The notes below the pieces were generated by a model. The model was given only the letters and a program-made list of their open reading frames with translations, made no database searches and was not told the origin of the DNA. A stretch of 64,000 nt of DNA from Deltaproteobacteria bacterium UBA6601 (GTDB taxonomy: Bacteria; Myxococcota_A; UBA796; UBA9615): assembly GCA_002433485.1 (NCBI GenBank), contig DJIF01000130.1, positions 26,553-90,552 of the forward strand, read 5' to 3'. The position numbers were made by a program, and so were the translations under genes. Positions 1 to 64,000 of the stretch are shown here, piece after piece. Each line of letters starts with the position of its first letter. Positions within the stretch are counted from its first letter, which is position 1.

Positions 1-1746
1 CCAGGGAGCCGACGACCATGGAGTGATGATACGAACCCGGCGCCTTGACGATCATCTCCCTTAACAAGGGATGATTGAGGTTGCTCAGCTCCAGCAGCCG
101 GCTCTCAGTGAGGAAGCCGAGGCTCTCAAATAGGGGCACCAGCCCTACCGCTAGAATGCCGGCAGCGATTCCCCCTGCGCAGGCGAAGAATACGTGCAGA
201 CTGAGGCTGCGTCCCAGCCCTGCCCCAGCCCAGGCGCCACCTTGCAGACCCAAGTGCTCGACCCCGCTGATGGTGAGCACCATTGCGGCGTTGACCAGAG
301 CCGCCATGACTCCTGCTCGAATTAAGCCGCCTCGCTCAGAGCGCTGTCCTACACCGCCGGCGGCCGTCACCGAAGAGACCATGTAGAAGACCCCAAGCCA
401 CAGTCCACCGTCCATGATGATGGCGCAGATGAATGACGCCACCACAGACCACACCACGGTGGTCTCCGAGTTCATCAGCATGCGGACCATGATCCCGCCC
501 ACCGCCACCGGCACCAGATAGCCGTAGGCAGTGAATGGGACGGACGTCGAGAGCGTAGAAAGCCCCACCGCGACCGACTGCAGCAGGGCGGAGATGCTGC
601 CCACCAAGATGAGCAGCACCGCCATTGAGAAAAGCTCTGTGGTGCGGCGGCGGAACTTACTGATAAATCGGTTTGCAAAGAAGGCCAGCATGGCCAGGAA
701 CAGGGCCAGCAGCGCAGTGAGGGCGGCGAAGTGTTTAAGGGGCTTATAGGCTCGTGCTTCTTTGCCCATCTGCTCCAGGACCAGCAGGGTCCAGGCGTCC
801 AGGGCATCGCCCTCCCGACAGATGATCTGACCGGCCTGGTAGGTCCGGCTGACGGGTTGAGTTCCTGCTGAAGCCTTCTGCCGCCGAACGGCCGTCTCCG
901 AAGCCACAAAGCGCAGATTCGGGGTGCACAGTTGCTGGGCCACATAGACCGCCGTTTCGCGAATGTGAGGCGGTCGGTCGCTAAAGTCCGATGCTGCATT
1001 TAACGCGATGAGCCGGCGGGCATCGGCCACCACCCGGACCTGGCTGAGGTCTTCTACGCGAAGCTCTTCTTCCTGACTTCCCTCTCTGCGGATCACCGCG
1101 ATGGGCCCTCGGTTGGGCAGATTCTGTCGGTCAAGGGCAACGTAGCCGCGCATGGAGGCGCGCACCAGTTCCTTGATGTCGCGCTGGACGGTGTCGTTGA
1201 AGCGCAGAGTCTGCAGGGTGGCCAGGTCAGTATCGCGTAGTGGCACCGCCAGGGTCTGTTGGAAACGATTCAGTTCCTGCTCGAGAAAGGCTGGGTCGTA
1301 GGTGTTCTGGGGCTGCTGCACGGTAGTCTGGCTCGGTCGCGGGACATCCCCAGCCACTCTTCCTGTGCCAAGGGCACTACGGATTTCTCGAAATGCGCGA
1401 TCCACCCGGTCCAGCTGGTGCCGGGCCAGAATCACGTCATGGTCAAATACGGAGGCGGTTCTGGCGACTGCTTCCAGGCGGCGCTCTTCGGTGAGTTCGG
1501 CGTCTACTACTTCGATGGTGCTGTGGGCTCGTATGTCCGAAGGTGAAATGTCACCGACCTTGAGGCCTGCTACTCCGTCAAGGGGGGTCCAGTCCACCAT
1601 AAAAGCGGCCAGCGCTGCAGCTGTGATGAGACCAATGGCGAGGCGAGCGAGCAGGTTGCGGCGCCTGGCAAAAAGAGCGAGCAACCGCTCTCTCCAGCCG
1701 GCGCTGCTGCGCCCGCTGCCTGGTCCTGGCATGCGCTTGGAGATCA
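1..1746 (-). CDS. 7TM receptor with intracellular HD/HDIG phosphohydrolase domain (partial; C-terminal HD domain runs off window start)
   Basis: Reverse-strand translation from the ATG at about 1746 gives MISKRMPGPG..., then a periplasmic region, multiple TM helices (AYGYLVPVAVGGIMVRMLMN...) and the start of an HD domain (NHPLLREMIVKAPGSYHHSMVVGSL) at the window edge. Typical gene downstream of phoH (phoH-ybeY-HD/CBS neighbourhood). Not in the ORF track as one piece because it is open at position 1. Confidence 0.7.
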
Positions 1747-1750
1747 TGAA

Positions 1751-2662
1751 TCAGGCCCTGGACGACTCGGCAGACTCATAAGCCGCAATGATGCGTCGCA
1801 CCAGGGGATGGCGGACCACATCATTACGACTGAACTCAACGAATGGGATCTCATTGATGCCCTGCAGAACGCGGCGGACCTCGGTCAGACCAGAGCGGCG
1901 GCCCTCGGGTAAATCAATTTGAGTGATGTCTCCAGTGATCACCACCTTGCTCTCAACGCCGAGCCGGGTCAGGAACATCTTCATCTGTTGCGAGGTGGTG
2001 TTCTGAGCCTCATCCAGAATGATGAATGCTTTGCCTAGAGTCCTTCCCCTCATAAAGGCCATCGGAGCCACCTCTATGGTGCCTTGCTGGAGGAATCGTT
2101 GGCATTTGCCCGGATCCATCATGTCGTGCAGAGCGTCGTACAGTGGCCGAAGATAGGGATTGACCTTCTCCGCCAGATCTCCCGGCAGGAAGCCGAGCTT
2201 CTCGCCAGCCTCTACCGCGGGCCGGGTCAGGATGATGCGCCGGACTTCTCCGGCCTGTAATGCGGCCACCGCCATTGCCACCGCCAGATAGGTCTTGCCG
2301 GTGCCAGCGGGACCGACTCCAAATACAATGTCGTGCTGCCGGATGGCGTCAATGTAGCGCTTCTGGTTGGGCGAGCGGGGAACAATAGGGCGCTTGCGAG
2401 CGGTGACCAGAATGGTGTCGAGCATGAACTCTCGGAGGTCGCGAGTGTCGCCCCGACTGATCATTTCCGCAGCGTGGGCAATCTCCCAACGCGTCAGGGA
2501 GTGACCGCCCTTGAGGAGGGTGAGAAGCTGTTCGATGAGCCGCCCGGTGTCGGCCCGGGCAGCCTCGGCGCCACTGAGCAGAAGCAGGTTGCCGCGCATG
2601 TCGATGCGGACCCCCATCGCTCTCTCTATGCTCTTAAAGTTGCGCCTGCCCTCGCCGCTCAA
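1751..2662 (-). CDS. phoH: PhoH-like ATPase (PhoH/YbeZ family)
   Basis: Walker A GVGPAGTGKTYLAV, Walker B FIILDEAQNTT, the ITGDITQIDLP motif and length of about 300 aa. Alternative (TTG) start in the track. Confidence 0.85.
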   Translation of the reverse strand: MSGEGRRNFKSIERAMGVRIDMRGNLLLLSGAEAARADTGRLIEQLLTLLKGGHSLTRWEIAHAAEMISRGDTRDLREFMLDTILVTARKRPIVPRSPNQKRYIDAIRQHDIVFGVGPAGTGKTYLAVAMAVAALQAGEVRRIILTRPAVEAGEKLGFLPGDLAEKVNPYLRPLYDALHDMMDPGKCQRFLQQGTIEVAPMAFMRGRTLGKAFIILDEAQNTTSQQMKMFLTRLGVESKVVITGDITQIDLPEGRRSGLTEVRRVLQGINEIPFVEFSRNDVVRHPLVRRIIAAYESAESSRA

Positions 2663-2809
2663 TTCGTTGAGTAGGCGCGAGTCGGCAACTTCAATGCGCT
2701 CCAGTTGGTTGGTGCTGGCGCCTTCGGGGTCTTCGTTGTGGGTCTCGATAATCCTGAGTCTCCAAAGGGAGTGGAGCTCCCTGAGCCGAGATTAGCACTA
2801 CCGGCCCGA

Positions 2810-4579
2810 TCAACGTTCGATGAACACCAGGGTGATCACCAGAGAGCCGGCGCTGTGCTCCCCCATGGGCTGCCGCAGCCTGCGAATGCCAATGCCAAGC
2901 TCCATAAACTCCTCATGTGTCACATGAGTTACTTTGTCTACCTTGCTGGGATCACTTGTAATAATAAGGTCAACCCCAACCCTTCTTACGTTCAGGTAGT
3001 GAAAGCGTGCGTCCTGGGCGATCTCGCGTCGTTGGCTTGCGCTGAGTCGTAAGCTTCCTGATCTAAGAATCTCTTCACTGGTTCGCAGTGCTAGCTCGTC
3101 CAGCTTTTCGCGACTTTTTATTGTGGCGAGGCCCATGGCTCTGCGACGCCCATTGATGCGGTTGAGAATCGCTTCCTGCCATTGCTCCCCGGGGCCATCT
3201 GCCAGCAATTCGGCAAAAAGTTGCGATACGAGCGCTGACCAACGACCGCGTGCGTCACGTTTGAGCACCACCCCTACGCCTCCCGAACTCACCTCAGGGT
3301 CCAGCAGATTGGCTCGATGGGCAGGACTCGCCATCAGCGCCGCGTGGGCCTCAGCGACGTTGGCTGCCATCGCCACGTTCTCGCGTAACCGCAGTGCAGC
3401 GAGGCCCTGCTGCTCGAGGCGCGAAATGGCGTTCCCGGAGGAGGTGTGATGGCCAAAACGCTCGCCCCGACCAAGGTCCGAGGCGTGTTGCCTGGCGGCC
3501 CGGGAGAGAGCCTCGGAGGCGCGTAATGGCAGTAGATTACGACTCTTTCGGGTCGCTTGGATCAACCCCCACAGTTGTTGTTCGGCGAGGCGGACGTCGT
3601 TGGGTCGGGGCGCCCGGTTAGGGTCTCGGTGAGCTCCAGCGGCCCAGGCACCAGCCTCTGAGCTCAACTGGGAAGGGTTTGGGCCCGCGGAAGTGCCGCT
3701 CTGAGTTTGGCTGCCCCCCCCCCGGCCCAGGTATGGATTGCGGGCAAGCGGGCGGCTGGTGGTGTCAGTTGGGGGGGGAGCCTGGCGCGCTGGTCGTCTG
3801 GGCGTGGTCGGTCCCGCCCTGCGGTGATTGCGCCGCCATAATGCCAGCACCTCGGGACCGGCCGACCCATCGGCAACCAGTTCCCACAGACTGGTCCCAG
3901 GGAATTTGCGGTCGGGGATCTTGAGGGTCCAATTACCGTGCTTGTCGGTAGCGCTGCCTTCAAAGCTCAGCACTTCACCCTCGGCTTTGGTCACGAATAG
4001 GCGGGGCGCCCGATAGCTGCCGGACAGGGACATGTGCACCGGGCCTTCCGCTCCGTTCAGGAAACCGCTGCCAGACAGGCGGACTACCCGCCGTAGCAGT
4101 AACACGCCAACGGTTAAGGTTTGCTCCTTGCGCTCCACTGCCAGCGCCATTGCGTTGTGTCGATGGGCACGCAGGGCTGGATCGGTAAGCAAGCCTTCAA
4201 GCGCAGCGACAGCAGCGAGCTGCGGCTCTGAGTCTGTTCGAAACCGAATTCTTAGCGGGCTGAATTCAAAGTCGACGACTCCTTTGCGCCATAGCCGGTC
4301 ACGCACTTCGCCCCGATCGACCTTGGTGGGTCGGTGGTCCCCGGCCAACCAGCGCGCGACCTGCTGCAAGCGATCATCCCGCAACATCAGGCGGCCCAGT
4401 TTTTTCTCGGCAAAGCTGCGCAGTTCTTGTTCCAACTCAGCCGTGCTTTGCTCGCCGGGGTCGGGGGCTTGTGGCTCGGCAGTAGCGGATGCAGGACAGA
4501 GCAGCAGGCCAAGAATGCTGAGGGTTGCGCTAAGGATGAGCAGGTCAGCGCGAAAAAAGGTTGTTCTCATGTCTCTCAT
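2810..4579 (-). CDS. secreted protein with CAP (SCP/PR-1/YkwD-like) domain(s) and Pro/Gly-rich linker
   Basis: Start chosen at internal M (MRDMRTTFFRADLLILSATLSILGLLLCPASATAEP = signal peptide) by codon arithmetic from track ORF 2810..4708. C-terminal half has CAP-family signatures (GHHTSSGNAI..., NVAMAANVAEAHAALMASPAHRANLLDPEVSSGGVGVV) and a second CAP-like repeat. Central PPPTDTT/GRGGGSQTQSG low-complexity linker. Confidence 0.55.
   Translation of the reverse strand: MRDMRTTFFRADLLILSATLSILGLLLCPASATAEPQAPDPGEQSTAELEQELRSFAEKKLGRLMLRDDRLQQVARWLAGDHRPTKVDRGEVRDRLWRKGVVDFEFSPLRIRFRTDSEPQLAAVAALEGLLTDPALRAHRHNAMALAVERKEQTLTVGVLLLRRVVRLSGSGFLNGAEGPVHMSLSGSYRAPRLFVTKAEGEVLSFEGSATDKHGNWTLKIPDRKFPGTSLWELVADGSAGPEVLALWRRNHRRAGPTTPRRPARQAPPPTDTTSRPLARNPYLGRGGGSQTQSGTSAGPNPSQLSSEAGAWAAGAHRDPNRAPRPNDVRLAEQQLWGLIQATRKSRNLLPLRASEALSRAARQHASDLGRGERFGHHTSSGNAISRLEQQGLAALRLRENVAMAANVAEAHAALMASPAHRANLLDPEVSSGGVGVVLKRDARGRWSALVSQLFAELLADGPGEQWQEAILNRINGRRRAMGLATIKSREKLDELALRTSEEILRSGSLRLSASQRREIAQDARFHYLNVRRVGVDLIITSDPSKVDKVTHVTHEEFMELGIGIRRLRQPMGEHSAGSLVITLVFIER
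3714..3723. repeat. homopolymeric C10 tract inside the CAP-protein coding sequence
   Basis: ctgCCCCCCCCCCggccc. Encodes GRGGGS on the minus strand. Confidence 0.6.
3771..3778. repeat. homopolymeric G8 tract inside the CAP-protein coding sequence
   Basis: ttGGGGGGGGag. Encodes PPP of the Pro-rich linker on the minus strand. Confidence 0.55.
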
Positions 4580-4719
4580 GTTCTTGACCCGCGCATCGTG
4601 CCCCGTATTAGAATCGCCAGCCTCGTTGTTTGGAGTCCGGTCGGCGTTCCCGTTCCGGGCCCTATCCCCTACCCCATTGGACACCGCAGCACAGGGCGGC
4701 CTTTGCAAAGGAGTTCGGC
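4580..4719. promoter_or_regulatory. divergent intergenic region between CAP-protein gene (-) and ald (+), containing the ald RBS AAAGGAG (about 4707-4713)
   Basis: 140-nt non-coding gap between divergently oriented starts. RBS read directly. Promoters not identified. Confidence 0.35.
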
Positions 4720-5838
4720 ATGATCATCGGCGTTCCCACAGAGATCAAGGCACAGGAGTCACGAATCGGACTGGTTCCGTCGGGGGTCAAGGCTTTTGCT
4801 GAGCGCGGCCATCGGGTGGTGATCCAGGCCGGTGCGGGACTCGGGGCAGGCTTGAGTGACGCTGAGTTCGTGGCTCAGGGTGCTGAGATCCTTCCCGATG
4901 CTGCCGCTGTCTGGGCTGAGGCAGAGATGATCATTAAGGTCAAAGAGCCGGTCAGTAACGAGCGGGGCGATGAGTTCTCGTACATGAAGCCCGGCCAGGT
5001 CCTGTACACCTACCTTCACCTCGCCCCCGCACCCCAATTGACCCGCAAGCTGCTGGAACGCGATGTGGTTGGCATAGCTTACGAGACTATTGAAGGTAGA
5101 GGGGGCAGTCTGCCGTTGTTGATTCCCATGTCCGAGGTCGCTGGTCGAATGTCCGTCCAGGCAGGCGCTGCCTGCCTGGAGGTGCCCCGCGGCGGGCGGG
5201 GAGTCCTGCTCGGTGGAGTCCCGGGCGTAGAGCCAGGGGTGGTGGTGATCATCGGCGCCGGGATTGTCGGCAGGAACGCTGCTCAAATGGCGGTCGGACT
5301 GGGCGCCGAGGTCTGGATTCTGGACATTGATCTCGACAAGCTACGGTATTGCGATGACATCTGGGGATCCCGGGTCAAGACTTTGATGAGCAATCGCCTC
5401 AACATTGAGAAGGCTTTGTCCCGTGCTGACCTGGTCGTGGGGGCGGTACTCATTCCTGGTGCGCGGGCTCCCCACCTGGTGACGCGAGACATGCTGGGCT
5501 TGATGAAGAAGGCGTCGGTAGTGGTTGATGTTGCAGTGGACCAGGGAGGCTGCGTGGAGACAACCCATCCCACTACCCACGCTGAGCCCACCTATCTGGT
5601 GGATGGCATCGTTCATTATGGGGTGGCCAACATGCCTGGTGCAGTGGCCAGGACCTCTACCTTCGCTCTGACCAATGCCACCCTGCCCTTCGGCCTGCGG
5701 CTAGCTGACCTTGGCGTTGAGCAAGCGGTCAAGTCCACCCCTGGCCTGCGGGCGGGTGTCAATGTCTATCGCGGCTCGATCACGTATCAAGCAGTCGCTG
5801 ATTCGCTTTCCATGGAGAAGAGCGACTTGCCCTTCTGA
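4720..5838 (+). CDS. ald: alanine dehydrogenase
   Basis: [10 protein letters not shown] start preceded by AAAGGAG RBS. Rossmann motif [14 protein letters not shown]. Overall AlaDH/PNT family sequence. The track ORF starts earlier (4630, TTG) but lacks an RBS. Confidence 0.9.
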
Positions 5839-5851
5839 GTCGGTCTTCTTT

Positions 5852-5868
5852 GCGGCTCTATTGGCCGC
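5852..5868. terminator. weak hairpin (GCGGC-tctattg-GCCGC) between convergent ald and the 511-aa ORF
   Basis: 5-bp GC stem read from sequence, overlapping the minus-strand stop codon. Followed by tctttcg on +. Could act bidirectionally. Low stability. Confidence 0.2.
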
Positions 5869-7393
5869 TCTTTCGTCGCTTATAGAGCTTCCCGGCCTGG
5901 GTGAACACGGCCGAGCTGACGTTGCGGTTGGAGGCGAGCTTCTGCAGGTCCTTGACGTGCAGTGAGTTGAGCAAGCTGATGGCAGTTGGAATGGGCGTCT
6001 TGGGGTTGCCTGCCAGGGCGACCTTTACCGGGTATTTGCGCATGAACTCGCGGTTTGAGGTGAGTGCTCGGATGACCTCCTCGTGAATTGAACGATTGGT
6101 TGCAATGGCCAGCACTTCAGAGTCGGTGATACGGCCTGAGTTGACCACTGCGCAAGCGACGATCTTGTTGGTGTCTCGAACCAGCACTTCGCGGACTCCC
6201 TTGTTGGCCTTATAGGAGAGTTTTATCTTCTCACCGACGGTCATCTCGTCGAGCTGCTGGCGAAGGCTGAGCTTCTTCTCCTCGTCCATCTCCGCCTTGT
6301 CGTCATCAGTGAAGTTGCCGTCAAAGCTGCCTTGCTCTTCGTTTAGGTCAAAGCTGAAATCCGAGTCTTGGAGCGAGGTCTTACCGCTGAGGTCCAGCAG
6401 CACTTCTTGCGCTTCCTCTTCGTCGGCCCTGGCCAGGCGCTGGGCGATGGCTGGGAGCTTGAACTCGCGTTGCACGCCACTGTCGTCAGCGCCAACCACC
6501 ACCGGTCTAGCGTTCAGTTCGTAGGCAGCGGCATCCATGTCCATGGGCGGTGGCGCCAAGAAGCTCGCCTGCAGTGTGATACCCCAATCGCTGAGCAGCG
6601 CCGAGAGAGGGTTGATCAGTCCTTCAACTACGGGCGGGCGGTGTTCGGGCCTGGGCGGAATGTAGACTTCTCCAGCGATGAAGTCGTCCGGCAACTCTAC
6701 CTGTGGCGGGCCTTTGGAGCTCCCAGTTTGCTGCACATCTGCGCTGGCCGATTGTTCTGTGGAAACGGGCGGCTGAGCGGCACCTTGTGTTGGTTCGGCT
6801 GGTTCCGCCGTATCGGCACTGACCTTGGGGGCGGCCTCCTGATCTGGTGCTTGCTCCTGGATTTCGATGCCGTAAAGCCGCAGAAAACTCTTGATGCGAT
6901 CAAGCAGTGAGGCCGCGGTGTTCGGGTTGCGCTGCAGGAAGTAGACCACGCGTGGGCTGACCAGCATGCGCTCCTGGTTGCTTCCAATGATCTCGAGTAG
7001 CCGCCCATCGGCAGTCTCTGCCAGATAGAAAAGGGTCTTGTCATTAAGCTGAGGCATCAGCGCCAGTCGCTCTTGAAGTCGAGCTTCAGGGGGTCGGCGG
7101 TAGGCCAAGAATTCCAAAATCTTGGGATGAGTGTTCTTGTCCAGCATGCCGAGCAGCATCTGTTCGGGAATGCCGAGGATCCCCTTTTGCGCTGCTTTGA
7201 CTACCTCCTCGTCGCCATCGCCGATGAGCAGATACATCATCGCCAGTAGGGTCTTGGGCGGCGCAGGCAGCATGCTGCGCGCAACCGCCATTTTGCCCTT
7301 CTTGGGAGCGTCGGGCGCTACGTGCTTACGCAGATCCGGCGAGATCGCCAGTCGCTCACAGAGCTCCTCGAAGCTGACTTCCTGGTCGCTCAC
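5858..7393 (-). CDS. hypothetical protein (N- and C-terminal helical repeat regions, central acidic Pro/Glu/Asp-rich linker)
   Basis: 511-aa ORF with a coherent codon pattern. No motif I can assign. Repetitive approximately 30-aa helical units at both ends (…ALTSNREFMRKYPVKVALAGNPKTPIPTAISLLNSLHVKDLQKLASNRNV…). Confidence 0.4.
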   Translation of the reverse strand: MSDQEVSFEELCERLAISPDLRKHVAPDAPKKGKMAVARSMLPAPPKTLLAMMYLLIGDGDEEVVKAAQKGILGIPEQMLLGMLDKNTHPKILEFLAYRRPPEARLQERLALMPQLNDKTLFYLAETADGRLLEIIGSNQERMLVSPRVVYFLQRNPNTAASLLDRIKSFLRLYGIEIQEQAPDQEAAPKVSADTAEPAEPTQGAAQPPVSTEQSASADVQQTGSSKGPPQVELPDDFIAGEVYIPPRPEHRPPVVEGLINPLSALLSDWGITLQASFLAPPPMDMDAAAYELNARPVVVGADDSGVQREFKLPAIAQRLARADEEEAQEVLLDLSGKTSLQDSDFSFDLNEEQGSFDGNFTDDDKAEMDEEKKLSLRQQLDEMTVGEKIKLSYKANKGVREVLVRDTNKIVACAVVNSGRITDSEVLAIATNRSIHEEVIRALTSNREFMRKYPVKVALAGNPKTPIPTAISLLNSLHVKDLQKLASNRNVSSAVFTQAGKLYKRRKSGQ

Positions 7394-7423
7394 CCCTTTA
7401 GCCTAGCACGGGGCGGGCACTGG

Positions 7424-8191
7424 TCAGGCGTTGGACTCAAACAGGATGCGCAGACCTTCCAGAGTAAGATCGTCAACCACTTTATCAATGGTCGCGCTCT
7501 CTGCTGCGATGACCGTGGCCAGACCGCCGGTGGCGAGCACCTCTGGAGTGCCCTGCGAGTCGAGCTCCTCGAGAATCCGCCGAACTAGCCCGTCCACAAG
7601 ACTCACGTAGCCGAAGAATAGGCCCGACTGCATAGAGTGAATAGTATTTTTGCCGATAACCGTACGGGGGCGGGCGATCTCGACCCGAGGCAGTTTGCTG
7701 GTGCGTCGCGTGAGTGCTTCCGCCGAAATCTGGAAGCCCGGAGCGATGATTCCTCCCAGGTACTCGCCTTTTTGACTTACACAGTCGAAGGTCGTCGCCG
7801 TCCCAAAGTCCACCACCACGCAGGCCTTCCTGACTCGCTGAAAGGCCGCTACAGCGTTAACGATACGGTCCGCGCCCACCTCGCGGGGATTATCGGCGAG
7901 GATCGGCAGGCCGGTTCGAATTCCGGGACCCACTACCAGAGGAGTCACAGAGAAGAACCGCTCACAGGTCTGCTGCAGTGCGCGCAGTTGGTCGGGAACT
8001 ACACAGGAGATGATCGCGCCGGTTGGGCGCCCTTCAAGCTGGCTGTTACGAAACAGATCCAGAAACAGCACCCCCAGTTCGTCCGAGGTGCGACCTGTGA
8101 TAGTTCGTAGCCGATAGCGATGCAGCAGCTTTGGTCCGCGCCAGACCCCAAGCACGATGTTGGTGTTGCCAACGTCAATGACCAGCAGCAT
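7424..8191 (-). CDS. coaX: type III pantothenate kinase
   Basis: MLLVIDVGNTNIVLGVW N-terminus, DxGTATT-like (VVDFGTATTFD) and GGIIAPG motifs of CoaX/Bvg accessory factor family. 4-nt ATGA overlap with birA. Confidence 0.85.
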   Translation of the reverse strand: MLLVIDVGNTNIVLGVWRGPKLLHRYRLRTITGRTSDELGVLFLDLFRNSQLEGRPTGAIISCVVPDQLRALQQTCERFFSVTPLVVGPGIRTGLPILADNPREVGADRIVNAVAAFQRVRKACVVVDFGTATTFDCVSQKGEYLGGIIAPGFQISAEALTRRTSKLPRVEIARPRTVIGKNTIHSMQSGLFFGYVSLVDGLVRRILEELDSQGTPEVLATGGLATVIAAESATIDKVVDDLTLEGLRILFESNA

Positions 8192-8976
8192 CAGAGGCTC
8201 CCGAGATGAACATCGCCCGCCACCACAGCGTGACGTGTGCCCTTTCCGTCTAGCACTTCCAGGGCACCGCTGTCCTGTACTCCTACCACCTTCACCGCCT
8301 GTGGATGGCCTTTGCGCTCAATGACAACCTCTCGGCCCAGCATCGGCTCAATGGCCGTCCGATAGCAGTGCATCAGCCGTTCCGGCCCATCCAGGATCAG
8401 TCGGTCCTCATGATCAAGGAAACGCTCAAGGATTCTATTGAAGAGAGCGCCCCGGGCTAGCTGCTCTGGCATATCGCCGCGCAGTTCTTCGCGCAGCGAT
8501 GTGGCTTGATGAATCAGCTCCTCTGGCCAGCCTCCCGGGGGTGCGCGCAAATTCATGCCCAAGCCTACTACCAGAGCATCGCGCAGAGGCTGCCCCCCAT
8601 CGCTCCGCTCGCATAAGATTCCACCGAGCTTGCGATCACCGAAGTAGAGGTCGTTGGGCCACTTTAACCAGGCTCCTGCAAGCTCCCCTTGGATAGCTTC
8701 AAGGCTTGCGACCCCGGCGAGCAGCGTCCAGCGGACCGCCTCTGCAGCAGCGACCGGTGGGCGCCTCAATATTGAGAATGTGAGACCGCAGCCTCCCGGT
8801 GCAATCCAGGAACGGCCTTGTCGACCCCGGCCTCTGGTCTGGCGATCGGCGAGCAGCACCAGGCCCTCTTCTGTGCCTTGCTCGGCCTCCTCCAGCAGAG
8901 CGCTATTGGTCGAGGCCACTGACTCTTCGTGACGTAACCTCAGGCGCCGCTGCAGGCGCTCCGTGAGGGCGATCAC
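8191..8976 (-). CDS. birA: biotin--[acetyl-CoA-carboxylase] ligase (group I, no HTH)
   Basis: GRGRQGRSW biotin-binding loop (GRGRxGRxW), KWPNDLY motif, 261 aa. Adjacent to coaX as in many genomes. Confidence 0.8.
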   Translation of the reverse strand: MIALTERLQRRLRLRHEESVASTNSALLEEAEQGTEEGLVLLADRQTRGRGRQGRSWIAPGGCGLTFSILRRPPVAAAEAVRWTLLAGVASLEAIQGELAGAWLKWPNDLYFGDRKLGGILCERSDGGQPLRDALVVGLGMNLRAPPGGWPEELIHQATSLREELRGDMPEQLARGALFNRILERFLDHEDRLILDGPERLMHCYRTAIEPMLGREVVIERKGHPQAVKVVGVQDSGALEVLDGKGTRHAVVAGDVHLGSL

Positions 8977-9839
8977 AGCGCTTCTATCTGGAGTGAAAGG
9001 TCTACAGCACGACTCTGGTGGGTTATGGCGCCACAGGAGATGACGTCGACACCGGTCTCGGCGATGGCCGCTACGGTCTCAAGCGAGACCCCACCACTGG
9101 CTTCCAGGAGCACGCCTGGCGCTTCGCGGCGCAGAGTTTCGACCATGTTGCGCAGTTCCTCTACGCTGAAATTGTCGAGCAGTAAGGCTCCAGCCCCGGC
9201 TTCGGCAGCCTCTATGGCCTGCTTTAAGCTTTCGACCTCAACTTGAATCCTTAGCAGGTGGTGGCCATGTCGCTGGGCCCTGCGCACCGCTTCGGCGATG
9301 CCGCCTGCTGCAGCGATATGATTGTCTTTAATCATAAGTCCATCATCGAGCCCAAAGCGGTGATTTCGCGCGCCACCGACCCGGACCGCGTATTTTTCCA
9401 GGTGCCGCAATCCTGGCGTCGTTTTACGTGTGTCGACCAGCCGGGCTGAAGCCTCGGGCCCAACCCGTGAGCAGAACTCACGGCAGAGAGTGGCAATTCC
9501 CGACATTCGCTGAGCAAAATTCAGGGCGACCCGTTCAGCAGTCAAAATGCTTGCCAGGCTTCCACTGACGCGGGCGACTGGCTGGCGCGGGCCCTTGCAG
9601 GTGCTGCCTTCTTCCATCAGCCCGGTGAAGCTGAGCTTAGGGTCGACTTGCGAGAACACTTCGCGCATCACTGGCAGACCACAGAGCACCAGCGGCTCTC
9701 GAGCCAGGATTTGCGCTGTGCCCTCTCGCGCTTTGTCCACTACCGAGTTGGTAGTGATGTCACCACTGCCTACGTCCTCAGTTAGCGCTCGCGCTACCGT
9801 TTCGCGGTAGGCGCTGCTATGGAGCGGCGCTGGTTTCAC
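8973..9839 (-). CDS. nadC: nicotinate-nucleotide pyrophosphorylase (quinolinate phosphoribosyltransferase)
   Basis: QPRTase family sequence throughout (TTNSVV…, LLDNFSVEEL, GVDVISCGAITHS). Confidence 0.85.
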   Translation of the reverse strand: MKPAPLHSSAYRETVARALTEDVGSGDITTNSVVDKAREGTAQILAREPLVLCGLPVMREVFSQVDPKLSFTGLMEEGSTCKGPRQPVARVSGSLASILTAERVALNFAQRMSGIATLCREFCSRVGPEASARLVDTRKTTPGLRHLEKYAVRVGGARNHRFGLDDGLMIKDNHIAAAGGIAEAVRRAQRHGHHLLRIQVEVESLKQAIEAAEAGAGALLLDNFSVEELRNMVETLRREAPGVLLEASGGVSLETVAAIAETGVDVISCGAITHQSRAVDLSLQIEAL

Positions 9840-9850
9840 GGGTTCCGTCC

Positions 9851-10717
9851 TCAGGTCGGTTCATCAGTCGACTTGCCCCGCCCGGCGGCGACCTCAGCCA
9901 GGCTCTCGCGCAGGGTCGAACGGATAATCGAGCGGAGCTCATTGCGAAAGTCACTGCCCTCGGCGGTGAGTTCGCGCAGGTGGTCGCGCACCATGTCTTG
10001 CAGGGTGTGGGGAGTGCCCGAAACCTGTCCTGAGTCACCGTCATTGGGCGGTAGGAATGCATCTTCAAAATCGGAGGCGGGAAGGGATGCGATCATCACC
10101 GAGCTCTCGGCGTGGGAGGCCTGACCGGACTCGGCATCAACCTCCTCAAAATCGCCCTGTTCACGCACCGCCTCCATCTCTGCGGTGTCCGCCGGGCGGA
10201 TGCTCAAGCTGTCCAGCACCCCGACGTCATCGCCCATGTCTTCGCCAAAGGACAGGCTGCCATCTCCCAGGGATTCATCGCCAACGCTGTCATCGAGCCC
10301 AGCCTGGTCAAACTCAAGCGTGGGTCGCGGTCGATTGAAGGCCTCGGAATTGATGACGTCGCGCAGCTGCTCTACCAGTTCAAGGCCCTGAAATGGACGC
10401 TCGGCCGTGGCATCGGCGCCAGCGCGCAGGGACTGCTCTTCAGCACCATCATCCCCGTGGCGATGGATGAGCGTGACTACAGGGGGGAACTCTCGTTCTT
10501 CTTTGAGGCGCCTGCAAAGCTCCTGCCCGGTGATTCCGGGCAGGTCGACCTCGGCGATCACCAGTCTTGGCCATTGGTTATTGCAGTGCTCTAGGGCAGC
10601 TTCCCCATTAGCAACACTGACCACATCGGTGATGGCAATCCCCTCTAGGGAGCCTCGCACCTGTTGAACAAGACCGGGGTCAGGGCTTACCACTAAAACC
10701 CGGTTACTTAACGTCAT
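9851..10717 (-). CDS. response-regulator receiver-domain protein with degenerate phospho-acceptor pocket and long acidic disordered C-terminus
   Basis: REC-like fold in the first approximately 120 aa (VLVVSPDPG…VIAEVDLPGITG…VVTLI). The DD pair is replaced by SP, and the Lys is replaced (ERPF). The remaining approximately 165 aa are D/E/S-rich low complexity. Confidence 0.55.
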   Translation of the reverse strand: MTLSNRVLVVSPDPGLVQQVRGSLEGIAITDVVSVANGEAALEHCNNQWPRLVIAEVDLPGITGQELCRRLKEEREFPPVVTLIHRHGDDGAEEQSLRAGADATAERPFQGLELVEQLRDVINSEAFNRPRPTLEFDQAGLDDSVGDESLGDGSLSFGEDMGDDVGVLDSLSIRPADTAEMEAVREQGDFEEVDAESGQASHAESSVMIASLPASDFEDAFLPPNDGDSGQVSGTPHTLQDMVRDHLRELTAEGSDFRNELRSIIRSTLRESLAEVAAGRGKSTDEPT

Positions 10718-10821
10718 CCCTGCGTCTCCATCTTGAGCGGGTCAATATTATCAGTCAGTGGGGCTGTGCGCATCCAGGTCGGCTGGTGGACGCGACGCAG
10801 TCAATCCACTACAAGGGAGCA
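10718..10821. promoter_or_regulatory. divergent intergenic region between response-regulator gene (-) and gshA (+), with gshA RBS AAGGGAG
   Basis: About 100-nt gap. AT-richer stretch gtcaatattatcagtcagt that could hold -10/-35 elements (inference). Confidence 0.3.
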
Positions 10822-12204
10822 ATGCAGGAGCCCATTGGCCGCGAGGAATTATTCTCCTACTTTGCCGACTCGGTGGTGCCCGAGGAGCAGCGGCGCGTAG
10901 GTCTGGAATGGGAAAAGGAAGCTGTGAATCTGGCTGGGCAGCGGCTCCCGTTCGATGGCGACCGCGGGATTGAAGCCTTGCTAAAGGGCCTTGTAGAAGA
11001 CTTCGGTTGGGCGCCTGGCTATGAGCAGGATCGGCTGGTTTCACTGCGGCGAGATGGCGAGGCGCTAACTCTGGAGCCCGGCTCCCAACTGGAATTCGCC
11101 AGCGCACCGCGGCGGCGCCTGGTTGATCTGGAAATCGACCTTCGGCGGCATCTGACCGAACTGCAGCAGGTTACTTCCGAATGGGAGGTGCGCTTTCTTT
11201 CGACGGCCTTCAGCCCGCTCCAGGACTGCGAAGACATCAAACTTGTGCCGAAGCAGCGGTATCAGATTATGGACGACTACCTTCGCCCTCGTGGTGCGCT
11301 CGCGCACGAGATGATGCGGGGTAGCACTTCGGTTCAGGTGGCCTTTGATTATCACTCGTTGAGCGATTGTGCTCACAAGTTGGAGGCGGCCCTGCAGTTG
11401 AGTCCCGTGGTCACCGCGCTGCTCGCTAACTCACCGCTGCGACAGGGACAGCCCAATGGCTTCCTTAGCTACCGAAGCCGCTGCTGGCAGCTCACTGACC
11501 CCGAGCGCACCGGCTTGTTGGCTGGTCTCGGCACCAACGAATACACCGCTGAGGCCTATCTGGACTGGGCGCTCAAGGTGCCGATGATGTTTATGAAGGT
11601 GGATGGCCAGATGGTTGCTGCCAAGGGACTCAGCTTTGGCCGCTGGCTGGTGGACGGGCTTGAAGGACGCTTCCCCTCCATGGCCGACTTCGAACTGCAC
11701 CTGACCTCTCTGTTCCCTGAGGTTCGTCTCAAGAGCTATATCGAGCTCCGTGGAGCCGACAACGGAACTCTGGAGCGGATCCTGGCTGTGGCGGCCTTGT
11801 GGAAGGGCCTCCTCTATGATCGCTTCGCTCTCGGAGACTCTCGTGAGCTGGGCGCTGAGCTCGCTGCAGGTGTCGGTTCCGCTGGCGGTGACGCAGCTAT
11901 GGCGGTGGCAATTCGAGACGGCCTAAAGGGTAAAGTTGGCGGCAGGAGCTTGCAGTTGTGGGCAGCAGAACTCCTTGATATCGCAGCCGAAGGCCTCATC
12001 CACCAAGCCCCCGATGGCCCAGCTGAGCTTGCCTATCTGGCACCGCTGCAGGAACTGGTCGACTCGGGGCGTTGTCCGGCCTCTTTGTTATTGGACAGTG
12101 GCGTCGCTTCCATGGCCCCCGACGAGCTGCTCTCTGCGATCGCTTACCCACCGGTCCAAGAAATTCCGGCAGTCTCGCCGGAGGCGGGCATGGTCACTTC
12201 ATAG
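10822..12204 (+). CDS. gshA: glutamate--cysteine ligase, GCS2 (plant/proteobacterial) type
   Basis: Start MQEPIGREELFSYF preceded by AAGGGAG RBS. GCS2-family similarity along approximately 450 aa (…HLYFARP-like core, SYIELRGADNG). Confidence 0.7.
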   Translation: MQEPIGREELFSYFADSVVPEEQRRVGLEWEKEAVNLAGQRLPFDGDRGIEALLKGLVEDFGWAPGYEQDRLVSLRRDGEALTLEPGSQLEFASAPRRRLVDLEIDLRRHLTELQQVTSEWEVRFLSTAFSPLQDCEDIKLVPKQRYQIMDDYLRPRGALAHEMMRGSTSVQVAFDYHSLSDCAHKLEAALQLSPVVTALLANSPLRQGQPNGFLSYRSRCWQLTDPERTGLLAGLGTNEYTAEAYLDWALKVPMMFMKVDGQMVAAKGLSFGRWLVDGLEGRFPSMADFELHLTSLFPEVRLKSYIELRGADNGTLERILAVAALWKGLLYDRFALGDSRELGAELAAGVGSAGGDAAMAVAIRDGLKGKVGGRSLQLWAAELLDIAAEGLIHQAPDGPAELAYLAPLQELVDSGRCPASLLLDSGVASMAPDELLSAIAYPPVQEIPAVSPEAGMVTS

Positions 12205-13075
12205 TTTGTTGGCGCAACCGCTCAAACAGGAGGATTCCAGTGGCAACTGAGACGTTAAGGCTGGTAACTACTTCTCCTTGAATGGGAATGCTGAGCAGCT
12301 CCTCACAGCCCTCCTTGAGTTTTGCGCTGACTCCCCTGTCTTCGCCACCCATCACCAGGGCGATAGCACCGCAGAGGTTGGCCTCGAAATATGGGCGGTT
12401 ACCGGATGCCTCGGCGGCTAGAACGCGGATCGCGCGGCGGCGCAGCTGAGCCAGTACGCTGGTCATGCTCTCGCGCACCACCGGTACCTGCTCCGCCGCA
12501 CCCATCGCGATGCGCTGGGCCGTCGCTGACAGCGGCGCCCCGCGACGGGTGGGGACTACGATTGCATCTACTCCTGCGCAGGCCGCGCTGCGAAGCACGG
12601 CTCCCAGGTTCTGCTCGTATTGAACCTGATCGAGAATGAGTAAGAAGGGCTCGCGTTGCTCTTTGTCCAACCGGTCCAGGACTTCCGTCAGAGTTTGCTT
12701 TGGCAGGGCTTCAGCAAAACCAATGATGCCGTTGTGCACTGCGGTCATGGAGACCTCGTCGAGCTGTTCGCGAGGTAGCTTTTTGAGCGTAGTTCCGTAT
12801 TCCTGGCTCAGTGACTCGATGGCCTGCAGCTTGGGACATGGTCGGGCGCCTTCGTCCAACCAGATCTCGCGTACTCGTCGTGAACGCCGCAGCGAGGCAA
12901 GAACCAGATTCCGCCCCTCCAGTTGGTCCGGATATCGCTTGCTGCCGCCTCGGGTTCTAGCGGGCTTTGAGCCCCTCCTGCCAGCGTTGTTCCTGCGAGG
13001 TACGGACTTCTTCGCCTTGCGCCTCTGGTCTCTGCTATGACCGCGCCGGCCGCTGCTATGGTCGTCGCTGGCCAA
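12194..13075 (-). CDS. SpoU/TrmH-family RNA 2'-O-methyltransferase (RlmB-like) with Arg/Lys-rich N-terminal extension
   Basis: SPOUT motifs NLGAVLRSAACAGVDAIVVP, ALVMGGEDRGVS, NVSVATGILLFE. First approximately 55 aa are highly basic. 11-bp convergent overlap with gshA. Confidence 0.75.
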   Translation of the reverse strand: MASDDHSSGRRGHSRDQRRKAKKSVPRRNNAGRRGSKPARTRGGSKRYPDQLEGRNLVLASLRRSRRVREIWLDEGARPCPKLQAIESLSQEYGTTLKKLPREQLDEVSMTAVHNGIIGFAEALPKQTLTEVLDRLDKEQREPFLLILDQVQYEQNLGAVLRSAACAGVDAIVVPTRRGAPLSATAQRIAMGAAEQVPVVRESMTSVLAQLRRRAIRVLAAEASGNRPYFEANLCGAIALVMGGEDRGVSAKLKEGCEELLSIPIQGEVVTSLNVSVATGILLFERLRQQTMK

Positions 13076-13094
13076 AGACCCGCCCTATTTCTTC

Positions 13095-14507
13095 CTAGAG
13101 CAGGTTCGCTGCAAGTTCGGCCAACTCAGAACGCTCACCCTTGTTCAGAGTGATGTGGCCTGTAAGCCCGGAACCGCGAAAGTGTTCTACGACAAAGACC
13201 AGCCCATTTGAGGTGGAGTCCACGTAGGGGTTGTCAATCTGATACGGGTCGCCGGTCGCGATGATCTTGGTGCCCTCTCCAGCTCGCGAGATAATCGTCT
13301 TGATCTCGTGCGGGGTGAGGTTCTGAGCCTCATCGATGACCAGGTACTGGTGAGGAATGGAGCGCCCACGGATATAGGTGAGCGGCTCAATCTCTAACAG
13401 CCCTTCGTCAATCAGCTCTTGGTAACCCCTGCTTTTGGCCCCTCGGTCTTGGCTGCGGGAGTCGAGAATGAACTCGACATTGTCGTAAACAGGCTTCATC
13501 CAAGGGTTTAACTTCTCTTCAATATCTCCTGGTAGATACCCGATGTCTCGGCCGAGAGGGAATATGGGTCTGGAGACTAGAAGCCGATGGTAGCTGCGCT
13601 CGTCAGCGCACTTCTGCAGACCCGCTGCTATAGCCAGCAGGGTCTTGCCTGTACCCGCCTTGCCAAGCAGGGTCACCATCTTGATGTGGTCGTCCAGGAG
13701 CAGGTCCAGGGCGAAGCACTGCTCTTTGTTGCGCGGGAAGATTCCCCAGACCCCTTCCTTGATCCTCTTGACCAACTGAATGGACTTTCCGTCCGCGCCA
13801 ATTCTGGCCAGCACGGTCTGCTGACTGCGATCTTTGTTTCGCAGTACCAGGCATTCGTTAGGGGAGAAACCATCGCCGTCGAAGGGCATGCTCTCACTGT
13901 GAAACAACTCTTCCAGTTGCTCAGCGCTTAGTGAAACCTCTTCCTGGCCAGCGTATTGTTCTTCTACCAGGACCTTGCCGTGGGCATAGTCTTCAGAGCG
14001 AATCCCCAGGGCGTCCGCCTTGATTCTCATGTTGGTGTCTTTAGAGACCAGCACTACCTGTTGTGCGTCGTGGGCCTGACGGCGCAGATCACGGGCTACG
14101 GCCAGGATCAGGTTGTCTGCATGGTGCCTCTTGTCGGCCCAACTCCAGTCAACATGTACGCTCTCGCAGAGGTCGATGCGCAGGGAACCTGAGTCGGGAA
14201 GTTCTACTCCTCGGCTCAGACAGTCTGCTCCCGAATCCGCTCGTAAGCCATCGAGATAGCGAGAGAACTGGCGGGCATTGCGGCCAGTCTCGGTCAGTTC
14301 CTTCTTGAAGCGGTCCATCTCTTCAATGACCGTGATCGGCAGCACCACTTCGTGCTCTTCAAACTTGAACAGCGCATCGGGGTCGTGAAGAAGGACGTTG
14401 GTGTCGAGGACGTAGGTCCTGCGGTTGTCGGCGTGGGATCTTTGATCCACTGTCTGGCTCCGATCCTGGGCGCTGACCACGCCCTTCGATGACTGTGTTT
14501 CGAACAT
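13095..14507 (-). CDS. PhoH2/YlaK-type protein: N-terminal PIN domain fused to PhoH-like ATPase
   Basis: PIN signature YVLDTNVLLHDP at N-terminus. C-terminal Walker A LLGKAGTGKT, LVIDEAQNLT, IIATGDPYQID. Confidence 0.8.
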   Translation of the reverse strand: MFETQSSKGVVSAQDRSQTVDQRSHADNRRTYVLDTNVLLHDPDALFKFEEHEVVLPITVIEEMDRFKKELTETGRNARQFSRYLDGLRADSGADCLSRGVELPDSGSLRIDLCESVHVDWSWADKRHHADNLILAVARDLRRQAHDAQQVVLVSKDTNMRIKADALGIRSEDYAHGKVLVEEQYAGQEEVSLSAEQLEELFHSESMPFDGDGFSPNECLVLRNKDRSQQTVLARIGADGKSIQLVKRIKEGVWGIFPRNKEQCFALDLLLDDHIKMVTLLGKAGTGKTLLAIAAGLQKCADERSYHRLLVSRPIFPLGRDIGYLPGDIEEKLNPWMKPVYDNVEFILDSRSQDRGAKSRGYQELIDEGLLEIEPLTYIRGRSIPHQYLVIDEAQNLTPHEIKTIISRAGEGTKIIATGDPYQIDNPYVDSTSNGLVFVVEHFRGSGLTGHITLNKGERSELAELAANLL

Positions 14508-14596
14508 ATTGCGGACGATCTGAGCCTGACCTGATCGCGGTTCGGATTATAGAAACCCGGTCCCCACGGTCAAGGACCTAGCAGCCAATTTCAGGC

Positions 14597-14881
14597 TCAC
14601 TGTTTGCCTTTGAGGACCCGGTCTCTCAGCTCACGGCCTACCTTGAATACTGGAAGGATCTTGGCCGCCACCTCAATAGGCTCGCCCGTCTTGGGATTTC
14701 GCCCGAGATAGGGGGCGTAGTGTTTGGTCTTGAACGAACCGAATCCGCGTATTTCGATGCGGTCGCCGCGAATAAGTGCATTGGACATGGAAGCGAAGAT
14801 GGTGGTGACCACCTCTTCAGCATTTTTGCGAGTCAGCCCGGAGCTGGCGGCGACAGCGTCGATGAGTTGAGACTTGGTCAC
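14597..14881 (-). CDS. integration host factor / HU-family DNA-binding protein
   Basis: GTG start (MTKSQLID…) preceded by AAAGGGAGA RBS. The IHF-like arm motif GFGSFKTKHYAPYLGRNPKTGEPIEV. Track ORF extends 45 nt further upstream. Confidence 0.75.
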   Translation of the reverse strand: MTKSQLIDAVAASSGLTRKNAEEVVTTIFASMSNALIRGDRIEIRGFGSFKTKHYAPYLGRNPKTGEPIEVAAKILPVFKVGRELRDRVLKGKQ

Positions 14882-14938
14882 CTTTAATCTCCCTTTGCCT
14901 CGAGCACGGTTGTTTAATAAATCCAAACACCTGGAAGG

Positions 14939-16744
14939 TTATTGTTCTACCTGAGGCTCGCTCTGGGGGTCAAGGGGTGGCGCCGCCGGGCGGATGTCCT
15001 TGAGAAAGAGCTGCAGGCTGGTGCGACCAGCCCAGGTGTTCTCCTGCAGGTGGAACAGGATGTCGATGGGTCCGTTGAGGTCATCTGGACGCCAACCCAG
15101 GCCGAAACCTACCGCCTGTTGGCGCGGGGCGTCGCCGTCGATCAAGCTCATGCGCAGTCCCTCTTTGGCCAGAGACCGGACCCCAACCGCCTGTACTCGC
15201 CGACACATAAACAGGGGTTCTCGATTGCCGATGCCAAAGGGTTCAAGGCGGCGCAGCGAATCACGGAGATGCCACGAGATGTCGGCCAGGCGCAGTTCTC
15301 CATCTACCAAAGTGCTGCCCTCCCAGAGCGCATCGTCGCACTCCGTAAAGGCTGGTCCAGAGAAGGCCTGCTGTAGCTCGGGGAGACGCTCCACTTTAAT
15401 GGAGAGACCCGCGGCGGCCCGATGCCCACCAAAGCGCTCCAACATGGACCGGTGCCTGTTCAACACGGCGAACAGGTCAATGCCCCTAATGGTGCGACCG
15501 CTGCCCGTACCCAGCTGGTCCTTCACCGCAATGATCAAGGCTGGCCGATGGAAGTACTGGGCGACCTTGCTGGCCACTACTCCTACCACCCCGGGATGCC
15601 ACTGGTCGCTCCACAGGACCAGGCCTCGCCGTTCCATGAAGTCGCCTTGCTCATGGGCCATCCGCAGGATGTCGTCGAAGGTTTCTTTCTGCACCTCCTG
15701 CCGCTTACGATTACAGCGGTCCAGGTCCCTGGCGCGGGTCAGCGCTTCCTGGTGGTCGCGGCAGAGCAGCAGCTCCACCGCGCGAGACGCCTCGTCCAGG
15801 CGTCCGGCCGCATTGATCCGTGGCCCGAGTCGGAACCCGAGGTCACTGGCCTGTGCCTGCTTGTCGGTGCTGATCCCGGCCACCTCCAGGAGAGCTCTGA
15901 GACCAGGGCGCAGCCGTCGGTTGATGACCTTCAGACCACTGCGGACCAGCGCTCGATTGACCCCCTTCAATGGAGCCAGATCGGCCACAGTCCCAAGAGC
16001 AACTAGGTCGAGATAAGGTCGGAGGTCTGGCTCTGGACGACTGGTAAAACGACCGAGATCGCGCAATCGAGAGCGGATGGCGATGCACAACATAAAGGCG
16101 ACGCCTACTGCGGCCAACTCCAGATATGGATTCTCTGCACCATCGCGCTGGGGGTTCAGCAGCGCGGTGGCTGCGGGCAATTCATCTGGCAGCTTGTGGT
16201 GGTCGACCACCACGGTATCGACGCCCAGTTCGCGGCCTCTGGCGATGGCTTCATTGGCCGAAGTGCCGTTGTCGCAGGTGATCACGAGGGTTGCGCCCTG
16301 CGCAGCAAGGCGCTCCATGGTCGCGGTTTGGATGCCATAACCGTCGCGTTCCCGGTGGGGCGCATACCACTCGACCTTGCCGCCAATCTCGGTCAGGAAT
16401 TCAACCAGCAGTGCCGTGGAAGTGCAGCCGTCTACATCGTAGTCACCGTGCACCCAGATGCTCTCTTGTGCTTCAAGAGCGGCCAGGATGCGGTTGGTGG
16501 CGAGTTCCATGTCTACCATCTGGCGCGGGTCTGGGAGGTCGCGCAGGCTGGCGTTGAGCCAGGTGGAAGCGGCGGTCGCACTATGGATGCCACGTTGGGG
16601 CAGCAGTGCCGCCAACAGCGGCGGAAGATCGAGGGCCTTGGCGAGCGACTGGGTCAAGCCCGCATCGGACTCGCGCAGGCGCCATTGACGCTCTGCTCGA
16701 GCCACCGCAGGAACCGGTGTAGTAAATCTGGACTCAGCGCGCAC
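14939..16744 (-). CDS. recJ: single-stranded-DNA-specific exonuclease RecJ
   Basis: DHH motifs (VHGDYDVDGCTSTALL, VITCDNGTS, VVVDHH) and DHHA1 region (GGHRAAAGL). Approximately 600 aa. Confidence 0.85.
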   Translation of the reverse strand: MRAESRFTTPVPAVARAERQWRLRESDAGLTQSLAKALDLPPLLAALLPQRGIHSATAASTWLNASLRDLPDPRQMVDMELATNRILAALEAQESIWVHGDYDVDGCTSTALLVEFLTEIGGKVEWYAPHRERDGYGIQTATMERLAAQGATLVITCDNGTSANEAIARGRELGVDTVVVDHHKLPDELPAATALLNPQRDGAENPYLELAAVGVAFMLCIAIRSRLRDLGRFTSRPEPDLRPYLDLVALGTVADLAPLKGVNRALVRSGLKVINRRLRPGLRALLEVAGISTDKQAQASDLGFRLGPRINAAGRLDEASRAVELLLCRDHQEALTRARDLDRCNRKRQEVQKETFDDILRMAHEQGDFMERRGLVLWSDQWHPGVVGVVASKVAQYFHRPALIIAVKDQLGTGSGRTIRGIDLFAVLNRHRSMLERFGGHRAAAGLSIKVERLPELQQAFSGPAFTECDDALWEGSTLVDGELRLADISWHLRDSLRRLEPFGIGNREPLFMCRRVQAVGVRSLAKEGLRMSLIDGDAPRQQAVGFGLGWRPDDLNGPIDILFHLQENTWAGRTSLQLFLKDIRPAAPPLDPQSEPQVEQ

Positions 16745-16804
16745 CTAGTCCGTCAAGCCCTGAGTGATGCGGATGAAGCAGAGACCACCACGCGATTTCC
16801 GTCC

Positions 16805-18028
16805 TCAGAGCGTTGCGCCGTATGATTCGCCTCGCCGGGCTGCATTCTTCTCTGCGTCTTCGTTGGAGACGATGTCTACCGGGAGCCAGCGCTGCAGGTA
16901 GATGATCATGGGGCTGGCGATGTAGATAGAAGAGTAGGTCCCTACCAGTACCCCGACAAACAGAGCCAGCGCAAAGTCCTGCAGGATGGCGCCGCCAAAG
17001 ATCATTAAGGCGGAGACCGCAATGATAGTGGTCACAGAGGTCAGCAGCGTGCGGGACAAAGTCTCATTTAGGGAGACATTGATGACTTCAGCCAGATCTC
17101 GCCTTGGAAAGCGCCGTAGGTTTTCACGGATGCGATCGTAGACCACGATGGTGTCGTTAAGCGAGTAGCCGACGATGGTCAACAGTGCGCCGATGGTGGG
17201 CAAGGTGAACTCACGACCCAGTAGGCAAAACACCCCGATGGTGAAGATCACGTCGTGCAGCAGCGCAGCGACTGCGCCCGGCGCGAAGCTGAGGTCAAAG
17301 CGGAATGCGACGTAGACCAGGATGAGGGCCAGGGATAGTACGATGGAGAGCAGCCCCTTGCGGCGCAGCTCAGCTCCAACGCTTGGCCCCACCATCTCTA
17401 CACTCACCACCTCAAAGCCTGCCTGCTCCCCTTTGCCACTGCCGAGGACACCGGCAAGGGTCTCCTTGACCTTGTCAGTGAGGCCTGGAAAGGACACCTC
17501 AAAGGCGTTGTGAGTGACCATGCTGGCGGCTACCTTAACGTCTGGATTCATGGCCTTGAGGCGACGGGTAAAGGTGTCTAGATCCCTGGGGCTGTTGGCT
17601 ACCGCGGTCATATGAACGCTCTGTCCTTGCTCCCATTCAAAGGCCTTCCAGGCCTGTTCCCCGTCTTCTGCCGTGAGCTGTTCCTGGACGGTGGTGAAGA
17701 ATGCGTCGGCGCCGAAGTTGATGTTCTCCACGCGAATGAGGAACTCATCCCCGGTTGAGCCGAAGGCCTGCACGTTGTCATCACTGAGTCCAATGGCGGC
17801 AAGGCCAGTGCGGATCTGAGCGATGTCCACCGTGCCGGGAACCTTGACGTGAATCTCGGTGCCGCCGGAGAAGTCCACCCCATACTTCGGGCCGAGGGGA
17901 AACGAGCGGTCAATGCTCCCGTAGACAAACAGCAAGAGTGCCAGGCTGATGGCGATGCTGGATAGCACGCCGAAGCCCTTGCGTTTGCCGATGAGGTCGA
18001 AAGAAGTGCCAGGTTTTACGATTTGCAT
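16805..18028 (-). CDS. secF: protein translocase subunit SecF
   Basis: SecF family sequence, 6 TM segments, immediately downstream of secD. Confidence 0.9.
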   Translation of the reverse strand: MQIVKPGTSFDLIGKRKGFGVLSSIAISLALLLFVYGSIDRSFPLGPKYGVDFSGGTEIHVKVPGTVDIAQIRTGLAAIGLSDDNVQAFGSTGDEFLIRVENINFGADAFFTTVQEQLTAEDGEQAWKAFEWEQGQSVHMTAVANSPRDLDTFTRRLKAMNPDVKVAASMVTHNAFEVSFPGLTDKVKETLAGVLGSGKGEQAGFEVVSVEMVGPSVGAELRRKGLLSIVLSLALILVYVAFRFDLSFAPGAVAALLHDVIFTIGVFCLLGREFTLPTIGALLTIVGYSLNDTIVVYDRIRENLRRFPRRDLAEVINVSLNETLSRTLLTSVTTIIAVSALMIFGGAILQDFALALFVGVLVGTYSSIYIASPMIIYLQRWLPVDIVSNEDAEKNAARRGESYGATL

Positions 18029-18055
18029 GGTTCGTGCCTTGGGTAGATCTGGGCC

Positions 18056-20125
18056 TTAGAGGCCAATGGAGAGGCTCTTAACCTCCCGCTTGATGCACAG
18101 GTAATCAAACAGCAGGCGGGTGAATACCAGTGCTGTGACCACTGAGGTGAGGATGCCAATCATCAAGGTGACTGCGAAGCCCTTGATGGGGCCGGAGCCG
18201 TAGGAATAAAGGACCGCCGCGGTAATAAAGGTCGTGATGTTGGCGTCGAGAATCGTCCATGTAGCCTTCTCATAGCCGGCAGCTATGGCTGCCCGCACCC
18301 CTCGTCCGGCATGGATCTCCTCACGAATACGCTCGAAGATGATTACGTTGGCGTCGACCGCCATGCCGATGGTGAGGATGATGCCGGCGATGCCTGGCAG
18401 GGTGAGGGTGGCCCCAAAGGCAGCCAGGATCGACAGAATAAAGAGCATGTTCAGGAGCACCGCCAGGTTCGCGGTCAGCCCTGCCCCTCGGTAGTAGATC
18501 GCCATGAAGAACAGGATCAACAGTCCGGCGATGGTCGCGGCCATGCGTCCCGCCGCGATCGAGTCGTCGCCAAGCGTTTTGCCTACGGTGCGATTATGGA
18601 GGATCTCAATGGGCGCTGGCAGCGCACCGGCATGGAGTACTACGACCAGATCCCGAGCGTCCTGCACTGCCTCTACGCTGTCGCTTCCCCCCAAGGTAAT
18701 GGAGGCAATGCCATTGGGGATCTTCTCTTGAAAAACCGGCGCTGAGTTCACGTTGCCGTCGAGAATGATCGCCATCCGCTTGCCCACGTTGTCGCCGCTG
18801 AGGTCGCTGAAGATTCGGGCGCCCTCATTGTCGAGTTCCATCCGAACGTAAGAACTGTTGAACTGATCGCGTGCAACGGAAGCGTATTCGACCCGATCAC
18901 CGGTCAGATCTATCTTTCGATTGACCAGATAGGGGGTGCTTCGTTCATGGCGCATGGTCAGGGGGTCGAACTTTTTATTGTGAAAGACCTCAGCGTCTTC
19001 GGGTATGCGGCCAGCCAGGGCCGCAGCCAGGGCCTCGTCGCTGTAGTTATCACCGAGGTTGGCTTCTGTGACGGCCTTGTCGACCACTTCAGCGACGCGC
19101 GCATCAGACCAGCTCTCATCGGGATGGGTGTCACCGTAGAGCATGCGAAATTCAAGTTGAGCGGTCTGACCCACGAGGTCAATGGCTCGTTGGGGGTCAT
19201 CGAGACCAGGCAATTGCACCGTAATGCGGTCCTCGCCCTTAGTCAGGATGACCGGTTCGGTAACGCCGAACTCGTCGACTCGATTGCGGATGGTTTCAAC
19301 CGCCTGTTGGAGCGCTGTTTCCTTGATGCTTGCTTCATTGAGGGGCTCAAGGGAGTAGACCTCGGCGTTGCGCCCGTCGACCTCCTGGGTACCCTGCAAG
19401 ATGTAGAGCCCAGTGCCTTCCTTGATGGCCCCGCGGACTGCAGCTCGCTGACTTTCTTCGATGAATACTGCCACGTTGGCGGTGCCCGGGATTCTCTTAC
19501 TGCTGGCCTCGATCTCTTTTTCCTTCAGGATGCTTACCATCTGGTCCGCACCGCGATCGGAGGCAGCTTCAAGGGCTTTTCTAAGGTCAACCTGCAGCTC
19601 AAGGTCAATGCCACCTTGAAGGTCGAGCCCCAGGTTGATCTTACGGGCCGGGAAGTACTCGGCGGCGGCCGGGGGACGCACCAGGGCGTCCTCGTGACCG
19701 CCCCCCTCAATGGCGAACTCAACCACATCGCCCTCTTTGAGCTTGGTGTCCGCTGCGCCATTGGCGCCGTTAATGGCGCCCTTGCCGGTGTTGAAGGCCG
19801 CCCTGATCCTGGGGGTCGTCAGATCAGAGACTCTTGCCGCGATCAGATTCTCCGCTGCCAGCCCGGCATCGTCACCACTGATCGTGAAGCTCCACTGTCC
19901 GCTCGCCTCTCGGCTGCGATGGTCTTCGAGAGTGCGAGTGGCCGCTGTACGAGCTTCATCGCCCTGTGCGTTATCAACGAAGGCCTCAAGCTGAGCCAGG
20001 CGCGAGTAATAGCCCTGCAGCTCAGTTTCGGTGGACCAACCACCGAAACTCCAGACCAGGTAGACGATGCTCAGAACCATTGCCAGGGCCATGAGCGAGA
20101 ACTTGAACCACCAGTTGCCGTCCAT
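18056..20125 (-). CDS. secD: protein translocase subunit SecD (long periplasmic-domain form)
   Basis: SecD family (N-terminal TM, large periplasmic domain, C-terminal SecD/F TM bundle IYYRGAGLTANLAVLLN…). Confidence 0.9.
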   Translation of the reverse strand: MDGNWWFKFSLMALAMVLSIVYLVWSFGGWSTETELQGYYSRLAQLEAFVDNAQGDEARTAATRTLEDHRSREASGQWSFTISGDDAGLAAENLIAARVSDLTTPRIRAAFNTGKGAINGANGAADTKLKEGDVVEFAIEGGGHEDALVRPPAAAEYFPARKINLGLDLQGGIDLELQVDLRKALEAASDRGADQMVSILKEKEIEASSKRIPGTANVAVFIEESQRAAVRGAIKEGTGLYILQGTQEVDGRNAEVYSLEPLNEASIKETALQQAVETIRNRVDEFGVTEPVILTKGEDRITVQLPGLDDPQRAIDLVGQTAQLEFRMLYGDTHPDESWSDARVAEVVDKAVTEANLGDNYSDEALAAALAGRIPEDAEVFHNKKFDPLTMRHERSTPYLVNRKIDLTGDRVEYASVARDQFNSSYVRMELDNEGARIFSDLSGDNVGKRMAIILDGNVNSAPVFQEKIPNGIASITLGGSDSVEAVQDARDLVVVLHAGALPAPIEILHNRTVGKTLGDDSIAAGRMAATIAGLLILFFMAIYYRGAGLTANLAVLLNMLFILSILAAFGATLTLPGIAGIILTIGMAVDANVIIFERIREEIHAGRGVRAAIAAGYEKATWTILDANITTFITAAVLYSYGSGPIKGFAVTLMIGILTSVVTALVFTRLLFDYLCIKREVKSLSIGL

Positions 20126-20133
20126 CTTCAGTC

Positions 20134-20481
20134 CTATTTGTTGTCGGCTTTGGAGCCGTCCGTTTCCATTGTTGTGGTGCGAGACACTTTGTTCTTGTCC
20201 ACTCGAACTTTCACACCCTTCGCCACCTCAAGCTGCACGACGGCCTCTTCCACGGCCGCCACTCGTCCGTGAAGTCCGGCTGCAGTAACCACCTGGTCGC
20301 CCTTCTTGAGCGCAGCAACCATGGCCTGATGAGCCCGCGCCTGCTTGGTCTGCGGACGAATCACGAGAAAGTACCAGATGGCAATAATAAGGCCGAAGAA
20401 CAGCATCATCGGCGGCCCCTGTGGTGGCGGGGCTGCGCCACCTTCCTGGGCCAGCGCGGTTCCGATCAGAAGCTCTAGCAT
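20134..20481 (-). CDS. yajC: preprotein translocase subunit YajC
   Basis: Single-TM YajC signature (MMLFFGLIIAIWYFLVIRPQTKQ…GDQVVTAAGLHG). Position between tgt and secD. Confidence 0.8.
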   Translation of the reverse strand: MLELLIGTALAQEGGAAPPPQGPPMMLFFGLIIAIWYFLVIRPQTKQARAHQAMVAALKKGDQVVTAAGLHGRVAAVEEAVVQLEVAKGVKVRVDKNKVSRTTTMETDGSKADNK

Positions 20482-20496
20482 TCACAACTCCACATC

Positions 20497-22759
<2,263 letters not shown>

Positions 22760-22920
22760 CGCTGAGCGCTTCTAGATCAGTGTGGCCAAAGCTGCAATGA
22801 CTCCCTCCATCGGAGCCATATCTTGGTACCGCCTGGCAGCGGGTCGTAGTGATGATGGCGCAGGCAGAATCGACCATTCGCAATTTGAATCGAGTACTCT
22901 CTGCAGCGAAGGAGGCTGGC

Positions 22921-24594
22921 ATGCGGGTCGCTCTGGCACAGCTAAACTCTCTGGTCGGCGATGTGCGTGGAAACGCAGCGAGCATCACCAAACAATATCG
23001 GCAGGCTCGAGCCCTGGGCGCTGAACTGGTGGTCTTCCCGGAGCTGGCTCTGGTTGGCTACCCACCCAGAGACCTGGTCGACCGACCATCGCTGTGGGCC
23101 GCCTGTAAGCGCGAACTCCGGTCCCTGGCCGAGTTGACCAGGGACGGTGGCGCCATCTTGCTGGGCACCTTGACGCCGACGCAGTCTCAGGTGGGACGGG
23201 CGGTGTTCAACTCAGCGGTGCTGCTTGAAGGAGGCCGCGAGCTGGCGCGTGTACATAAGTCGCTGCTGCCCAGCTATGACGTTTTTGATGAAGCCCGCTA
23301 CTTTGAGCCTGCCCGGCCCGGCTCGGTGGCGCCGATTGCGTTTCGTGGTCATTGCCTAGGGGTAACCATCTGCGAGGACGTCTGGAATGATGCCGACTTC
23401 TGGGAAAGGCGTCTGTACGACCGAGACCCCGCCCAGGAGTTGGTCGATCAGGGTGCAGATCTACTGATCAATCTTTCGGCCTCCCCCTATCACCTCGGCA
23501 AGCAGGGCTTGCGCCACGAGATGTTGTCGACTCTAGCTCAGGGCCTCAAGGTTCCGGTGTTGCACTGCAATCTGGTCGGGGGCAACGATGAGTTGATCTT
23601 TGATGGGGCGAGCTTTGCCTGCTGGTCTGACGGCAGCCTGCGTGCAGTCGCCGCGTGTTTTGCAGAAGATCTATTGCTGCTGGATACAGAAAAACCTGGC
23701 CTACCAATCCCCCCTGCAGCTCCCCTCTCGGCCCCGGAGGGCGCGGCGCGGGCCCTGACTCTGGGTGTGGCGGACTATTTCTCCAAATGCGGCTTTGAAC
23801 GCGCTGTGGTTGGCCTCAGCGGCGGCATCGACTCGGCGGTAACTGCCGCCCTGGCAGTGCGAGCCCTGGGGGCTGACCAGGTTACCGGGATCACCATGCC
23901 GTCACGATATTCGTCGAGCGGTTCTATAGAGGATTCCAGGCAACTCGCTGAGGCACTCGGGATCGAATTTCATGTAGTGCCGATAGAGAGCACTCACCGT
24001 GCTTATCAAGATAGTCTCAGCGAGCTCTGGAAGAGCGCTGGCTGTGTGGATATTCAGACCACGGGTCTGGCCGATCAGAACCTCCAGGCGCGAATTCGCG
24101 GGAATCTGCTCATGGCCTGGTCAAATCGGCGGGGGGCGCTGGTGCTCTCTACTGGCAATAAGAGTGAGCTGGCGGTGGGCTATTGCACCCTCTATGGCGA
24201 TATGGCTGGCGGACTGGCGGTTATCTCCGACCTTCCCAAGACCCTGGTCTATGAAGTTGCCAATTGGCTCAATTGCGACGGAGTTGTTATCCCGCAAGAG
24301 ACGATCAACAAGCCTCCGTCCGCGGAACTCGCCCCTGATCAGCTGGACACCGACTCGCTGCCGCCCTACCCCGTGCTTGACGCCATTCTTAACGGCTACA
24401 TAGAGCAGTGCGCCGAGCCCGCCGCAATCGCCCAACAAACGGGCATCCCGAGCGACCAGGTTGAGGCGGTGGTCCAGTTGGTCAACCGCAACGAATTCAA
24501 GCGCCGCCAGGCGGCACCTGGGCTGCGAGTAACCAGCAAGGCCTTTGGCTCTGGTCGTCGCTTCCCAGTCGCGGCCCGCTTTGGGTTCGACTGA
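22921..24594 (+). CDS. nadE: glutamine-dependent NAD+ synthetase (N-terminal nitrilase/CN-hydrolase domain + NAD synthetase domain)
   Basis: Start MRVALAQLN with AAGGAGG RBS. CN-hydrolase E-K-C triad context (VVFPELALVGY…, C in VTICED). PP-loop SGGIDSAV in the C-terminal domain. Confidence 0.85.
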   Translation: MRVALAQLNSLVGDVRGNAASITKQYRQARALGAELVVFPELALVGYPPRDLVDRPSLWAACKRELRSLAELTRDGGAILLGTLTPTQSQVGRAVFNSAVLLEGGRELARVHKSLLPSYDVFDEARYFEPARPGSVAPIAFRGHCLGVTICEDVWNDADFWERRLYDRDPAQELVDQGADLLINLSASPYHLGKQGLRHEMLSTLAQGLKVPVLHCNLVGGNDELIFDGASFACWSDGSLRAVAACFAEDLLLLDTEKPGLPIPPAAPLSAPEGAARALTLGVADYFSKCGFERAVVGLSGGIDSAVTAALAVRALGADQVTGITMPSRYSSSGSIEDSRQLAEALGIEFHVVPIESTHRAYQDSLSELWKSAGCVDIQTTGLADQNLQARIRGNLLMAWSNRRGALVLSTGNKSELAVGYCTLYGDMAGGLAVISDLPKTLVYEVANWLNCDGVVIPQETINKPPSAELAPDQLDTDSLPPYPVLDAILNGYIEQCAEPAAIAQQTGIPSDQVEAVVQLVNRNEFKRRQAAPGLRVTSKAFGSGRRFPVAARFGFD

Positions 24595-24602
24595 AGCTTT
24601 CC

Positions 24603-25376
24603 TCAGCCCTCAGAATCCTTGCCATGGTTCATGCCAGAAAAGGCCTTGAGCATCTCAATGGGGATCGGGAAGACCACAGTTGAGCTGTTCTCGGCGGACA
24701 CTTCGGACAGGGTCTGCAGGTAGCGCAACTGAATGGTGATCGGGCTCTCGCCCATGATCTTGGATGCCTCGGTGAGCTTTGAACTTGCCTGCAGTTCGCC
24801 ATCCGCAGCAATGATCTTGGCGCGCCGCTCCCGTTCCGCTTCTGCCTGCTTGGCCATAGCGCGCTGCATCTCCTGCGGTAGGTCGATGTGCTTGAGTTCT
24901 ACCTTGCTGACCTTGATGCCCCAGGCATCAGTGTCTTCGTCGAGCAGGTTCTGCAGCTTGGTGTTGATCTTCTCGCGGTCAGCGAGTAGTTCGTCCAGCT
25001 CACAGGTTCCTGCCACCGAGCGCAGTGTGGTCTGGGCCAACTGCGAGGTGGCATAGAGGAAGTTGTCCACCTCGATGATGGCCTTCTCCGGCGACATCAC
25101 CCGGAAATAAACCACCGCATTGATCTTTACGGAGACGTTGTCGCGGGTGATCACATCCTGGGTCGGAATGTCGAGGGTTACTACCCGCAGGTCTACCTTG
25201 ACGAGCTTGTCCACAAAGGGAATCAGGAAGACGATTCCTGGGCCTTTGACCGCGACAAAGCGGCCAAGCCGAAACACGGTGCCTCGCTCATATTCACGCA
25301 AGATCTTGATGGCCGACGACAGGATGGCGACGCCAGCGATGACGAAAAAGAAGGCCAATTCAATGAACGCACTCAT
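24603..25376 (-). CDS. SPFH/band-7 (stomatin-like) protein
   Basis: N-terminal TM + SPFH domain ([14 protein letters not shown]…[16 protein letters not shown]) and coiled-coil tail. Classic partner of the upstream NfeD gene. Confidence 0.8.
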
Positions 25377-25382
25377 TGTTCG

Positions 25383-26876
25383 TTACTCCGGTTGGGTTTG
25401 GGCCGTCGAAGTGGGGTTCGACGGCAGTTCGGGAGGGGCTTCGGAGGTTGCGGCCTGGACTTCCAGTTTCAGGCCGTGCACCGCGATCACCGTGATCGGA
25501 CTGTCCTCGCCAATGGGGTCCCTGGAGAAGGCCGCCCAGCGTTCGCTATGGACAAATACCTGGCCAGTCTTACGACCCCCGGGGATGGCGCTCAAGGTGT
25601 GGCCCGCGGCGCCCACCATTCCTTCTTCGCCGCCCATTACCTTGCGAGTGTGTCCGCGCCAGACCAGCCAGGCGACTAAGCCCACGCAGAGCATGGTGAA
25701 GACCACTACGATGGCCACCACTTCAGGAGTGACTCCGATATTGAATTCAGGACTCTTCTTCACCAGAAACAGACCCCCAAAGGCCAGAGACACACCACCT
25801 CCAACCGTCAGCAGTCCATAGCTGGGAAAATAGACTTCGGCAAATAGACAGCCAAAACCAATGAAGACGAAGACCAGGGCCAGCAGATTGACTGGAATGG
25901 CGCTGAGGCCGAATGCCGCGAGCAGCAGCGCGATTGCGCCAACCACACCGGGAATGATGAGGCCCGGATTGTTGAACTCCAGGTAGAAGCCCAGCGCTGC
26001 CAGCGCCATTAGCAGATAGGTCACGTTGGGGTGGGTCAGGAGAGTCAGAACCCGGTGCGCAAGGCTCATGGGCACATGCTCCACCGCTCCCTGCGTGCGC
26101 AGTACCAGTCGCTGGTCTGTCGCGAGGCTGATCTCCTGTCCGTCGATCTGCTCCAGCAAATCATCCAAAGACTCCGCTTCCAGATCGACAACACCCAATT
26201 CGACGGCTTCGTCTACTTGAATTGAGACGCTCTCCCTGACCGCCTTTTCGGCCCAGTCCGCATTACGCCCCCGTTGTTCCGCAACGTTGCGGATAAAGGC
26301 GACCGAGTCATTGGTCACCTTCTCCAACATGGCGGCCTCAGAGTCCTTCTTGGATTCCTCGTCCTCCTGTTCCTGGCCGGTGGTTGGCATGGACATCATC
26401 ACCGGATGTGCTGCTCCGATGTTGGTGGCAGGCGCCATTGCCGCGACGTGTGCAGCCATGGTGATGAAGGTCCCCGCCGATGCAGCCCGAGACCCGCGTG
26501 GACCCACATAGACAATCAGAGGTACTTCCGAACGGAGCATTTCCTTGACCATCTCGCGGGTGCTCTGTAGCGAGCCGCCCGGCGTGTCGAGAACCAAGAC
26601 CACAGCCCGCACCTCCGGGTCCTGTTCGGCCTTTGCGATGCCCTCTACGAAGTAATCCCGCGTACCCCGATTAATGATCTGATCATCGAGGGTGAGGACC
26701 TGGATTCTTCCCGGGCCTGGATCACGAATGGGTTGAGCTTCACCTGCTTTGATCGGCTTGACCGAGGTCTCATCAGACGTGGGCTCAATTGCCTCCTGGG
26801 CACGCGTAGCACTGCTCAGCGCTGCTGTAATCAGCGCCATGCTGAGGATGCAGATGTTTAACAGTCGCAGATTCAT
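25383..26876 (-). CDS. NfeD-family membrane-bound serine protease (ClpP-class)
   Basis: Signal peptide, ClpP-like domain with active-site context (GSRAASAGTFI…AAHPV), C-terminal TM segments and OB-fold tail. ATGA overlap with the upstream ORF. Confidence 0.8.
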   Translation of the reverse strand: MNLRLLNICILSMALITAALSSATRAQEAIEPTSDETSVKPIKAGEAQPIRDPGPGRIQVLTLDDQIINRGTRDYFVEGIAKAEQDPEVRAVVLVLDTPGGSLQSTREMVKEMLRSEVPLIVYVGPRGSRAASAGTFITMAAHVAAMAPATNIGAAHPVMMSMPTTGQEQEDEESKKDSEAAMLEKVTNDSVAFIRNVAEQRGRNADWAEKAVRESVSIQVDEAVELGVVDLEAESLDDLLEQIDGQEISLATDQRLVLRTQGAVEHVPMSLAHRVLTLLTHPNVTYLLMALAALGFYLEFNNPGLIIPGVVGAIALLLAAFGLSAIPVNLLALVFVFIGFGCLFAEVYFPSYGLLTVGGGVSLAFGGLFLVKKSPEFNIGVTPEVVAIVVVFTMLCVGLVAWLVWRGHTRKVMGGEEGMVGAAGHTLSAIPGGRKTGQVFVHSERWAAFSRDPIGEDSPITVIAVHGLKLEVQAATSEAPPELPSNPTSTAQTQPE

Positions 26877-27562
26877 CGACGTCTCTCTCCGGCAGGGCTG
26901 GGCAACTCACGCCCAGTGATCTGCGCATATTTGCGGCGCAGCAGCTTCATGTCCTCGAACACAGCCCGCTTGTCCTGACTGTTCACCAGCAGGTGGCTGG
27001 CGTCGTGGCTATATAGCAGGGCTACGCCGCCGTAGCTGTGCACCGCACCTCGCAGTCGTGCCAGGTCACCACCCCCCGAAAGCAGGCTGCAGACCTTCTG
27101 ACCCAGGGCAATGATCAGGATCCGCTCTGGACGATGGAGCTCAACTGTGATGGCCTGAGGGAGTTGAAGAACGGTCGAGCCAGAGTCCGGCTCCGTCACC
27201 GAGCAGACCCGTACCTCGGACCGGCGCAGGCCAAGAACGTTGTGCAGGATCCGCTCAAACAGGTCCTCGGCTGCGCTGTTGGTTGAGTGCTGGCGAATGA
27301 AGACCAGCTCCGCATCTTCAGGGCCAGTCCAATCAAATTGCCTGAGCGTTGCAGGGGCAACGTCGCTTACTGGATCAGGGCCACGGCTCGGCGAGGCCGG
27401 CGTGCCTGTGGCCGACTCTGAATGGTTGGTGAGGGGGAGCGGGTCCTCTCTTTCCGTCCCGGGCCTGGCGAACTCACGGCCGTGCAGTTCCACCCAAGCC
27501 CGCAGGTCAAGGCTCAGCGCAAGCAACTCATCGGCGGGCGATTCTGGGGCCTGATTGCTCAA
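26873..27562 (-). CDS. uracil-DNA-glycosylase-superfamily (family-4-like fold) protein, catalytic motifs not evident
   Basis: C-terminal 130 aa follows the UDG-family-4 pattern (…LIIALGQKV…LRGAVHSYGGVALLYSHDASHLL…) but lacks clear GE[AG]PG / HPSxL motifs. N-terminal approximately 90 aa are low complexity. 4-nt overlaps with both neighbours. Confidence 0.45.
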   Translation of the reverse strand: MSNQAPESPADELLALSLDLRAWVELHGREFARPGTEREDPLPLTNHSESATGTPASPSRGPDPVSDVAPATLRQFDWTGPEDAELVFIRQHSTNSAAEDLFERILHNVLGLRRSEVRVCSVTEPDSGSTVLQLPQAITVELHRPERILIIALGQKVCSLLSGGGDLARLRGAVHSYGGVALLYSHDASHLLVNSQDKRAVFEDMKLLRRKYAQITGRELPSPAGERRR

Positions 27563-30225
27563 GGGAGCTCCAGATTGGCGAGTCCGATGTTGCCGGCTCC
27601 ATCATCGATGCTGATTTGCCAGTTCTGACTGCCTTGTTCAAGGAGCTGAGCGATTGAAACTTGCACAAGCGTCCCGCTCGAGGTCTCGCTTTGCTCAGTG
27701 ATGCCAAGGGCCACAGCTTCGCCTCCGGTAACGGCAGCGGCGCTCACCTGCAGACCCTTGCCGCTCACCACCAGGGGGGTGGGGGTCGTCGGCGCAGATT
27801 GCGCGTGTAACAGCCGGTAGCCCTGGGCGGCAGCGGTATAGGCGGCCTGTATCTGCAATGAATCACCCTCGACGGCCAGTTCCAGCTCCACCTGTGCAGG
27901 AACCACTTCGAAAGCCTCAGAGCGCAGCTCGTAGCTGATGGTGTCATAGGGGTAGTTATCGTCAGCCGGGTCCTTGCTCGGCCCGTTGACCAGGAAGCGA
28001 TAACGAGTAGTCGGCAGGGTGGCCAGCTGGTCCAGGCCAGCCCAGGTGTTCAGCGGCTGCCACTGAGCATGGTAGTAGTGACGCCGCTCGGGATCCGGTT
28101 CGACGTCTGTGCCGCTGAGCGGATTAGGTGTGTAGGTGACAATGATGTCGGCCAGGGCATCGCTGATGGCGTTGCCCTGGGGGGTCCGCAGCAGCTGCCA
28201 GCTGCCGTCATCCTGCTCTTGTTCAAGCTGCACAGAAAGCAGCCCCAAGGAGGGGTCGCCGCCTTCAAAGCTGAACCGTGCCATTCCCTGAATCCGCGCT
28301 ATCTGTGCTTCGGGCTGAGCCTGCTCGGGAGCCGCGCCGTCCCAGGTGAAGAGGTAATCGGGAACATCGCTCAGGGCTTGTCCGGCGTTTGCGGTTTGGT
28401 CCGGGACTACCGGTGTCTGCTCCCATTCGGGGTACCAGGTGGAGGTGGGGTAGTCGGGCCAGGCCGGGTCTTCGGCAAGCGGGCTGTTGGCCAGGGCAAC
28501 AAGCTCTAGTTGTCGCTCCAGCAGATGTTCTCCCTGCAGGGGTCCCCACCAGGTAATGGCCGGTTCAAACCCACCTTGCAGCCAGTCTTCGACCGTCAAC
28601 AGATAGCCTTCATGGTCCATGGCGTAGCCAAGCACCACAGTTCGGTGCACTTCAGCTTCATGGAGAGCCCGATAGCGCAGGTTCTGGGCCCATAGAGTGG
28701 TGACTTCACCCGGGGCAAATGCCAGTACTACATCCTCTTCCGCGCTCCCCTGCCCCATCACCGTTACCGGCAGACTCCGTAAGCCCAGCGCGCCAAGCAT
28801 GGCAGTGCGGGACTCTGGCAGTGGCAACGGGTACTGCTCCCGGTCTGAGATGAACGCCCGAAAGGCGATGCGGAACAGAGAGAAGCTCTTGTCTACGTCA
28901 AGGCAGCTCTGGTAGGCGGGCAAGGGGACGTTGAGGCCAAACAGTGATATGTCGATCTCCGGCTCACCGCAGAGCAATGCCCCGTGTTGGGCCCAAAACT
29001 CATCAAGAGGACTACGCACACTGCCGTCATCGTTCCAGATCAGCATGTCCGGAACGTATGGGTCCTCTGCCCAGGCCGGGTCCCACGGCAGGTAGTGAAG
29101 ATCGGCACTGCCGGCACGGGTCACACGAATGTCGCGTCCCTGTTCAACATAGCGCTGCGCCGGCTCGAGCTGGATTTCTCCGCCGCGGACTTCGGTGGCC
29201 TCATACAGCTCGAGGATCCCCTGCGCGGCTGTTTCGGCGATGGACTCCATTCGTGCAAAGCCTTCAAATTGACCCCGCGGCGCCACATCACCGGCCGCCC
29301 CCTGGGCGAACATCCAGCGGGGGCCTCCATGGCGTTCGTTGAGCAGCGCACTGATATGGTCAGGAGCTTCGCTGCTGATCAGCGCGTTACTGCCACCCAT
29401 GATGGTTCCATGGATGCCGAAGCTGAAGAGTGCGGCTATGGGACTGCCATCAACGCCATCCACCCGCAGCAAAGTTGCCTGAGGGTCCTTCCAGCCAGCT
29501 CCGGTGGGCGACCCGTCAGGGCCGGGCAGGTGGTCATTCTCGGTGCGTCGATCGCCGAACAGCCGGTCCTCACCGATAGGATCGAACTGAGGGTTGATGC
29601 CGATTCCGATGGCCGCGTCCTGCCGTGTCTCCCAGGCTTGCACAGCCAACTCCACCAACTGACTTACGAGACGATCGAAGATCTCCTGATTGAAGAAGTC
29701 ACCACCGAAGAACAGCACAAAGGCTTTGGTGAACGGCCCGTATGACGAGTGGCTGTGATTGGCCATGGTGAACACTGAGTCGGAGAGGTCCCGACCGATA
29801 CGTTCACTCAGACGCTGGCCGATGGCCTCGGTGAGGCCGTCAAACGAATAAATAAGGCCAAATCGCACCAGCACGGCCGTCTCCTGGCCATTTTCCAGCC
29901 ACAGCACATCGGCGGGAATGCGAGTCTGCCATCCTGCCGACGGGACAAAATCGACCCGATAGTCCGAGTTCCTGGCGTCAGGTCCCGGCTCATTGCCCAG
30001 CGCCCGGTCCCGGTCGGTGTAGCCGCCCAGTGGAACCCCAACTGGCAGGTCGAGAGTACCTCCTGCTACACCCGCCTGTAGCGGTCCGGCTACTGATGGA
30101 GGCCAAGTTGGTCCGTTGTCGTCGTTGTCCTCGCCGCCGCAGGCGGGTAGCAGCAGTAAGAGTAGCGCGGTCAGAAGCGCGACCACCCGATCCAGAACCC
30201 GGCCCGCCACCGCCCGCTTACTCAT
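27559..30225 (-). other. neutral/alkaline ceramidase-like lipoprotein portion (possible internal in-frame start MSKR at 30225)
   Basis: MSKRAVAGRVLDRVVALLTALLLLLLPAC resembles a SPII signal peptide/lipobox, followed by a ceramidase N-terminal-domain-like region and a C-terminal beta-rich tail. Internal start is inference. Confidence 0.4.
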
Positions 30226-31383
30226 CAGTGGCAGTTCGTCGGCACCTCCATCGCGGTCAAGAATGGTTACTGCATTGGTGTCGACCGCAAAGCCGGCTCC
30301 GGCTTGGGAGAGGTCGTTGGCAACAATCAGGTCTAGGTTCTTAGCCTCGAGCTTGGCGCTCGCTCCGCTGAGCAATTCGCTGGTCTCCATTGCGAAGCCT
30401 ACGACGACCCTGGGGCGGGCTTCAGGAACCACCTCGGCGAGGATGTCGGGGCACCGTTTAAGCTCCAGATTTGCTGCGTTTCGGTCGCCCTTTTTGAGCT
30501 TGTGCGATGCGATGTTCTGCGGCCGAAAGTCAGCTACCGCGGCGGCCATGATCAATGCATCCATCCCCGGGAGAGTGCTCTTGATCGCGGCTGCCATCTG
30601 TTCGGCGCTCTCCACATCAATGCGCCGCGCCCCGCGCGGAGTGCTTAGCGCTACCGGTCCGCTGACGAGCGTCACTTCAGCGCCTCTTGCGAGGGCCTCT
30701 TCGGCCAGAGCGAAGCCCATCTTTCCGCTGCTGCGATTGGTGAGGAAACGCACTGGGTCCAGAGCTTCACGGGTCGGGCCCGCCGAGATCAGCAGCTTGC
30801 TATCACTCAGGTCGTTGCTCTGCAACATTCGCTCTACCTCAGCAACGATGACCTCAGGTTCAGGCAGCCTCCCCTGCCCCGACTCGCCGCTCGCCAGACG
30901 GCCCGACTCACTGGGAACAACGGTGATGCCTGAGGCGTTGAGACGCTCGAGGGCCTGGTGGTGAAGGGGATGACCAGCCATCTTGCTGTGCATGGCCGGG
31001 CTGACCAATACCGGCCCATCAAAACAACAGATACAGAGCTTCAGGAGGTCGTCGGCCAGACCTGCGCTCAGGCCGCCGACCAGATTCGCCGTTGCTGGAT
31101 AAACAACGATAGCGTCGGCCCAGCGCGATAGATCCACATGGAGTTCACCTGCGCTGCTCTCATCCAGGGCCCACACGCTCCTGTGCACGGGGTTTTGCGA
31201 GATCGCATGGAAGGTCGGCACGCCAATGAAGCGGGTCGCCGCATCGGTCATGACGACCCGCACCTCAAAGCCGGCATCTTGAAGCCTTCGCACCAGTAAA
31301 ATTGCCTTGAATGCGCTGACCCCTCCGCATACGCCCAGCAGAATCCGGCGCCGTTCCGTCTGATCAGATGACATCGACATCAC
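27559..31383 (-). CDS. uninterrupted 1274-codon ORF: CoaBC (phosphopantothenoylcysteine decarboxylase/phosphopantothenate--cysteine ligase) followed in frame by a lipoprotein-type neutral/alkaline-ceramidase-family protein
   Basis: Residues 1-~405 are a complete CoaBC ending in the family-typical LPLMSKRAVAGRVLDRVVALL. There is no stop codon. The frame continues into TALLLLLLPACGG (lipobox-like) and an approximately 860-aa domain with neutral-ceramidase-like motifs (MANHSHSSYGP, AAGDVAPRG). See findings. Confidence 0.6.
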   Translation of the reverse strand: MMSMSSDQTERRRILLGVCGGVSAFKAILLVRRLQDAGFEVRVVMTDAATRFIGVPTFHAISQNPVHRSVWALDESSAGELHVDLSRWADAIVVYPATANLVGGLSAGLADDLLKLCICCFDGPVLVSPAMHSKMAGHPLHHQALERLNASGITVVPSESGRLASGESGQGRLPEPEVIVAEVERMLQSNDLSDSKLLISAGPTREALDPVRFLTNRSSGKMGFALAEEALARGAEVTLVSGPVALSTPRGARRIDVESAEQMAAAIKSTLPGMDALIMAAAVADFRPQNIASHKLKKGDRNAANLELKRCPDILAEVVPEARPRVVVGFAMETSELLSGASAKLEAKNLDLIVANDLSQAGAGFAVDTNAVTILDRDGGADELPLMSKRAVAGRVLDRVVALLTALLLLLLPACGGEDNDDNGPTWPPSVAGPLQAGVAGGTLDLPVGVPLGGYTDRDRALGNEPGPDARNSDYRVDFVPSAGWQTRIPADVLWLENGQETAVLVRFGLIYSFDGLTEAIGQRLSERIGRDLSDSVFTMANHSHSSYGPFTKAFVLFFGGDFFNQEIFDRLVSQLVELAVQAWETRQDAAIGIGINPQFDPIGEDRLFGDRRTENDHLPGPDGSPTGAGWKDPQATLLRVDGVDGSPIAALFSFGIHGTIMGGSNALISSEAPDHISALLNERHGGPRWMFAQGAAGDVAPRGQFEGFARMESIAETAAQGILELYEATEVRGGEIQLEPAQRYVEQGRDIRVTRAGSADLHYLPWDPAWAEDPYVPDMLIWNDDGSVRSPLDEFWAQHGALLCGEPEIDISLFGLNVPLPAYQSCLDVDKSFSLFRIAFRAFISDREQYPLPLPESRTAMLGALGLRSLPVTVMGQGSAEEDVVLAFAPGEVTTLWAQNLRYRALHEAEVHRTVVLGYAMDHEGYLLTVEDWLQGGFEPAITWWGPLQGEHLLERQLELVALANSPLAEDPAWPDYPTSTWYPEWEQTPVVPDQTANAGQALSDVPDYLFTWDGAAPEQAQPEAQIARIQGMARFSFEGGDPSLGLLSVQLEQEQDDGSWQLLRTPQGNAISDALADIIVTYTPNPLSGTDVEPDPERRHYYHAQWQPLNTWAGLDQLATLPTTRYRFLVNGPSKDPADDNYPYDTISYELRSEAFEVVPAQVELELAVEGDSLQIQAAYTAAAQGYRLLHAQSAPTTPTPLVVSGKGLQVSAAAVTGGEAVALGITEQSETSSGTLVQVSIAQLLEQGSQNWQISIDDGAGNIGLANLELP
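30168..31383 (-). other. coaBC: CoaBC-homologous portion of the 27559..31383 ORF
   Basis: Flavoprotein (CoaC) half GVCGGVSAFKA… and CoaB half with GPTREALDPVRFLTNRSSGKMG and KLKK motifs. Boundary estimated from family C-terminus. Confidence 0.75.
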
Positions 31384-31975
31384 CCTGCCCCTCTCTGAGG
31401 ATCAAGTACGGGGTGCAGGTCATATCGACCACTGTGGTTGGCCGCTCCAGGCCCAGGCCGCCGTCGACTACCGCCGCAAGTTGGTGGCCGAGATCGCGCT
31501 CGATGTGGTTGGGGTCCACCACGAAGCGCTCCTCTTCATCCTGGCGCAGCGAAGTTGTCACCAGGGGCCTCCCCAACTGCAGCGCCAGAGCCCTCGGGAT
31601 CGCAGCATCCGGCACACGGATTCCGATGGTACGCCGCTTCTTATGCATCCGCTTGGGAATCTCGCGGCCCGCATTAAGGATGAAGGTATAGGGCCCAGGC
31701 AACAAGCGCTTGAGGGTGCGGTAGGTAAGGGTGGAGATGTGCCCGGCATAGCGCCCCACATCATCCACATCAGCTAGCAGGATGCTCAAGGGGTGACTGC
31801 GCGGGCTCTGCTTAAGGGCGTACAGCTTGTCGATGGACTTGGGGCTATGCAGGTCACAGGCCAGCGAATAACCCGAGTCGGTCGGAATTGCCAGAACCCC
31901 TCCCTCGCGAAGCAGCTCGGCGGCGCGATGGACCTCGCGCCCCTGGCTGGCCCAGGTGTCGATCTCAATGCGCAC
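31364..31975 (-). CDS. tsaC: L-threonylcarbamoyladenylate synthase (YrdC/TsaC/Sua5 family)
   Basis: YrdC-domain signature (GGVLAIPTDSGYSLACD, KRRTIGIRVP). Approximately 200 aa. Confidence 0.8.
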   Translation of the reverse strand: MRIEIDTWASQGREVHRAAELLREGGVLAIPTDSGYSLACDLHSPKSIDKLYALKQSPRSHPLSILLADVDDVGRYAGHISTLTYRTLKRLLPGPYTFILNAGREIPKRMHKKRRTIGIRVPDAAIPRALALQLGRPLVTTSLRQDEEERFVVDPNHIERDLGHQLAAVVDGGLGLERPTTVVDMTCTPYLILREGQGDVDVI

Positions 31976-31997
31976 GAGCAGAGCAGTCGCTGCAGCT

Positions 31998-33080
31998 TCA
32001 GCGAGTCCGAGGGCCCTGATGGAAGGACGACAGGCTGGAGATGGCCTTAAGGCGTGCTTCAGCGACCAGATTGCTGGCCTCGGCAGTGGTGATTCCGTGG
32101 TCGCGTGCTAGAGCGAAGATCTCGCTCAGCGTCTGGTAGATATTCTCGGCGTCCCTGAGGGCCTTCTCTCGGGGTGAATTGCTGAGCTCAGCACACACAT
32201 TGATCAGACCGCCGGCGTTGATCACATAGTCGGGCGCATAGAGGATCTCGCGTTCCCTGAGCATGGCGCCGTGGCGCTGCATATTCTCAAGCTGATTGTT
32301 GGAACCGCCGGCAACAATCGAGACCTTGAGTTGTGGGATTGTGCTGTCGTTGAGAATTGCACCCAGTGCACAGGGCGCAAAAACATCGGCCTCGACTCCG
32401 TAGATATCATCCGTTCCGACCACTTCGCAGTTGTGAGCTTCGGCCAGTTGCTGGAGGCGAGCCTCATCCACATCAGTAATGACCGTGCTCGCGCCCGCCT
32501 CGTGGAGGTACTGAACCAGATGGACGCCGACATTGCCGACGCCTTGGATGGCGACCTTGCGGCCTTTGATGTCAGGGCTCCCGTAGACTTCCTTGCAGGC
32601 GGCTCGGATCCCGTGAAAGACACCCCAGGCAGTGACCGGTGACGGGTCGCCGCTCCCGCCGGCGAACATGGATACCCCACACACATGTTCGGTTTCCATA
32701 CTGATGAAATCCATATCGGACACGGAGGTGCCGGAGTCTTCAGCAGTTATGTAACGTCCGCCGAGGCTGTTGACGAATTGGCCAAAGCTTCGCAGCAGCG
32801 CTTCGCTCTTATCCTGGCGAGGGTTGCCGATAATGACCGCCTTGCCGCCACCGAGGTTCAGGTTGGCGCAGGCTGCCTTGTAGGTCATCCCTCGAGAGAG
32901 TCGCAACACATCTCGCAGAGCATCTGCTTCGGAAGGGTATGGATAAAAGCGGCACCCACCCAGCGCTGGGCCAAGGGTCGTGTCGTGAATGGCAATGATG
33001 GCCTTCAGCCCGGATGCATCATCGCGGCAGAACACCACTTGTTCGTGGTCATAGTTCTCAGCATGCGAGAAAACCGGCAT
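31998..33080 (-). CDS. Glu/Leu/Phe/Val dehydrogenase family, leucine-dehydrogenase-like
   Basis: Start MPVFSHAENY (codon arithmetic from track; GGAAGGAGA RBS). Catalytic Lys region GGGKAVI. NAD-binding GVGNVG. Confidence 0.8.
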   Translation of the reverse strand: MPVFSHAENYDHEQVVFCRDDASGLKAIIAIHDTTLGPALGGCRFYPYPSEADALRDVLRLSRGMTYKAACANLNLGGGKAVIIGNPRQDKSEALLRSFGQFVNSLGGRYITAEDSGTSVSDMDFISMETEHVCGVSMFAGGSGDPSPVTAWGVFHGIRAACKEVYGSPDIKGRKVAIQGVGNVGVHLVQYLHEAGASTVITDVDEARLQQLAEAHNCEVVGTDDIYGVEADVFAPCALGAILNDSTIPQLKVSIVAGGSNNQLENMQRHGAMLREREILYAPDYVINAGGLINVCAELSNSPREKALRDAENIYQTLSEIFALARDHGITTAEASNLVAEARLKAISSLSSFHQGPRTR

Positions 33081-33231
33081 CTGCTTTTCTCCTTCCTCTG
33101 ACTGTCCTAAGTCTGACTCGGGTAGAGCAAAGGACCCTATCCCCACCCCCAGTTCCGGTCAAGCTCTCCGCCCCCCCCTGCGCACCTGCCTCCCTTGAGG
33201 TCCGCGACCGACGGCCGTACCATCTCGCTCG
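33081..33231. promoter_or_regulatory. divergent intergenic region between leucine-DH-like gene (-) and slt (+), containing a C8 homopolymer (about 33171-33178)
   Basis: 150-nt gap. Direct repeat tctgact x2 and poly-C tract read from sequence. Confidence 0.3.
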
Positions 33232-36021
33232 ATGCCTAAATCGCGCCGTTGGAAGAGTCCCAATGTTTTGTTGGTGTTGTTCTGCGCAGTGGGGTCGTGG
33301 CTACTGACCCCTCCGCCAGCTATGGCGGAAGACCAGGGGCTGGGAGGTGCTGCGGATGCCAAGCTGAGTAATGGGCCCGGCTTTCCTGGTTCTCATGAGA
33401 GCCCGGGTCAGTATCTCGAGCGGGCAGTGGATAGCTTCACAACGGGTGATTACCGTCGTGCTCTCCACCTGCTTCGAGAGGCGCTTAAGCGGGGCCGGCT
33501 GAGCGCTGCAGAGCGGCATCGAGCCCAGTTCTTGCGAGGCTGGATCAACGATCGCCTTGGTCACTTTCAGCAGGCCAGCGCTGCCTTCTTCCAGGTCCGC
33601 AAACTAGAGGCGCATCCGCTGCGCGAGCTCGCTGCTTTCTATGAGGCGCGCGCTGATTTACGAAGAGGGAAGCTGCGCACCGCGATCTCGGAGTGTGACC
33701 GCTATCTGCGTGAGTTTGTTGATGGTGAGATGGCTGACGAGTGCCGACTCATTCTGGCGGATGCGCACATGGGTCTTGGGGCGTATCGGCTGGCGATTGA
33801 ACGCTACCAACAATTTCTCGACGAGCATCCCGAAGATCAGCGCGGCGAGGAGCTGCGCCTTAAGATTGCCGAGTCGCTGGAGCGCGCCGGAGATCTGCAG
33901 GGAGCGCTGCGCGCCTTCCGGGCCCTCTATCTAAACCATCGATTGCCGACTACGTCGCTAGCCGCGGAGCAAGCGCTGCGGCGCCTTGAGGCAAGCGGGG
34001 TAGAGCTGCCCAAGTTGTCGGATCAAGAGCTCTATGTACGCGCCTGTGCGCTGCGCGATTCGGGTGAGGTCGAGAGCTCCTATGAACTCTATTGTGACCT
34101 TGAGAAGAGGCAGGCGGAAGGAACCGACCCAGAAGGTGCTCTGGCCAGGCGTCTGGCCGACGAGCGCCACACTTTTCTATGGCGCAACCGACGCTATGAA
34201 GAAGTCGGCGAATGGAATGCAGCCAAATATGAGGCTGAACCCAGCGAGCCAGCTGCAGCAGAACATCTGTATTGGGCAGTACAGGGGCTTAGCCGAGCTG
34301 GTCGCTTCGAGGAAGCAGTGCGCTACCAGGAGATCGGCCGCAAACGGTTCCCAAGTCATCGTCGCTTTCGCTCTTCTTACGAGCGCAGTGCGCTGTTGCA
34401 TGTCGGGGCCGGTAACTACCGGCAGGCGCGAGAGGCTTATCAGCGCTGGAGGGGTGCATCGAGTCGCGCGCGGCGTAGCTCGAAGGTACGCTTCTTCGTC
34501 GCATATTACGCCTATCGAGGCGGCTTGTTTGCGGTGGCCAAGGAGGAGCTAGAGGAACTCACTCGGCGGTCTTCTCGTTATCGAGTTGCTGCCCGTTATT
34601 ACCTGGGCCAAACCCTGCGCCGGTTGAAGCAGAGAGGCGCCGCCGAGGAGCAGTTTCAGGCCATTCTCAAGGACCATTCCGACAGCTGGTATGCGCTGGT
34701 TCTGCGGAGCCGCGAGCGTCGGCGCAGCGGACTGCAGCCCGATCTGAAACTCAGGGATGGGCGCTGGCCGGGGCTCAGATCTGGGCGTGAGCGACCTGCT
34801 CACGCGCCACTGCGAACGGGCTCGCTGCAGGGTGCGCTGAATCGACTTATTGACGCCGCTCGGCCAGGGCTGGCAGCGCCTCTTGACCCTGATGAAAGTC
34901 TGGGCGCGCCAAGGCGCGACACAGACGGCAGGCTGTTGGTGGCGCCAACATCGCCCTGGTCGAGCGCTTCTCTGTTGATGACCGATGGCCGGCCTGCAGC
35001 TTCGCAGCTGCCGCTGTTGCCCAACTCAGCCGACCTCGTCGCAGCAGACGATGTGGCGGGCCAGCCTCCGCCAACCTGGCAAGCATCGAGCCTGTGGGAT
35101 GGCGCACAGGGCAAGCAGCTGTGGCGTGATTTCGTGCGCGCCAATGAGCCTCACTGGGGCGGCCTTGCTACTGCTTATGAATTGAGCCGTGTGGGGCTGG
35201 GTGAATTGGCCGGTCCGTTGCTGTCCGAAATCTATAACGAGGTGCGCAAGGTTCGAAGGAAGCGGTCGATTAAGCGAAAAGTGAGCCGCTGGAAAGCATC
35301 AAACGGTCGCAGGGGTGGCCCAGAAGTAGCACGATGGGCGGCGATCCTGGAGCTCGGCCTGGATAATGGCGAGTGGCGTGATCTGTTCGCTGCAGCCGGT
35401 TACCCGGCCAGCGTGGCACACTTTGCTAACAAGGCCACTGAATATGGGAAGCTATCCAGAGCAGACCAGGATGGTCGAGCAGCTTGGACGCTTCTTTATC
35501 CGGCCGCCTTTGCTCCGCACGTGTGGCGGGCGGGCTGGGAGAACAACGTCGATCCGCTGCTGATGTTGTCGATTATGCGCGCCGAGAGTCTGTTTCGTCA
35601 CGACGCCGTATCCAGAGTCGGCGCCTTGGGACTGGTTCAGGTCATGCCGGCGACGGGCGCGCGGGTGGCGGCCCTCATGGGCAGAGACGATTTTCGGGTG
35701 GAGAAGTTGCTGTCGCCCGAGACCAACATTGGGGTCGGCACCTGGTACATGGGGCAGTTGTTGGATCGTTTTGCGGGCCAATACCCCCTTGCGGTCGGCG
35801 CTTACAATGGGGGGCCCCACAATATAGGTCGCTGGCTCCGCTCTAAGCAGGGCATCCCATTAGAAGAATTCATCGAAGAAATCGCCTTTGACGAGACTCG
35901 CAATTACATAAAAAAAGTGATGCGCTTCTACAGCATTTATGCGGACATATATGGGCAGGGAAGCGCAGTACAGATCCCCTCAGCCACGAGTCAGGACGAT
36001 GCCACTGTGATTAACTTCTAA
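33232..36021 (+). CDS. slt: soluble lytic murein transglycosylase (Slt70-like: signal peptide, long helical/TPR-like superhelix, C-terminal SLT domain)
   Basis: N-terminal signal peptide. C-terminal SLT catalytic region LLMLSIMRAESLFRHDAVSRVGALGLVQVMPATG…AYNGGP. Confidence 0.75.
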   Translation: MPKSRRWKSPNVLLVLFCAVGSWLLTPPPAMAEDQGLGGAADAKLSNGPGFPGSHESPGQYLERAVDSFTTGDYRRALHLLREALKRGRLSAAERHRAQFLRGWINDRLGHFQQASAAFFQVRKLEAHPLRELAAFYEARADLRRGKLRTAISECDRYLREFVDGEMADECRLILADAHMGLGAYRLAIERYQQFLDEHPEDQRGEELRLKIAESLERAGDLQGALRAFRALYLNHRLPTTSLAAEQALRRLEASGVELPKLSDQELYVRACALRDSGEVESSYELYCDLEKRQAEGTDPEGALARRLADERHTFLWRNRRYEEVGEWNAAKYEAEPSEPAAAEHLYWAVQGLSRAGRFEEAVRYQEIGRKRFPSHRRFRSSYERSALLHVGAGNYRQAREAYQRWRGASSRARRSSKVRFFVAYYAYRGGLFAVAKEELEELTRRSSRYRVAARYYLGQTLRRLKQRGAAEEQFQAILKDHSDSWYALVLRSRERRRSGLQPDLKLRDGRWPGLRSGRERPAHAPLRTGSLQGALNRLIDAARPGLAAPLDPDESLGAPRRDTDGRLLVAPTSPWSSASLLMTDGRPAASQLPLLPNSADLVAADDVAGQPPPTWQASSLWDGAQGKQLWRDFVRANEPHWGGLATAYELSRVGLGELAGPLLSEIYNEVRKVRRKRSIKRKVSRWKASNGRRGGPEVARWAAILELGLDNGEWRDLFAAAGYPASVAHFANKATEYGKLSRADQDGRAAWTLLYPAAFAPHVWRAGWENNVDPLLMLSIMRAESLFRHDAVSRVGALGLVQVMPATGARVAALMGRDDFRVEKLLSPETNIGVGTWYMGQLLDRFAGQYPLAVGAYNGGPHNIGRWLRSKQGIPLEEFIEEIAFDETRNYIKKVMRFYSIYADIYGQGSAVQIPSATSQDDATVINF

Positions 36022-36114
36022 GCAGACCCGGCAGCTGAGCCCAGCGAGTCTTTTGGCAAGCTCTGCTGTTCCTTGTCCGCATCACATGCGCCTGCTGTTA
36101 CCCTTGGCACCTTG

Positions 36115-37446
36115 ATGAAGCACCCTGCACTCAAGTTGCTGTCTCTGCTGTTGCTGACCGGATGGTTGGCTGGCCCTTCTGCCCCACTTGTGCTGGCCGA
36201 GGAGGAACAGCAACAGGACGATGGCAGAGCAGAGCCGATGGATAACGATGAGGCCGAGCCCGGCTCCGCTGAATCTCGCCGGGATTCGGCCTTAAGCCCT
36301 CCTATTTGGAGCGCCAGCAGCAATAACTTCACTCGGGCCCGCGGCAGCTCAGGCCCGCGCTTGTTCCCCCAACGGCTCGGCCCGATCGCAGCCCAGGAGC
36401 CTCCTGCGCCGATGAGCTCGCTGTCTGCCCAGGCCTGTAACGCTTGCCACGGTGAACTACACGACCAATGGCGTTCCTCCGGACACTCTACCGCCTCCAG
36501 TAATCCCGTGTATCTGGCAGCCCTCAAAGCCCTTGGTGATCCGCCAGAGTGTCAGGATTGCCACCTGCCGTTAGCAAACCAACGCCCTTACCTGCACCTT
36601 GGGCCTGGTTCCAGCGGACCGCGAAGTGAGAACCCCAGCTACAGCCCGACCCTCGCTCAGGAAGGAGTAACCTGCGCTGCCTGCCATATTCGGGACGGGG
36701 TCATCTACGGGCCTCGCGAACTCCACAGCTCGGCCGCTCCGCATCCGGTTGCACAAGCTGAGAGCCTGCGCGGCACCGAGGCCTGTTCCTACTGCCACCA
36801 GCTGGCCCTACAGGGAGCAGAGGAGCATCCATTCCTTGACACCGTTGGAGAGTGGCTCCGATCGCCCTGGGGGGAAGCTGAGATTCCCTGTCAGGAGTGC
36901 CACATGCCGCGAGTCTCTGGTCAGGTGGCTGGGGCGCGCTACGCCGCTTACTCATCGCACGGCTTTCTGCGGCAGCGCGACCCGCAGGCCTTACGCAGGG
37001 CACTGACCTTAGAAGTGGCTTTGCGCAGCCCTGAGCTGGAGCGGGGCAGTGAACTCCGGGCCAGCGCAACCCTGCTCAACACAGGAGCCGGGCATGCGGT
37101 CCCGACAGGCGATCCAAGTCACCGCCTGGAGCTTCGTTTTGAGTTGGTTGATGCCCAGGGCAACCGCGCTCGGGGGACCTCGATAGAGTCGCACTGGATG
37201 GGCCGTGAGGTGCAAAGCACCCCACCCTTTACCCAACTCTCGGACACTCGGCTACAAGCCGCCTCAAGCCGGGTCTTTGACTATCGGCAGAAGCTCTCTA
37301 CCGCTAGTAAAGCGGGGCGATTCACCCTGGTAGTGAGCGTGCACTGGTGGGCGGTGGCCCCTGAGCGCGCTAAAAAGCATGAGCTTGATGAGCAGCAGGT
37401 TCGGGTTCAGGTGCTTGAGCAAAGAATCCCGGTTCCGGTGTTCTGA
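36115..37446 (+). CDS. pentahaem c-type cytochrome (secreted)
   Basis: Start [28 protein letters not shown] (signal peptide) by codon arithmetic. Five CxxCH motifs (CNACH, CQDCH, CAACH, CSYCH, CQECH) and a C-terminal beta-rich domain with a GAGHAVPTG motif. Confidence 0.7.
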
Positions 37447-37514
37447 GCTTCCGGCCGTTGACCGCGCGGGCGCGCTCCGTTAAGAGATGCCGGCAACCCC
37501 TCTTGGAGGCATGG

Positions 37515-38264
37515 ATGGAACTCAGCGGAAACAAGGCCCTCGTCACCGGCGGATCCCGAGGAATCGGTCGCGGAATTGCGCTCGAACTGGCGCGACGCGG
37601 GGCCGACGTAGTGATTAATTACAACAGTAACTCTGCGGCAGCCGATGAGGTTGTTGCTGAGATCAAGGCGATGGGTCGTGAGGCGGCCGCTATTCAAGCC
37701 GATGTCTCTGATTTCGCCTCCGCCGGAGCCTTGGTGAAGGGCACTGTGGACGCACTGGGTGGGATGGACATCCTGGTCAACAACGCCGGAATCACCCGCG
37801 ACAAGTTGCTTATGGCCATGAAGCATGAGGACTGGAACGCCGTGATTCAGACCAACCTTGGCGGCTGCTATAACGTCACCCAGCAGGCCACTCGTTCGTT
37901 GTTACGTAACCGCGAAGGAGGTGCACGTGTCATTAATATCGCCTCGGTGTCCGGGCTGGTAGGCGTGCCCGGGCAGGCGAACTACAGTGCAGCGAAGGCT
38001 GGCATGATTGGCTTCACCAAGGCAGTCGCCAAGGAACTCGGTAAGCGCAAGATCCTGGTGAACTGTGTAGCTCCTGGCTTCATCCAAACCGACATGACCG
38101 ACGCGATGCCCAAGGCCATGCTCGATGAGATGCTGAAGATGGTTCCCTGTGGGCGTATGGGCACGGTCGACGAAGTCGCTCAGACGGTAGCCTTCCTGTG
38201 CAGCCCAGCTGCTGGCTACATTACCGGTCAGGTGTTCGTGGTGGACGGTGGCTTGACCATGTAG
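37515..38264 (+). CDS. fabG: 3-oxoacyl-[acyl-carrier-protein] reductase (SDR)
   Basis: Start [18 protein letters not shown] 6 nt after GGAGG. SDR catalytic S…YxxxK (NYSAAKAG) and NNAGITRD. Very FabG-like overall. Confidence 0.85.
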
Positions 38265-38282
38265 GCCGGAATCGCTGGCTCT

Positions 38283-40715
38283 TTAGCTGGTGGCCTCACC
38301 CTCGAGAGTGTTCAGCACCTCTCGTAGTCGCTTCAGCCCTGAGTCATCACCGCTTGCATACTTGATCCCCATGCCCTGGTCCTTGCCCTCGACGTCTTCA
38401 GCGTCGCGGCTGGACCAGACCACGGCTCCGCGGATCTCGATCGGCTCTTCAACACCAGGAATCGTGAGATGTAGGATGCAACTTCGCCCTACCTCTAGTG
38501 GCTTCTTGGTCTTGACAAAAGTGCCACCTCGTTTGAGGTTCCGCTGGTATTCCTTCACGAAGGTAGCGGTCTGTTTGTAAGAGATGCGCAGCCGCGCCGG
38601 CCGCTTCTTGGGCCGCGCCGGCTCTGGCGCTGGGGCCGCGGGCGCCTGTTCCTGCTCCAGTGGCGTCGAGTGCACAATGGCTGCTCCGGCAGCAACCCCG
38701 GAACTCTCCTCGGCCTTGGGCGCTATGCCAAAGGGGTCGAGATCGTCCAATCCATTGTTCGCCAGATCGAGGTCGTCACTGACGTTGAGCCCTGAGCCAA
38801 AGGGGGAGCTGCTTTCCTTGGGTGCGATGTCATAGATGTCCGCATGGGACAGCGTGGGGATCTCGGCGGTGTCCTCCATATTGGCGGCCAGCGCGCGTGC
38901 AGCAGCTTCTTCGTCACGCTCTGCCACCGCGTGTTCATCGGCAACCAGCGGTTCCGACGCTGGCACCTCAGCAGTCGGTTCCGGCGCTTTGGGTTCGCGC
39001 TCTGCAGCTTCCATTGCAGCCTTGGCTGCCGCTTCGTCACGCTCTGCCACGGCGTGCTCATCGGCCGAGCCGCGGCGCGCCATCTTGGCAAGTTTGCCGA
39101 GCAGACCGCTGCCTTCCGACTTGTCGTCTGATGGTGGTGGTGCGGAGCTTGCTGCCGAGGCCGGCTGGGGGCCGTCCCCTTCGGTCAGAGTGACGGCCTT
39201 GACATCGTCTTCCCGAACAAACTCGCGGATCGAAATCTCATGGCTCTCACCCGTGTCCCGGTCCATCGCGCTGACATGCAGGATGGCGTTCCCGTCGACC
39301 TTGAAGGTGACGTCAATCTTGGGCTCGTGACTGAGGGCTTCTCGAATCCCCTGCAGGGTAAACTCACCCAGAAACTCGTTGTCGTCAGCGATGTTACTTT
39401 CGCCCTGCCGGACGATCACCTGGACCTGCTCTTGATTGTCAACCACCGTAGTGAACGTACGTGTCTCCGAGCAAGGGACGGTGGTGTTGCGCTTGATGAT
39501 GGGCCGGCAGTAACCTCCGGCCACATCCATGCCTAGGCTGAACGGAGTGACGTCGAGCAGCAACGGAGCATCGCTGTCCTCCCCTCCCCCTTCACCCAGG
39601 AAGGAGCCGTGCACCGCCGCGCCGATGGCGACCACCTCTTCGGGGTGAACACCCTTGCAGGGATTCTTACCAAAGTAGACCCGAATGGTTTCCTGGATCT
39701 TCGGCATCCGAGTCATGCCACCAACCAGGATAATCTCATCGAGTTCTTCGGTCTTGATCCCAGCTTCACGAAGCGCTTCGTCAGTGATGCGAATGGTCTC
39801 GTTGACCAGATCCTGAACCAACTCCTCAAGTTGTTCTCGACGGAGCTCAACCTCAAGGTTCTTTGAACCCTGCAAGCGCGGAATAAGGACCGGCGTGCGG
39901 TCGACGAAGCTGAGCTCACACTTGGCCTTCTCGGCGGCGTCCTTGAGTCGCTGCAAGGCCCCAAGGTCTTCCCGTGGGTCCGCGCCGCCAGCCGCCATGA
40001 ATTGCTCAACCAGCCAATCTACGATGCGGTAGTCAAAGTCTTCGCCGCCCAGAAAGGTGTTGCCGGCCGTTGCTAGGATTTCGTAGACCCCCTCGGCGGC
40101 TTCGACTACCGAGACATCAAAGGTTCCACCGCCCAGGTCGAAGATCGCGATCTTTTTATCGATGTCCTTCTTAAAGCCGAATGCCAGAGCCGCTGCGGTC
40201 GGCTCGTTGATCAAGCGCAGGACATTGAGACCGGCCTTCTTGCCAGCCTCCATGGTGTCCTGCCGCTGCTGGTGGCTGAAGTTGGCAGGGACGGTGATGA
40301 CCGCATCAACAATGGTCTCGTTGAGGTTCTTCTCGGCGATCTCCTTGACCGCCTTGAGGATGATGGATGACACCTCTACCGGAGTCACCTCCACCTCACC
40401 CATCCGCAGGACTACATCCCCGTGGTCATCCGCCAGGATGTCGAAGCTCAGGTGCCTGGACGCCTCCTGGACTTCATCAGAGCTGAACTTCCGGCCGAGC
40501 AATCTCTTCACCGAATACAGGGTGTTCTTCGGGTGGTTGAGCACCAAGGCCTTGGCTCCGTGCCCAACCAGGAAACGACCCTTGCCGCTGGTCGCAACGC
40601 AGGACGGCAGGATGTTGTATCCCCGGTCGTCTTCCAGGACCTGAGGTCTGCCGTTGCGCACTACAGCTACACAGCTGTTGGTTGTGCCCAGGTCAATGCC
40701 GATGATGGCCGCCAC
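38283..40715 (-). CDS. Hsp70/DnaK-family ATPase with low-complexity linker and C-terminal PilZ-like domain
   Basis: Hsp70 NBD (IGIDLGTTNSCVAV, DLGGGTFD, ILVGGMTRMP) + SBD. Then an approximately 180-aa acidic/Ala-rich linker with an internal tandem repeat. Then an approximately 110-aa domain (RLRISYKQTATFVKEYQRNLKRGGTFVKT…GMGIKY) resembling PilZ-type c-di-GMP-binding domains. PilZ call is motif-level only. Confidence 0.8.
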   Translation of the reverse strand: MAAIIGIDLGTTNSCVAVVRNGRPQVLEDDRGYNILPSCVATSGKGRFLVGHGAKALVLNHPKNTLYSVKRLLGRKFSSDEVQEASRHLSFDILADDHGDVVLRMGEVEVTPVEVSSIILKAVKEIAEKNLNETIVDAVITVPANFSHQQRQDTMEAGKKAGLNVLRLINEPTAAALAFGFKKDIDKKIAIFDLGGGTFDVSVVEAAEGVYEILATAGNTFLGGEDFDYRIVDWLVEQFMAAGGADPREDLGALQRLKDAAEKAKCELSFVDRTPVLIPRLQGSKNLEVELRREQLEELVQDLVNETIRITDEALREAGIKTEELDEIILVGGMTRMPKIQETIRVYFGKNPCKGVHPEEVVAIGAAVHGSFLGEGGGEDSDAPLLLDVTPFSLGMDVAGGYCRPIIKRNTTVPCSETRTFTTVVDNQEQVQVIVRQGESNIADDNEFLGEFTLQGIREALSHEPKIDVTFKVDGNAILHVSAMDRDTGESHEISIREFVREDDVKAVTLTEGDGPQPASAASSAPPPSDDKSEGSGLLGKLAKMARRGSADEHAVAERDEAAAKAAMEAAEREPKAPEPTAEVPASEPLVADEHAVAERDEEAAARALAANMEDTAEIPTLSHADIYDIAPKESSSPFGSGLNVSDDLDLANNGLDDLDPFGIAPKAEESSGVAAGAAIVHSTPLEQEQAPAAPAPEPARPKKRPARLRISYKQTATFVKEYQRNLKRGGTFVKTKKPLEVGRSCILHLTIPGVEEPIEIRGAVVWSSRDAEDVEGKDQGMGIKYASGDDSGLKRLREVLNTLEGEATS
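38906..39064 (-). repeat. two copies of an approximately 34-nt direct repeat (approximately 125 nt apart) inside the DnaK-paralog linker
   Basis: cttcgtcacgctctgccaccgcgtgttcatcggc vs cttcgtcacgctctgccacggcgtgctcatcggc (2 mismatches). Encodes ADEHAVAERDE(A/E)AA on the minus strand. Confidence 0.6.
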
Positions 40716-40760
40716 GCTACTTCACCCTCTCCCCGCTATGGATTCGACCTGGCAAGTCTA

Positions 40761-42167
40761 TCAGTCTGCGTCGAACAGAGGGAGTTGAGGGGCCTTGTAG
40801 AGGTCTTCATGCTCCACCGGATAGCGCCCTGAGAAGCAAGCATCGCAATAGCCTGAGGAGCCATCATGGACCGCAGCATGCATCCCACCGATGCTTAGAT
40901 AGCCAATACTGTCGGCTCCAACGTAGCGTCCGATCTCGGAGATTTCGTTGCCCGAGGCGATCAGTTCACTCGGATTAGGCGTGTCGATGCCGTAAAAGCA
41001 CGAACCCTTGGTTGGTGGGGCGGCGATCCGCAGGTGGACCTCAGCCACCCGCGCGCGGCGCAGCATGCGAATGATCTTGCGACAGGTGGTGCCGCGCACC
41101 AGGCTGTCGTCGATCACGACCACCCGCTTGCCCCTGAGTAGATGACTGAGAGGGTTGAGTTTCAGCTTTACGCCGAAATCGCGAATCTGCTGGGTCGGCT
41201 CAATGAAGCTACGTCCTACGTAGTGATTTCGGACCAAGCCCAGCTGAAACGGAATTTCCGATTCAAGGGAGTAGCCCAGCGCGGCCGCAATCCCAGAGTC
41301 GGGGACCGGTAATACGTAGTCAGCCTCCGCCGGACACTCACGGGCCAGTTGGCGACCCAGACGCTGGCGGACCTCGTAGACGCCCTGACCCCACAGCGAG
41401 GTGTCTGGGCGCGCGAAGTAGAGGTGCTCAAAGATGCAGCGGTGGGTCTTCTGCCTGGGAAAGGGCTTAAAAGAAGCAACCCCGGAGCGGTCAAATACCA
41501 CTACCTCGCCCGGTTCAATGTCACGGACATAGCTGGCCTCCACCAGATCAAGGGCACACGTTTCTGACGCCACCAACCAGGCGCCTTCGGGATGTTGTCC
41601 CAACACCAGGGGGCGAAAGCCAAAGGGGTCGCGCGCGGCGATCATGTGCTCGGGAGTTATGACCAGCAACGTCCAGGCTCCCTTGATTCGGCTGAGCGCA
41701 TCGACCAGCCGATTGACTGTGCTGCTCTGGCGAGATCGAGCGAGCAGATGGACAATGATCTCAGTGTCCGTACTCGACTGAAAGATCGCACCCTCGGCTT
41801 CGAGTTGAGCGCGTAGGCTTTCGGCATTAACGAAGTTGCCGTTGTGAGCTACCGCTAGCCGGCTTCCTTTGTGTTGTACGAGAAGCGGCTGGACGCTGCT
41901 GAGGTCGCTCTCGCCTGCCGTGGAATAGCGAACATGGCCGATGGCGCGATCGCCCGGCAGGACCTGTAGGCTCTCGCGTCGCCCAAACACCTCCGCGACC
42001 AGACCCTGGCCACGATGGGCATACAGAGACCGCTCGTCGCTCGAGACGATCCCGGCACCCTCCTGACCGCGGTGCTGCAGGGCATGGAGTCCCAGATAGG
42101 CTAGAGTCGACGCCTCGGGGTGTTGCCAAACCCCGATCACCCCACACTCTTCACGAAATCGGTCCAT
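40761..42167 (-). CDS. purF: amidophosphoribosyltransferase
   Basis: N-terminal propeptide then CGVIGV (Ntn-hydrolase Cys), PRTase motif VVVIDDSLVRGTT, 4Fe-4S Cys ligands at C-terminus. Confidence 0.9.
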   Translation of the reverse strand: MDRFREECGVIGVWQHPEASTLAYLGLHALQHRGQEGAGIVSSDERSLYAHRGQGLVAEVFGRRESLQVLPGDRAIGHVRYSTAGESDLSSVQPLLVQHKGSRLAVAHNGNFVNAESLRAQLEAEGAIFQSSTDTEIIVHLLARSRQSSTVNRLVDALSRIKGAWTLLVITPEHMIAARDPFGFRPLVLGQHPEGAWLVASETCALDLVEASYVRDIEPGEVVVFDRSGVASFKPFPRQKTHRCIFEHLYFARPDTSLWGQGVYEVRQRLGRQLARECPAEADYVLPVPDSGIAAALGYSLESEIPFQLGLVRNHYVGRSFIEPTQQIRDFGVKLKLNPLSHLLRGKRVVVIDDSLVRGTTCRKIIRMLRRARVAEVHLRIAAPPTKGSCFYGIDTPNPSELIASGNEISEIGRYVGADSIGYLSIGGMHAAVHDGSSGYCDACFSGRYPVEHEDLYKAPQLPLFDAD

Positions 42168-42186
42168 TCCTGCGGCGCCGCTCAGA

Positions 42187-44475
42187 TCACACGCGGGGTG
42201 GGCAGGGGCTCAGTCCAATGCTCTCAGCGAAGCCCCCTTCAAAGGCCTTCCTCAGGCTCTCAGCACTCCGGTCCAGAACCACACTCCCCTGGGCGTCAAG
42301 GATGCGCAACCCCTCCCCACCGATGCTGCCAAGGGCGGTGGCCCGGCACTGCATCTCTTGACAGAGAGCCAGCAGTTCTGCTCTTCGCTCGTCCTCGACC
42401 GCAACCCAGGCGCAACCGTGGGTTTCACCAAACAGGCTTAGTTCCACGGCTTCTGCGCTGGGCGGGCAAGGCACCTGGATCTGACAACCGCTGGCCTTGC
42501 CCCTGCTGGAGATCAACATCTCAGCCAGCGAGGTTGCCAGCCCTCCTTCAGAGAGATCGTGAGCAGCCAACAGTAAGCCCCGCTGAGCAGCCTCTCGGAG
42601 CAGTTGGTGAAGCGCCAACTCCTCACTCCAGTAGACCTGCGGCGGCATGCCCTGTTCACTGTCGTGGATAACTCTGGCATAGGCGCTTCCGCCCAGCACC
42701 GGCCGGGGCGATCCCAGCAGGACCAGAGACCCGGCTGACGGCAGGGCCATACCCAGTGGCGATACTCCGGCCTCAATCAGCCCCACCATGCCGATGGTGG
42801 GGGTCGGGTGGATGCTCTGTTCGCCGGTCTCGTTGTAGAAGGACACGTTGCCCGAGACAATGGGGACATGGGCCTGGCGAAGCCCTTCGCCGAGGCCGAG
42901 CACCGCCTGCTCAAACTCCCACATCACATCCGGGCGCTCTGGATTGCCGAAGTTAAGACAATCGGTCGCGCCAATCGCTTGCGCCCCGGTGCACGCCAGG
43001 TTGCGGCAGGCCTCAGCAATGATTCCCTGGGCACCGCCAAAGGGGTCCAGTTTTACGTGTACTGAGTTGCCATCCACACAGACCGCAAGCATTCGCTTAG
43101 AACCGGGCAGCCGCAGCACGGCGGCGTCTGCATCGCCAGGACGCTCCAAAGTGCCCAGCCGCACCATGTGATCATATTGGCGATATACCCAGCGCTTATC
43201 CGCTATTCCCGGCGAACCCAGCAGGCGCTCCAGTACTGCAGCGCAGTCTCCATGAGCGGACAGCTCTGGGGTGGTCTGACGCTGCTTAAGATCTGCCGGC
43301 TTCTCGCGGGGCCGGTCGTAGTTGGGCGCCTCGTCCGTCAGGGCGAGAACTGGAATTGCAGCCACGGTCTGACCATCTTCGAGGATCCGCCAGCAGCCGT
43401 CATCGGTGACCTCGCCCACTACCACCGCTTCGAGGTCCCACTTGGTGAAGACCTCCTCCACGATGTGCTCGCGACCCGCCGCTGCGACGATCAACATCCG
43501 CTCTTGGGATTCGGAAAGGAGACACTCGTAAGGGGTCATTCCCGGCTCACGCCGCGGGATCCGATCCACATGGAGGACCAATCCCGTGCCGCCACGACCT
43601 GCCATCTCTACCGACGATGAAGTAAGCCCTGCTGCGCCCATGTCCTGGATCGCAATCACCGCATCTTGCTGCATCAACTCCATGCAGGCCTCGAGCAGCC
43701 TCTTCTCGGTGTAAGGATCCCCGACCTGCACGGTGGGTCGGCGTCCCTCTCCGCCCTCCTCGAAGGAGTCAGAAGCCATGGTGGCACCGTGAATTCCATC
43801 TCGCCCAGTCCGTGAACCAACGTAGAGGACCGGGTTGCCCGGGCCCGCGGCGATACCGCGAAAGATGCGATCTGCGGGAACAATCCCAACCGCCATAGCG
43901 TTAACCAGGATGTTGCCGTTGTAACAGCGGTTGAAGTCAATCTCGCCGCCAACGGTGGGGATCCCCATGCAGTTGCCGTACCCGGCGATACCGTCGACAA
44001 CCCCGTCCACCAGATACGAGGTGCGCGGGTGCTCGGGCGTGCCGAAGCGCAGCGAGTTCAGCAGGGCGATGGGCCGCGCGTTCATGGTGAATACGTCGCG
44101 CAGAATGCCACCAACGCCCGTAGCCGCACCCTGATAGGGCTCAATAAACGAGGGATGGTTGTGGCTCTCCATTTTGAAGCACACGCCCAGGCCGTCGCCC
44201 ACATCGACGACGCCAGCATTCTCGCCGGGTCCCTGCAGCACCCTTTCGCCCTCGGTGGGCAGGGTTTTCAGGAAGCGGCGCGAGGTCTTGTAAGAGCAGT
44301 GTTCTGACCACATTACCGAGAACACCCCAAGCTCAGTCCAGGTGGGCGGCCTGCCGAGGATGCCGAGGACCTTCTGGTACTCGTCCGGAGTGAGGCCATG
44401 CTCGGCGATGAGCTGGTCAGTGATCGCGGGGTCCCCCTGGCGAGGGTCAGCAGAGAAAGCGGCTGGAGGATTCAC
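42187..44475 (-). CDS. purL: phosphoribosylformylglycinamidine synthase subunit PurL
   Basis: PurM-like duplicated domains, 762 aa, upstream of purQ with 4-nt overlap. Confidence 0.9.
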
Positions 44476-45164
44476 GCGCGGGCCTCGAAGCTGTGGATGA
44501 TAGAGCGAAAAATGGCCGCGCCACTGGCGTCACCCAGAGCTGTCTCTGAGTTGCGCTCCGGGTGGGGCATCATGCCGAGCACATTGCCGGCTTCGTTGAT
44601 GATTCCTGCAATGTTGTTGATCGATCCATTGGGATTGGACTCGGCCAGCTCTTCGCCGCGACTGCTGGCATAGCGAAAGATCACCCGCCCCTGTTCTTCC
44701 AGCTGGCCGATGACTTCAGGAGACGCGAAGTAGCAGCCCTCGGCATGAGCAATAGGAGCCACCAGGGTCTCCGGGCACAGTACCGTCCAGGGAGAGTGTC
44801 CGTTCGCTACCACCAGGCGGGTGTCCTCACAGATGAATTTGAGTCCTTGGTTGCGCAACAAAACCCCAGGTAGCAATCCTGTCTCGGTCAGCACCTGGAA
44901 GCCGTTGCAGATGCCGATGACATAGCCGCCCTCGTTAGCAAATCGAACCACAGCGTCCATGATCGGTGAGAACCGGGCGATCGCCCCGCAGCGCAGGTAA
45001 TCGCCGTAGCTGAAGCCACCGGGCAGGATCACGCAGTCCACATCTTCAAGATCCGTTTCCTTATGCCAGATGAAGCGGGCCTCGTGCCCGAGAACATGAG
45101 ACACCACATGGTGGGCGTCTTGGTCACAGTTGGACCCGGGAAAAGTGACAATGCCAAAGCGCAT
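44472..45164 (-). CDS. purQ: phosphoribosylformylglycinamidine synthase subunit PurQ (glutaminase)
   Basis: Class-I GATase triad context (GICNGFQ, HPE). Approximately 230 aa. Confidence 0.9.
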
Positions 45165-45167
45165 GAG

Positions 45168-45413
45168 CTACCCGAGGACTTCAACGCTGAAGTCTTCGAC
45201 CACCTCATTGGCCAGCAGCTGGCTGGCCATCTTGCGAGCGGTGGCGAGGGCGGCTTCAGGGTCCGACTCGGAGGTCAGTTCCAGGTCAACAACCTTGCCG
45301 ACCCGCACTTCTCCAAGTCCTGAAAATCCAAGGTTGCTGAGGCCGTGCGCGACGGCCTGTCCCTGGGGGTCAAGGACCCCTCTGCGCGGTGTTACATGGA
45401 CTCGAATTCGCAC
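45168..45413 (-). CDS. purS: phosphoribosylformylglycinamidine synthase subunit PurS
   Basis: GTG start (VRIRVHVTPRRGVLDPQG…) with AAAGAGG RBS. Approximately 81 aa PurS fold. The 166-aa track ORF is an upstream over-extension into the purB tail region. Confidence 0.8.
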   Translation of the reverse strand: MRIRVHVTPRRGVLDPQGQAVAHGLSNLGFSGLGEVRVGKVVDLELTSESDPEAALATARKMASQLLANEVVEDFSVEVLG

Positions 45414-45456
45414 TTCCTGACCTCTTTCTACAAAGCGGGAGGGGGGGGCGATCACA

Positions 45457-46752
<1,296 letters not shown>

Positions 46753-46904
46753 AGCGGAGCTCCTTGTCCAACGCGACAGTCTCCCCGCAATCGGGACACT
46801 GCGCTGTGGTCTGGCACGATGGGCGCGGAGTGTAACAGGGCGATTTCCAGCTGTCAGCAGCAGAACCAAGGCTCGTCAAATTCGCCCTGCTCAAGGGGCC
46901 TGAG

Positions 46905-47714
46905 TCAGGGCCTGCCAACGGTGATGATGGAGCCTGGGCCCTGTTGTCGCAGAACCTCCAATCGAACCCGCCTCTGCTGGGGGCCGGACAGGGCATCCCC
47001 CGCGGCGGCGAGCGCCAGCTCAGGACAATTGTTTTTTTCGCTGAGGTGGGCGAGAAGAACAGCCTCAAGATGGGGTCCGGCTACCGCCTCCAGCAACTTT
47101 CCGGCCTGCTCATTGGAGAGGTGTCCATGACGGGACCGCACCCGTTGCTTGAGTTGCCACGGATAAGGCCCATCCAGAAGCATGCCTACATCATGGTTAA
47201 ACTCCAGCAACAATAATTGGCAACGTTTTAGCTTGTCGATCACGAGGCGAGTCACAGAGCCCAGATCGGTACAGATTCCCAACCAACGCCCTGCCCTGCC
47301 AATCAAGTAGGCGACCGCATCCACACTATCGTGAGGGATGCGGAACGGCTCCACTTCAAAACCAGCAAGAAAAAAAGGCTCGCCTGGCGTGAAGCTATGC
47401 AGCTCAATGTCAGCAGGCAAACGTAATGCGGAGCTGGCGGCAGCGCTAACATATACCGGTAGTTTGAGTCGTTGAGCGGTGACTCTTAGTCCGGCGATGT
47501 GATCGCTGTGTTCGTGGGTAATCAAGATCCCTTTCAGGCTCAAAGGGGCAAGACCCGCCGCTTCCATTCTCATTAGGACCTGCTTGCAGCTCACTCCGCA
47601 GTCCACCAGCAGCGCAGAACTACCGCTGACCACCACTGTGGCGTTGCCTTTGCTGCCGGATGCCAATGAGACCACCTTAAGTTGTTCAAAACAGAACCTT
47701 TCCTGCAGCTCCAT
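46905..47714 (-). CDS. MBL-fold metallo-hydrolase
   Basis: Start MELQERF (ATGA overlap with upstream gene). HxHxDH motif ILITHEHSDHIAG and downstream His/Asp ligands. Confidence 0.7.
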   Translation of the reverse strand: MELQERFCFEQLKVVSLASGSKGNATVVVSGSSALLVDCGVSCKQVLMRMEAAGLAPLSLKGILITHEHSDHIAGLRVTAQRLKLPVYVSAAASSALRLPADIELHSFTPGEPFFLAGFEVEPFRIPHDSVDAVAYLIGRAGRWLGICTDLGSVTRLVIDKLKRCQLLLLEFNHDVGMLLDGPYPWQLKQRVRSRHGHLSNEQAGKLLEAVAGPHLEAVLLAHLSEKNNCPELALAAAGDALSGPQQRRVRLEVLRQQGPGSIITVGRP

Positions 47715-48886
47715 CAGAGCAGCCTCCGTGGATGGAGGAAGGCGGGCGTCGAGTCCTTTTCTGTGCGGCCCAGAATGCCCGCTGCCAGGGCGCTGGCCGC
47801 AGCGCCGGCGAGGGATAACCCCCAGCCGCCAAAGCCAGCCAGAACCTGCACTCTGGGCCGCCCTGGCAGCGAACCTACCAGGGGCAGACCATCGCAACTC
47901 CAGGTAGTGATCCCCGACCAGCGTTCCTGGACCCTGGCCGCCTGCGCCCAAGGCAGGTAGTGGTTGATGAACTCGAGTTGCCGCTGGAACACCCCTTCCG
48001 ACAGGGTCAACGGGTTGGTGATTCCGGCACCCATCTCCGGCTGCTCTGCCCAGCGGCAACCGCTGAAGACCAATGCACCGGAAGCTTCTTGCATCCAGCT
48101 TTCAAAGCGGTGTCGAGCAAGCACCGGCACGCGCCGCTGCTTATCCAGCAGCGCAAGAGGCGCCGTCCGGAGAGCTTGTTGCCGAACTGGATAGAGCTTG
48201 TCAGCGAGCGCGCTATGAACTGCCGCACCACCCCAGCCAGCTGCAATCACAACCACTTCGGCGAGCTTGATCTCACCCCCGGCAAGTCGAACTTGCAGAG
48301 CTCCGCCAGGGCTTTTTCTGTCGATCAACTGGGCATCGCCTGGCAGCCAACCACAGCGCCCCTTTAGCCGGCCGCGAAGCGCAGCGCTTAGGGCGCCCGG
48401 GTCAAGCCATCCGTCCCCGGATATGTAGGTGGCTGCAACCAGCCCGGCTCCGAGTTCCGTGAGCTCATCTTCAGTAGCCAGCCTTGCCCTCTGCAGCCCA
48501 CCCTGGCTCCAACTCTGGATGAGTGCTCTTGCTGCAGTCCACTCTTCAGCTTCCTGATCGTCAAGGGCCGCGCGAAAGCTGCCAGCGCGGCCGTGGGCGA
48601 TGTTGAGCTTACCGGCCAGCTCCAGCAGGCCAGACACGGAACGCTGGGACCACTGCCAATAAGCTCTGGCTCGCTCTTCTCCAAGCCCATTACACAGACG
48701 CGCCGGGCTGTCCGCCCCGCCACAGGCGACCAGGCCCAGGCTGCGCTCGATGGTTGCTGTCACCACAGGACTGCCGATTCGCAACACAGCGCAATGGTCA
48801 GCCAGCAGATCGCTCAGCAGCAGCCCACTGAGACCGTCACCAATAACGATGACATCAAAGCACTGGGCGCTATCGGAGTAGCTCAC
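47714..48886 (-). CDS. FAD-dependent oxidoreductase (DAO family; glycine/D-amino-acid oxidase-like)
   Basis: N-terminal dinucleotide-binding motif VIVIGDGLSGL. DAO-family length and C-terminal GxGxxG-like GFGGWGLSLA. Confidence 0.65.
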   Translation of the reverse strand: MSYSDSAQCFDVIVIGDGLSGLLLSDLLADHCAVLRIGSPVVTATIERSLGLVACGGADSPARLCNGLGEERARAYWQWSQRSVSGLLELAGKLNIAHGRAGSFRAALDDQEAEEWTAARALIQSWSQGGLQRARLATEDELTELGAGLVAATYISGDGWLDPGALSAALRGRLKGRCGWLPGDAQLIDRKSPGGALQVRLAGGEIKLAEVVVIAAGWGGAAVHSALADKLYPVRQQALRTAPLALLDKQRRVPVLARHRFESWMQEASGALVFSGCRWAEQPEMGAGITNPLTLSEGVFQRQLEFINHYLPWAQAARVQERWSGITTWSCDGLPLVGSLPGRPRVQVLAGFGGWGLSLAGAAASALAAGILGRTEKDSTPAFLHPRRLL

Positions 48887-50607
48887 TTGATGCGGTAGCC
48901 ACCCATCTCATTGTTAAAAATCCAGGCCACCACATCACCGATCTTAAAGCCGACAGGCAAGTAGGTGCGCCGAGAGACTGCAGCAGATCCTTTGCGGGTT
49001 AGTTCCTCGCGGGCCCGTTCCATTTGGGTGAACCGCTCCTGCCAGCGCCTCATGTTGGCTGGGCGAAGATCGATCCAACCGCGCCGCGCCCAGAGGTCCA
49101 GGTCTGCCGGACTGTTGATCCTGGCAACTTTGTTCTTACCCTTGATTTCCGGAACCTTGATCACCGGGCCCCGCAGGAAACGATCGCCATCGGGGAGCAG
49201 GATGGGAATGCCAATAGAAACGGCCTGACAAGCTACGGCGGAGCCTTTGAGCCCCTCAGCCAGACGGGTGGCGACATGCTCAGCAGCGATGGGCTGGCCG
49301 TCTGCGTCGTGGACTGAGTTGAGCAACGAGTCGCCGAATGCGTCTTTCAGCATCCAGGCCTCGAACAGGAGCTTACTCAACTCCGGCGGCCCGAGGGCTC
49401 CCAGGGCAATGGATGGGACGCCATGACTGGCTTCCAGGCGATGGAGGTCTTTCATCGCCACCTGCCTGAGTTGACCGGCTCGATACGATGAGGTCATTAC
49501 CGCGCCATCGAGGGCAGCGATAACGTCATTGCCGGTATTGCCACCGCTGATTTCCATCACGATTCGATCGGCGATCTCCTCGGGAGTAACGAACTCCATT
49601 TGCTTGAGCGCCGTAATCGCACCGAATTCGCCCTTAGCGAACAGTCCATTCTCACCCGTATTGACGACTGCTACCTCAAGATTCTCGCCAGTAGCTTGAT
49701 AGCGTTCTTCGCTTTCCTTGGTCACCAGTTCACTCAGGCTCGCGCCCGCTACCTCCTGGGGCTTATAGAGCGGCACTGCAGCGCCGCCATGGCCCGGTAT
49801 CTCGGTGATCTGCACCGCTCGATAGCCGATCATTGCGGCCGGCTTGATCTCCTTGACTGCTGGCGCCTCTGGAGTTCTGGCCAACAAAAACAGCAGGCCG
49901 GTGTGGGCAAAGGCCACGGCATTTTTGGCCAATAGCGTTCGGCTCGGCCGGTCCTCGCTATGAGTGTAGGGAATGTTAAGCCCCATGCCCCCGGTACCCG
50001 TGGTTCCTACCTTCACATAGATGGAGGTGTTGGCATCCGTTGTGGCCCGGAACAAGAGCCTCACGTGTCTGATGATCTGCGGCATCGCCTGGGCCAGCAA
50101 GCCGGTCTCCAAATCCGCAGGCAGGTCCGGGACAGCGCCCAGATCACCGCCATCAGTGAGCCGTCCCAGGTCGTAGCGCAGCGAAGCGGTGCTGTCGAAA
50201 ATATCCTGATAGGAAATCCCCGTAGCTGTGTTCACGCAGTCAACGATAGCGTCGGGTGAGTGGCGACGAATGATCACGGCGAGGTGATTGCACTGATATG
50301 CAGCCTCAAAGTCACCAAAGGTGAAGTCCAACAGCTTCTCGCGGCGGTCCGGGCTGCCGAGTATCTCGCCCCTGGACATGTGCGCGAACTCAGTGGGGAC
50401 GAACAGGTTGCCGGCTTCAGGGACCCACTCGACCTCAGGATGCTCGGCGACCAACTCCTTCACCGCAGCTTGAGACTCCGCCAGCTTCAAAGAGGCGACC
50501 ACCACCCGCTTTGGCTGCAGCTCCCTGGCGAGCAGACGGCAGGTCGCCATGCCCACGAGGCCTGCGCCCCCGAATAGCAGGAAGGTTGAGTTCTGGTGCA
50601 CGTTCAT
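48883..50607 (-). CDS. NAD(P)-binding Rossmann-fold protein of unknown function (574 aa)
   Basis: N-terminal FLLFGGAGLVGMATCRLL dinucleotide-binding motif (saccharopine-dehydrogenase/SDR-like). Remainder unassignable by eye. 4-nt overlap with downstream FAD oxidoreductase. Confidence 0.5.
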   Translation of the reverse strand: MNVHQNSTFLLFGGAGLVGMATCRLLARELQPKRVVVASLKLAESQAAVKELVAEHPEVEWVPEAGNLFVPTEFAHMSRGEILGSPDRREKLLDFTFGDFEAAYQCNHLAVIIRRHSPDAIVDCVNTATGISYQDIFDSTASLRYDLGRLTDGGDLGAVPDLPADLETGLLAQAMPQIIRHVRLLFRATTDANTSIYVKVGTTGTGGMGLNIPYTHSEDRPSRTLLAKNAVAFAHTGLLFLLARTPEAPAVKEIKPAAMIGYRAVQITEIPGHGGAAVPLYKPQEVAGASLSELVTKESEERYQATGENLEVAVVNTGENGLFAKGEFGAITALKQMEFVTPEEIADRIVMEISGGNTGNDVIAALDGAVMTSSYRAGQLRQVAMKDLHRLEASHGVPSIALGALGPPELSKLLFEAWMLKDAFGDSLLNSVHDADGQPIAAEHVATRLAEGLKGSAVACQAVSIGIPILLPDGDRFLRGPVIKVPEIKGKNKVARINSPADLDLWARRGWIDLRPANMRRWQERFTQMERAREELTRKGSAAVSRRTYLPVGFKIGDVVAWIFNNEMGGYRIK

Positions 50608-50669
50608 GCTCCCGTTAGGAGGGGGTCGCGACTATACCAGCGCGTAGCTATCCATGTACCCTTGGCAGC

Positions 50670-51446
50670 GTGATGTCGTCCCTAAGTTCAGCCTTTTCCT
50701 TTCGCTGGCTTCGCTCCCTGGGGGTAGCGAGCTGCCTGCTCGGCGAGGTCGGCGGGGCGCTGCTTCGAAGGTCAGTCCCACTCCGTGAGGTGACAACTCA
50801 CGCGGCAACGCTCTGTGGGCGCTGCTTTATCCCGGTCAACATCACCATCTTTCCCTTTGGCGCGGTAATGGGTTTGCAGGGCATGCAGATTCTGGATTTG
50901 TTTTCCGCTCATCGTCTGGTGTCTACCCTGCTTGCCCAGTTCGTGATTCAGGAGCTGGGCCCGGTGCTGGCAGCGGTACTCGTGGCGGCCCAGGGCGGCT
51001 CAAGTTTTGCTGCTGAGCTCGGCACCATGCGCATCAAAGACGAAATCAGCGCGACCGAGGTGATGGCGGTGGACCCGATTGCCTGGCACGTCGCCCCCAG
51101 GCTACTGGCGATGGCCTTGGTGGTCCCGCTGCTGGTCGTGATCGCAAACTTTTTTGGCATTCTGGGCAGCTACACCGTCGCGGTCGGTCTGTACGATCAG
51201 GCGCATGGCGTTTTCATGGCCCATCTGTACGAGAATGTCGGCTCGCTGGATGTGCTGTTGTCGGCGCTTAAAGGATTGTGCTTTGGGGTCTTGATCGGCC
51301 TGATTGCAGTGTGGAAGGGCTTCACTGCTAGCGGTGGCGCCGAGGGTGTGGGCCGCGCCGTCAACGACACAGTGGTGCAGGCCGTCATGTTCATTTTGGT
51401 CTTTAACTATCTGCTGAGTTCGCTGTTCTTTGGCGGTGGCACATGA
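50670..51446 (+). CDS. MlaE/YrbE-family ABC transporter permease (paralog 1)
   Basis: MlaE-like polytopic permease. 4-nt overlap with paralog 2. Confidence 0.75.
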   Translation: MMSSLSSAFSFRWLRSLGVASCLLGEVGGALLRRSVPLREVTTHAATLCGRCFIPVNITIFPFGAVMGLQGMQILDLFSAHRLVSTLLAQFVIQELGPVLAAVLVAAQGGSSFAAELGTMRIKDEISATEVMAVDPIAWHVAPRLLAMALVVPLLVVIANFFGILGSYTVAVGLYDQAHGVFMAHLYENVGSLDVLLSALKGLCFGVLIGLIAVWKGFTASGGAEGVGRAVNDTVVQAVMFILVFNYLLSSLFFGGGT

Positions 51447-52198
51447 GCGCCGGACTCATGTCGGTCTCGGTACGGAAGATCGGAGCCTACGCGCTGTTCT
51501 GCTGCGATTGCGCAGTCAGCACCCTGCAGCATGGGGTGCGTTGGAACCGCGTCATGGAGGAAGGTCACAAGCTGGGAGTGAAGGCCTTCCCCGTACTGGC
51601 GGTGATGGCGGTCTTTGTGGGGACCAATCTGGCGATCCAGGGCTTTACCGCTTTTCGTCAGTTGGGCGCTGGCTCGCTGCTGGGGATGTTCGTGGCACTT
51701 GCCGGAGTTCGCGAGGTCTGCCCCATTCTTGCGGCGACAATGATTGCCGCTAAAGGCGGCACTGAGATGACCGCCCAGCTTGCGGTCATGAATACAAAAG
51801 AGCAGATCGATGCGCTGGAGGTGATGGCCGTAGACCCGCGCGCTGAGCTGGTTGCCCCATCAGTATTCGCCATCATGTTGGTGCTGCCAGCCCTGACCAT
51901 CATCGCGGTCGCATTCTCCATCGGCGCAGCCTATCTGGTGGCTGTCCACCAACTACATGTCGGCAGCGGAGATTTCCTCTATCACTGTCTTGGCAACTTC
52001 AGGATCTATGACCTGTGGGTTGGCCTGCTCAAGGCCTGTGTCTTTGGCATCGTGATCGCTTCGGTCTCTGGCTACTTCGGCTTCCATTCGGAGCGTGGGC
52101 CTGCAGGGGTCGGGCGGTCTACCAATCAAGCGGTGGTAGCGATGTGTGTGGTCTGCGTTTCTCTAAACTTCCTGCTAAGTGCAATCGCCTATGGCTAG
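51443..52198 (+). CDS. MlaE/YrbE-family ABC transporter permease (paralog 2)
   Basis: Paralogous to previous ORF (…EVMAVDP…, …GGAEGVGRA… motifs conserved in both). Confidence 0.75.
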   Translation: MSAGLMSVSVRKIGAYALFCCDCAVSTLQHGVRWNRVMEEGHKLGVKAFPVLAVMAVFVGTNLAIQGFTAFRQLGAGSLLGMFVALAGVREVCPILAATMIAAKGGTEMTAQLAVMNTKEQIDALEVMAVDPRAELVAPSVFAIMLVLPALTIIAVAFSIGAAYLVAVHQLHVGSGDFLYHCLGNFRIYDLWVGLLKACVFGIVIASVSGYFGFHSERGPAGVGRSTNQAVVAMCVVCVSLNFLLSAIAYG

Positions 52199-52982
52199 CT
52201 TCTCATTTGGTCGAGAGCGGGGTCATCCGATCATCTGCTTCCGCAACGTACGCAAGGCGTTCGGGCCAAAGGTCGTGCTCGATGGGGTGGACATGGAATT
52301 ACGCTCCGGCGAGACCTCGGTCATTATTGGCCCCTCGGGCGCTGGAAAGTCGGTCTGCCTGAAGCTGCTCGTGGGCCTGCTTGAGCCCGACCAAGGCGAG
52401 GTCTGGGTCGATGGGGTTCAGGTAAACAGTGCCAATGAAAACGACCTGTATGCGCTTCGCAAGCGTATTGGCATGCTGTTTCAGGATGGCGCCTTGTTTG
52501 ACTCCATGAGCGTAGCCGACAACATTGCCTTCCCGCTTCGTCGCCATACTCGGCTGGGTGAAGATGCGATTCGAGCCAAAGTCTGTGCGGTGCTGGACCA
52601 AGTGGGCCTGCCGGGCGTTGAACAGCAGATGCCGGCAGAATTGAGCGGCGGAATGCGCAAAAGGGTCAGCCTGGCTCGGGCCATCATCACTGAGCCGCAG
52701 ATCATTCTGTTTGATGAGCCAAACTCAGGGCTGGACCCGGTTCGTTCCGACGAGATAGACGCCTTGATTCAGCGGATGAAGGTCGAGCTGGGGATTACCT
52801 TTGTGATCATTTCACATGACATCGTAGGGACCTTTCGGGTAGCTGATCATATCGCGATGTTGCACGGCGGAACCCTCATCGCCCAGGGGAGCCCGAGCGA
52901 CCTGCTACGATCTCCTAAGGCGGAGGTCCGCCGCTTTCTGTCCCGCAACCTGGGACTGCCGTCCCTTCCGGAGAGACCCTAA
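52179..52982 (+). CDS. MlaF/Mkl-type ABC transporter ATP-binding protein
   Basis: Walker A GPSGAGKS, signature LSGGMRKRVSLARA, Walker B ILFDEP. Confidence 0.85.
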   Translation: MQSPMASFSFGRERGHPIICFRNVRKAFGPKVVLDGVDMELRSGETSVIIGPSGAGKSVCLKLLVGLLEPDQGEVWVDGVQVNSANENDLYALRKRIGMLFQDGALFDSMSVADNIAFPLRRHTRLGEDAIRAKVCAVLDQVGLPGVEQQMPAELSGGMRKRVSLARAIITEPQIILFDEPNSGLDPVRSDEIDALIQRMKVELGITFVIISHDIVGTFRVADHIAMLHGGTLIAQGSPSDLLRSPKAEVRRFLSRNLGLPSLPERP

Positions 52983-53903
52983 GTGACCAGGAATCGCAGC
53001 CCAGGGGCAGAACTTCGCGTCGGATTATTGGTCTTGTTGGCGCTCGCCATCTTTGCCTGGCTTAGCGTTGGTGTAGGAGGGCTGCAGCTCGGGCCGAGCC
53101 TCGAAGTCCAGGCGGTGTTTGATGACGCTGCCGGTTTGGTGCCGGACTCGGCGGTGAAGGTTGCTGGGGTTCGAGTCGGGAGTGTGTTGACCCTTAAGGT
53201 GGAGAAGGATCAGGCGGTGGCCACCCTGCGCCTAGACCCCGCGGCCGAGTTACGCCAGGACGTCAGGGCAGAGATCCGCGCGCGAAGTCTGTTGGGTGAG
53301 AAGTACATCGCCCTTACCCCGATCGGGAGTCAGGCTCCCCTGCTCCAGAGCGGTGACCAGATTGCGGACACCCGGCCCGGCATTGAAATCGGCAAGCTCG
53401 TCTCCCAGTTCGGGCCTCTGCTCGCCAACATCGACCCAGACGACATGGCTCGGCTGGTCCAGAATCTGGGCGAATTGACCGCCGGCATGGGCAAAGAGGC
53501 GCCAGAGCTGATGACCTCGCTGCGATCGCTCGTCACCAAGCTTGACGGTGCGGCCGAGATGCTGCCGGAAGTTAAACAGGAATTACCCCTGTTGCTCACC
53601 GATCTGCGCCGCCTAAGCTGGAAGCTGGAGCGGTCGCTGCAACGGGCCGACCAGATGGTTGCCAATGCTGACGTCGCCGCGCAGGCGGTCCCCATCACGA
53701 CGCAGAAAGTCAACGCCACCCTCGATCAACTCAGCCCAGGACTCGACGACCTGAATCGGGCATTGGAGCAATCGGATGAGGCCGTTGCCCGCCTCAACAA
53801 GGCTCTGACCAAGCTCGACGGCTTTAACGAGGAGTCGCTGCGGCGCTTGCTCAGAGAAGAGGGTGTGCTGGTGCGGCTGCGCCCCCAGCGCACCAAGAAC
53901 TGA
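52983..53903 (+). CDS. MCE/MlaD-family substrate-binding protein with extended helical C-terminus
   Basis: N-terminal TM anchor + MCE domain (VKVAGVRVGSV…). Coiled-coil tail. Confidence 0.8.
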   Translation: MTRNRSPGAELRVGLLVLLALAIFAWLSVGVGGLQLGPSLEVQAVFDDAAGLVPDSAVKVAGVRVGSVLTLKVEKDQAVATLRLDPAAELRQDVRAEIRARSLLGEKYIALTPIGSQAPLLQSGDQIADTRPGIEIGKLVSQFGPLLANIDPDDMARLVQNLGELTAGMGKEAPELMTSLRSLVTKLDGAAEMLPEVKQELPLLLTDLRRLSWKLERSLQRADQMVANADVAAQAVPITTQKVNATLDQLSPGLDDLNRALEQSDEAVARLNKALTKLDGFNEESLRRLLREEGVLVRLRPQRTKN

Positions 53904-53918
53904 GCGACTGCTTGCCAA

Positions 53919-54455
53919 CTAGGAGGAGTCAGGCTCCGGATCGGCTGGCGCATCTTCTGCCAGTGGTTTGAGCCTGAAGCTGGCCTGAATCTCTAAACTA
54001 TGCTCGGTCATCAAGGCGCGCAGGTCGTCGCCTATCTTAAGCTTCTCCAGGTACATCCGGACCTCTCTTGCCACCAGCCCGACCAGCTCCTCTCGACCTT
54101 TGGCAGTCATCCGTACGGCGCCGGTCAGGAACTCTCGGGGCTTTACCTCTTCACCGGCTTCTCTAAGGCGCCCAGTCGTCTGATTTACTGCTTCAGCTCC
54201 AACCCTTAGCAACCGGGTTGCGAGATCACCGAGGCCACCATCCCGGGCACTGGTTCGGAACTCTTCACCATCTGCGTGCAGGCTGAACTCAGCTCGAAAC
54301 GCATCAGACTCCTGGTCTTGCTGGCGGCCTGGGTCACCTTCGGCTGCAGCCCCCCCTGGGCCTTCATGGTCGTCTTGAGGCGCGGTGTCGCCGGTCGGCT
54401 CCGTTGATTCTGGCACTGCCTCGCTGTCGGTCATCGCCTCTTCCTTCCGCTGCAT
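53919..54455 (-). CDS. hypothetical acidic protein (possibly phasin-like; unassigned)
   Basis: 178-aa ORF, Asp/Glu-rich N-terminus and helical C-terminal half. No motif recognised. Confidence 0.35.
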   Translation of the reverse strand: MQRKEEAMTDSEAVPESTEPTGDTAPQDDHEGPGGAAAEGDPGRQQDQESDAFRAEFSLHADGEEFRTSARDGGLGDLATRLLRVGAEAVNQTTGRLREAGEEVKPREFLTGAVRMTAKGREELVGLVAREVRMYLEKLKIGDDLRALMTEHSLEIQASFRLKPLAEDAPADPEPDSS

Positions 54456-54802
54456 GCGGGGTCCTTGCCCTTTGCTCGGCGCGATCTGCGCGCTTTCTTC
54501 CAGTTCCGCGGGTCTTCGCCATCCCAGTCTTCTGCAATGATGTCCTGCAGTTCTTCCACGTAGGAGCAGGACTCCGGCAGCATGCCTCGCAAGACCGCCG
54601 ATGGGTCGACCTTGTTACATTGGGGCTCCGCTTCGAAGCGAGCCCCGTAGACCTTACAGTTACGAGTTTCCAGGTCCAGGTATCGACACGGGACGTCGGT
54701 TGAAACCCAGCGACCGCCCACCCATTCACTCTCAAAGCAGCACTCCGCACAGCGATTGCAGAGCTCCTCCCATTGATGGTGGGTGTAACTACGTCCCAGC
54801 AT
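54431..54802 (-). CDS. YkgJ/UPF0153-family Cys-cluster (CxxCxxCC) protein
   Basis: Start placed at internal M (MLGRSYTHHQ…; AGAGG RBS) so that CNRCAECC lies near the N-terminus as in the family. Later CRYLDL…C…C pattern. The track ORF (to 54973) adds 57 codons including a (HK)3 stretch. Confidence 0.5.
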   Translation of the reverse strand: MLGRSYTHHQWEELCNRCAECCFESEWVGGRWVSTDVPCRYLDLETRNCKVYGARFEAEPQCNKVDPSAVLRGMLPESCSYVEELQDIIAEDWDGEDPRNWKKARRSRRAKGKDPACSGRKRR

Positions 54803-55001
54803 CTGAAGAACCTCTAGGCGTGGATGCGAACTTCGGGCAGCACGCGGCATGGGAAAGATCATAACTCGACTAGACGTCGGGCAACACCGCGTGCGGACGA
54901 AGTGGACCGGTGGCATGAACAGGGAGCAAGGCTTGTGCTTGTGCTTGTAGGCCAGTGCACCCTCTGATACCAAAGGGCATCTACCGTGCCGAGGAGGCCC
55001 C

Positions 55002-57347
55002 TTGACCAGTAAAAATACTGCCAGCGGCTATACGCCACCGGGTTTGCCGGTCCTGTTCTACCTGCCCACCCTGCTGTTGGTGATTCTGCTGCAAGCTGGA
55101 TTATCAGGGGTCCTGGTTTGGGGCATCCTTTGCTATCTGGGTGCCGAACGATTCTTCCCTCGCCGCCCCCGCAGACATCTGGCGGGAGTAGTCTTGAATC
55201 TATTCGGCGCGGTCTGCATCATCTTTCTGACCGCAAATGGCGTGCGTCCCTTGGCACTGCTCCTGTTTGTGCCGGGCATCGTGTTGGCGGGGGTTCCGCC
55301 GCTGCTATCTCCTACCGCCCGATCGCGTATTGAGGCCGCTCCCATCAGTTGCGCGATGCTCTCTATGCTGAGTGTGCTTGGCCTCTACAGTCTGGGCGTC
55401 TGGCAAGGTTCTCTGCCGGCGATCAACGACGATTTTCTGTTTGAGTTGCGTCAGGATGAGAGTCCCGAGCCGCTCAGCGAGGCTGAGCGGCTGGCAGCCA
55501 TGGCGGTGGTTGATGCGGTCTTAGGTGGCGCCGACCTCGACATCAACAGTCTGCCCGCACGGCTCGGCTCCAAACACTACGGAAGAGTTTGGGTGACTTT
55601 GTACCGCAATTCGGTAAAGGATCGCTGGTTGCGCGGTGAATCGCCGCCCCACAAGCCCCTTTATGGTCAGATCGCGTTGGCGGCTCGGAGCGCCATGGAG
55701 CAAAGCAAGACTGCGCATGGCTGGCAGCAGGGTGAGGAGTTGCGGGTTCAAATCGACCTTGGCGGACCGGAGACTGAGATCCTACCCAACTTGTTGCGTA
55801 GCGGCCTGCGCAAGCTTATCGCCAGCTTTACCGGCGGCCGTCCGCACTGGGATCTGTTGGTCTACCGCACGGAGCCAGGGGTGGTCGGTCTACGCATGAA
55901 CGGCGATGGTGGTGCTGGGGTGGTTCTGCCCGGCGATGTGACCAGCGACTCGCTGCTCACGCCTCGATCACTCAAACGGCGCTATCGAACCGACAACTTT
56001 GAGGCGGTCTGGAACGAACTCAGTCGCCGAGCTCAGCAGCCCAAGGCAGAGCCGGGCTCCTTGCCATTCTGGACCTTCAGAACCTACTCCTTTGTCCGTC
56101 CGCTGCCTGCTGAACCGAGAACCGTGGAGCTGTTTCGAGGCAATGTTCTGGGGCCAGAGCAGGTGGACGAGCGGATCCTTCTTGACGCAATCGACCGCGC
56201 AGGCCGTTGGCTGCTCGAGCAGGTGGAGGAAGATGGGCGCTTCGACTACCAATACTTCCCCTCTAGCGACAGTCACGGCAAGGGCTACAACGAAGTGCGC
56301 CATGCAGGTTCCGTATATGGCCTCTTCCACATGGCTGACCTGTGCGCCCAGGAGCCCAGCCTGAGATCTCAGCGAGACGCCTATTTGAATGCAGGCACCC
56401 TTGCTATGGAGCGGGTCTACCGCAACCTGGGAACGCCACCAGGCATGCCGGCAGAACGGGGCTATGTAACCTTTCTCGAAGGCAAGCGCGGACGTAAGAG
56501 CAACTCCGGTTCGCCAGCCTTAACCTTGCTCGGCTTCTTGATGCGTCCCGCGCCCGCAGATGTGAGCTCACCCGAACTCCAGTCGAAGGTCTGGAAGGAA
56601 GGTGATGAGGCGATTATGGAGGGGTTAGCGAAGACGCTGCTGCACATGATCGATGACGACGGCAAGGTCTATCGATTGTGGAAGGAGGCCCTCGAAGGCG
56701 GGGGAGTCGTCAAGGAACCCCTTTACTTTCCTGGCGAGGTGATGCTGGCACTGGCGCGCTACTACGAGAGGACCGGAGATGAAGTTTGGCTGGAGGGGGC
56801 GCGGTCGATCGGCCGACGCCAGATTCGTCATGCCCGCAAGCCCTGGGTAGTGCCTGATCACTGGGTCATGCAAGCCCTGGACATTCTGGACCGAACCGAC
56901 CCCGGTAACGACGAATGGCGCTCCGGCGCATATGCCATGGGAGCCCGGTACGTGCGCGAGCAGTTCCCACCCCAGCGCCCCCCTTTCTCAGACTACATCG
57001 GCGCCTTTCGGCGGGTTCAGGAAGTCCCGAGGACGACCCGTGCGGCGGCTCGCGGTGAGGCCATCGGAGGAGTGGTCAGAATTGCTTGGCGCGCGGGCCA
57101 TCCAAGCTGGCAGTGGGAGCGCTCACTTATTGAAGGATCTCGACATCTTATCGAACAAATGTTTACGTCTGACAATAGCTATTTCATGGCCAACCCCGCC
57201 GAGGCGAAAGGAGCGGTGCGAATGGGCATTGTCGACACCCACTGTCGCATCGACAACAATCAACACGCAGTGGTCGCCCTAAGCAACGCCTTGACTGCGC
57301 TTCGTCATCGCAGGCCCGGCTGGGGCGGTCGCGGAGAGGGCCCTTGA
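55002..57347 (+). CDS. polytopic membrane protein with AMMECR1-like middle domain and C-terminal (alpha/alpha)6-toroid-like domain
   Basis: About 5 TM helices in residues 1-150. Residues approximately 180-340 match the AMMECR1 pattern (RVWVTLYRN…WLRGESPP…GLRMNGDGGAGVVLPGDV…W) but with Cys of LRGCIG replaced. C-terminal approximately 430 aa is helix-rich with paired-helix periodicity. Unassigned family. Confidence 0.5.
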   Translation: MTSKNTASGYTPPGLPVLFYLPTLLLVILLQAGLSGVLVWGILCYLGAERFFPRRPRRHLAGVVLNLFGAVCIIFLTANGVRPLALLLFVPGIVLAGVPPLLSPTARSRIEAAPISCAMLSMLSVLGLYSLGVWQGSLPAINDDFLFELRQDESPEPLSEAERLAAMAVVDAVLGGADLDINSLPARLGSKHYGRVWVTLYRNSVKDRWLRGESPPHKPLYGQIALAARSAMEQSKTAHGWQQGEELRVQIDLGGPETEILPNLLRSGLRKLIASFTGGRPHWDLLVYRTEPGVVGLRMNGDGGAGVVLPGDVTSDSLLTPRSLKRRYRTDNFEAVWNELSRRAQQPKAEPGSLPFWTFRTYSFVRPLPAEPRTVELFRGNVLGPEQVDERILLDAIDRAGRWLLEQVEEDGRFDYQYFPSSDSHGKGYNEVRHAGSVYGLFHMADLCAQEPSLRSQRDAYLNAGTLAMERVYRNLGTPPGMPAERGYVTFLEGKRGRKSNSGSPALTLLGFLMRPAPADVSSPELQSKVWKEGDEAIMEGLAKTLLHMIDDDGKVYRLWKEALEGGGVVKEPLYFPGEVMLALARYYERTGDEVWLEGARSIGRRQIRHARKPWVVPDHWVMQALDILDRTDPGNDEWRSGAYAMGARYVREQFPPQRPPFSDYIGAFRRVQEVPRTTRAAARGEAIGGVVRIAWRAGHPSWQWERSLIEGSRHLIEQMFTSDNSYFMANPAEAKGAVRMGIVDTHCRIDNNQHAVVALSNALTALRHRRPGWGGRGEGP

Positions 57348-58867
57348 TGGAGGAGCCCTGCAGGCTTCCATCACCGACACAGGCTGCAACGACGGGGATG
57401 CTGGCGGTTTTCCTGGTGGCCATTGGTTTCGCCACCCAAACCATCGCTCGCGACAACCCTGCAGGTAGCGAGCTGCAAGGCGCATCCGCACTGGCCAGGC
57501 AGGTGGCAAGAGGGACCGGTCAGGTGTTGGGGGGTGGGGGGCTCTCGGCGCCGCAACTGGGGATGACCCTGGTCTCCGGCGCGGGGGATGTGGTCCAGTT
57601 GGATGAGCTGATTGCAGCTGGTCCAGCGGTGTTGTTCTATTTCAGCGCTGGGTGCTCTCATTGCGAAGAGGTCGCCCCGGAGATTGGCAGGCTCGGTCAG
57701 CGACTCAATGCGGATGCAGCGCTGATCGCGATCGCCAGTGGCAGCAATAGCCTCAGCGCAGCGCGCGACTTTGTGGCCCGTCATCAACTACCCGGATCTG
57801 TTTACAAGGACTTCAGTCGTCAATTCAGTTCTCGAAATCGCCTGCAATCGACCCCCAGCGTGTTGCTGACCGCTCCCTCCCCTGAGCCCGGCGGGTTCGA
57901 GACTCTGGCCGAATACCGCCCCTTTGCACCAGGCATGTCGCTGCTGGTCGAGATGCGCCTGGCCAGCCATCTCGGGGAGGACCCCTGGTCCCGAGTGGAA
58001 CAGGGCCAGTACTACGGCCCCAAGGCCTGCGGTGCCTGCCATCTTGACGAGTACATGTCCTGGGGCTTGAGTCACCACTCCATTGCCTATTGGACCTTGC
58101 ACAAAGGGCAGCGAGCAGAGGACCCCGCCTGTGTTGGGTGTCATGTCACAGGTATGGGAGAGCCCTCAGGCTTTGTGCTTGGAGATCATCACTCGCCCCT
58201 TGCAGATGTTGGGTGTGAGGCTTGCCATGGACCCGGTGGCGCCCACGGCGGATCGAGCAGGGACCCAAAGCTTTCGTGTGAGACCTGCCACGACAAGGAC
58301 CACTCGGTTCGATTTGACCTGGAACGTGCCTTACCGCATGTCGACCACTTTCGGCCCGAGATCCTGGAACCGGTGGCGTATCGAGAGCTTCGTCAGGCCC
58401 TTGTCGATGGTCGCGCTGAGCGGCCGCTAATGGCCTTTCCAAAAGGCAAGCATCTGGGCCAGGGAGCTTGTGTTTCCTGTCACCCGGCAGCCAGCAAGGG
58501 ATGGCGCAGCGGTCCTCATGCGGGCGCCTTGAAGACGCTCACCAAAAGAAACGCACAGCACAACCCAGAGTGCATCTCCTGCCATGACCTGGCGCGAGAT
58601 TCAGATGCGGCAGAACGGGGCTACTTCGGCGAAGGTGTGTCCTGTGAGAGTTGCCACGGCCCCGGCGAGCAACATGTGGCGGCCAGAGGTGGCACCGACA
58701 ACATCCTTGGGCTGGGAAGCTCCTGTCCTGAGTGCATTATTGAGGCTCTATGTACGAGCTGTCACACTCCTGAGCAGGACCCGAGCTGGAGCCTGACGGG
58801 GGATCTCGATCGACTGAAACGTTGGCATCGCGCTCCTGCCCCTGCTCGACGACCAGCTTCACCTTGA
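57344..58867 (+). CDS. thioredoxin-fold (TlpA/ResA-like CxxC) domain fused to octahaem c-type cytochrome
   Basis: N-terminal hydrophobic anchor, Trx-like FYFSAGCSHCEEVAPE, then eight CxxCH motifs (CGACH, CVGCH, CEACH, CETCH, CVSCH, CISCH, CESCH, CTSCH). ATGA overlap with upstream gene. Confidence 0.65.
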   Translation: MMEEPCRLPSPTQAATTGMLAVFLVAIGFATQTIARDNPAGSELQGASALARQVARGTGQVLGGGGLSAPQLGMTLVSGAGDVVQLDELIAAGPAVLFYFSAGCSHCEEVAPEIGRLGQRLNADAALIAIASGSNSLSAARDFVARHQLPGSVYKDFSRQFSSRNRLQSTPSVLLTAPSPEPGGFETLAEYRPFAPGMSLLVEMRLASHLGEDPWSRVEQGQYYGPKACGACHLDEYMSWGLSHHSIAYWTLHKGQRAEDPACVGCHVTGMGEPSGFVLGDHHSPLADVGCEACHGPGGAHGGSSRDPKLSCETCHDKDHSVRFDLERALPHVDHFRPEILEPVAYRELRQALVDGRAERPLMAFPKGKHLGQGACVSCHPAASKGWRSGPHAGALKTLTKRNAQHNPECISCHDLARDSDAAERGYFGEGVSCESCHGPGEQHVAARGGTDNILGLGSSCPECIIEALCTSCHTPEQDPSWSLTGDLDRLKRWHRAPAPARRPASP

Positions 58868-61415
58868 GCATTTCGGCCACCGCCGGCAGAAGTTGTTCGG
58901 CATTGGCCTTGAGCTTGCGAGTACCTTCCGGCAGCGACGCAAGAAAGCGTCGACCATAACTACGTCGATGGATGCGCGAGTCGAGCACCAGCACCACCCC
59001 TGAATCGGTGCGGTGTCGAATCAGTCGGCCAAAGCCCTGCCGGAAGCGCAGCACCGCTTGTGGCACCGCCAGAGCGCGGAAGGGATCAAGCCCCCGACGT
59101 TGGAGCAGCTCTGCCCTTGCCACCTGAATGGGATCGGTAGGCACCCGGAACGGCAAGCGCGGAATGATAACCACCTTAAGGGCATCACCACGCACATCGA
59201 CTCCCTCCCAGAACGAATCCGTGCCGCACAGAACTGCCTTGCCGGCGTCTCGAAACAGTGTGAGGAGTCGTTCCCGGGGAAGGTCACCCTGGCGCAGAAT
59301 CGAGTACCTCGGTCCCAGCTTGTGGCTCAGCCGCGAGGAGACCTGGCGCAACATTCGGTATGAGGTAAACAGCACAAAACAGCGCCCCTCACTGAGAGTC
59401 GCAACCCGCGCAACCAGCTCAACCACAGCTTCCAGGTGACCCGCTTCATTGGGCTCAGGAAAGTCGCTTGGCAGCCCCACCAGCGCCTGGCGACTGTAGT
59501 CAAAGGGCGAGCGAATGGTCAGGGTGCGTAGGCGTTCCTGAGCATCCTCTTGTCGCCCAAGGCCGGTGCGATCCAAGAAGTGATCAAAGCTATTGGCAAC
59601 CGACAACGTAGCTGAGGTGAGCACCAGCGAACGGCTGCCCTCCACCAACAGCTCGCGGATGATCTCCTCGACGTCGACCGGGCGTAACGAGAACCGGGCA
59701 CTTGGGACATCGTCGTCGGCGCTTTGAACCTGCCCCCAACGAACCGTCTGCGGGTCCTCCGGCAGCATGCGACCCAGCGAAGAAGCGGCATCTACCAGTC
59801 GTCGCTGCACCGTGGCCATATCCAGATCAACCTGCCGAAATCGGCTTCGAAATGCCTGCGGCATGTCTTCTAGATGGCTGCGGACAATGCCAACCTTCTG
59901 TGCGGTTCGGGTGAGAGATGCTGCAAGCTCATCAAAGCGCTCGTTGAGACGCTCGAACAAGGCGGGACGAGCGTCGTGGAGCTGGTCGTCAAAGCGAAAG
60001 CTACCGGACCTGGATGCTCCTGCCCTCCCCGAGCGAGCCAGCTGGTCCCCTTCCAGATCGGCTTCGTTGACTGCCTCGAGCAGATCCCAACCTACATCCT
60101 CAAGGTGTAACCGCGCCTTCTCCCTGCAGCGTTCAGTAGCTTCCAGCAGAGAGTCCAGGGCTTTGGCCAGATTGAGTTCTTCATCCTCACTGCCAGCCCC
60201 TTCCAGCCCCTGCCGAAGTCGCACAGCCAGCCCCTTGCGCCGACCGCGAACCGGACGAAGCCGGCCCAGTTGCCGCAGAATCCCGCGCCCGGTGACATCC
60301 CTGCCGGCGAAGTCAGTCGCCACATCTTCGATGTGATGGGCCTCGTCGAGGACGATGTGGTCGTAGCGAGGCAGGAGCCCACCAGGGACGCCCTGCAGGC
60401 GAAGCCCCAGATCGGCGAGCAGCAGGTGATGATTGACCACCAGCACCTGTGCCTTAGCGGCCTGGCGTCGACTCTGATAGTAGAAGCAGCTGTTGTAGTG
60501 CTTACAGCGGGCCCTGAGACTGTGCTCGGTAGAGCTCTCTACACGTTCCCATAAAGAGTGGTCTGGGACGAAGGGCAGGTCGTCCCGCTCGCCATTGGGG
60601 GTGACTGCCGACCAGCGCTCCAGCTCCTCGAGGAAAGCGCGTTCTTCAGGTTCTGCATCTTCGCGCGCTTCCGACAGCCGGTCCTCCAGCTTTCGTCGGC
60701 ACAAATAGTTACTTCGACCCTTCAATATAGCCAGTTCAAGTTCTGGAAAAAGCTCTTTAATTACTGGCGCATCATGGTCCACGAGCTGCTGCTGGAGATT
60801 GCGCGTTCTGGTCGCGACGGCCACTCGCTCGCCACCCTGCAGCGCGCGCAGCACACTGGGCACCAGATAAGCCAGCGACTTCCCGGTGCCGGTACCAGCC
60901 TCAACGACCAGCACCGCGCCATCGTTCTGAGCGCTGGCCACTGCCTCTGCCATTTCCAGCTGTTCTGCGCGGGGCTCATAGCCAGGAAGCCGCGCTCTCA
61001 GGCCTTGGTCGCCCTCAAACACAGCCCGAACCTCAGCGCTGCTGATGTCCCTACGGGTGGTCTTCGGTGGCTCTACAACTACGTAGACCTCGCTGGCCTG
61101 GTTGTTGACGATGAAGAAGCCAATCCCTTCCTGGCCATAGTGGGCGGCGAGGGCTAAATCGGCATCGGATGGGGCCAGAACCCCCGAAGGGTGGTTGTGA
61201 ATAATGACCTCGCCGCTGCGGCCCACCTGCTTTAGTGCGGGCACAGCCCCCTGGTTGCCGCGACAGAAAACTTCTACTTCTGTGACCTTGCCGACTCCCC
61301 CACGGCGCCCCACAAAGAACACTTCGTTGCCACCCGCTCGGTCGATCTCCGTGGCCAGCTCAGTGCGGGCCGCAGGCTGTATGTAGTGGCCGATTGGTGG
61401 ACTTGATGGTGGCAC
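58737..61415 (-). CDS. DinG/Rad3-family ATP-dependent DNA helicase with N-terminal RadC-like JAB/MPN domain
   Basis: N-terminal approximately 130 aa: RadC-JAB signature …EVIIHNHPSGVLAPSDADLALA…. Helicase motif I EAGTGTGKSLAYL, DEAH box VLDEAHHIED, three Cys in the Fe-S insertion region (LCRRK…RARCKHYNSCFY), C-terminal RecA-like domain. Confidence 0.75.
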   Translation of the reverse strand: MPPSSPPIGHYIQPAARTELATEIDRAGGNEVFFVGRRGGVGKVTEVEVFCRGNQGAVPALKQVGRSGEVIIHNHPSGVLAPSDADLALAAHYGQEGIGFFIVNNQASEVYVVVEPPKTTRRDISSAEVRAVFEGDQGLRARLPGYEPRAEQLEMAEAVASAQNDGAVLVVEAGTGTGKSLAYLVPSVLRALQGGERVAVATRTRNLQQQLVDHDAPVIKELFPELELAILKGRSNYLCRRKLEDRLSEAREDAEPEERAFLEELERWSAVTPNGERDDLPFVPDHSLWERVESSTEHSLRARCKHYNSCFYYQSRRQAAKAQVLVVNHHLLLADLGLRLQGVPGGLLPRYDHIVLDEAHHIEDVATDFAGRDVTGRGILRQLGRLRPVRGRRKGLAVRLRQGLEGAGSEDEELNLAKALDSLLEATERCREKARLHLEDVGWDLLEAVNEADLEGDQLARSGRAGASRSGSFRFDDQLHDARPALFERLNERFDELAASLTRTAQKVGIVRSHLEDMPQAFRSRFRQVDLDMATVQRRLVDAASSLGRMLPEDPQTVRWGQVQSADDDVPSARFSLRPVDVEEIIRELLVEGSRSLVLTSATLSVANSFDHFLDRTGLGRQEDAQERLRTLTIRSPFDYSRQALVGLPSDFPEPNEAGHLEAVVELVARVATLSEGRCFVLFTSYRMLRQVSSRLSHKLGPRYSILRQGDLPRERLLTLFRDAGKAVLCGTDSFWEGVDVRGDALKVVIIPRLPFRVPTDPIQVARAELLQRRGLDPFRALAVPQAVLRFRQGFGRLIRHRTDSGVVLVLDSRIHRRSYGRRFLASLPEGTRKLKANAEQLLPAVAEMLKVKLVVEQGQERDANVSVDRDPPSGSSSGPAQECDSSYIEPQ

Positions 61416-61497
61416 CGGCGAAGCCTAGCTTGAAAGCAAGCCGCGCGGCTGTGTGTGAGCTGCTAAAAGGTCGGCAACTCATCGTTATGGAATTCCT

Positions 61498-62400
61498 GTG
61501 ACCACTAATGCCGCACATCTTTCCGCAGCTCGGGATTCCCTGCGCGGCCGGGTCGCGATAGTTGGTGTGGGGCAATTGGGACGAGCGCTATTGCGCGAAT
61601 TTTCGGCCGCGGGACTCGGCCCTCTGCGGGCCTGGAATCGCAGCGCGCTTGAACCAAAACCGCCGATCTCAGATGTTGATTGGAGTTTTGGCGGGCTGGC
61701 TCCCGATCCCGCCTGGCTGAACACTGCTTCTGTGGTCCTCCTCTGTGTGCGGGATGACGCGATCGGCGAATGTTCCGCCCGCTTGAGCCTTCCTGCCGGG
61801 ACCAGCCTTATGCACTGTTCAGGGGCTCGAGGCAGCGACGAGCTCCAAAGCAGCGATCTGGTCCACCGGGGCAGCTATCACCCGCTCCAGTCATTCTCTG
61901 ACTGGAGCCCTCTGGGTGACCTAGTTCCGCCCTATGCGGTCGCTTTAGAGGGAGATCCTGAGGCTTTAGACGTGGGCCGGCGGCTGGCCCTGGCAACCGG
62001 GCACCACTCGGTTCAACTGAGCGCGGTCGAAAAGCCCCGATATCACGCCGCGGCGGTTCTCGCTTCCAACTGCCTTGTTGCTCTGCAGAGCGCCGCGGTG
62101 CGAGTTATGCAGGGCTGCACTACAGATGAACAGCAGGCAATCGAGTTGCTTTGGCCTCTGGTACTGGGAACCATCGCCGGACTCGATGGCGGGCGGCCGA
62201 GCGAGGCGATTACCGGACCGGTCATCCGAGGAGATGTAGCTACGGTGCGCGACAATCTGGCCGCGCTGCAAGACGACCCCTCTGCGCGGACCCTGTATGT
62301 GGCTCTTAGCAGGGAAGCGCTGGCGCTCTCAGGCGCTCGAGTCAGCGATGAACTTCACGCTCAGCTGGTCGAACTGTTCACCCAGGTTGCGGAGGACTAG
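61498..62400 (+). CDS. Rossmann-fold NAD(P)-binding protein with DUF2520-like C-terminal domain
   Basis: N-terminal VAIVGVGQLGRAL dinucleotide motif. C-terminal pattern recalling the ProC/ApbA-related DUF2520 proteins. Assignment by resemblance only. Confidence 0.5.
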   Translation: MTTNAAHLSAARDSLRGRVAIVGVGQLGRALLREFSAAGLGPLRAWNRSALEPKPPISDVDWSFGGLAPDPAWLNTASVVLLCVRDDAIGECSARLSLPAGTSLMHCSGARGSDELQSSDLVHRGSYHPLQSFSDWSPLGDLVPPYAVALEGDPEALDVGRRLALATGHHSVQLSAVEKPRYHAAAVLASNCLVALQSAAVRVMQGCTTDEQQAIELLWPLVLGTIAGLDGGRPSEAITGPVIRGDVATVRDNLAALQDDPSARTLYVALSREALALSGARVSDELHAQLVELFTQVAED

Positions 62401-62513
62401 CTGCCATATGGGCAAAGCGGGTCAGAATCTCCCCTGCCCTTTCGTTTCTGGTCCATGGGAACCTATAGTTGAAGCGTGGCCGGGCTAGATGAAGGCCAAC
62501 CGGGACATGAACG

Positions 62514-62681
62514 ATGCTCGACGCCTACATCATTGAGAAGATTAAGCGCGAGCAGGAGCGCGATCGGGCAGAGCGTCAGCCAGCGCGCATCGAGCGCCCG
62601 AGCCCCCCGCAACGCCGACCTCAGGCCCCGCCGGAAGACGGTGAGGAGAGCAATCGCGGCGTAGTGATTATCGAGTTCTGA
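62514..62681 (+). CDS. small hypothetical protein (55 aa)
   Basis: ORF below the track's length cut-off: MLDAYIIEKIKREQERDRAERQPARIERPSPPQRRPQAPPEDGEESNRGVVIIEF. GC3-rich codon usage consistent with the genome. No RBS obvious. Confidence 0.3.
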   Translation: MLDAYIIEKIKREQERDRAERQPARIERPSPPQRRPQAPPEDGEESNRGVVIIEF

Positions 62682-62713
62682 ACACAACTTCGCTAGCCTC
62701 ACGGCGAGGCGAC

Positions 62714-62790
62714 TGGTGGAGTCGGCGGGATTCGAACCCACGGCCTCTGGCTTCGGAGGCCAGCGCTCTATCCAACTGAGCTACGACTCC
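62714..62790 (-). tRNA. tRNA-Arg (anticodon CCG)
   Basis: Reverse complement folds as GGAGTCG/TA/GCTC-AGTTGGATA-GAGC/G/CTGGC-CTCCGAA-GCCAG/AGGCC/GTGGG-TTCGAAT-CCCGC/CGACTCC/ACCA. 7-bp acceptor stem, GTTCGAAT T-loop, encoded CCA. Confidence 0.85.
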
Positions 62791-62864
62791 AGCCGCTCTT
62801 GTATAGCCGCCCTGAAGAGTCCATGGCAACGACCCTGCAGCTCAATATGGGCCATTTAGCGGGC

Positions 62865-64000
62865 TCAAGCCTGTCCGATCCACTCGCGGATAGACGGGAG
62901 GTGGCGGCCGCTCCACTGATCATCCAGGCGCTGCTCACAGAACCGTACAAACAAGGCATCCACGATTCCCCACGCCTCCTCCAGCAGAAACATTCGCTCA
63001 TAGAGCTGCTCTTCGCCAGGATCTTTGCATTCAGCAGGGACCTTCAGTCCACCCATTTGCAGACCTTCGCCGCGGAATTCCAACGAGTACTCGCGTTCCT
63101 TGATGCGCAATCCAAGCCGGGCCGACTCAATGGTCTTGCCCGCAGCGAGTGCCGTGCGGGCTTCCAGGGTAGTGGCCGGGGCGCCGCCCTTGAGGTCGCT
63201 GACTTGAGGCTTGTCGTCCGAGGTGCTGAAGCGGATGCGGTCATCGATCCAGAAGTCAACAGAGCCGTAATGGGGCAGCTCCATGTTGGCGAATCCTTGC
63301 TCGCTCTGCCACCACAACCAGATGAGAAACTCACGGCCCATGAAGGTGTCGGCGGCATGCTCTCCGATGGCATTGGCTGAACTGGAAATGTGGATCATGC
63401 TCGGTGCTCCGTTCGGTAGTCAGAGTGGCCGGTGGCATCGAGACGGTGGAGCCACGTGTCCACTAAAGGATGCCGGCCCATCGCACCGACCACGCCGACC
63501 GGGACCAGATCTAGGTCAAAGGTCTGGCCAAAACGGTGGCGAAAGGATTCGTTTACCTTGCGACTGTTCGAGAAGAACCAAACCCTGTGGTTGGCGAGAT
63601 CCCAGCAGATGTCATGGGCATTTACGCTGGGCAGCTGTTGCGGCAGTAGTTCGAGTTCAAGCTGTTCCTTGAGTTCGCGCTTCACCCGACTGGGAATGCG
63701 GTCAGCGCCACGTTCCTTCATCCAATTGTCGGCCCGCAGTTCAAGCTCCGCCCGCACCAGCTTGGCGGGCAGGCGCTTGTTGTCGACGCGCAGTGCAAAA
63801 CACAGGTACTGGCTATAGGCGCTGTCTTCGGAGCTGAACTCTGTGACGCACAGATTATGGAGATTGACCCAACCAAGAGTCTCTCCTGAGGTGGCCTTGG
63901 AAAAAGGTTCCTTAAAGGCGTTCTCATTGAGCCGCTGGATCAGGTCATCCCGCTGCAGATCGTCGGGAGGATCGACGACCTGATAACGATTGGCGCCCAT
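62865..64000 (-). pseudogene. rdgC: rdgC (recombination-associated protein RdgC) interrupted by a frameshift: two overlapping ORFs 63395..64000 and 62865..63398
   Basis: ORF 63395..64000 aligns to RdgC residues 1-~170 (…GWV…, LCFALRVDNKRLPAKLVRAEL cf. ICARKEEKILPSPVIKQAL). ORF 62865..63398 aligns to the C-terminal half from approximately residue 175 (EFLIWLWWQSEQGF cf. ELTLTEWVRSGSAPQGF). The two share only a 4-nt ATGA overlap in different frames. It could equally be a sequencing indel. Confidence 0.45.

Follow-up and report, generated by a model that had tools for sequence, protein, structure and literature searches.

Does a single reading frame at this locus really join a complete CoaBC to a lipoprotein-type protein, and, if so, what becomes of the product? 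We analysed a stretch of 64,000 nucleotides from the Deltaproteobacteria bacterium UBA6601, hereafter called the window. A preliminary description of this DNA had stated that the coaBC frame continues without a stop into a lipoprotein-type protein, and we confirm that there is a single ORF (Table 1). It encodes, in this order, a complete CoaBC (aa 1-404), a hydrophobic stretch of 10-15 residues with a lipobox-like LLPA before C415, and an 860-aa domain with a neutral-ceramidase fold. Read codon by codon, the junction passes from LPLM387SKR through VVALL404 and TALLLLLLPA to C415 and GGEDNDDNG with no in-frame stop. The probable start codon is the ATG at 31378-31380, which yields a protein of 1273 aa, the same as the deposited NCBI entry MBJ94359.1, and the stop codon is TGA (27559-27561). 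The 5' end of the fused ORF overlaps the 3' end of the Sua5/YrdC gene, and its stop overlaps the TTG start of the next gene. The product of MBJ94359.1 is labelled only "CoaBC" in NCBI and JGI.

Table 1. Positions of the fused ORF and its features in the window.
Feature	Position	Strand	Basis
Whole fused ORF	27559..31383	minus	1274 codons from GTG 31383 (ORF listing)
CoaC flavoprotein domain (phosphopantothenoylcysteine decarboxylase), aa 13-186	30826..31347	minus	PF02441, E 2.3e-24; 6TGV alignment
CoaB domain (phosphopantothenate-cysteine ligase), aa 193-375, and C-terminal helix to L404	30172..30807	minus	PF04127, E 1.8e-70; TIGR00521; 6TGV
SD-like GGAGGT	30244-30249	minus	18 nt upstream of M387 ATG
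Candidate internal start, ATG of M387	30223..30225	minus	Sequence reading
Other candidate in-frame start, GTG V392	30208-30210	minus	Sequence reading
Other candidate in-frame start, GTG V400	30184-30186	minus	Sequence reading
Hydrophobic segment VVALLTALLLLLLPA, aa 400-414	30142..30186	minus	Junction reading, alignments, signal statistics, AF2 junction model
Cys415 codon TGC, predicted lipidated +1 Cys of mature lipoprotein	30139..30141	minus	Homologue alignment
Acidic flexible tether GGEDNDDNG, aa 416-424	30112..30138	minus	AF2 pLDDT; relatives
Catalytic domain, neutral-ceramidase fold, about aa 429-974	28462..30099	minus	Pfam, alignments, AF2, Foldseek
H543 and H545	29749-29757	minus	Conserved active-site residues
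R613	29545-29547	minus	Conserved active-site residue
H658	29410-29412	minus	Conserved active-site residue
E893	28705-28707	minus	Conserved active-site residue
Y927	28603-28605	minus	Conserved active-site residue
F939	28567-28569	minus	Tyr in most relatives and solved ceramidases
Two C-terminal beta-sandwich (Ig-like) domains, about aa 1027-1154 and 1158-1272	27568..28305	minus	AF2 secondary structure; Foldseek

A Pfam search of the whole ORF places Flavoprotein at aa 13-186, DFP at aa 193-375, and Ceramidase_alk at aa 497-702. The NCBIfam CoaBC equivalog TIGR00521 scores 395.6 bits against a cutoff of 219.7 and is covered over profile positions 2-391 of 392, and Mycobacterium smegmatis CoaBC (6TGV) aligns with aa 9-404 (E 1.6e-80). 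Stand-alone orthologues stop 0-12 residues, commonly 1-2, past the equivalent of aa 404. Judged from these alignments, L404 is the natural end of CoaBC and the CoaBC half is complete; the profile and the 6TGV alignment thus bear out the terminus at VVALL that had been proposed before. The fused protein departs from the stand-alone soluble form of about 400-420 aa, and its next stop lies 870 codons further on. In the dodecameric CoaBC, CoaB dimers surround a central CoaC core in a tetrahedral arrangement (PMC7794376).

In the C-terminal half, the match to PF04734 (Ceramidase_alk) scores 41.3 bits, above the gathering cutoff of 32.1. Residues H543, H545, R613, H658, E893, and Y927 align to H97, H99, R160, H204, E411, and Y448 of the Pseudomonas aeruginosa ceramidase PaCD and are invariant in 106 homologues, such that the Zn ligands His, His, Glu, and Tyr and the catalytic His and Arg are all present. 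The motifs quoted in the preliminary description, MANHSHSSYGP and AAGDVAPRG, are real, and the former contains the invariant HxH. An AF2 model of the mature domain has a pLDDT of 95.6, and its best Foldseek matches are human 4WGK (E 2.9e-36) and P. aeruginosa 2ZWS (E 4e-35), with TM scores of 0.73-0.76 when normalised by the target but only 0.57-0.59 when normalised by the query; the matches ranking below the ceramidases are all Ig-domain chains. The window protein has Phe at position 939, where 99 of 106 relatives, the other three fused proteins among them, have Tyr. The Tyr at this position (human Y591, PaCD Y460) is listed as catalytically critical (PMC6952831). The earlier designation as a ceramidase-like lipoprotein therefore holds for the fold and the active site, based on PF04734, Foldseek, and the invariant residues, but does not extend to the neutral-ceramidase equivalog NF041649, to which the scores are 22.3-23.6 bits against a cutoff of 1200. 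Sequence and model together point to a member of the neutral-ceramidase superfamily by fold and active site, with ceramide as a candidate substrate only. A scan of the 20 neighbouring ORFs revealed no genes for sphingolipid synthesis.

An error of sequencing or assembly that removed the coaBC stop or shifted the frame, among the explanations put forward earlier in the form of a one-base indel, might be suspected in a metagenome-assembled genome whose coverage is modest (cov 7.2 according to the name of the ENA contig). It is refuted by several observations, and we assign it a negligible probability. A segment of 6,822 nt spanning the locus is 100% identical in ENA ERZ8578527 NODE_44 (143 kb) and GCA_002720175.1 PBHG01000016.1 (372 kb), and the exact fused protein is recorded on at least five contigs. 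The junction contains no homopolymer, both flanks share one frame, and homology reaches the join itself. The overlapping off-frame TAA at AGTAAG, to which attention had been drawn, has no bearing on the end of coaBC because CoaBC homology stays in frame through VVALL. Moreover, three diverged relatives from other samples carry the same stop-free join, namely P0001 (1277 aa), P0003/L003 (1278 aa), and P0002/L004 (1280 aa). They share about 64-70% amino acid identity with the window protein, their synonymous sites are saturated, and all fused proteins join at the same CoaBC residue, according to the pattern LL/[PT]ALL, h-region, [GA]C[GP]G, acidic stretch.

Between the fused DNAs, pS is 0.59-0.80 (about 0.7 in the two large segments), which is saturated. 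Where it could be computed, dN/dS ranges over about 0.11-0.16 in the CoaBC segment and about 0.05-0.09 in that of the C-terminal domain, dS being too saturated for an estimate in one pair per segment. Both halves are intact and under purifying selection. The window protein deviates from positions conserved at 95% or more in the family at two sites only, as its relatives do. Among 1.84 billion representative proteins, the combination of CoaBC with a ceramidase fold forms one cluster only. Neighbour-joining bootstrap values for a grouping of the four fused sequences are 70% for CoaBC, 35% for the C-terminal domain, and 59% for the concatenated alignment, values that do not settle monophyly. Overall, the identical assemblies and the three diverged relatives support the view, already listed as one option in the preliminary description, that the join is a genuine, old, and long-maintained gene fusion in a small group of uncultured marine bacteria.

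More distant relatives suggest how this fusion came about. The gene order ELFV dehydrogenase, Sua5, CoaBC, lipoprotein, UDG, NfeD, Band7 is kept in all six relatives with full gene maps, and the other relatives, with identities as low as 41%, likewise have coaBC as the gene immediately upstream of the lipoprotein. The stand-alone pairs (L001, L005, L006, and L010-L021, all from related marine MAGs; 41% to 69% protein identity) resemble the fused locus in their mapped neighbours, in the position of coaBC, and in the lipobox Cys and acidic tether. They differ from it in that every one has its own coaBC stop, followed 9-113 nt downstream by the lipoprotein's own ATG with a positively charged n-region. 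Stand-alone coaBC encodes 404-408 aa in the gene-called relatives. A stop after VVALL in orthologous loci had been proposed as a sign of sequencing error; such stops do occur, in these more distant relatives only, and represent the ancestral state instead. In L014, L017, L018, and L021, the two genes are already in one frame, parted only by the stop and three codons. Since distant relatives share the gene order but possess a coaBC stop and a separate lipoprotein start, the fusion arose by deletion. By this account, coaBC and the lipoprotein gene sat side by side in a compact housekeeping operon of the ancestor, and the deletion took out the coaBC stop, the spacer, the lipoprotein start codon, and the positively charged n-region, thereby joining the last CoaBC helix in frame to the remaining h-region and lipobox.

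The fusion point lies between L404 (30172-30174) and T405 (30169-30171). At aa 400-414 lies the h-region retained from the original signal peptide, ending in a lipobox-like L-P-A before the Cys. Its first five residues double as the end of the CoaB helix, and an AF2 model of the junction shows one unbroken helix over aa 389-410, in which the terminal helix of CoaB runs into the hydrophobic stretch without a linker. Past the end of CoaBC, the h-region comprises 10-14 residues in the fused proteins compared to 12.0 +/- 3.7 in 95 stand-alone relatives, and the uncharged stretch of 15-19 residues is at the long end of the family range. All four fused proteins have the Cys that corresponds to C415, as do at least 90% of 106 homologues. 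The L-P-A-C of the window fits [LVI][ASTVI][GAS]C at positions -3 and -1; the Pro at -2 is atypical, occurring in 1 of 95 relatives. At the corresponding positions, the sequences of the other fused proteins are SMGC, LLGC, and VAGC. In the mature AF2 model, the first six residues (C415-N420) have a pLDDT below 50 and the remainder is confidently folded, and a DDDD-rich stretch is conserved among relatives. The full ORF has neither an N-terminal signal nor a short positive n-region: the h-region begins at about aa 400, behind a complete enzyme, and only initiation at M387 would give it an N-terminal position. The stretch preceding it, counted from the inherited Met, has a net charge of -1 in P0001 and P0003 and is negative in none of the 95 stand-alone signals, suggesting that a true n-region has become dispensable.

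With no stop at the end of coaBC, any ribosome translating CoaBC must continue to the end of the precursor of about 1273 aa. Going beyond the open ORF, we infer the steps of translation, export, and cleavage. CoaBC would stay in the cytoplasm and act as a 400-residue "n-region", the hydrophobic segment would insert in an N-in/C-out orientation, and the ceramidase-fold domain would pass across the inner membrane via Sec. Lgt would lipidate Cys415, and signal peptidase II (LspA) would cleave between A414 and C415, giving an 860-aa mature lipoprotein, a putative Zn-dependent N-acyl amidase of the neutral-ceramidase superfamily. CoaBC would retain a short membrane-embedded tail, which signal-peptide peptidase may clip afterwards. 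Taken as a whole, a genuine and long-kept fusion that arose by deletion, with a fused precursor exported and cut before C415, is the best explanation and, in our view, a reasonably probable one. We are more tentative about the possibility that the locus constitutes a natural bacterial "polyprotein", with a complete and essential CoaBC as the n-region, which Lgt and LspA split at an internal signal to give both products 1:1 from one translation event. Literature searches found no example of a natural internal signal cleaved by LspA. An adaptive link between CoA synthesis and lipid hydrolysis is probably absent, the fusion resembling a tolerated accident of operon compaction. Given the dodecameric assembly (PMC7794376) and the linker-free helix at aa 389-410 in the AF2 model, tethering twelve CoaBC C termini to the membrane would seem difficult on steric grounds, unless clipping removes the tail or insertion is limited to some of the protomers.

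Alternatively, the lipoprotein may be made mainly from an internal in-frame start (the ATG of M387, or the GTG of V392 or V400), as an ordinary SPII precursor (MSKRAVAGRVLDRVVALLTALLLLLLPA preceding the Cys), with the full-length read-through as a tolerated by-product that supplies CoaBC. We consider this less likely than the fused precursor, although an additional start at the ATG of M387 may be in use. As had been suggested, a product initiated at MSKR does form a credible SPII signal in the window, with an n-region of +3 and a 15-residue h-region followed by Cys; yet the corresponding n-regions of P0001 and P0003, at net -1, are unlike all 95 stand-alone signals. A Met equivalent to M387 is present in all four fused proteins, but this conservation needs no start function because the Met was inherited with LPLMSK, a widespread CoaBC motif found in stand-alone CoaBCs of many bacteria. 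SD-like motifs precede the Met in three fused DNAs (GGAGGT, GAGGAG, and GGAG, with duplex energies of -12.9, -6.4, and -6.4 kcal/mol), whereas four stand-alone relatives with the same Met have no such motif (-1.7 to -3.8 kcal/mol). The GAGGAG of L003 is at the ideal 6 nt from the ATG, but the motifs of the window and L004, at 18 and 20 nt, are too far away for a canonical SD. No promoter-like site was found in the 3' part of coaBC. Even if the internal start were used, the full-length fusion would still be produced, since coaBC has no stop.

Two further alternatives concern the fate of the chain at the junction itself. The protein may remain uncleaved as a bitopic enzyme, in which the hydrophobic segment is a permanent signal-anchor between CoaBC on the cytoplasmic and the ceramidase-fold domain on the periplasmic side of the membrane. 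An N-in, single-span, C-out topology with a large cytoplasmic enzyme domain is common, as in PknB-type kinases, and both the length of the uncharged stretch and the atypical Pro of the window lipobox would agree with a signal-anchor. We nevertheless regard this as improbable: the four fused proteins, although their divergence is saturated, all retain the Cys and a small residue at -1, and the folded CoaB helix takes up five of the window's 15 uncharged residues. A stable membrane span is unlikely because only about 10 residues remain beyond this helix, which is too short. It is also difficult to envisage a CoaBC dodecamer to which twelve ectodomains of 93 kDa each would be permanently attached. 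Programmed frameshifting or other recoding could end CoaBC near the junction, where off-frame stops occur within a few codons in the window (a +1-frame TGA at CTTCTGACC) and in L003 (TAG). However, such stops are expected by chance, the first +1-frame stop in L004 is about 12 codons further on, no slippery motif was found, and there is no nucleotide-level conservation at the junction, all of which makes recoding very improbable.

If export and cleavage of the fused precursor proceed as we favour, natural lipoprotein signal peptides would not have to be N-terminal, Lgt and LspA would accept a signal that follows a folded enzyme of 44 kDa, and a membrane-tethered stage would be possible for an essential enzyme of the cytoplasm. 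This would bear on signal-peptide predictors and genome annotation, on how tightly packed operons become fusion proteins, and on lipoprotein-display engineering. Should the fusion turn out to be just a tolerated accident combined with an internal start, its value would be limited to that of a useful annotation caveat. The comparisons also define a lipoprotein family of about 860 aa with a neutral-ceramidase fold and more than 100 members in marine Myxococcota-like bacteria.

Compared to known systems, the N-terminal 404 aa of the fused protein correspond to a complete bifunctional CoaBC (Dfp; M. smegmatis 6TGV, E. coli CoaB 1U7U) with both Pfam domains. The known CoaBCs form soluble dodecamers in the cytoplasm, with chains of about 400-420 aa, whereas the last helix of the fused protein runs into a hydrophobic segment and an 860-aa domain predicted to be exported. 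The latter shares its fold with the neutral ceramidases PaCD (2ZWS/2ZXC) and human ASAH2 (4WGK; Foldseek E 3e-36 to 4e-33), and Zn ligands and catalytic His and Arg are conserved, but identity is only 16%. The window domain is about 200 aa longer and has a second Ig-like domain where solved ceramidases have one, and it carries Phe939 in place of human Y591 and PaCD Y460. It is predicted to be anchored as a lipoprotein, whereas PaCD is secreted and human ASAH2 is type-II anchored.

Internal in-frame starts give shorter isoforms of bacterial IF2 (alpha/beta), ClpB, and CheA (long/short). Similarly, one frame could give a long and a shorter C-terminal product here. The paired products of those genes share function and compartment, however, as opposed to a cytoplasmic enzyme and an exported lipoprotein, and SD evidence is inconsistent among the fused loci, where the internal start is only a candidate. 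With respect to an internal signal, Hayashi, Chang, Chang, Giam, and Wu reportedly described in J Biol Chem in 1985 that engineered internalised prolipoprotein signals are modified and processed in E. coli and B. subtilis. Their constructs reportedly also placed a lipoprotein signal core behind an N-terminal extension. Those extensions were laboratory-made, whereas the one in the fused protein is natural and comprises a complete, essential enzyme of 404 aa.

The open reading frame at 27559-31383 (-) runs without a stop from CoaBC into a lipoprotein, as both the ORF listing and a codon-by-codon reading established, and the preliminary description of this read-through was correct in every detail (ORF, codon reading, Pfam, TIGR00521, and 6TGV). 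The frame opens with a GTG, and a nearby ATG is the likely start (see table). Its N-terminal part carries both Pfam domains of CoaBC, scores 395.6 bits against the NCBIfam equivalog TIGR00521 (cutoff 219.7; profile positions 2-391 of 392), and aligns with the Mycobacterium smegmatis CoaBC structure 6TGV, an alignment that stops at aa 404 (E 1.6e-80). By sequence homology, residues 1-404 are a complete bifunctional CoaBC that looks fully functional, and there is no second coaBC copy within the 64-kb window. Past L404, the frame reads TALLLLLLPA-C415-GGEDNDDNG, where C415 is the predicted lipidated Cys and the sequence starting after it is GGEDNDDNGPTWPPSVAGPLQAGVAGGTLDLPVGVPLGGYTDR, and then enters a domain of 860 residues. 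Both ends of the fused ORF overlap a neighbor, with about 20 nt shared between its start and the Sua5/YrdC gene and 4 nt between its stop and the start of the next gene; this very tight operon packing fits a fusion that arose as a by-product of spacer loss. The next ORF sits where all relatives have a UDG-family (PF03167) gene. It is shorter than the relatives' proteins (257-327 aa) and had no Pfam match at E 1e-5.

Features of the fused gene, its surroundings, and related loci (window positions unless a locus is named)
Feature	Sequence	Coordinates	Remarks
Fused ORF, first codon	window	31383 (-)	GTG
Fused ORF, likely start	window	31378-31380 (-)	ATG
Fused ORF, stop	window	27559-27561 (-)	TGA
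Flavoprotein domain of CoaBC	window	aa 13-186	Pfam match
DFP domain of CoaBC	window	aa 193-375	Pfam match
M387, candidate internal start	window	30225	ATG
Position 939	window	28567-28569	Phe
Overlap of Sua5/YrdC gene and fused ORF	window	31364-31383	
Overlap of fused ORF and next gene	window	27559-27562	
ORF following the fused ORF	window	26873-27562 (-)	229 aa, TTG start
Hsp70/DnaK-family protein	window	38283-40715 (-)	810 aa, C-terminal PilZ (c-di-GMP-binding) domain
Protein weakly matching MtrC/MtrF-like multihaem outer-membrane cytochrome domains	window	36073-37446 (+)	457 aa, conserved in relatives at this position
P0001	fused ORF		1277 aa
P0002	fused ORF, locus L004	5848-9711	called as 1236 aa; open frame 1280 aa
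P0003	fused ORF, locus L003		1278 aa
Spacer motif	stand-alone locus L001	5958-5978	
Spacer motif	stand-alone locus L005	about 5919-5939	
Spacer with motif	stand-alone locus L006	5908-6000	

The preliminary description had weighed an assembly error, an internal start, and a genuine fusion. The 1273-aa fused protein corresponds to NCBI MBJ94359.1, publicly annotated as CoaBC only, and is present as an exact copy on at least five contigs. ENA ERZ8578527 NODE_44 (143 kb) and PBHG01000016.1 of GCA_002720175.1 (372 kb) each match the window at 100% across a stretch of 6,822 nt surrounding the gene. When the C-terminal part was used as the query of a homology search, it retrieved three further fused ORFs, P0001 to P0003, which stem from different samples and are about 69% identical. 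An assembly error is refuted by these two assemblies and three ORFs. For P0002, the JGI gene call begins about 44 codons too late, the CoaBC-homologous frame starting with MSMQSEPGARR. The CoaBC residue at the join is identical in all four fused proteins. In P0001 to P0003, VLDR(L/V)xxLL is joined to PALL, followed by the hydrophobic core (h-region), GC(G/P)G, and an acidic run; in the window, VVALL is joined to TALLLLLLPAC-GGEDNDD. Among the three fused DNAs (window, L003, and L004), pS is 0.59-0.80 (about 0.7 in two large segments), so that synonymous sites are saturated, and nonsynonymous divergence is low; dN/dS, where computable, is about 0.11-0.16 for CoaBC and about 0.05-0.09 for the C-terminal domain, ratios that this saturation makes only rough upper-level indicators. 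A frame of about 1275 codons that stays open through such divergence, with purifying selection on both halves, is thus a maintained gene. The CoaBC-lipoprotein fusion is certain, and three diverged relatives share the same join.

The fused architecture is restricted to a small clade. When 1.84 billion representative proteins were scanned without the word-index shortcut, P0002 was the only representative to match both halves, all other matches being to CoaB alone or to the C-terminal domain alone. A metagenome scan with generic CoaBC peptides (LDLIVAND and AGFxVDTN) found no new fusion; its yield was 80 ordinary CoaBC loci plus the stand-alone locus L026, and where a match reached beyond residue 76, the protein was a CoaBC ending in a short tail of unrelated sequence. 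A profile search with the junction alignment recovered CoaB fragments only and missed even P0001 to P0003, and is hence uninformative. The relatives are recorded as uncultured marine "Deltaproteobacteria"/Myxococcota MAGs, several of them from Tara Oceans. JGI metagenome 3300008954 holds both Ga0115650_1000272 (L004, fused) and Ga0115650_1000030 (L005, stand-alone), so that both architectures are present in a single habitat.

Stand-alone relatives (L001, L005, L006, and L010-L021; 41-69% identity) keep coaBC and the lipoprotein gene as separate neighbors. Gene order in all six mapped relatives is Glu/Leu/Phe/Val dehydrogenase, Sua5/YrdC, CoaBC, ceramidase-like lipoprotein, UDG-family, NfeD, and Band 7, an order that the window neighbors of the fused ORF match, and tblastn placed coaBC directly upstream of the lipoprotein gene in the remaining relatives too. 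At these orthologous loci coaBC does terminate, a situation that the preliminary description had envisaged: the stop lies 0-12 residues (commonly 1-2) past the L404 equivalent, for example directly after VLDRIALLLSS. The lipoprotein gene begins 9-113 nt after this stop at an ATG of its own, and its signal peptide opens with a short n-region of positive charge (for example, MIQTCLPQRRW or MRAIAP). L014, L017, L018, and L021 already have both genes in one frame, with no more than the stop and three codons between them. The fused proteins bear no trace of the old start or n-region, and the last CoaBC helix meets the h-region directly. The fusion event therefore deleted the stop and spacer together with the 5' coding end of the signal peptide and was not a point mutation of the stop. 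The identical junction position favors a single fusion event. Neighbor-joining trees group the window with P0001 to P0003 at bootstrap values of 70% (CoaBC), 35% (C-terminal domain), and 59% (concatenated), so that the grouping is not settled, and in the trees of either half the window branch is long.

The spacers of stand-alone relatives contain a conserved motif, CTTGCAGTAGGGTTGTGCCGCC, which the fused clade has lost by deletion and the window lacks. Spacers of only 9-12 nt have a shorter motif, GGGTAGGGT, that overlaps the coaBC stop, and variants are found at the stop in L010-L014 and L018. The spacer motif matched no Rfam family, and its consensus fold is weak (-4.9 kcal/mol); it may serve the lipoprotein gene in ribosome binding or in regulation.

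As coaBC has no stop, every ribosome that completes CoaBC makes the full precursor. All four fused proteins keep the h-region, Cys, and acidic tether that belonged to the old signal. We propose that CoaBC would stay cytoplasmic and take the place of the n-region, that the hydrophobic segment would insert N-in/C-out with translocation of the C-terminal domain, and that the lipobox, which in the window has an unusual Pro at -2, would be processed by Lgt and signal peptidase II (LspA) with a cut before Cys415. Beyond the CoaBC end, the fused proteins have an h-region of 10-14 residues, the length of family signals (12.0 +/- 3.7) and not of a segment that would span the membrane stably. A bitopic protein that is never cleaved is a possibility, but neither the conservation of the Cys nor the shortness of the hydrophobic stretch fits it well. 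In a junction model of aa 190-520, one helix covers aa 389-410, suggesting that no linker separates the folded CoaB domain from the hydrophobic stretch. CoaBC is a tetrahedral dodecamer with the CoaB dimers outside (PMC7794376). Membrane tethering of twelve linker-less CoaBC C termini is awkward, a difficulty that would be avoided if the tail were clipped once LspA has cut or if assembly came only after release.

The lipoprotein may alternatively arise in the window from the internal in-frame start at M387, which would yield the signal MSKRAVAGRVLDRVVALLTALLLLLLPA followed by C, with an n-region charge of +3. Shine-Dalgarno-like motifs lie upstream of this Met in the three fused DNAs and in none of four stand-alone relatives, but their spacing to the Met is 18, 6, and 20 nt and is canonical only in L003. 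A promoter scan found no promoter-like site inside the coaBC 3' end. We favor a fused precursor with an internal signal over an ordinary N-terminal signal from an internal start, because the old start and n-region have been deleted; because M387, the sole conserved in-frame Met, is part of the common CoaBC motif LPLMSK, found also in unrelated stand-alone CoaBCs; and because the n-region from this Met has a net charge of -1 in P0001 and P0003. Among 95 stand-alone family signals none is negative, the charges being 0 (n = 29), +1 (n = 44), +2 (n = 19), +3 (n = 2), and +4 (n = 1). Termination of CoaBC by a frameshift at the junction was rejected; a search for frameshifting and off-frame stops there gave no conserved signal.

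The 860-residue domain matches Pfam Ceramidase_alk with 41.3 bits (cutoff 32.1). Its AlphaFold2 model, built from a 106-sequence alignment, has a mean pLDDT of 95.6 and a pTM of 0.94. Foldseek against the PDB placed human neutral ceramidase 4WGK (E 2.9e-36) and Pseudomonas aeruginosa neutral ceramidase (PaCD) 2ZWS/2ZXC (E 4e-35 and 4e-33) far above the rest, with TM scores of 0.73-0.76 normalized by target length and 16% identity; later matches were all Ig-domain chains aligned to the two C-terminal beta-sandwiches. In the 2ZWS alignment, H543, H545, R613, H658, E893, and Y927 correspond to PaCD H97, H99, R160, H204, E411, and Y448, and all six are invariant in 106 homologs. The ceramidase-like assignment made initially thus stands at the level of fold and active site only, since the protein scores 22-24 bits against the NCBIfam neutral-ceramidase equivalog (cutoff 1200). 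The domain is classed as a remote member of the neutral-ceramidase superfamily and is most likely a Zn-dependent N-acyl amidase. At least 90% of homologs retain the Cys of the lipoprotein anchor. Position 939 apart, the window protein bears no sign of decay; it departs from positions conserved at 95% or more only twice, as do its relatives. The window Phe at position 939 lies opposite PaCD Tyr460/human Tyr591, which is listed as critical for catalysis (PMC6952831), and 99 of 106 relatives, the other fused proteins included, have Tyr there; F939 may alter activity or specificity in the window lineage.

Operon compaction may have produced the fusion as an accident that was tolerated, without functional coupling. 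Fusion of neighboring genes and bitopic enzymes are both ordinary. Literature searches found no natural internal lipobox, no LspA-cleaved polyprotein, and no described natural lipoprotein precursor with its signal core behind a complete, essential cytoplasmic enzyme. As a precedent, Hayashi et al. are said to have reported in 1985 that engineered internalized prolipoprotein signals are modified and processed in Escherichia coli and Bacillus subtilis. Each half of the fused protein belongs to a known family and, compared with neutral ceramidases, the window protein adds an Ig-like domain and a lipoprotein anchor.

Follow-up and report, generated by a model that had tools for sequence, protein, structure and literature searches.

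The window, by which we mean the whole 64,000-nucleotide stretch of DNA analysed here, carries two genes, A and B, whose pairing is conserved among a group of uncultured Myxococcota-like bacteria. The pair matches no described system; it is undescribed, yet made of known folds. Gene A (55002..57347, + strand), delimited by its ORF, its homologues and an AF2 model, encodes a 781-aa membrane-anchored protein with an AMMECR1-like domain and an (alpha/alpha)6 toroid. Gene B (57344..58867, + strand), delimited by its ORF, Pfam and AF2, encodes an exported fusion of a thioredoxin (Trx) fold and an octahaem c-type cytochrome. Its start is TTG 57344 in the ORF listing (507 aa) and ATG 57347 according to gene callers (506 aa).

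The two genes meet at TTGATG (57344..57349, + strand), which includes the stop codon of A, TGA (57345-57347). The overlap with the start of B is 4 nt from TTG 57344 (TTGA) and 1 nt from ATG 57347 (TGATG), rather than the ATGA read in an earlier note on this DNA. A 4-nt NTGA stop/start overlap is retained in 21 of 23 homologous loci. The translational coupling proposed in that note is real, and both ORFs lie where it placed them. Of the 27 loci in the TM-anchored orthologue group, which span 36-100% identity, 24 have B as the next gene after A: it lies directly 3' of A in all 15 subfamily-1 loci and in 9 of 12 subfamily-3 loci. The adjacency holds down to 36% identity while the flanking genes differ; the earlier note had named a lack of linkage across related genomes as grounds against its own proposal, and linkage is what those 24 loci display. 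The distances of A and B co-vary (Mantel r = 0.85, a value reached by 0 of 2,000 permutations), and the nearest neighbour was identical for both proteins in 19 of 23 cases. These results show that A and B are inherited together with the 4-nt overlap.

Gene A starts with TTG, as supported by full-length homologues of 763-800 aa, and a Shine-Dalgarno-like GAGGAGG read from the sequence (54991..54997, + strand) ends 5 nt short of this codon. Searches of A against Pfam and NCBIfam models returned no match, and all 52 close homologues are named 'hypothetical' in their sources. A is therefore a member of an unnamed, unannotated but widespread family, in line with the earlier view that it lies outside any described one. 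The AF2 model of A (pLDDT 89, pTM 0.88) is confident and bears out the domain calls. Residues 1-135 (55002..55406, + strand) hold A in the inner membrane by about four poorly conserved TM helices, as judged by hydropathy, the helices of the AF2 model (residues 15-51, 58-78, 82-97 and 114-134) and the positive-inside pattern of the family; the earlier count of about five is revised accordingly. No conserved His or Cys was found in this anchor, and family conservation revealed no conserved cysteine anywhere in A.

Residues 136-385 (55407..56156, + strand) form an AMMECR1-fold domain according to the AF2 model and a superfamily profile. The domain shares the two-RAGNYA-domain fold of the AMMECR1 family (PF01871; PH0010, MM0484, ST0229 and human AMMECR1), and the homology is detectable in sequence with the superfamily profile, which matched PH0010 at 1.5e-16. 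A conserved P..DD segment (P139, D143, D144) opens the domain, and the RG of the signature RGChG motif is kept (R211, G212). The Cys of this motif is absolutely conserved in the AMMECR1 family and has been proposed to be catalytic (PMC2034487). By contrast, this Cys and the loop that follows it are missing from every A-type member, showing that the domain of A lacks the catalytic Cys of the family. A also differs from the AMMECR1 family in that its domain is fused to a toroid, is predicted to be extracytoplasmic rather than cytoplasmic or nuclear, and is encoded by genes not adjoined by Memo or radical-SAM genes. Across the superfamily, the AMMECR1-like domain is poorly conserved compared with the toroid.

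The toroid, a six-hairpin (alpha/alpha)6 fold and the probable catalytic domain, occupies residues 386-775 (56157..57326, + strand) on the evidence of the AF2 model and conservation. Superfamily-conserved residues are R433-H434, Y575/E579, D619/W621, D664, R684/E686 and R749/D751/Q754/H755. They make up one motif per hairpin (RH, Y..PGE, PDxW, DY.GG...R.E and R.D..QH), kept across thousands of remote relatives, and in the 97 remote relatives compared each hairpin has conserved polar residues (R, H, E, D, Q). The toroid matches many six-hairpin families roughly equally; sequence-profile matches favour cellobiose 2-epimerase/AGE, GH76 and GH127. Unlike the six-hairpin enzymes (AGE/cellobiose 2-epimerase/YihS, GH76, GH88/GH105, GH127), A falls below every Pfam cut-off and carries an N-terminal AMMECR1-like domain and a membrane anchor; the toroid shares about 8-14% sequence identity with them, in alignments that pair one hairpin repeat with a different one and so run out of register. 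It also lacks the Cys/Zn site of GH127.

We consider it improbable that the toroid is a non-enzymatic binding or scaffold domain, akin to the thioester domain of complement/alpha2-macroglobulin or the alpha-domain of transcobalamin, that holds a ligand or cofactor, or B, at the membrane. The poorly conserved membrane anchor would fit a tether, but the polar residues on every hairpin form an active-site pattern, the thioester CGEQ motif was not found in the toroid, and A has no conserved Cys. More improbable still, the toroid would be related to class II terpene cyclases or to prenyl-binding toroids and would handle a polyprenyl or other isoprenoid lipid on the outer side of the inner membrane. 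A weak Prenyltrans match in an archaeal relative and the lipid-related neighbours (an acyltransferase and the Mla operon, see below) point in this direction; however, neither a DxDD nor a QW motif was found among the conserved residues, and both the sequence-profile matches and the polysaccharide contexts of remote relatives argue otherwise.

B opens with a hydrophobic segment (residues 10-31; 57374..57439, + strand) that is, from the sequence and the AF2 model (pLDDT 87.9, pTM 0.81), either a signal peptide or a signal anchor. The earlier description of B as membrane-anchored thus stands as one of two options, the N-termini of its homologues often being a cleavable signal or a lipobox. A thioredoxin domain of the TlpA/ResA/DsbE fold follows at residues ~60-215 (57524..57991, + strand), as indicated by Foldseek (1lu4, ResA, DsbF and SdbA; TM 0.75-0.80), a PDB profile search and conservation; AhpC-TSA and Redoxin matches on residues 68-164 were slightly under the Pfam cut-offs. 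It carries CSHC (57653-57664, + strand), whose CxHC pattern is invariant across 118 sequences, and a cis-Pro loop reading STP. B shares the fold, the CxxC, the cis-Pro loop and export with the extracytoplasmic TlpA/ResA/CcmG/DsbE thioredoxins but differs from them in its DsbA/PDI-like CxHC, in place of CxPC or CPTC, in being covalently joined to eight haems, and in having no ccm or res genes adjoining it. Instead of DsbD or CcdA, B would have the haem chain as its redox partner. Grafting CPHC into a thioredoxin raised its Em by 66 mV, and a natural CPHC thioredoxin lies at -32 mV, compared with -89 to -124 mV for DsbA (PMC4395160).

Residues 216-500 (57992..58846, + strand) comprise two tandem cytochrome c554-like tetrahaem modules by Pfam, PDB profile search and conservation. 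Pfam Cytochrome_C554 (PF13435) matched above its cut-off (3.5e-23) and Nitrosomonas europaea cytochrome c554 (1bvb) at 3.5e-17, each in two stretches. There are exactly eight CxxCH motifs, seven invariant distal His, and one extra CPEC (58724-58735, + strand), an invariant CPxC in the homologues, six residues ahead of the haem-8 motif. Unlike cytochrome c554, B has the module doubled to give eight haems, is fused to a Trx domain, bears the extra CPxC and has no hydroxylamine-oxidation context around it; with 50 bits, where the NCBIfam cut-off is 400, it does not qualify as a CycA equivalog. B is thus an exported protein that combines a thioredoxin of the TlpA/ResA fold, its C-x-H-C invariant, with two c554-like tetrahaem modules, and the domain assignments made earlier for both proteins hold in the AF2 models, profile searches and Foldseek.

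Since c-type haem is attached in the periplasm, B must reside there. We derived the topology of A from hydropathy and charge heuristics, which predict the K/R-rich loops of the anchor to be cytoplasmic; throughout the A family, the loops follow the positive-inside pattern and the exit segment is acidic. Among its remote relatives, 84 of 97 have a signal peptide or hydrophobic N-terminus and 22 of 97 a lipobox; Trx-fused paralogues have single anchors, and P0052 has an LSGC lipobox. Both soluble domains of A therefore probably face the periplasm, the orientation the earlier note had proposed.

The surroundings of the pair are less constant. Divergent from A lies a gene for a CxxCxxCC cysteine-cluster protein (54431..54802, - strand; 123 aa as called) and, downstream of it, one for a 178-aa small acidic protein (53919..54455, - strand); both are conserved neighbours in subfamily-1 loci. 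The former had been called YkgJ-type; its divergent orientation and cysteine cluster stand, but it scores as YcgN family/PF03692, below the cut-offs of both (NCBIfam YcgN, 2.5e-19). The acidic protein has no Pfam family and was traced with a local HMM, which matched in L003, L005, L008, L012-L019, L021, L022, L026 and L048. The earlier Mla-like and helicase calls hold, the former being an operon (two MlaE, ABC, MlaD) and the latter DinG-type with a weak JAB/RadC N-terminus; their linkage is subclade synteny, outside the conserved core. An LPLAT-type acyltransferase gene, translationally coupled just upstream of the A-type gene in most relatives, is absent from the window. In L056, L059 and L062 the gene directly upstream encodes a Polysacc_synt_3 flippase, and in L056 an SLT transglycosylase is encoded downstream; P0320 is adjoined by genes for an ABC-2 exporter and by two GT2 genes. 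In the gene tables examined, A/B loci have no ccm, res or msr genes beside them.

Each protein also belongs to a wider family. The AMMECR1-like plus toroid combination is no rare one-off but a large unannotated secreted family of 2,889 clusters at 50% identity, whose typical member is a secreted protein or lipoprotein of about 600 aa, sometimes in an envelope-polysaccharide context; in the loci examined, most of these relatives lack a cytochrome as neighbour. The Trx-octahaem fusion forms a wider family of its own, and B-type proteins that stand alone (43-45% identity) occur in unrelated, variable contexts and nest between A-linked clades. The same MAGs contain an A-type paralogue (subfamily 2) with a Trx fold fused in cis at its N-terminus, each MAG having at most one B-linked and one Trx-fused copy. 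This domain is homologous to the Trx domain of B (hhalign 96%, E = 4e-9) but Cys-less, with CxHC and cis-Pro replaced, so that redox chemistry as such is not required for A-type function. The earlier analogy with YyaL/SPATA20 (a DUF255 thioredoxin-like domain plus an AGE-like toroid) fails as membership, neither B nor the paralogue matching PF03190/DUF255, but the association of a Trx fold with a six-hairpin toroid does recur, in one polypeptide, in subfamily 2. There, unlike in YyaL/SPATA20, the AMMECR1-like domain sits between the two and the Trx-like domain has no cysteines; in the window the Trx belongs to a second protein, which bears the haems, and the A-type module is predicted to be extracytoplasmic.

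These wider distributions bear on whether A and B act together. It is possible, if somewhat doubtful, that they share an operon and not a function, B being a general periplasmic thiol:cytochrome oxidoreductase, A an independent envelope glycan/glycolipid enzyme, and the overlap a means of compact co-expression. The stand-alone B-like genes nested within A-linked clades, the A-type relatives without cytochromes and the lack of a conserved Cys in A all favour separation; the adjacency despite changing flanks, the conserved overlap and the second occurrence of a Trx fold, fused to the A-type paralogue, speak against it. We regard it as unlikely that B is a reductase in which low-potential haems feed the CxHC, as in TlpA, ResA, CcmG or Etrx, for a periplasmic target such as apocytochrome CxxCH (possibly its own), oxidised Cys/Met of envelope proteins, or a disulfide/polysulfide-type small molecule held by A. 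The Trx fold is indeed nearest the ResA, CcmG, DsbE and Etrx class, c554-type modules can, as in N. europaea c554, include haems near -280 mV, and MccSep sets a precedent for haem-to-S-S reduction. However, a CxHC such as the invariant one of B is typically found in oxidising or isomerising Trx folds, the pair has no ccm, res or msr gene beside it, and bis-His c-haems would have to work thermodynamically uphill to reduce a Trx-type disulfide unless their potentials were unusually low.

We tentatively prefer to see A and B as a conserved, co-translated periplasmic module of two proteins, an envelope-acting enzyme and a haem-wired thiol oxidoreductase. The toroid of A would be the catalytic or ligand-binding unit and the AMMECR1-like domain an accessory lid or binding domain. 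The substrate may be an envelope glycan, glycolipid or lipid-linked compound, and in most relatives the product of the upstream-coupled LPLAT-type acyltransferase, whose gene would have been lost in the subclade of the window. Because A has no conserved Cys, it is neither redox partner nor substrate of B through thiols of its own. The earlier proposal of a redox/thiol-handling module thus fits B but not the pair, given also that remote relatives of A lie beside polysaccharide flippases, exporters and glycosyltransferases. Since the paralogue in the same genomes carries its Cys-less Trx fold in cis at the N-terminus of an A-type protein, the Trx domain of B may dock on A. B would link two-electron thiol/disulfide chemistry, at CxHC with a relay via CPxC, to a one-electron haem chain. 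As a working analogy, DsbA-DsbB (or VKOR) likewise combines a periplasmic Trx fold and a CPHC-type motif with transfer of electrons to the respiratory chain. B differs in its TlpA-like fold without the helical insertion of DsbA, no DsbA being among the top 50 Foldseek hits, and in having no quinone-reducing membrane partner, which its covalent haems would replace; the oxidase direction in B is presumptive. The CxHC motif alone does not decide that direction. With its DsbA/PDI-type dipeptide, however, and with the oxidising TlpA-fold proteins DsbE, DsbF and SdbA among the structures nearest to it, B most likely passes electrons from thiol to haems and would serve as a thiol oxidase connected to the respiratory chain.

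Both genes of the pair appear in the ORF listing where the earlier note had placed them. ORF A (55002–57347, + strand; 781 aa), which combines a transmembrane (TM) anchor, an AMMECR1-like domain and an (α/α)6 toroid, begins with TTG just after a GAGGAGG, a start supported by the lengths of its homologues (763–800 aa). ORF B (+ strand, ending at 58867; 506–507 aa), an exported thioredoxin (Trx) fused to an octahaem cytochrome c, starts at TTG 57344 or ATG 57347, and its sequence reads CSHC, exactly eight CxxCH motifs and one additional CPEC. The two genes do overlap as described, but not through ATGA: with the TGA stop of A at 57345–57347, the junction is TTGA or TGATG. Pfam and the gene tables also bore out the neighbours, an operon of two MlaE genes, an ABC gene and MlaD upstream and a convergent DinG-type helicase whose N-terminus is a weak JAB/RadC match; a YcgN/PF03692-type Cys-cluster gene and a small acidic gene diverge from A. 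Scans for promoters and terminators returned no more matches than expected by chance, and an Rfam scan of window 53800–59000 gave no match. The convergent JAB-DinG helicase ORF overlaps the 3′ end of B by 131 nt (window 58737–58867), its tail lying antisense to the conserved haem-8 motif. This overlap is also called in the homologous locus L001 but is absent from L003 and L008, so the tail of the helicase is probably an extension that is not conserved.

Two further features of the window are recorded here. At 36022–37443 (+ strand), a 474-aa ORF that contains five CxxCH motifs and matches Pfam MtrC/MtrF domain II/IV (2.9e-8) encodes another multihaem cytochrome, positionally unrelated to the A/B pair. 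At 48883–50607 (− strand) and upstream there is a 572–574-aa protein that the precomputed gene tables of L001, L003 and L008 call PF27054 (Beta_methylindole_red_C), whereas a direct Pfam scan of the window ORF gave no match; several related MAGs keep this protein, together with a DAO-family oxidoreductase, a short way upstream of the Mla-like operon.

A scan of GTDB yielded 60 loci, which local HMMs split into three groups. Subfamily 1, the window type (about 780 aa), is followed directly by B in 15 of the 15 loci that have downstream DNA, and subfamily 3 (826–916 aa, with a different four-TM N-terminus and 36–43% identity) in 9 of 12. Subfamily 2 (about 820 aa), in which an anchor and a Cys-less Trx-like domain are joined to the AMMECR1 and toroid domains, has B next to it in none of 17. 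Since no MAG has more than one copy from subfamilies 1 and 3 combined, these two behave as one B-linked orthologue group, with B next in 24 of 27 loci; subfamily 2 is likewise present in at most one copy per MAG. The two genes are thus linked across related genomes, the point on which the earlier note had made its pairing depend. Stop and start overlap as NTGA in 21 of 23 A–B pairs, the distances among A proteins follow those among B proteins (r = 0.85, reached in 0 of 2,000 Mantel permutations), and the nearest neighbour is identical for A and B in 19 of 23. Flanking genes differ between loci; in L005 there is no Mla operon, and additional genes separate B from the helicase. The start of A is overlapped in most loci by the gene of an LPLAT-superfamily acyltransferase (PF01553, with GlsA, OlsF and Aas types as its nearest, weak matches), which is missing in the subclade of the window.

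The B family is wider than its A-linked set (>454 matches, with source names such as 'redoxin family protein' or 'multiheme c-type cytochrome'). Three relatives with 43–45% identity stand alone in unrelated contexts, and stand-alone B-like proteins nest between A-linked clades in an NJ tree. In L010 (1–4263), ten consecutive genes on one strand include eight called as small MopE (Cu-binding) genes, and a stand-alone B-like gene lies a few kb downstream of them. In L013 (5944–9024), the A frame continues beyond its expected stop into the B region as a 1,026-aa ORF, with B intact at 8249–9739; this is probably a frameshift or a MAG assembly error. Many MAGs with Myxococcota-type loci (L012–L058) are labelled 'uncultured Rickettsiales bacterium', which looks like an error of taxonomy introduced by an automated pipeline.

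No Pfam-A or NCBIfam model matched A and all names among its relatives are hypothetical, so that A falls into no well-characterised family, as had been suspected. Its AlphaFold2 model, made from 34 homologues, is confident (pLDDT 89, pTM 0.88). The AlphaFold2 models, profile searches and, for B, Pfam uphold the domain calls that had been read from motifs in both proteins. In A, about four TM helices occupy residues 15–134, and both the AMMECR1 fold (two interlocked RAGNYA domains) and the (α/α)6 toroid fold of the six-hairpin glycosidase/AGE superfold are present. Binding of b-haem or quinone by the TM region was considered and dropped, as neither His nor polar residues are conserved there. 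The signature of the AMMECR1 family is RGChG, with an absolutely conserved, exposed Cys that has been proposed to be catalytic (PMC2034487). A keeps only R211 and G212 of this signature, followed by residues such as E, M, A or S; the Cys and the loop after it are missing in all 34 aligned members, and the family alignment contains no conserved Cys anywhere in A. AMMECR1 (PF01871) is intracellular, whereas the domain in A is predicted to be extracytoplasmic. In prokaryotes AMMECR1 is linked to Memo-like dioxygenase and radical-SAM genes, neither of which is adjacent in L001–L008.

PDB profile matches of the toroid were to cellobiose 2-epimerase, AprG, AGE, GH76 and GH127 (5e-8 to 3.5e-5). All were out of register, hairpin repeat on hairpin repeat, for which reason we rejected the cellobiose 2-epimerase alignments as a map of catalytic residues. 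Because known families are matched only in this out-of-register manner, the toroid appears to be a family of its own inside the six-hairpin superfold. Relatives of A score against GH127 or GH88 mostly below the Pfam cut-off. The catalytic residues of the known families are an Asp–Asp in GH76, an Asp pair in GH88, a Cys and Zn site in GH127, and an Arg with two His in AGE/CE. The GH127 site is absent from A-type proteins, since A lacks a conserved Cys, and the conserved R, H, E and W of A are similar to the AGE/CE-type site by composition only. Toroid residues kept in remote relatives form one group per hairpin (R433-H434, Y575/P577/G578/E579, D619/W621, Q654, D664/G667, R684/E686 and R749/D751/Q754/H755), whereas almost nothing is conserved in the AMMECR1-like part. 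On this pattern, we regard the toroid as the putative core, responsible for catalysis or ligand binding, and the AMMECR1-like domain as an accessory.

A word-indexed search returned 52 close relatives of A, all unnamed and from Myxococcota or 'Deltaproteobacteria' MAGs. An exhaustive profile search reached 2,889 cluster representatives (50% identity) at E ≤ 1e-3, 387 of them at ≤ 1e-30, and the A-type module is far commoner than the earlier note could know. The bulk of these relatives are 580–700 aa long and span the AMMECR1-like and toroid part only. Five of ten relatives tested passed the Pfam AMMECR1 cut-off, a few that of GH127 or GH88, and one bore a source name, 'hypothetical protein'. 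A hydrophobic N-terminal segment is found in 84 of 97 remote relatives and a lipobox-like motif in 22. In TM-anchored members, the positive-inside rule holds for the loops on either side of the last TM helix, and the segment that follows this helix is acidic and bears a conserved P..DD motif; subfamily 2 has a single N-terminal anchor, with a lipobox (LSGC) in its member P0052, and planctomycete relatives have cleavable signal peptides. From these features we infer that the AMMECR1-like and toroid domains of A would be extracytoplasmic and thus share a compartment with B, whose c-type haem attachment requires export.

In the Polyangia-type loci L056, L059 and L062, the gene immediately before the A-like one encodes a Polysacc_synt_3 (Wzx-like) flippase, and in L056 a lytic transglycosylase lipoprotein (SLT plus TPR) lies downstream; in the raw ORF listing around distant loci, mostly high-GC noise, the flippase and SLT neighbours alone were confirmed by Pfam. 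L060 has an upstream ORF with a similar N-terminal sequence. The relative P0320 adjoins an ABC-2 exporter and two GT2 glycosyltransferases, and P0181 is near a sulfatase and its radical-SAM maturase, with a TPR-redoxin protein 2.6 kb off. These neighbours, together with the coupled acyltransferase, point to envelope glycan or glycolipid chemistry for A-type proteins, in a small and anecdotal sample of loci. A loose Trx-fold association of this kind is recorded for L073, where a 671-aa TPR and AhpC-TSA/Redoxin/Thioredoxin protein (11596–13611) lies 2.6 kb from a secreted AMMECR1–toroid relative, with a sulfatase, an anSME-type radical-SAM/SPASM gene and a CsgG gene nearby.

The model of B is also confident (pLDDT 87.9, pTM 0.81). 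Residues 60–215 adopt the TlpA/ResA/DsbE/DsbF/SdbA fold (Foldseek TM 0.75–0.80 to 1lu4, ResA, DsbF and SdbA), and AhpC-TSA and Redoxin fall just under the Pfam cut-off on residues 68–164. With TlpA/ResA/CcmG-type thioredoxins, B shares the fold with its central insert, the CxxC, the cis-Pro loop and a hydrophobic N-terminus (export signal). The Trx motif reads C-[P/S/G]-H-C without exception in 118 B-family members, most commonly CPHC and in the window CSHC; C103, H105, C106 and P170 are invariant, S168 and T169 of the cis-Pro loop STP nearly so, and an invariant CPxC stands six residues ahead of the haem-8 motif. The rest of B consists of two c554-like tetrahaem modules, with Cytochrome_C554 (PF13435) on two stretches (3.5e-23; 82.8 bits against a cut-off of 20.8) and 1bvb likewise on two (3.5e-17). 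Eight CxxCH motifs occur in 116 of the 118 homologues and seven distal His are invariant. With 50 bits where 400 are required, B is not a member of the NCBIfam CycA equivalog.

A dipeptide of the CxHC type is typical of DsbA and PDI, and several of the structures nearest to B (DsbE, DsbF, SdbA) are oxidising members of the TlpA fold. DsbA itself places CPHC in a Trx fold with an inserted helical domain, whereas the fold of B is TlpA-like, with no DsbA structure among its top 50 Foldseek matches. Electrons may pass from a substrate dithiol to CxHC, then to CPxC and into the haem chain. The main rival has them flow in reverse, from the haem chain to CxHC. A reductive role, in the maturation of cytochrome c or in cuproprotein assembly and with ccm, res or sco genes close by, is typical of the TlpA/ResA/CcmG class; the gene tables of the loci examined contain none of these genes. 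MccSep, a multihaem selenoprotein polysulfide reductase, is a precedent only, for haem-driven S–S cleavage; as a relative of B we rejected it, as it has five haems and an Ig-like domain and no Trx. CPHC grafted into a thioredoxin shifts its Em upwards by 66 mV, a natural CPHC thioredoxin has −32 mV and DsbA −89 to −124 mV, and redox potential is not set by the motif alone (PMC4395160). A as the disulfide substrate of B was dropped, since A has no conserved Cys. For the same reason, the thiol-handling role that had been proposed for the whole pair fits B alone.

In subfamily 2, the N-terminal domain gives weak AhpC-TSA and Redoxin matches and aligns with the Trx domain of B (hhalign, 96% probability, E = 4e-9), with CxHC and the cis-Pro replaced. 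This fusion of a Trx fold to an A-type body is a hint, of the Rosetta-stone type, that such a fold may dock on the AMMECR1–toroid body; being Cys-less, it also shows that an A-type body can, to judge from sequence, work without redox-active cysteines. YyaL/SPATA20, to which the earlier note had likened the combination, carries DUF255/PF03190 on the toroid chain, whereas the Trx of the window is on a separate gene, and Pfam found no PF03190 in A, B or subfamily-2 proteins. Subfamily 2 occurs in the same MAGs as the A/B pair (L004, L006, L032–L058) and never adjoins a cytochrome. Its AMMECR1 domain passes the Pfam cut-off. Upstream lies a conserved, uncharacterised 217–236-aa gene, and what follows downstream differs between loci (in L004 a Pyr_redox_2 oxidoreductase, in L006 Peptidase_C1 and MopE).

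The A/B pair fits no described system, and its parts belong to known folds; the literature searched contained no paper linking AMMECR1 with a toroid domain or describing a thioredoxin–c554 fusion. A and B could be the core of an undescribed periplasmic redox system, in which a thioredoxin with a DsbA motif, hard-wired to an eight-haem chain, would make or break S–S bonds via the respiratory chain without a DsbB, VKOR or DsbD-type membrane partner, its substrate held by a new extracytoplasmic class of AMMECR1–toroid enzymes; we consider this reading improbable. To our knowledge, the biochemical role of the AMMECR1 fold has not been established anywhere, and the system, if real, would give the first functional context for such a domain outside the cytoplasm. 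The A-type family, with 2,889 clusters at 50% identity, is large and lacks annotation: neither Pfam nor NCBIfam has a model for it, and sources give it no name. Since the pair is carried by Myxococcota-like bacteria that are uncultured and of marine or aquatic origin, heterologous expression is the practical way to study it, and the pair is small and well defined enough for this. An extracytoplasmic AMMECR1 fold joined to a six-hairpin barrel could represent a new class of enzymes active on the envelope or on carbohydrates. The thioredoxin–multihaem fusion with which it forms a conserved pair would, if it functions as proposed, be a new link of periplasmic thiol/disulfide chemistry to electron transport.

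Follow-up and report, generated by a model that had tools for sequence, protein, structure and literature searches.

A RadC-type JAB domain fused to a DinG/YoaA-type helicase in a deltaproteobacterial genome: a member of the RadC-like DinG subgroup

In the genome of Deltaproteobacteria bacterium UBA6601, a single gene joins a JAB-type hydrolase domain to a DNA helicase and overlaps, tail to tail, a cytochrome gene. What kind of protein is this, is the architecture new, what might the hydrolase cut, and does the overlap carry meaning? The gene occupies 58737..61415 on the minus strand of the window, by which we mean the whole stretch of 64,000 nucleotides that was analyzed. In the list of open reading frames it is complete, running from a GTG start to a TAA stop and encoding 892 amino acids. 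The coordinates given in an earlier note on this DNA were exact, and the JAB-helicase fusion it described is real and intact. The same product, letter for letter, is encoded on contigs of three different samples, and the protein is deposited at NCBI as MBJ94381.1 under the label 'helicase'. A full-length AF2 model (pLDDT 89.5, pTM 0.88) has E. coli DinG (6FWR) as its top structural match in Foldseek, at an E-value of 2.3e-38. The JAB and helicase modules are predicted from the models to form one compact body, joined by a linker (residues 117-145; 60981..61067, minus strand) that contains one helix (126-134) and runs between the JAB domain and the start of the helicase. The explanation developed below, comprising the identity of the protein as a RadC-like DinG, a proposed mechanism and an overlap produced by colliding gene tails, is as a whole quite likely to be right.

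The N-terminal ~115 residues have the JAB fold, a central beta-sheet with flanking helices, and residues ~8-116 (61068..61394, minus strand) make up a JAB/MPN+ domain of the RadC type. Within it, IIHNHPSGVLAPSDADL (residues 71-87) matches the canonical JAMM pattern HxHx7Sx2D. The motif itself, H73-N-H75-PSGVLAP-S83-DA-D86 (61158..61199, minus strand), is a predicted Zn site, and E31, located in GNEVFF (codon 61323..61325, minus strand), is the predicted general-base glutamate by comparison with JAMM enzymes. The upstream glutamate and the motif residues H73, H75, S83 and D86 make up a complete JAMM catalytic set. E31 is conserved without exception, both in 69 full-length sequences and in 55 from across phyla, and alignments show H73, N74, H75, P76, S83 and D86 to be invariant across the family. 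Because the motif stands at one common position in 120 of the 120 best homologues, and in the same place in 139 of 143 new representatives from the best 150, its occurrence by chance was rejected. The earlier note had placed a JAMM motif in the first ~130 residues, upstream of helicase motif I and the DEAH box, and had asked for an alignment of its ligands; the placement was confirmed, and all metal and catalytic residues are present.

The closest sequence relative of this domain is RadC, and the family profile matches RadC 2QLC at 1.2e-06. A Pfam search, which the note had also proposed, gave a divided answer: the helicase domains are matched, and all 55 cross-phylum family members tested match RadC PF04002 at E<=0.01 (best 7.1e-10), but the window protein's own score, 19.4 bits for the whole protein and 22.0 bits for the isolated domain, falls just below the gathering cut-off of 22.1. 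Nor is the protein a canonical RadC/YicR, as its scores of 19.0 bits for PRK00024 (cut-off 180) and 15.9 bits for TIGR00608 (cut-off 133.85) fall short, and the NCBIfam RadC models match only ~21-26 residues around the JAMM motif. At the N-terminus, a helix-hairpin-helix (HhH) is fused to many RadC proteins (Iyer et al., PMC3239186); here such a module is absent, because the ~7 residues before the JAB core leave no space for it ahead of residue 8.

Downstream of the linker, helicase motif I (Walker A, G174-TGTGK-S180; 60876..60896, minus strand) is invariant from G174 to K179 and lies within a Pfam DEAD match that spans residues 158-236. In motif II, the DEAH box at residues 357-360 (60336..60347, minus strand), D357, E358 and H360 are invariant. 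An Arch-type helical insertion, of approximate limits ~396-560 (59736..60230, minus strand), shows long helices at 410-455, 484-516 and 527-548 in the model and is backed by the overall superposition on DinG/XPD structures. The second motor domain, Helicase_C_2 (residues 670-830; 58926..59408, minus strand), matches PF13307 at 4.6e-45, and the other Pfam helicase matches are to DEAD (2.3e-11) and DEAD_2 (4.9e-06). With Walker A, DEAH, Helicase_C_2 and Arch insertion all present, the protein has the features of the XPD/Rad3/DinG superfamily-2 helicases, and Foldseek also aligns the model with XPD and CasDinG structures. The helicase part is a YoaA/DinG-type XPD-family superfamily-2 helicase. 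No residue required for activity is missing from either module: the JAB domain has E31, H73, H75, S83 and D86, and the helicase has Walker A, DEAH and motif VI.

The novelty that the earlier note implied for this architecture did not survive a reading of the literature. RadC-JAB/DinG fusions were described, with the same exonuclease analogy and with the domain-displacement argument, by Iyer et al. (NAR 2011, PMC3239186), and a 2025 review in Comput Struct Biotechnol J named the subgroup 'RadC-like DinG', took its model protein from Desulfuromonas soudanensis and recorded that the subgroup had never been studied experimentally (PMC11981726). The window protein, with a RadC-like N-terminal domain fused directly to a DinG-like helicase and the E/H/H/D center kept, is a member of this subgroup. 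Cluster representatives number 1446 at E<=1e-3, 606 at 1e-10 and 319 at 1e-30. Species genomes yielded 572 confirmed JAB-domain matches, and in each of the best 80 the motif is present, followed ~285 residues downstream by a DEAH box wherever the sequence is not truncated. Full-length proteins account for 75 of 143 representatives; of the other 68, which are shorter, 55 are truncated fusions. The note had called for a survey of spread; this one places the fusion in hundreds of species from many phyla and finds few breaks in the JAMM motif. The note had allowed that its case would fall if the fusion were a common, already characterized subfamily. Common, described and named it is, but experimentally characterized it is not (PMC11981726). 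The gene belongs to a known family without standing out in it, and it carries little weight as a discovery: the architecture was published in 2011 and named in 2025, and the protein was already deposited.

One region departs from the canonical pattern. The Fe-S-type domain (residues 239-310; 60486..60701, minus strand) has C239, S299, C304 and C310, that is, C-S-C-C and not C-C-C-C, in alignment with four cysteines of the Fe-S region of E. coli DinG, which we take to be C120, C194, C199 and C205, with S299 facing C194. All 119 homologues compared have cysteines at positions 239, 304 and 310; at position 299, 83 of them have Thr, 30 have Cys and 6 have Ser. The description 'Fe-S helicase' in the earlier note is therefore only partly borne out, since the helicase is there but the canonical set of four cluster cysteines is reduced to three, with S299 in place of the second. 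With three cysteines and Ser299, this protein may bind a [4Fe-4S] cluster. Three-Cys variants have been counted as possible, unverified FeS domains (PMC11981726). Four cysteines are kept in the Desulfuromonas-like clade of RadC-like DinG, whereas the second position is Ser or Thr in the window protein and in 75% of its close relatives. That a three-cysteine variant dominates the window protein's clade is a small new detail, and it bears on whether RadC-like DinG helicases bind a cluster at all.

As to function, the motor would, going by homology only, load on single-stranded DNA and move 5'->3', as E. coli DinG and YoaA do, and the tethered JAB hydrolase could then reach whatever obstacle the motor meets. 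To our knowledge, every JAB enzyme with this complete motif and known chemistry is a peptidase, and for this reason we think that hydrolysis of an amide (peptide or isopeptide) bond, in a protein bound or linked to DNA, is a likelier chemistry than phosphodiester cleavage. The competing reading, that the JAB domain is a nuclease whose metal site cuts the DNA strand fed to it by the helicase, with RadC-like DinG as a functional twin of firmicute exonuclease-DinG, we consider doubtful but worth taking seriously. Iyer et al. (2011, PMC3239186) put it forward as 'non-homologous domain displacement' and argued from context, RadC-JAB being found fused to HhH, primase, ArdC and DinG modules. The JAB domain also takes the N-terminal place that a DnaQ-like exonuclease has in S. 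aureus DinG (the model matches 8ZEF and 9II8 in structure, and 8ZEF residue 250 aligns with query residue 147), which upholds the positional analogy to firmicute DinG drawn in the note, and it lies within the deaminase-like fold, many families of which act on nucleotides. No ubiquitin-like partner, conjugation genes or other candidate protein substrate is encoded near the fusion gene or at the surveyed loci. Searches of the literature turned up no biochemical data for any RadC-like DinG, nor any on the catalytic chemistry or peptidase activity of a RadC-type domain.

A JAB domain that is no enzyme, serving the helicase as a regulatory, DNA-binding or protein-docking module much as the Jab1/MPN domain of Prp8 regulates the Brr2 helicase, seems decidedly improbable. 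Regulatory MPN- domains have degenerate sites. In the present family, E31, H73, H75, S83 and D86 do not vary between phyla, as would be expected under selection on catalysis. If the JAB domain is indeed a hydrolase of proteins, we suggest, speculatively and against the odds as a full account, that RadC-like DinG may be a single-chain machine for clearing protein roadblocks or DNA-protein crosslinks, in which the 5'->3' XPD-family motor would meet a protein attached covalently or tightly to single-stranded DNA and the tethered JAB domain, acting as a DNA-directed metallopeptidase, would cleave it. A comparable pairing would be that of the eukaryotic FANCJ helicase with the SPRTN protease. If true, the suggestion would supply the first defined biochemical role for a RadC-type JAB domain, a type that is among the most widespread bacterial domains of no known chemistry. 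Since neither active site varies among the many phyla represented, the fusion offers a clean system in which to ask whether protein or DNA is cut.

The cytochrome gene (57344..58867, plus strand) matches Pfam Cytochrome_C554, Cytochrome_C7 and AhpC-TSA, and its redoxin-like domain and 8 CXXCH motifs confirm the Trx-octahaem cytochrome that the note had reported. The convergent overlap of the two 3' ends, put there at ~130 nt, measures 131 nt (58737..58867, covering both strands) and recurs identically in independent assemblies. Since stop codons fix both ends and these assemblies agree, the suggestion that one C-terminus had been over-called can be set aside. On the helicase side, the overlap takes in an acidic, Ser- and Pro-rich, non-conserved C-terminal tail (residues 862-892 and the stop; 58737..58832, minus strand) that is predicted to be disordered (pLDDT <50) and that varies in sequence and length among orthologues. 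On the cytochrome side it includes the eighth CXXCH (CTSCH, 58751..58765), past which the tail is non-conserved and atypical in codon-position GC; over 58797-58867, a span of only 23-24 codons, codon-position GC fits the helicase frame (0.83/0.29/0.75) and not the cytochrome frame (0.83/0.74/0.26).

The other suggestion, functional antisense coupling through transcriptional interference or an RNA duplex, can draw on the reality of the overlap, its repetition in independent assemblies and its recurrence at 119 nt in one related lineage (L004), on a convergent adjacency of the two genes that is kept in the clade, and on the lack of any intrinsic terminator-like site in the overlap or up to ~350 nt from either stop codon. 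It meets a difficulty in the comparison of related lineages: at five loci where these two genes are likewise paired (L006, L008, L009, L010 and L014), gaps of 7, 8, 8, 12 and 182 nt separate them. With an overlap at two loci and gaps at five, a conserved antisense role is unlikely, and the non-conserved, predictedly disordered helicase residues and the non-conserved cytochrome tail with its atypical codon-position GC speak against it further, so that we give antisense coupling very little credence. The overlap more plausibly arises where two non-conserved C-terminal tails run into each other, with no conserved regulatory device involved; in relatives, the 3' ends of the two genes almost touch.

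Across phyla, no conserved neighbor family was found at the 80 loci examined, and no cas genes occur near the fusion gene, which is a stand-alone chromosomal gene without a conserved partner. In the window it lies among housekeeping genes (DUF2520, RdgC, MazG, cytochrome, Mla/ABC), and their synteny is conserved. This setting, together with the missing partner, makes it extremely improbable that the protein is a defense-associated DinG, like CasDinG of type IV CRISPR or another helicase-based anti-phage system, even though the helicase region draws matches to PADLOC 'typeIV_DinG' models (best 1.3e-131) and CasDinG structures are among the structural neighbors; the PADLOC match reflects generic DinG homology. 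CasDinG/Csf4 membership was itself rejected, with 119.6 bits against a cut-off of 400 for NCBIfam TIGR03117 and no adjacent type IV cas genes.

Among known systems, the protein stands closest to the RadC-like DinG subgroup, with which it shares the order RadC-like JAB (conserved E, HxH, D), MD1, FeS, Arch, MD2 and C-terminal helix. Homologues that carry the label Desulfuromonas sp. align with it over 92-95% of its length at 42-43% identity, and it differs in adding the ~30-residue disordered tail that overlaps the neighboring gene. Of the helicases without a JAB domain, E. coli YoaA, which associates with chi/HolC, is the top NCBIfam match of the helicase part (3.9e-175), although the 584.1 bits fall below the cut-off of 680 for the YoaA equivalog NF053712. 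The core of RadC-like DinG has been described as the most YoaA-like, C-terminal helix included, and HolC is reported to be absent from organisms with RadC-like DinG (PMC11981726). E. coli DinG (6FWR/6FWS) is the nearest solved structure both by sequence (5.5e-54) and by fold (TM 0.73 on the target); the helicase motifs and the location of the Fe-S domain are common to both proteins, at ~25% identity in an alignment that begins at query residue 137, but E. coli DinG has four cluster cysteines and no N-terminal hydrolase domain, and the NCBIfam DinG model gives 402.9 bits against a cut-off of 598. The firmicute exonuclease-DinG of S. aureus (8ZEF/9II8) likewise carries a hydrolase domain N-terminal to a DinG motor, and the helicases align at 2.4e-46; its accessory domain is a DnaQ-like 3'-5' exonuclease of RNase H fold, whereas that of the window protein is a JAB domain. 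Identity with exonuclease-DinG (PRK08074, TIGR01407) was rejected, as only the helicase parts match (model positions 239-929 and 243-887), below the cut-offs, and no exonuclease-family Pfam match was found in the window protein. Canonical RadC/YicR (2QLC) resembles it in sequence only over ~35 residues around the motif, but the JAB domain here adjoins a helicase in place of the HhH module. The JAMM/MPN+ isopeptidases Rpn11, CSN5, AfJAMM, PfJAMM1, CBASS Cap3 and BilC show 6-18% identity to the JAB domain.

In the six-frame ORF list, the helicase gene occupies 58737..61415 on the reverse strand and encodes, from a GTG start, a protein of 892 residues. A Pfam search matched Helicase_C_2 (residues 670-830, 4.6e-45), DEAD (residues 158-236), and DEAD_2 (residues 299-375); RadC also matched, though weakly (residues 70-91, 19.4 bits; gathering score 22.1). 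These matches and the string IIHNHPSGVLAPSDADL at residues 71-87, which is the canonical JAMM pattern HxHx7Sx2D, confirm the JAB-helicase fusion that the earlier note had observed. In the family alignment, Walker A (G174-K179), the DEAH box (D357, E358, H360), and the C-terminal helicase motifs are invariant. The top NCBIfam model is YoaA (584 bits, cut-off 680), followed by DinG models, and every such match falls below its equivalog cut-off. The full-length AlphaFold2 model has a pLDDT of 89.5 and a pTM of 0.88, and values this high for a multidomain chain of 892 residues suggest that the JAB domain would be packed on the motor rather than dangling from it. A Foldseek search with this model returned Escherichia coli DinG as the top match (6FWR, E 2.3e-38, TM 0.73 on the target), followed by the Staphylococcus aureus exonuclease-DinG (9II8/8ZEF), XPD, and CasDinG.

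The motif HNHxxGx4Sx2D is found at the same position in all 120 of the best full-length homologues (40-100% identity, 804-957 aa). The His and Asp ligands, whose state the earlier note had left to be checked by alignment, are intact, with H73, H75, S83, and D86 invariant in all three alignments (n = 77, 69, and 55 sequences); in two of these the upstream Glu (E31, within GNEVFF) never varies, and in the third its conservation is 90% or more. Pfam RadC is matched by every one of the 55 cross-phylum N-terminal domains (best 7.1e-10) and Prok-JAB by 23 of them. The isolated domain of the window protein on its own falls slightly below the RadC threshold (22.0 vs 22.1 bits). The relation to the RadC structure 2QLC, the best match of the family profile among PDB sequences (1.2e-06), is detectable with that profile but not with a single-sequence PDB search of the N-terminal domain, in which the top matches were at chance level (a scavenger receptor) and RadC had an E value of 0.21. 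As likeness to canonical RadC is confined to some 35 residues around the JAMM motif and the Pfam score is below threshold, the N-terminal domain is, judged by its sequence, a divergent RadC-type JAB domain and not a RadC orthologue.

The Fe-S-type domain (60486..60701, reverse strand; residues 239-310) has only three cysteines, C239, C304, and C310. They align with three of the four cysteines in the corresponding region of E. coli DinG, which we take to be the cluster ligands C120, C194, C199, and C205, while Ser299 stands opposite the second. The three cysteines are invariant among 119 close homologues, where residue 299 is Thr (83 sequences), Cys (30), or Ser (6), and none of the 89 with Thr or Ser has a compensating cysteine in this domain. 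All 119 have Asp or Glu at position 297, and 102 have H306. The four-cysteine set is retained in a Desulfuromonas-like clade. A small addition of this work is that the three-cysteine variant prevails in the clade of the window protein. A 2025 review takes three-cysteine variants as possible Fe-S domains that require verification, and does not include the C-T/S-C-C variant (PMC11981726). Given this caution, the earlier designation as an Fe-S helicase, which is backed by three invariant cysteines at cluster positions but not by the second, replaced by Ser299, is plausible rather than established.

The fusion proved to be widespread. A profile search with the N-terminal domain, run over 1.84 billion cluster representatives, gave 1446 matches at E<=1e-3, of which 606 remain at <=1e-10 and 319 at <=1e-30. 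Among the 143 newly returned representatives from the best 150, 139 carry the full JAMM motif and 75 are at least 780 aa long; of the other 68, which are shorter, 55 retain a helicase Q-motif or Walker A downstream of the JAB domain, indicating that they are fragments of the fusion. Taken with the 75 long representatives, this shows that this JAB subfamily occurs essentially only as a helicase fusion. Searches of one-genome-per-species contigs yielded 572 stretches coding for a relative of the domain; in the best 80 the motif is always present, with the DEAH box about 285 residues downstream unless the contig ends or, in four, there is an early stop. In these four loci (L022, L036, L066, and L085), the ORF ends within the helicase part after 467, 352, 246, and 228 aa, respectively, and not at a contig end; frameshifts, pseudogenes, or assembly errors may account for the early ends. 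The many phylum-level and other labels among the record names include Myxococcota, Desulfuromonadales/Geobacteraceae, Thermodesulfobacteriota, Spirochaetota/Treponema, Acidimicrobiia, Nitrospirota, KSB1, Binatia, Dadabacteria, Hydrogenedentota, Acidobacteriota, and Zhuqueibacterota. An identical protein is recorded at NCBI from a marine MAG as 'helicase [Rickettsiales bacterium]' (MBJ94381.1), a label that looks doubtful, and its mate in a 90%-identity cluster is from a Tara Oceans scaffold. The window has a GC content of about 60%, and the closest species-level relatives of the gene are labelled Proteobacteria, Deltaproteobacteria, and Myxococcota, as well as Rickettsiales.

The helicase gene converges on a cytochrome gene (57344..58867, forward strand, 507 aa) whose product, with a redoxin-like domain and eight CXXCH motifs, bears out the description 'Trx-octahaem cytochrome'. 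The overlap of the two 3' ends, put at about 130 nt in the earlier note, is 131 nt (58737..58867). One explanation offered there was that one C-terminus is over-called, but both ends are fixed by stop codons and are identical on contigs from three samples (ERZ8578527, SRR5321461, and ERZ11848501), so the overlap is due neither to an over-called end nor to an assembly artefact. The overlap contains the eighth haem motif of the cytochrome, CTSCH (58751..58765), which is antisense to roughly the final ten helicase codons. Across 58797..58867, only about 24 codons, codon-position GC fits in the helicase frame (0.83/0.29/0.75) and does not in the cytochrome frame (0.83/0.74/0.26). Helicase residues 862-892 have a pLDDT below 50, and the tails of orthologues vary in sequence and length. 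Among seven loci in which the two genes converge, the window included, the pair overlaps in two, by 131 nt in the window and 119 nt in the related locus L004, and is separated by 7, 8, 8, 12, and 182 nt in the other five, two of which are near-identical. With gaps in five of seven loci and non-conserved tails, the other explanation offered, antisense coupling, is unlikely as a conserved function. The simplest reading, a further small addition of this work, is that non-conserved tails have met in a particular lineage: the 3' ends would have nearly abutted in the ancestor, and in one sub-lineage the stop codons would have shifted so that two unconstrained tails ran into each other. L004 also has an intact octahaem cytochrome ORF (8543..10171, reverse strand, 8 CXXCH) that is uncalled in the JGI annotation, likely owing to its 119-nt overlap with the helicase gene; the same is seen in the related locus L005.

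The housekeeping neighbourhood of the helicase gene is conserved between the window and orthologous loci, with a divergent DUF2520 gene and RdgC, MazG, and FxsA genes on one side and the octahaem cytochrome, a 761-781-aa protein, and MlaD/ABC genes on the other. The window end truncates the gene for RdgC, a recombination-associated protein (63395..64000, reverse strand), which is found some 2 kb upstream of the helicase gene here and in every close orthologous locus, a clade-limited synteny. The 761-781-aa protein has no Pfam match on record or by scan; in the window it is a 781-aa ORF (55002..57347, forward strand), without a match in the Pfam scan or PADLOC, that runs 4 nt into the cytochrome gene, and the two may thus be co-translated. 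The DUF2520 gene and those on the RdgC side flank a tRNA-Arg(CCG) gene (62714..62790, reverse strand) that was found only in the window; an Rfam and tRNA scan of the whole window revealed no other RNA gene. Between the helicase and DUF2520 genes, a block of about 55 nt just 5' of the GTG start (61416..61467), reading TAGCAGCT...CCGCGCGGC...CTTTC..G.TAG.CT.CGCC.GTG with the palindrome CCGCGCGG, occurs once in the window and is strongly conserved in DNA among orthologous loci, although the proteins are only about 70% identical. This block may represent a promoter or operator. No significant RNA fold was obtained for it (z -1.64), and no LexA box was recognized when it was set by eye against consensus sequences. 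A promoter and terminator scan of 58400-61700 gave counts at shuffle level and detected no terminator within the overlap or close to it.

When all ORFs within 6 kb of the fusion gene were clustered across 83 loci, no neighbour of any kind proved to be conserved across phyla; a partner that might hint at the substrate, for instance a ubiquitin-like protein, a nuclease, or HolC, had been sought. The sole large cluster comprised generic two-component/sigma-54 signalling proteins, variable in position and strand, and the other neighbours reflected lineage-specific synteny. A defence island was also considered and rejected: PADLOC reported generic DinG homology only, the neighbours had no matches, and there were no cas genes. 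Given these results, the fusion looks like a stand-alone chromosomal gene.

The sequence motifs place two intact active sites on a single chain, for which the model predicts a compact architecture, and the survey of 83 loci revealed no obligatory partner gene. By homology to E. coli DinG and YoaA, the motor would translocate 5'->3' on single-stranded DNA at the expense of ATP. The JAB domain would be a Zn-dependent hydrolase acting on whatever the motor meets. The invariance of the JAMM site speaks against a purely regulatory, non-catalytic JAB domain. We tentatively favour hydrolysis of a peptide or isopeptide bond in a DNA-bound protein, as none of the residues of the complete peptidase constellation, Ser83 among them, varies, the structural neighbours of the domain are all peptidases or inactive paralogues thereof, and no JAB domain is known to act as a nuclease. 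That the domain is itself a nuclease seems rather unlikely, since this reading draws only on context, which suits a DNA-targeted peptidase equally well.

Literature searches yielded no experimental work on RadC chemistry or on the fusion beyond two bioinformatic studies (PMC3239186; PMC11981726). The first of these, by Iyer et al., described the RadC-JAB-fused helicases as close kin of versions fused to a 3'-5' exonuclease and proposed, by non-homologous domain displacement, that the JAB domain might be a nuclease (PMC3239186). The analogy to an accessory hydrolase drawn in the earlier note is thus right in substance but not new, being nearly verbatim in that study. The window protein belongs, with nothing unusual about its membership, to a widespread subgroup that had already been described, the RadC-like DinG proteins (PMC11981726).
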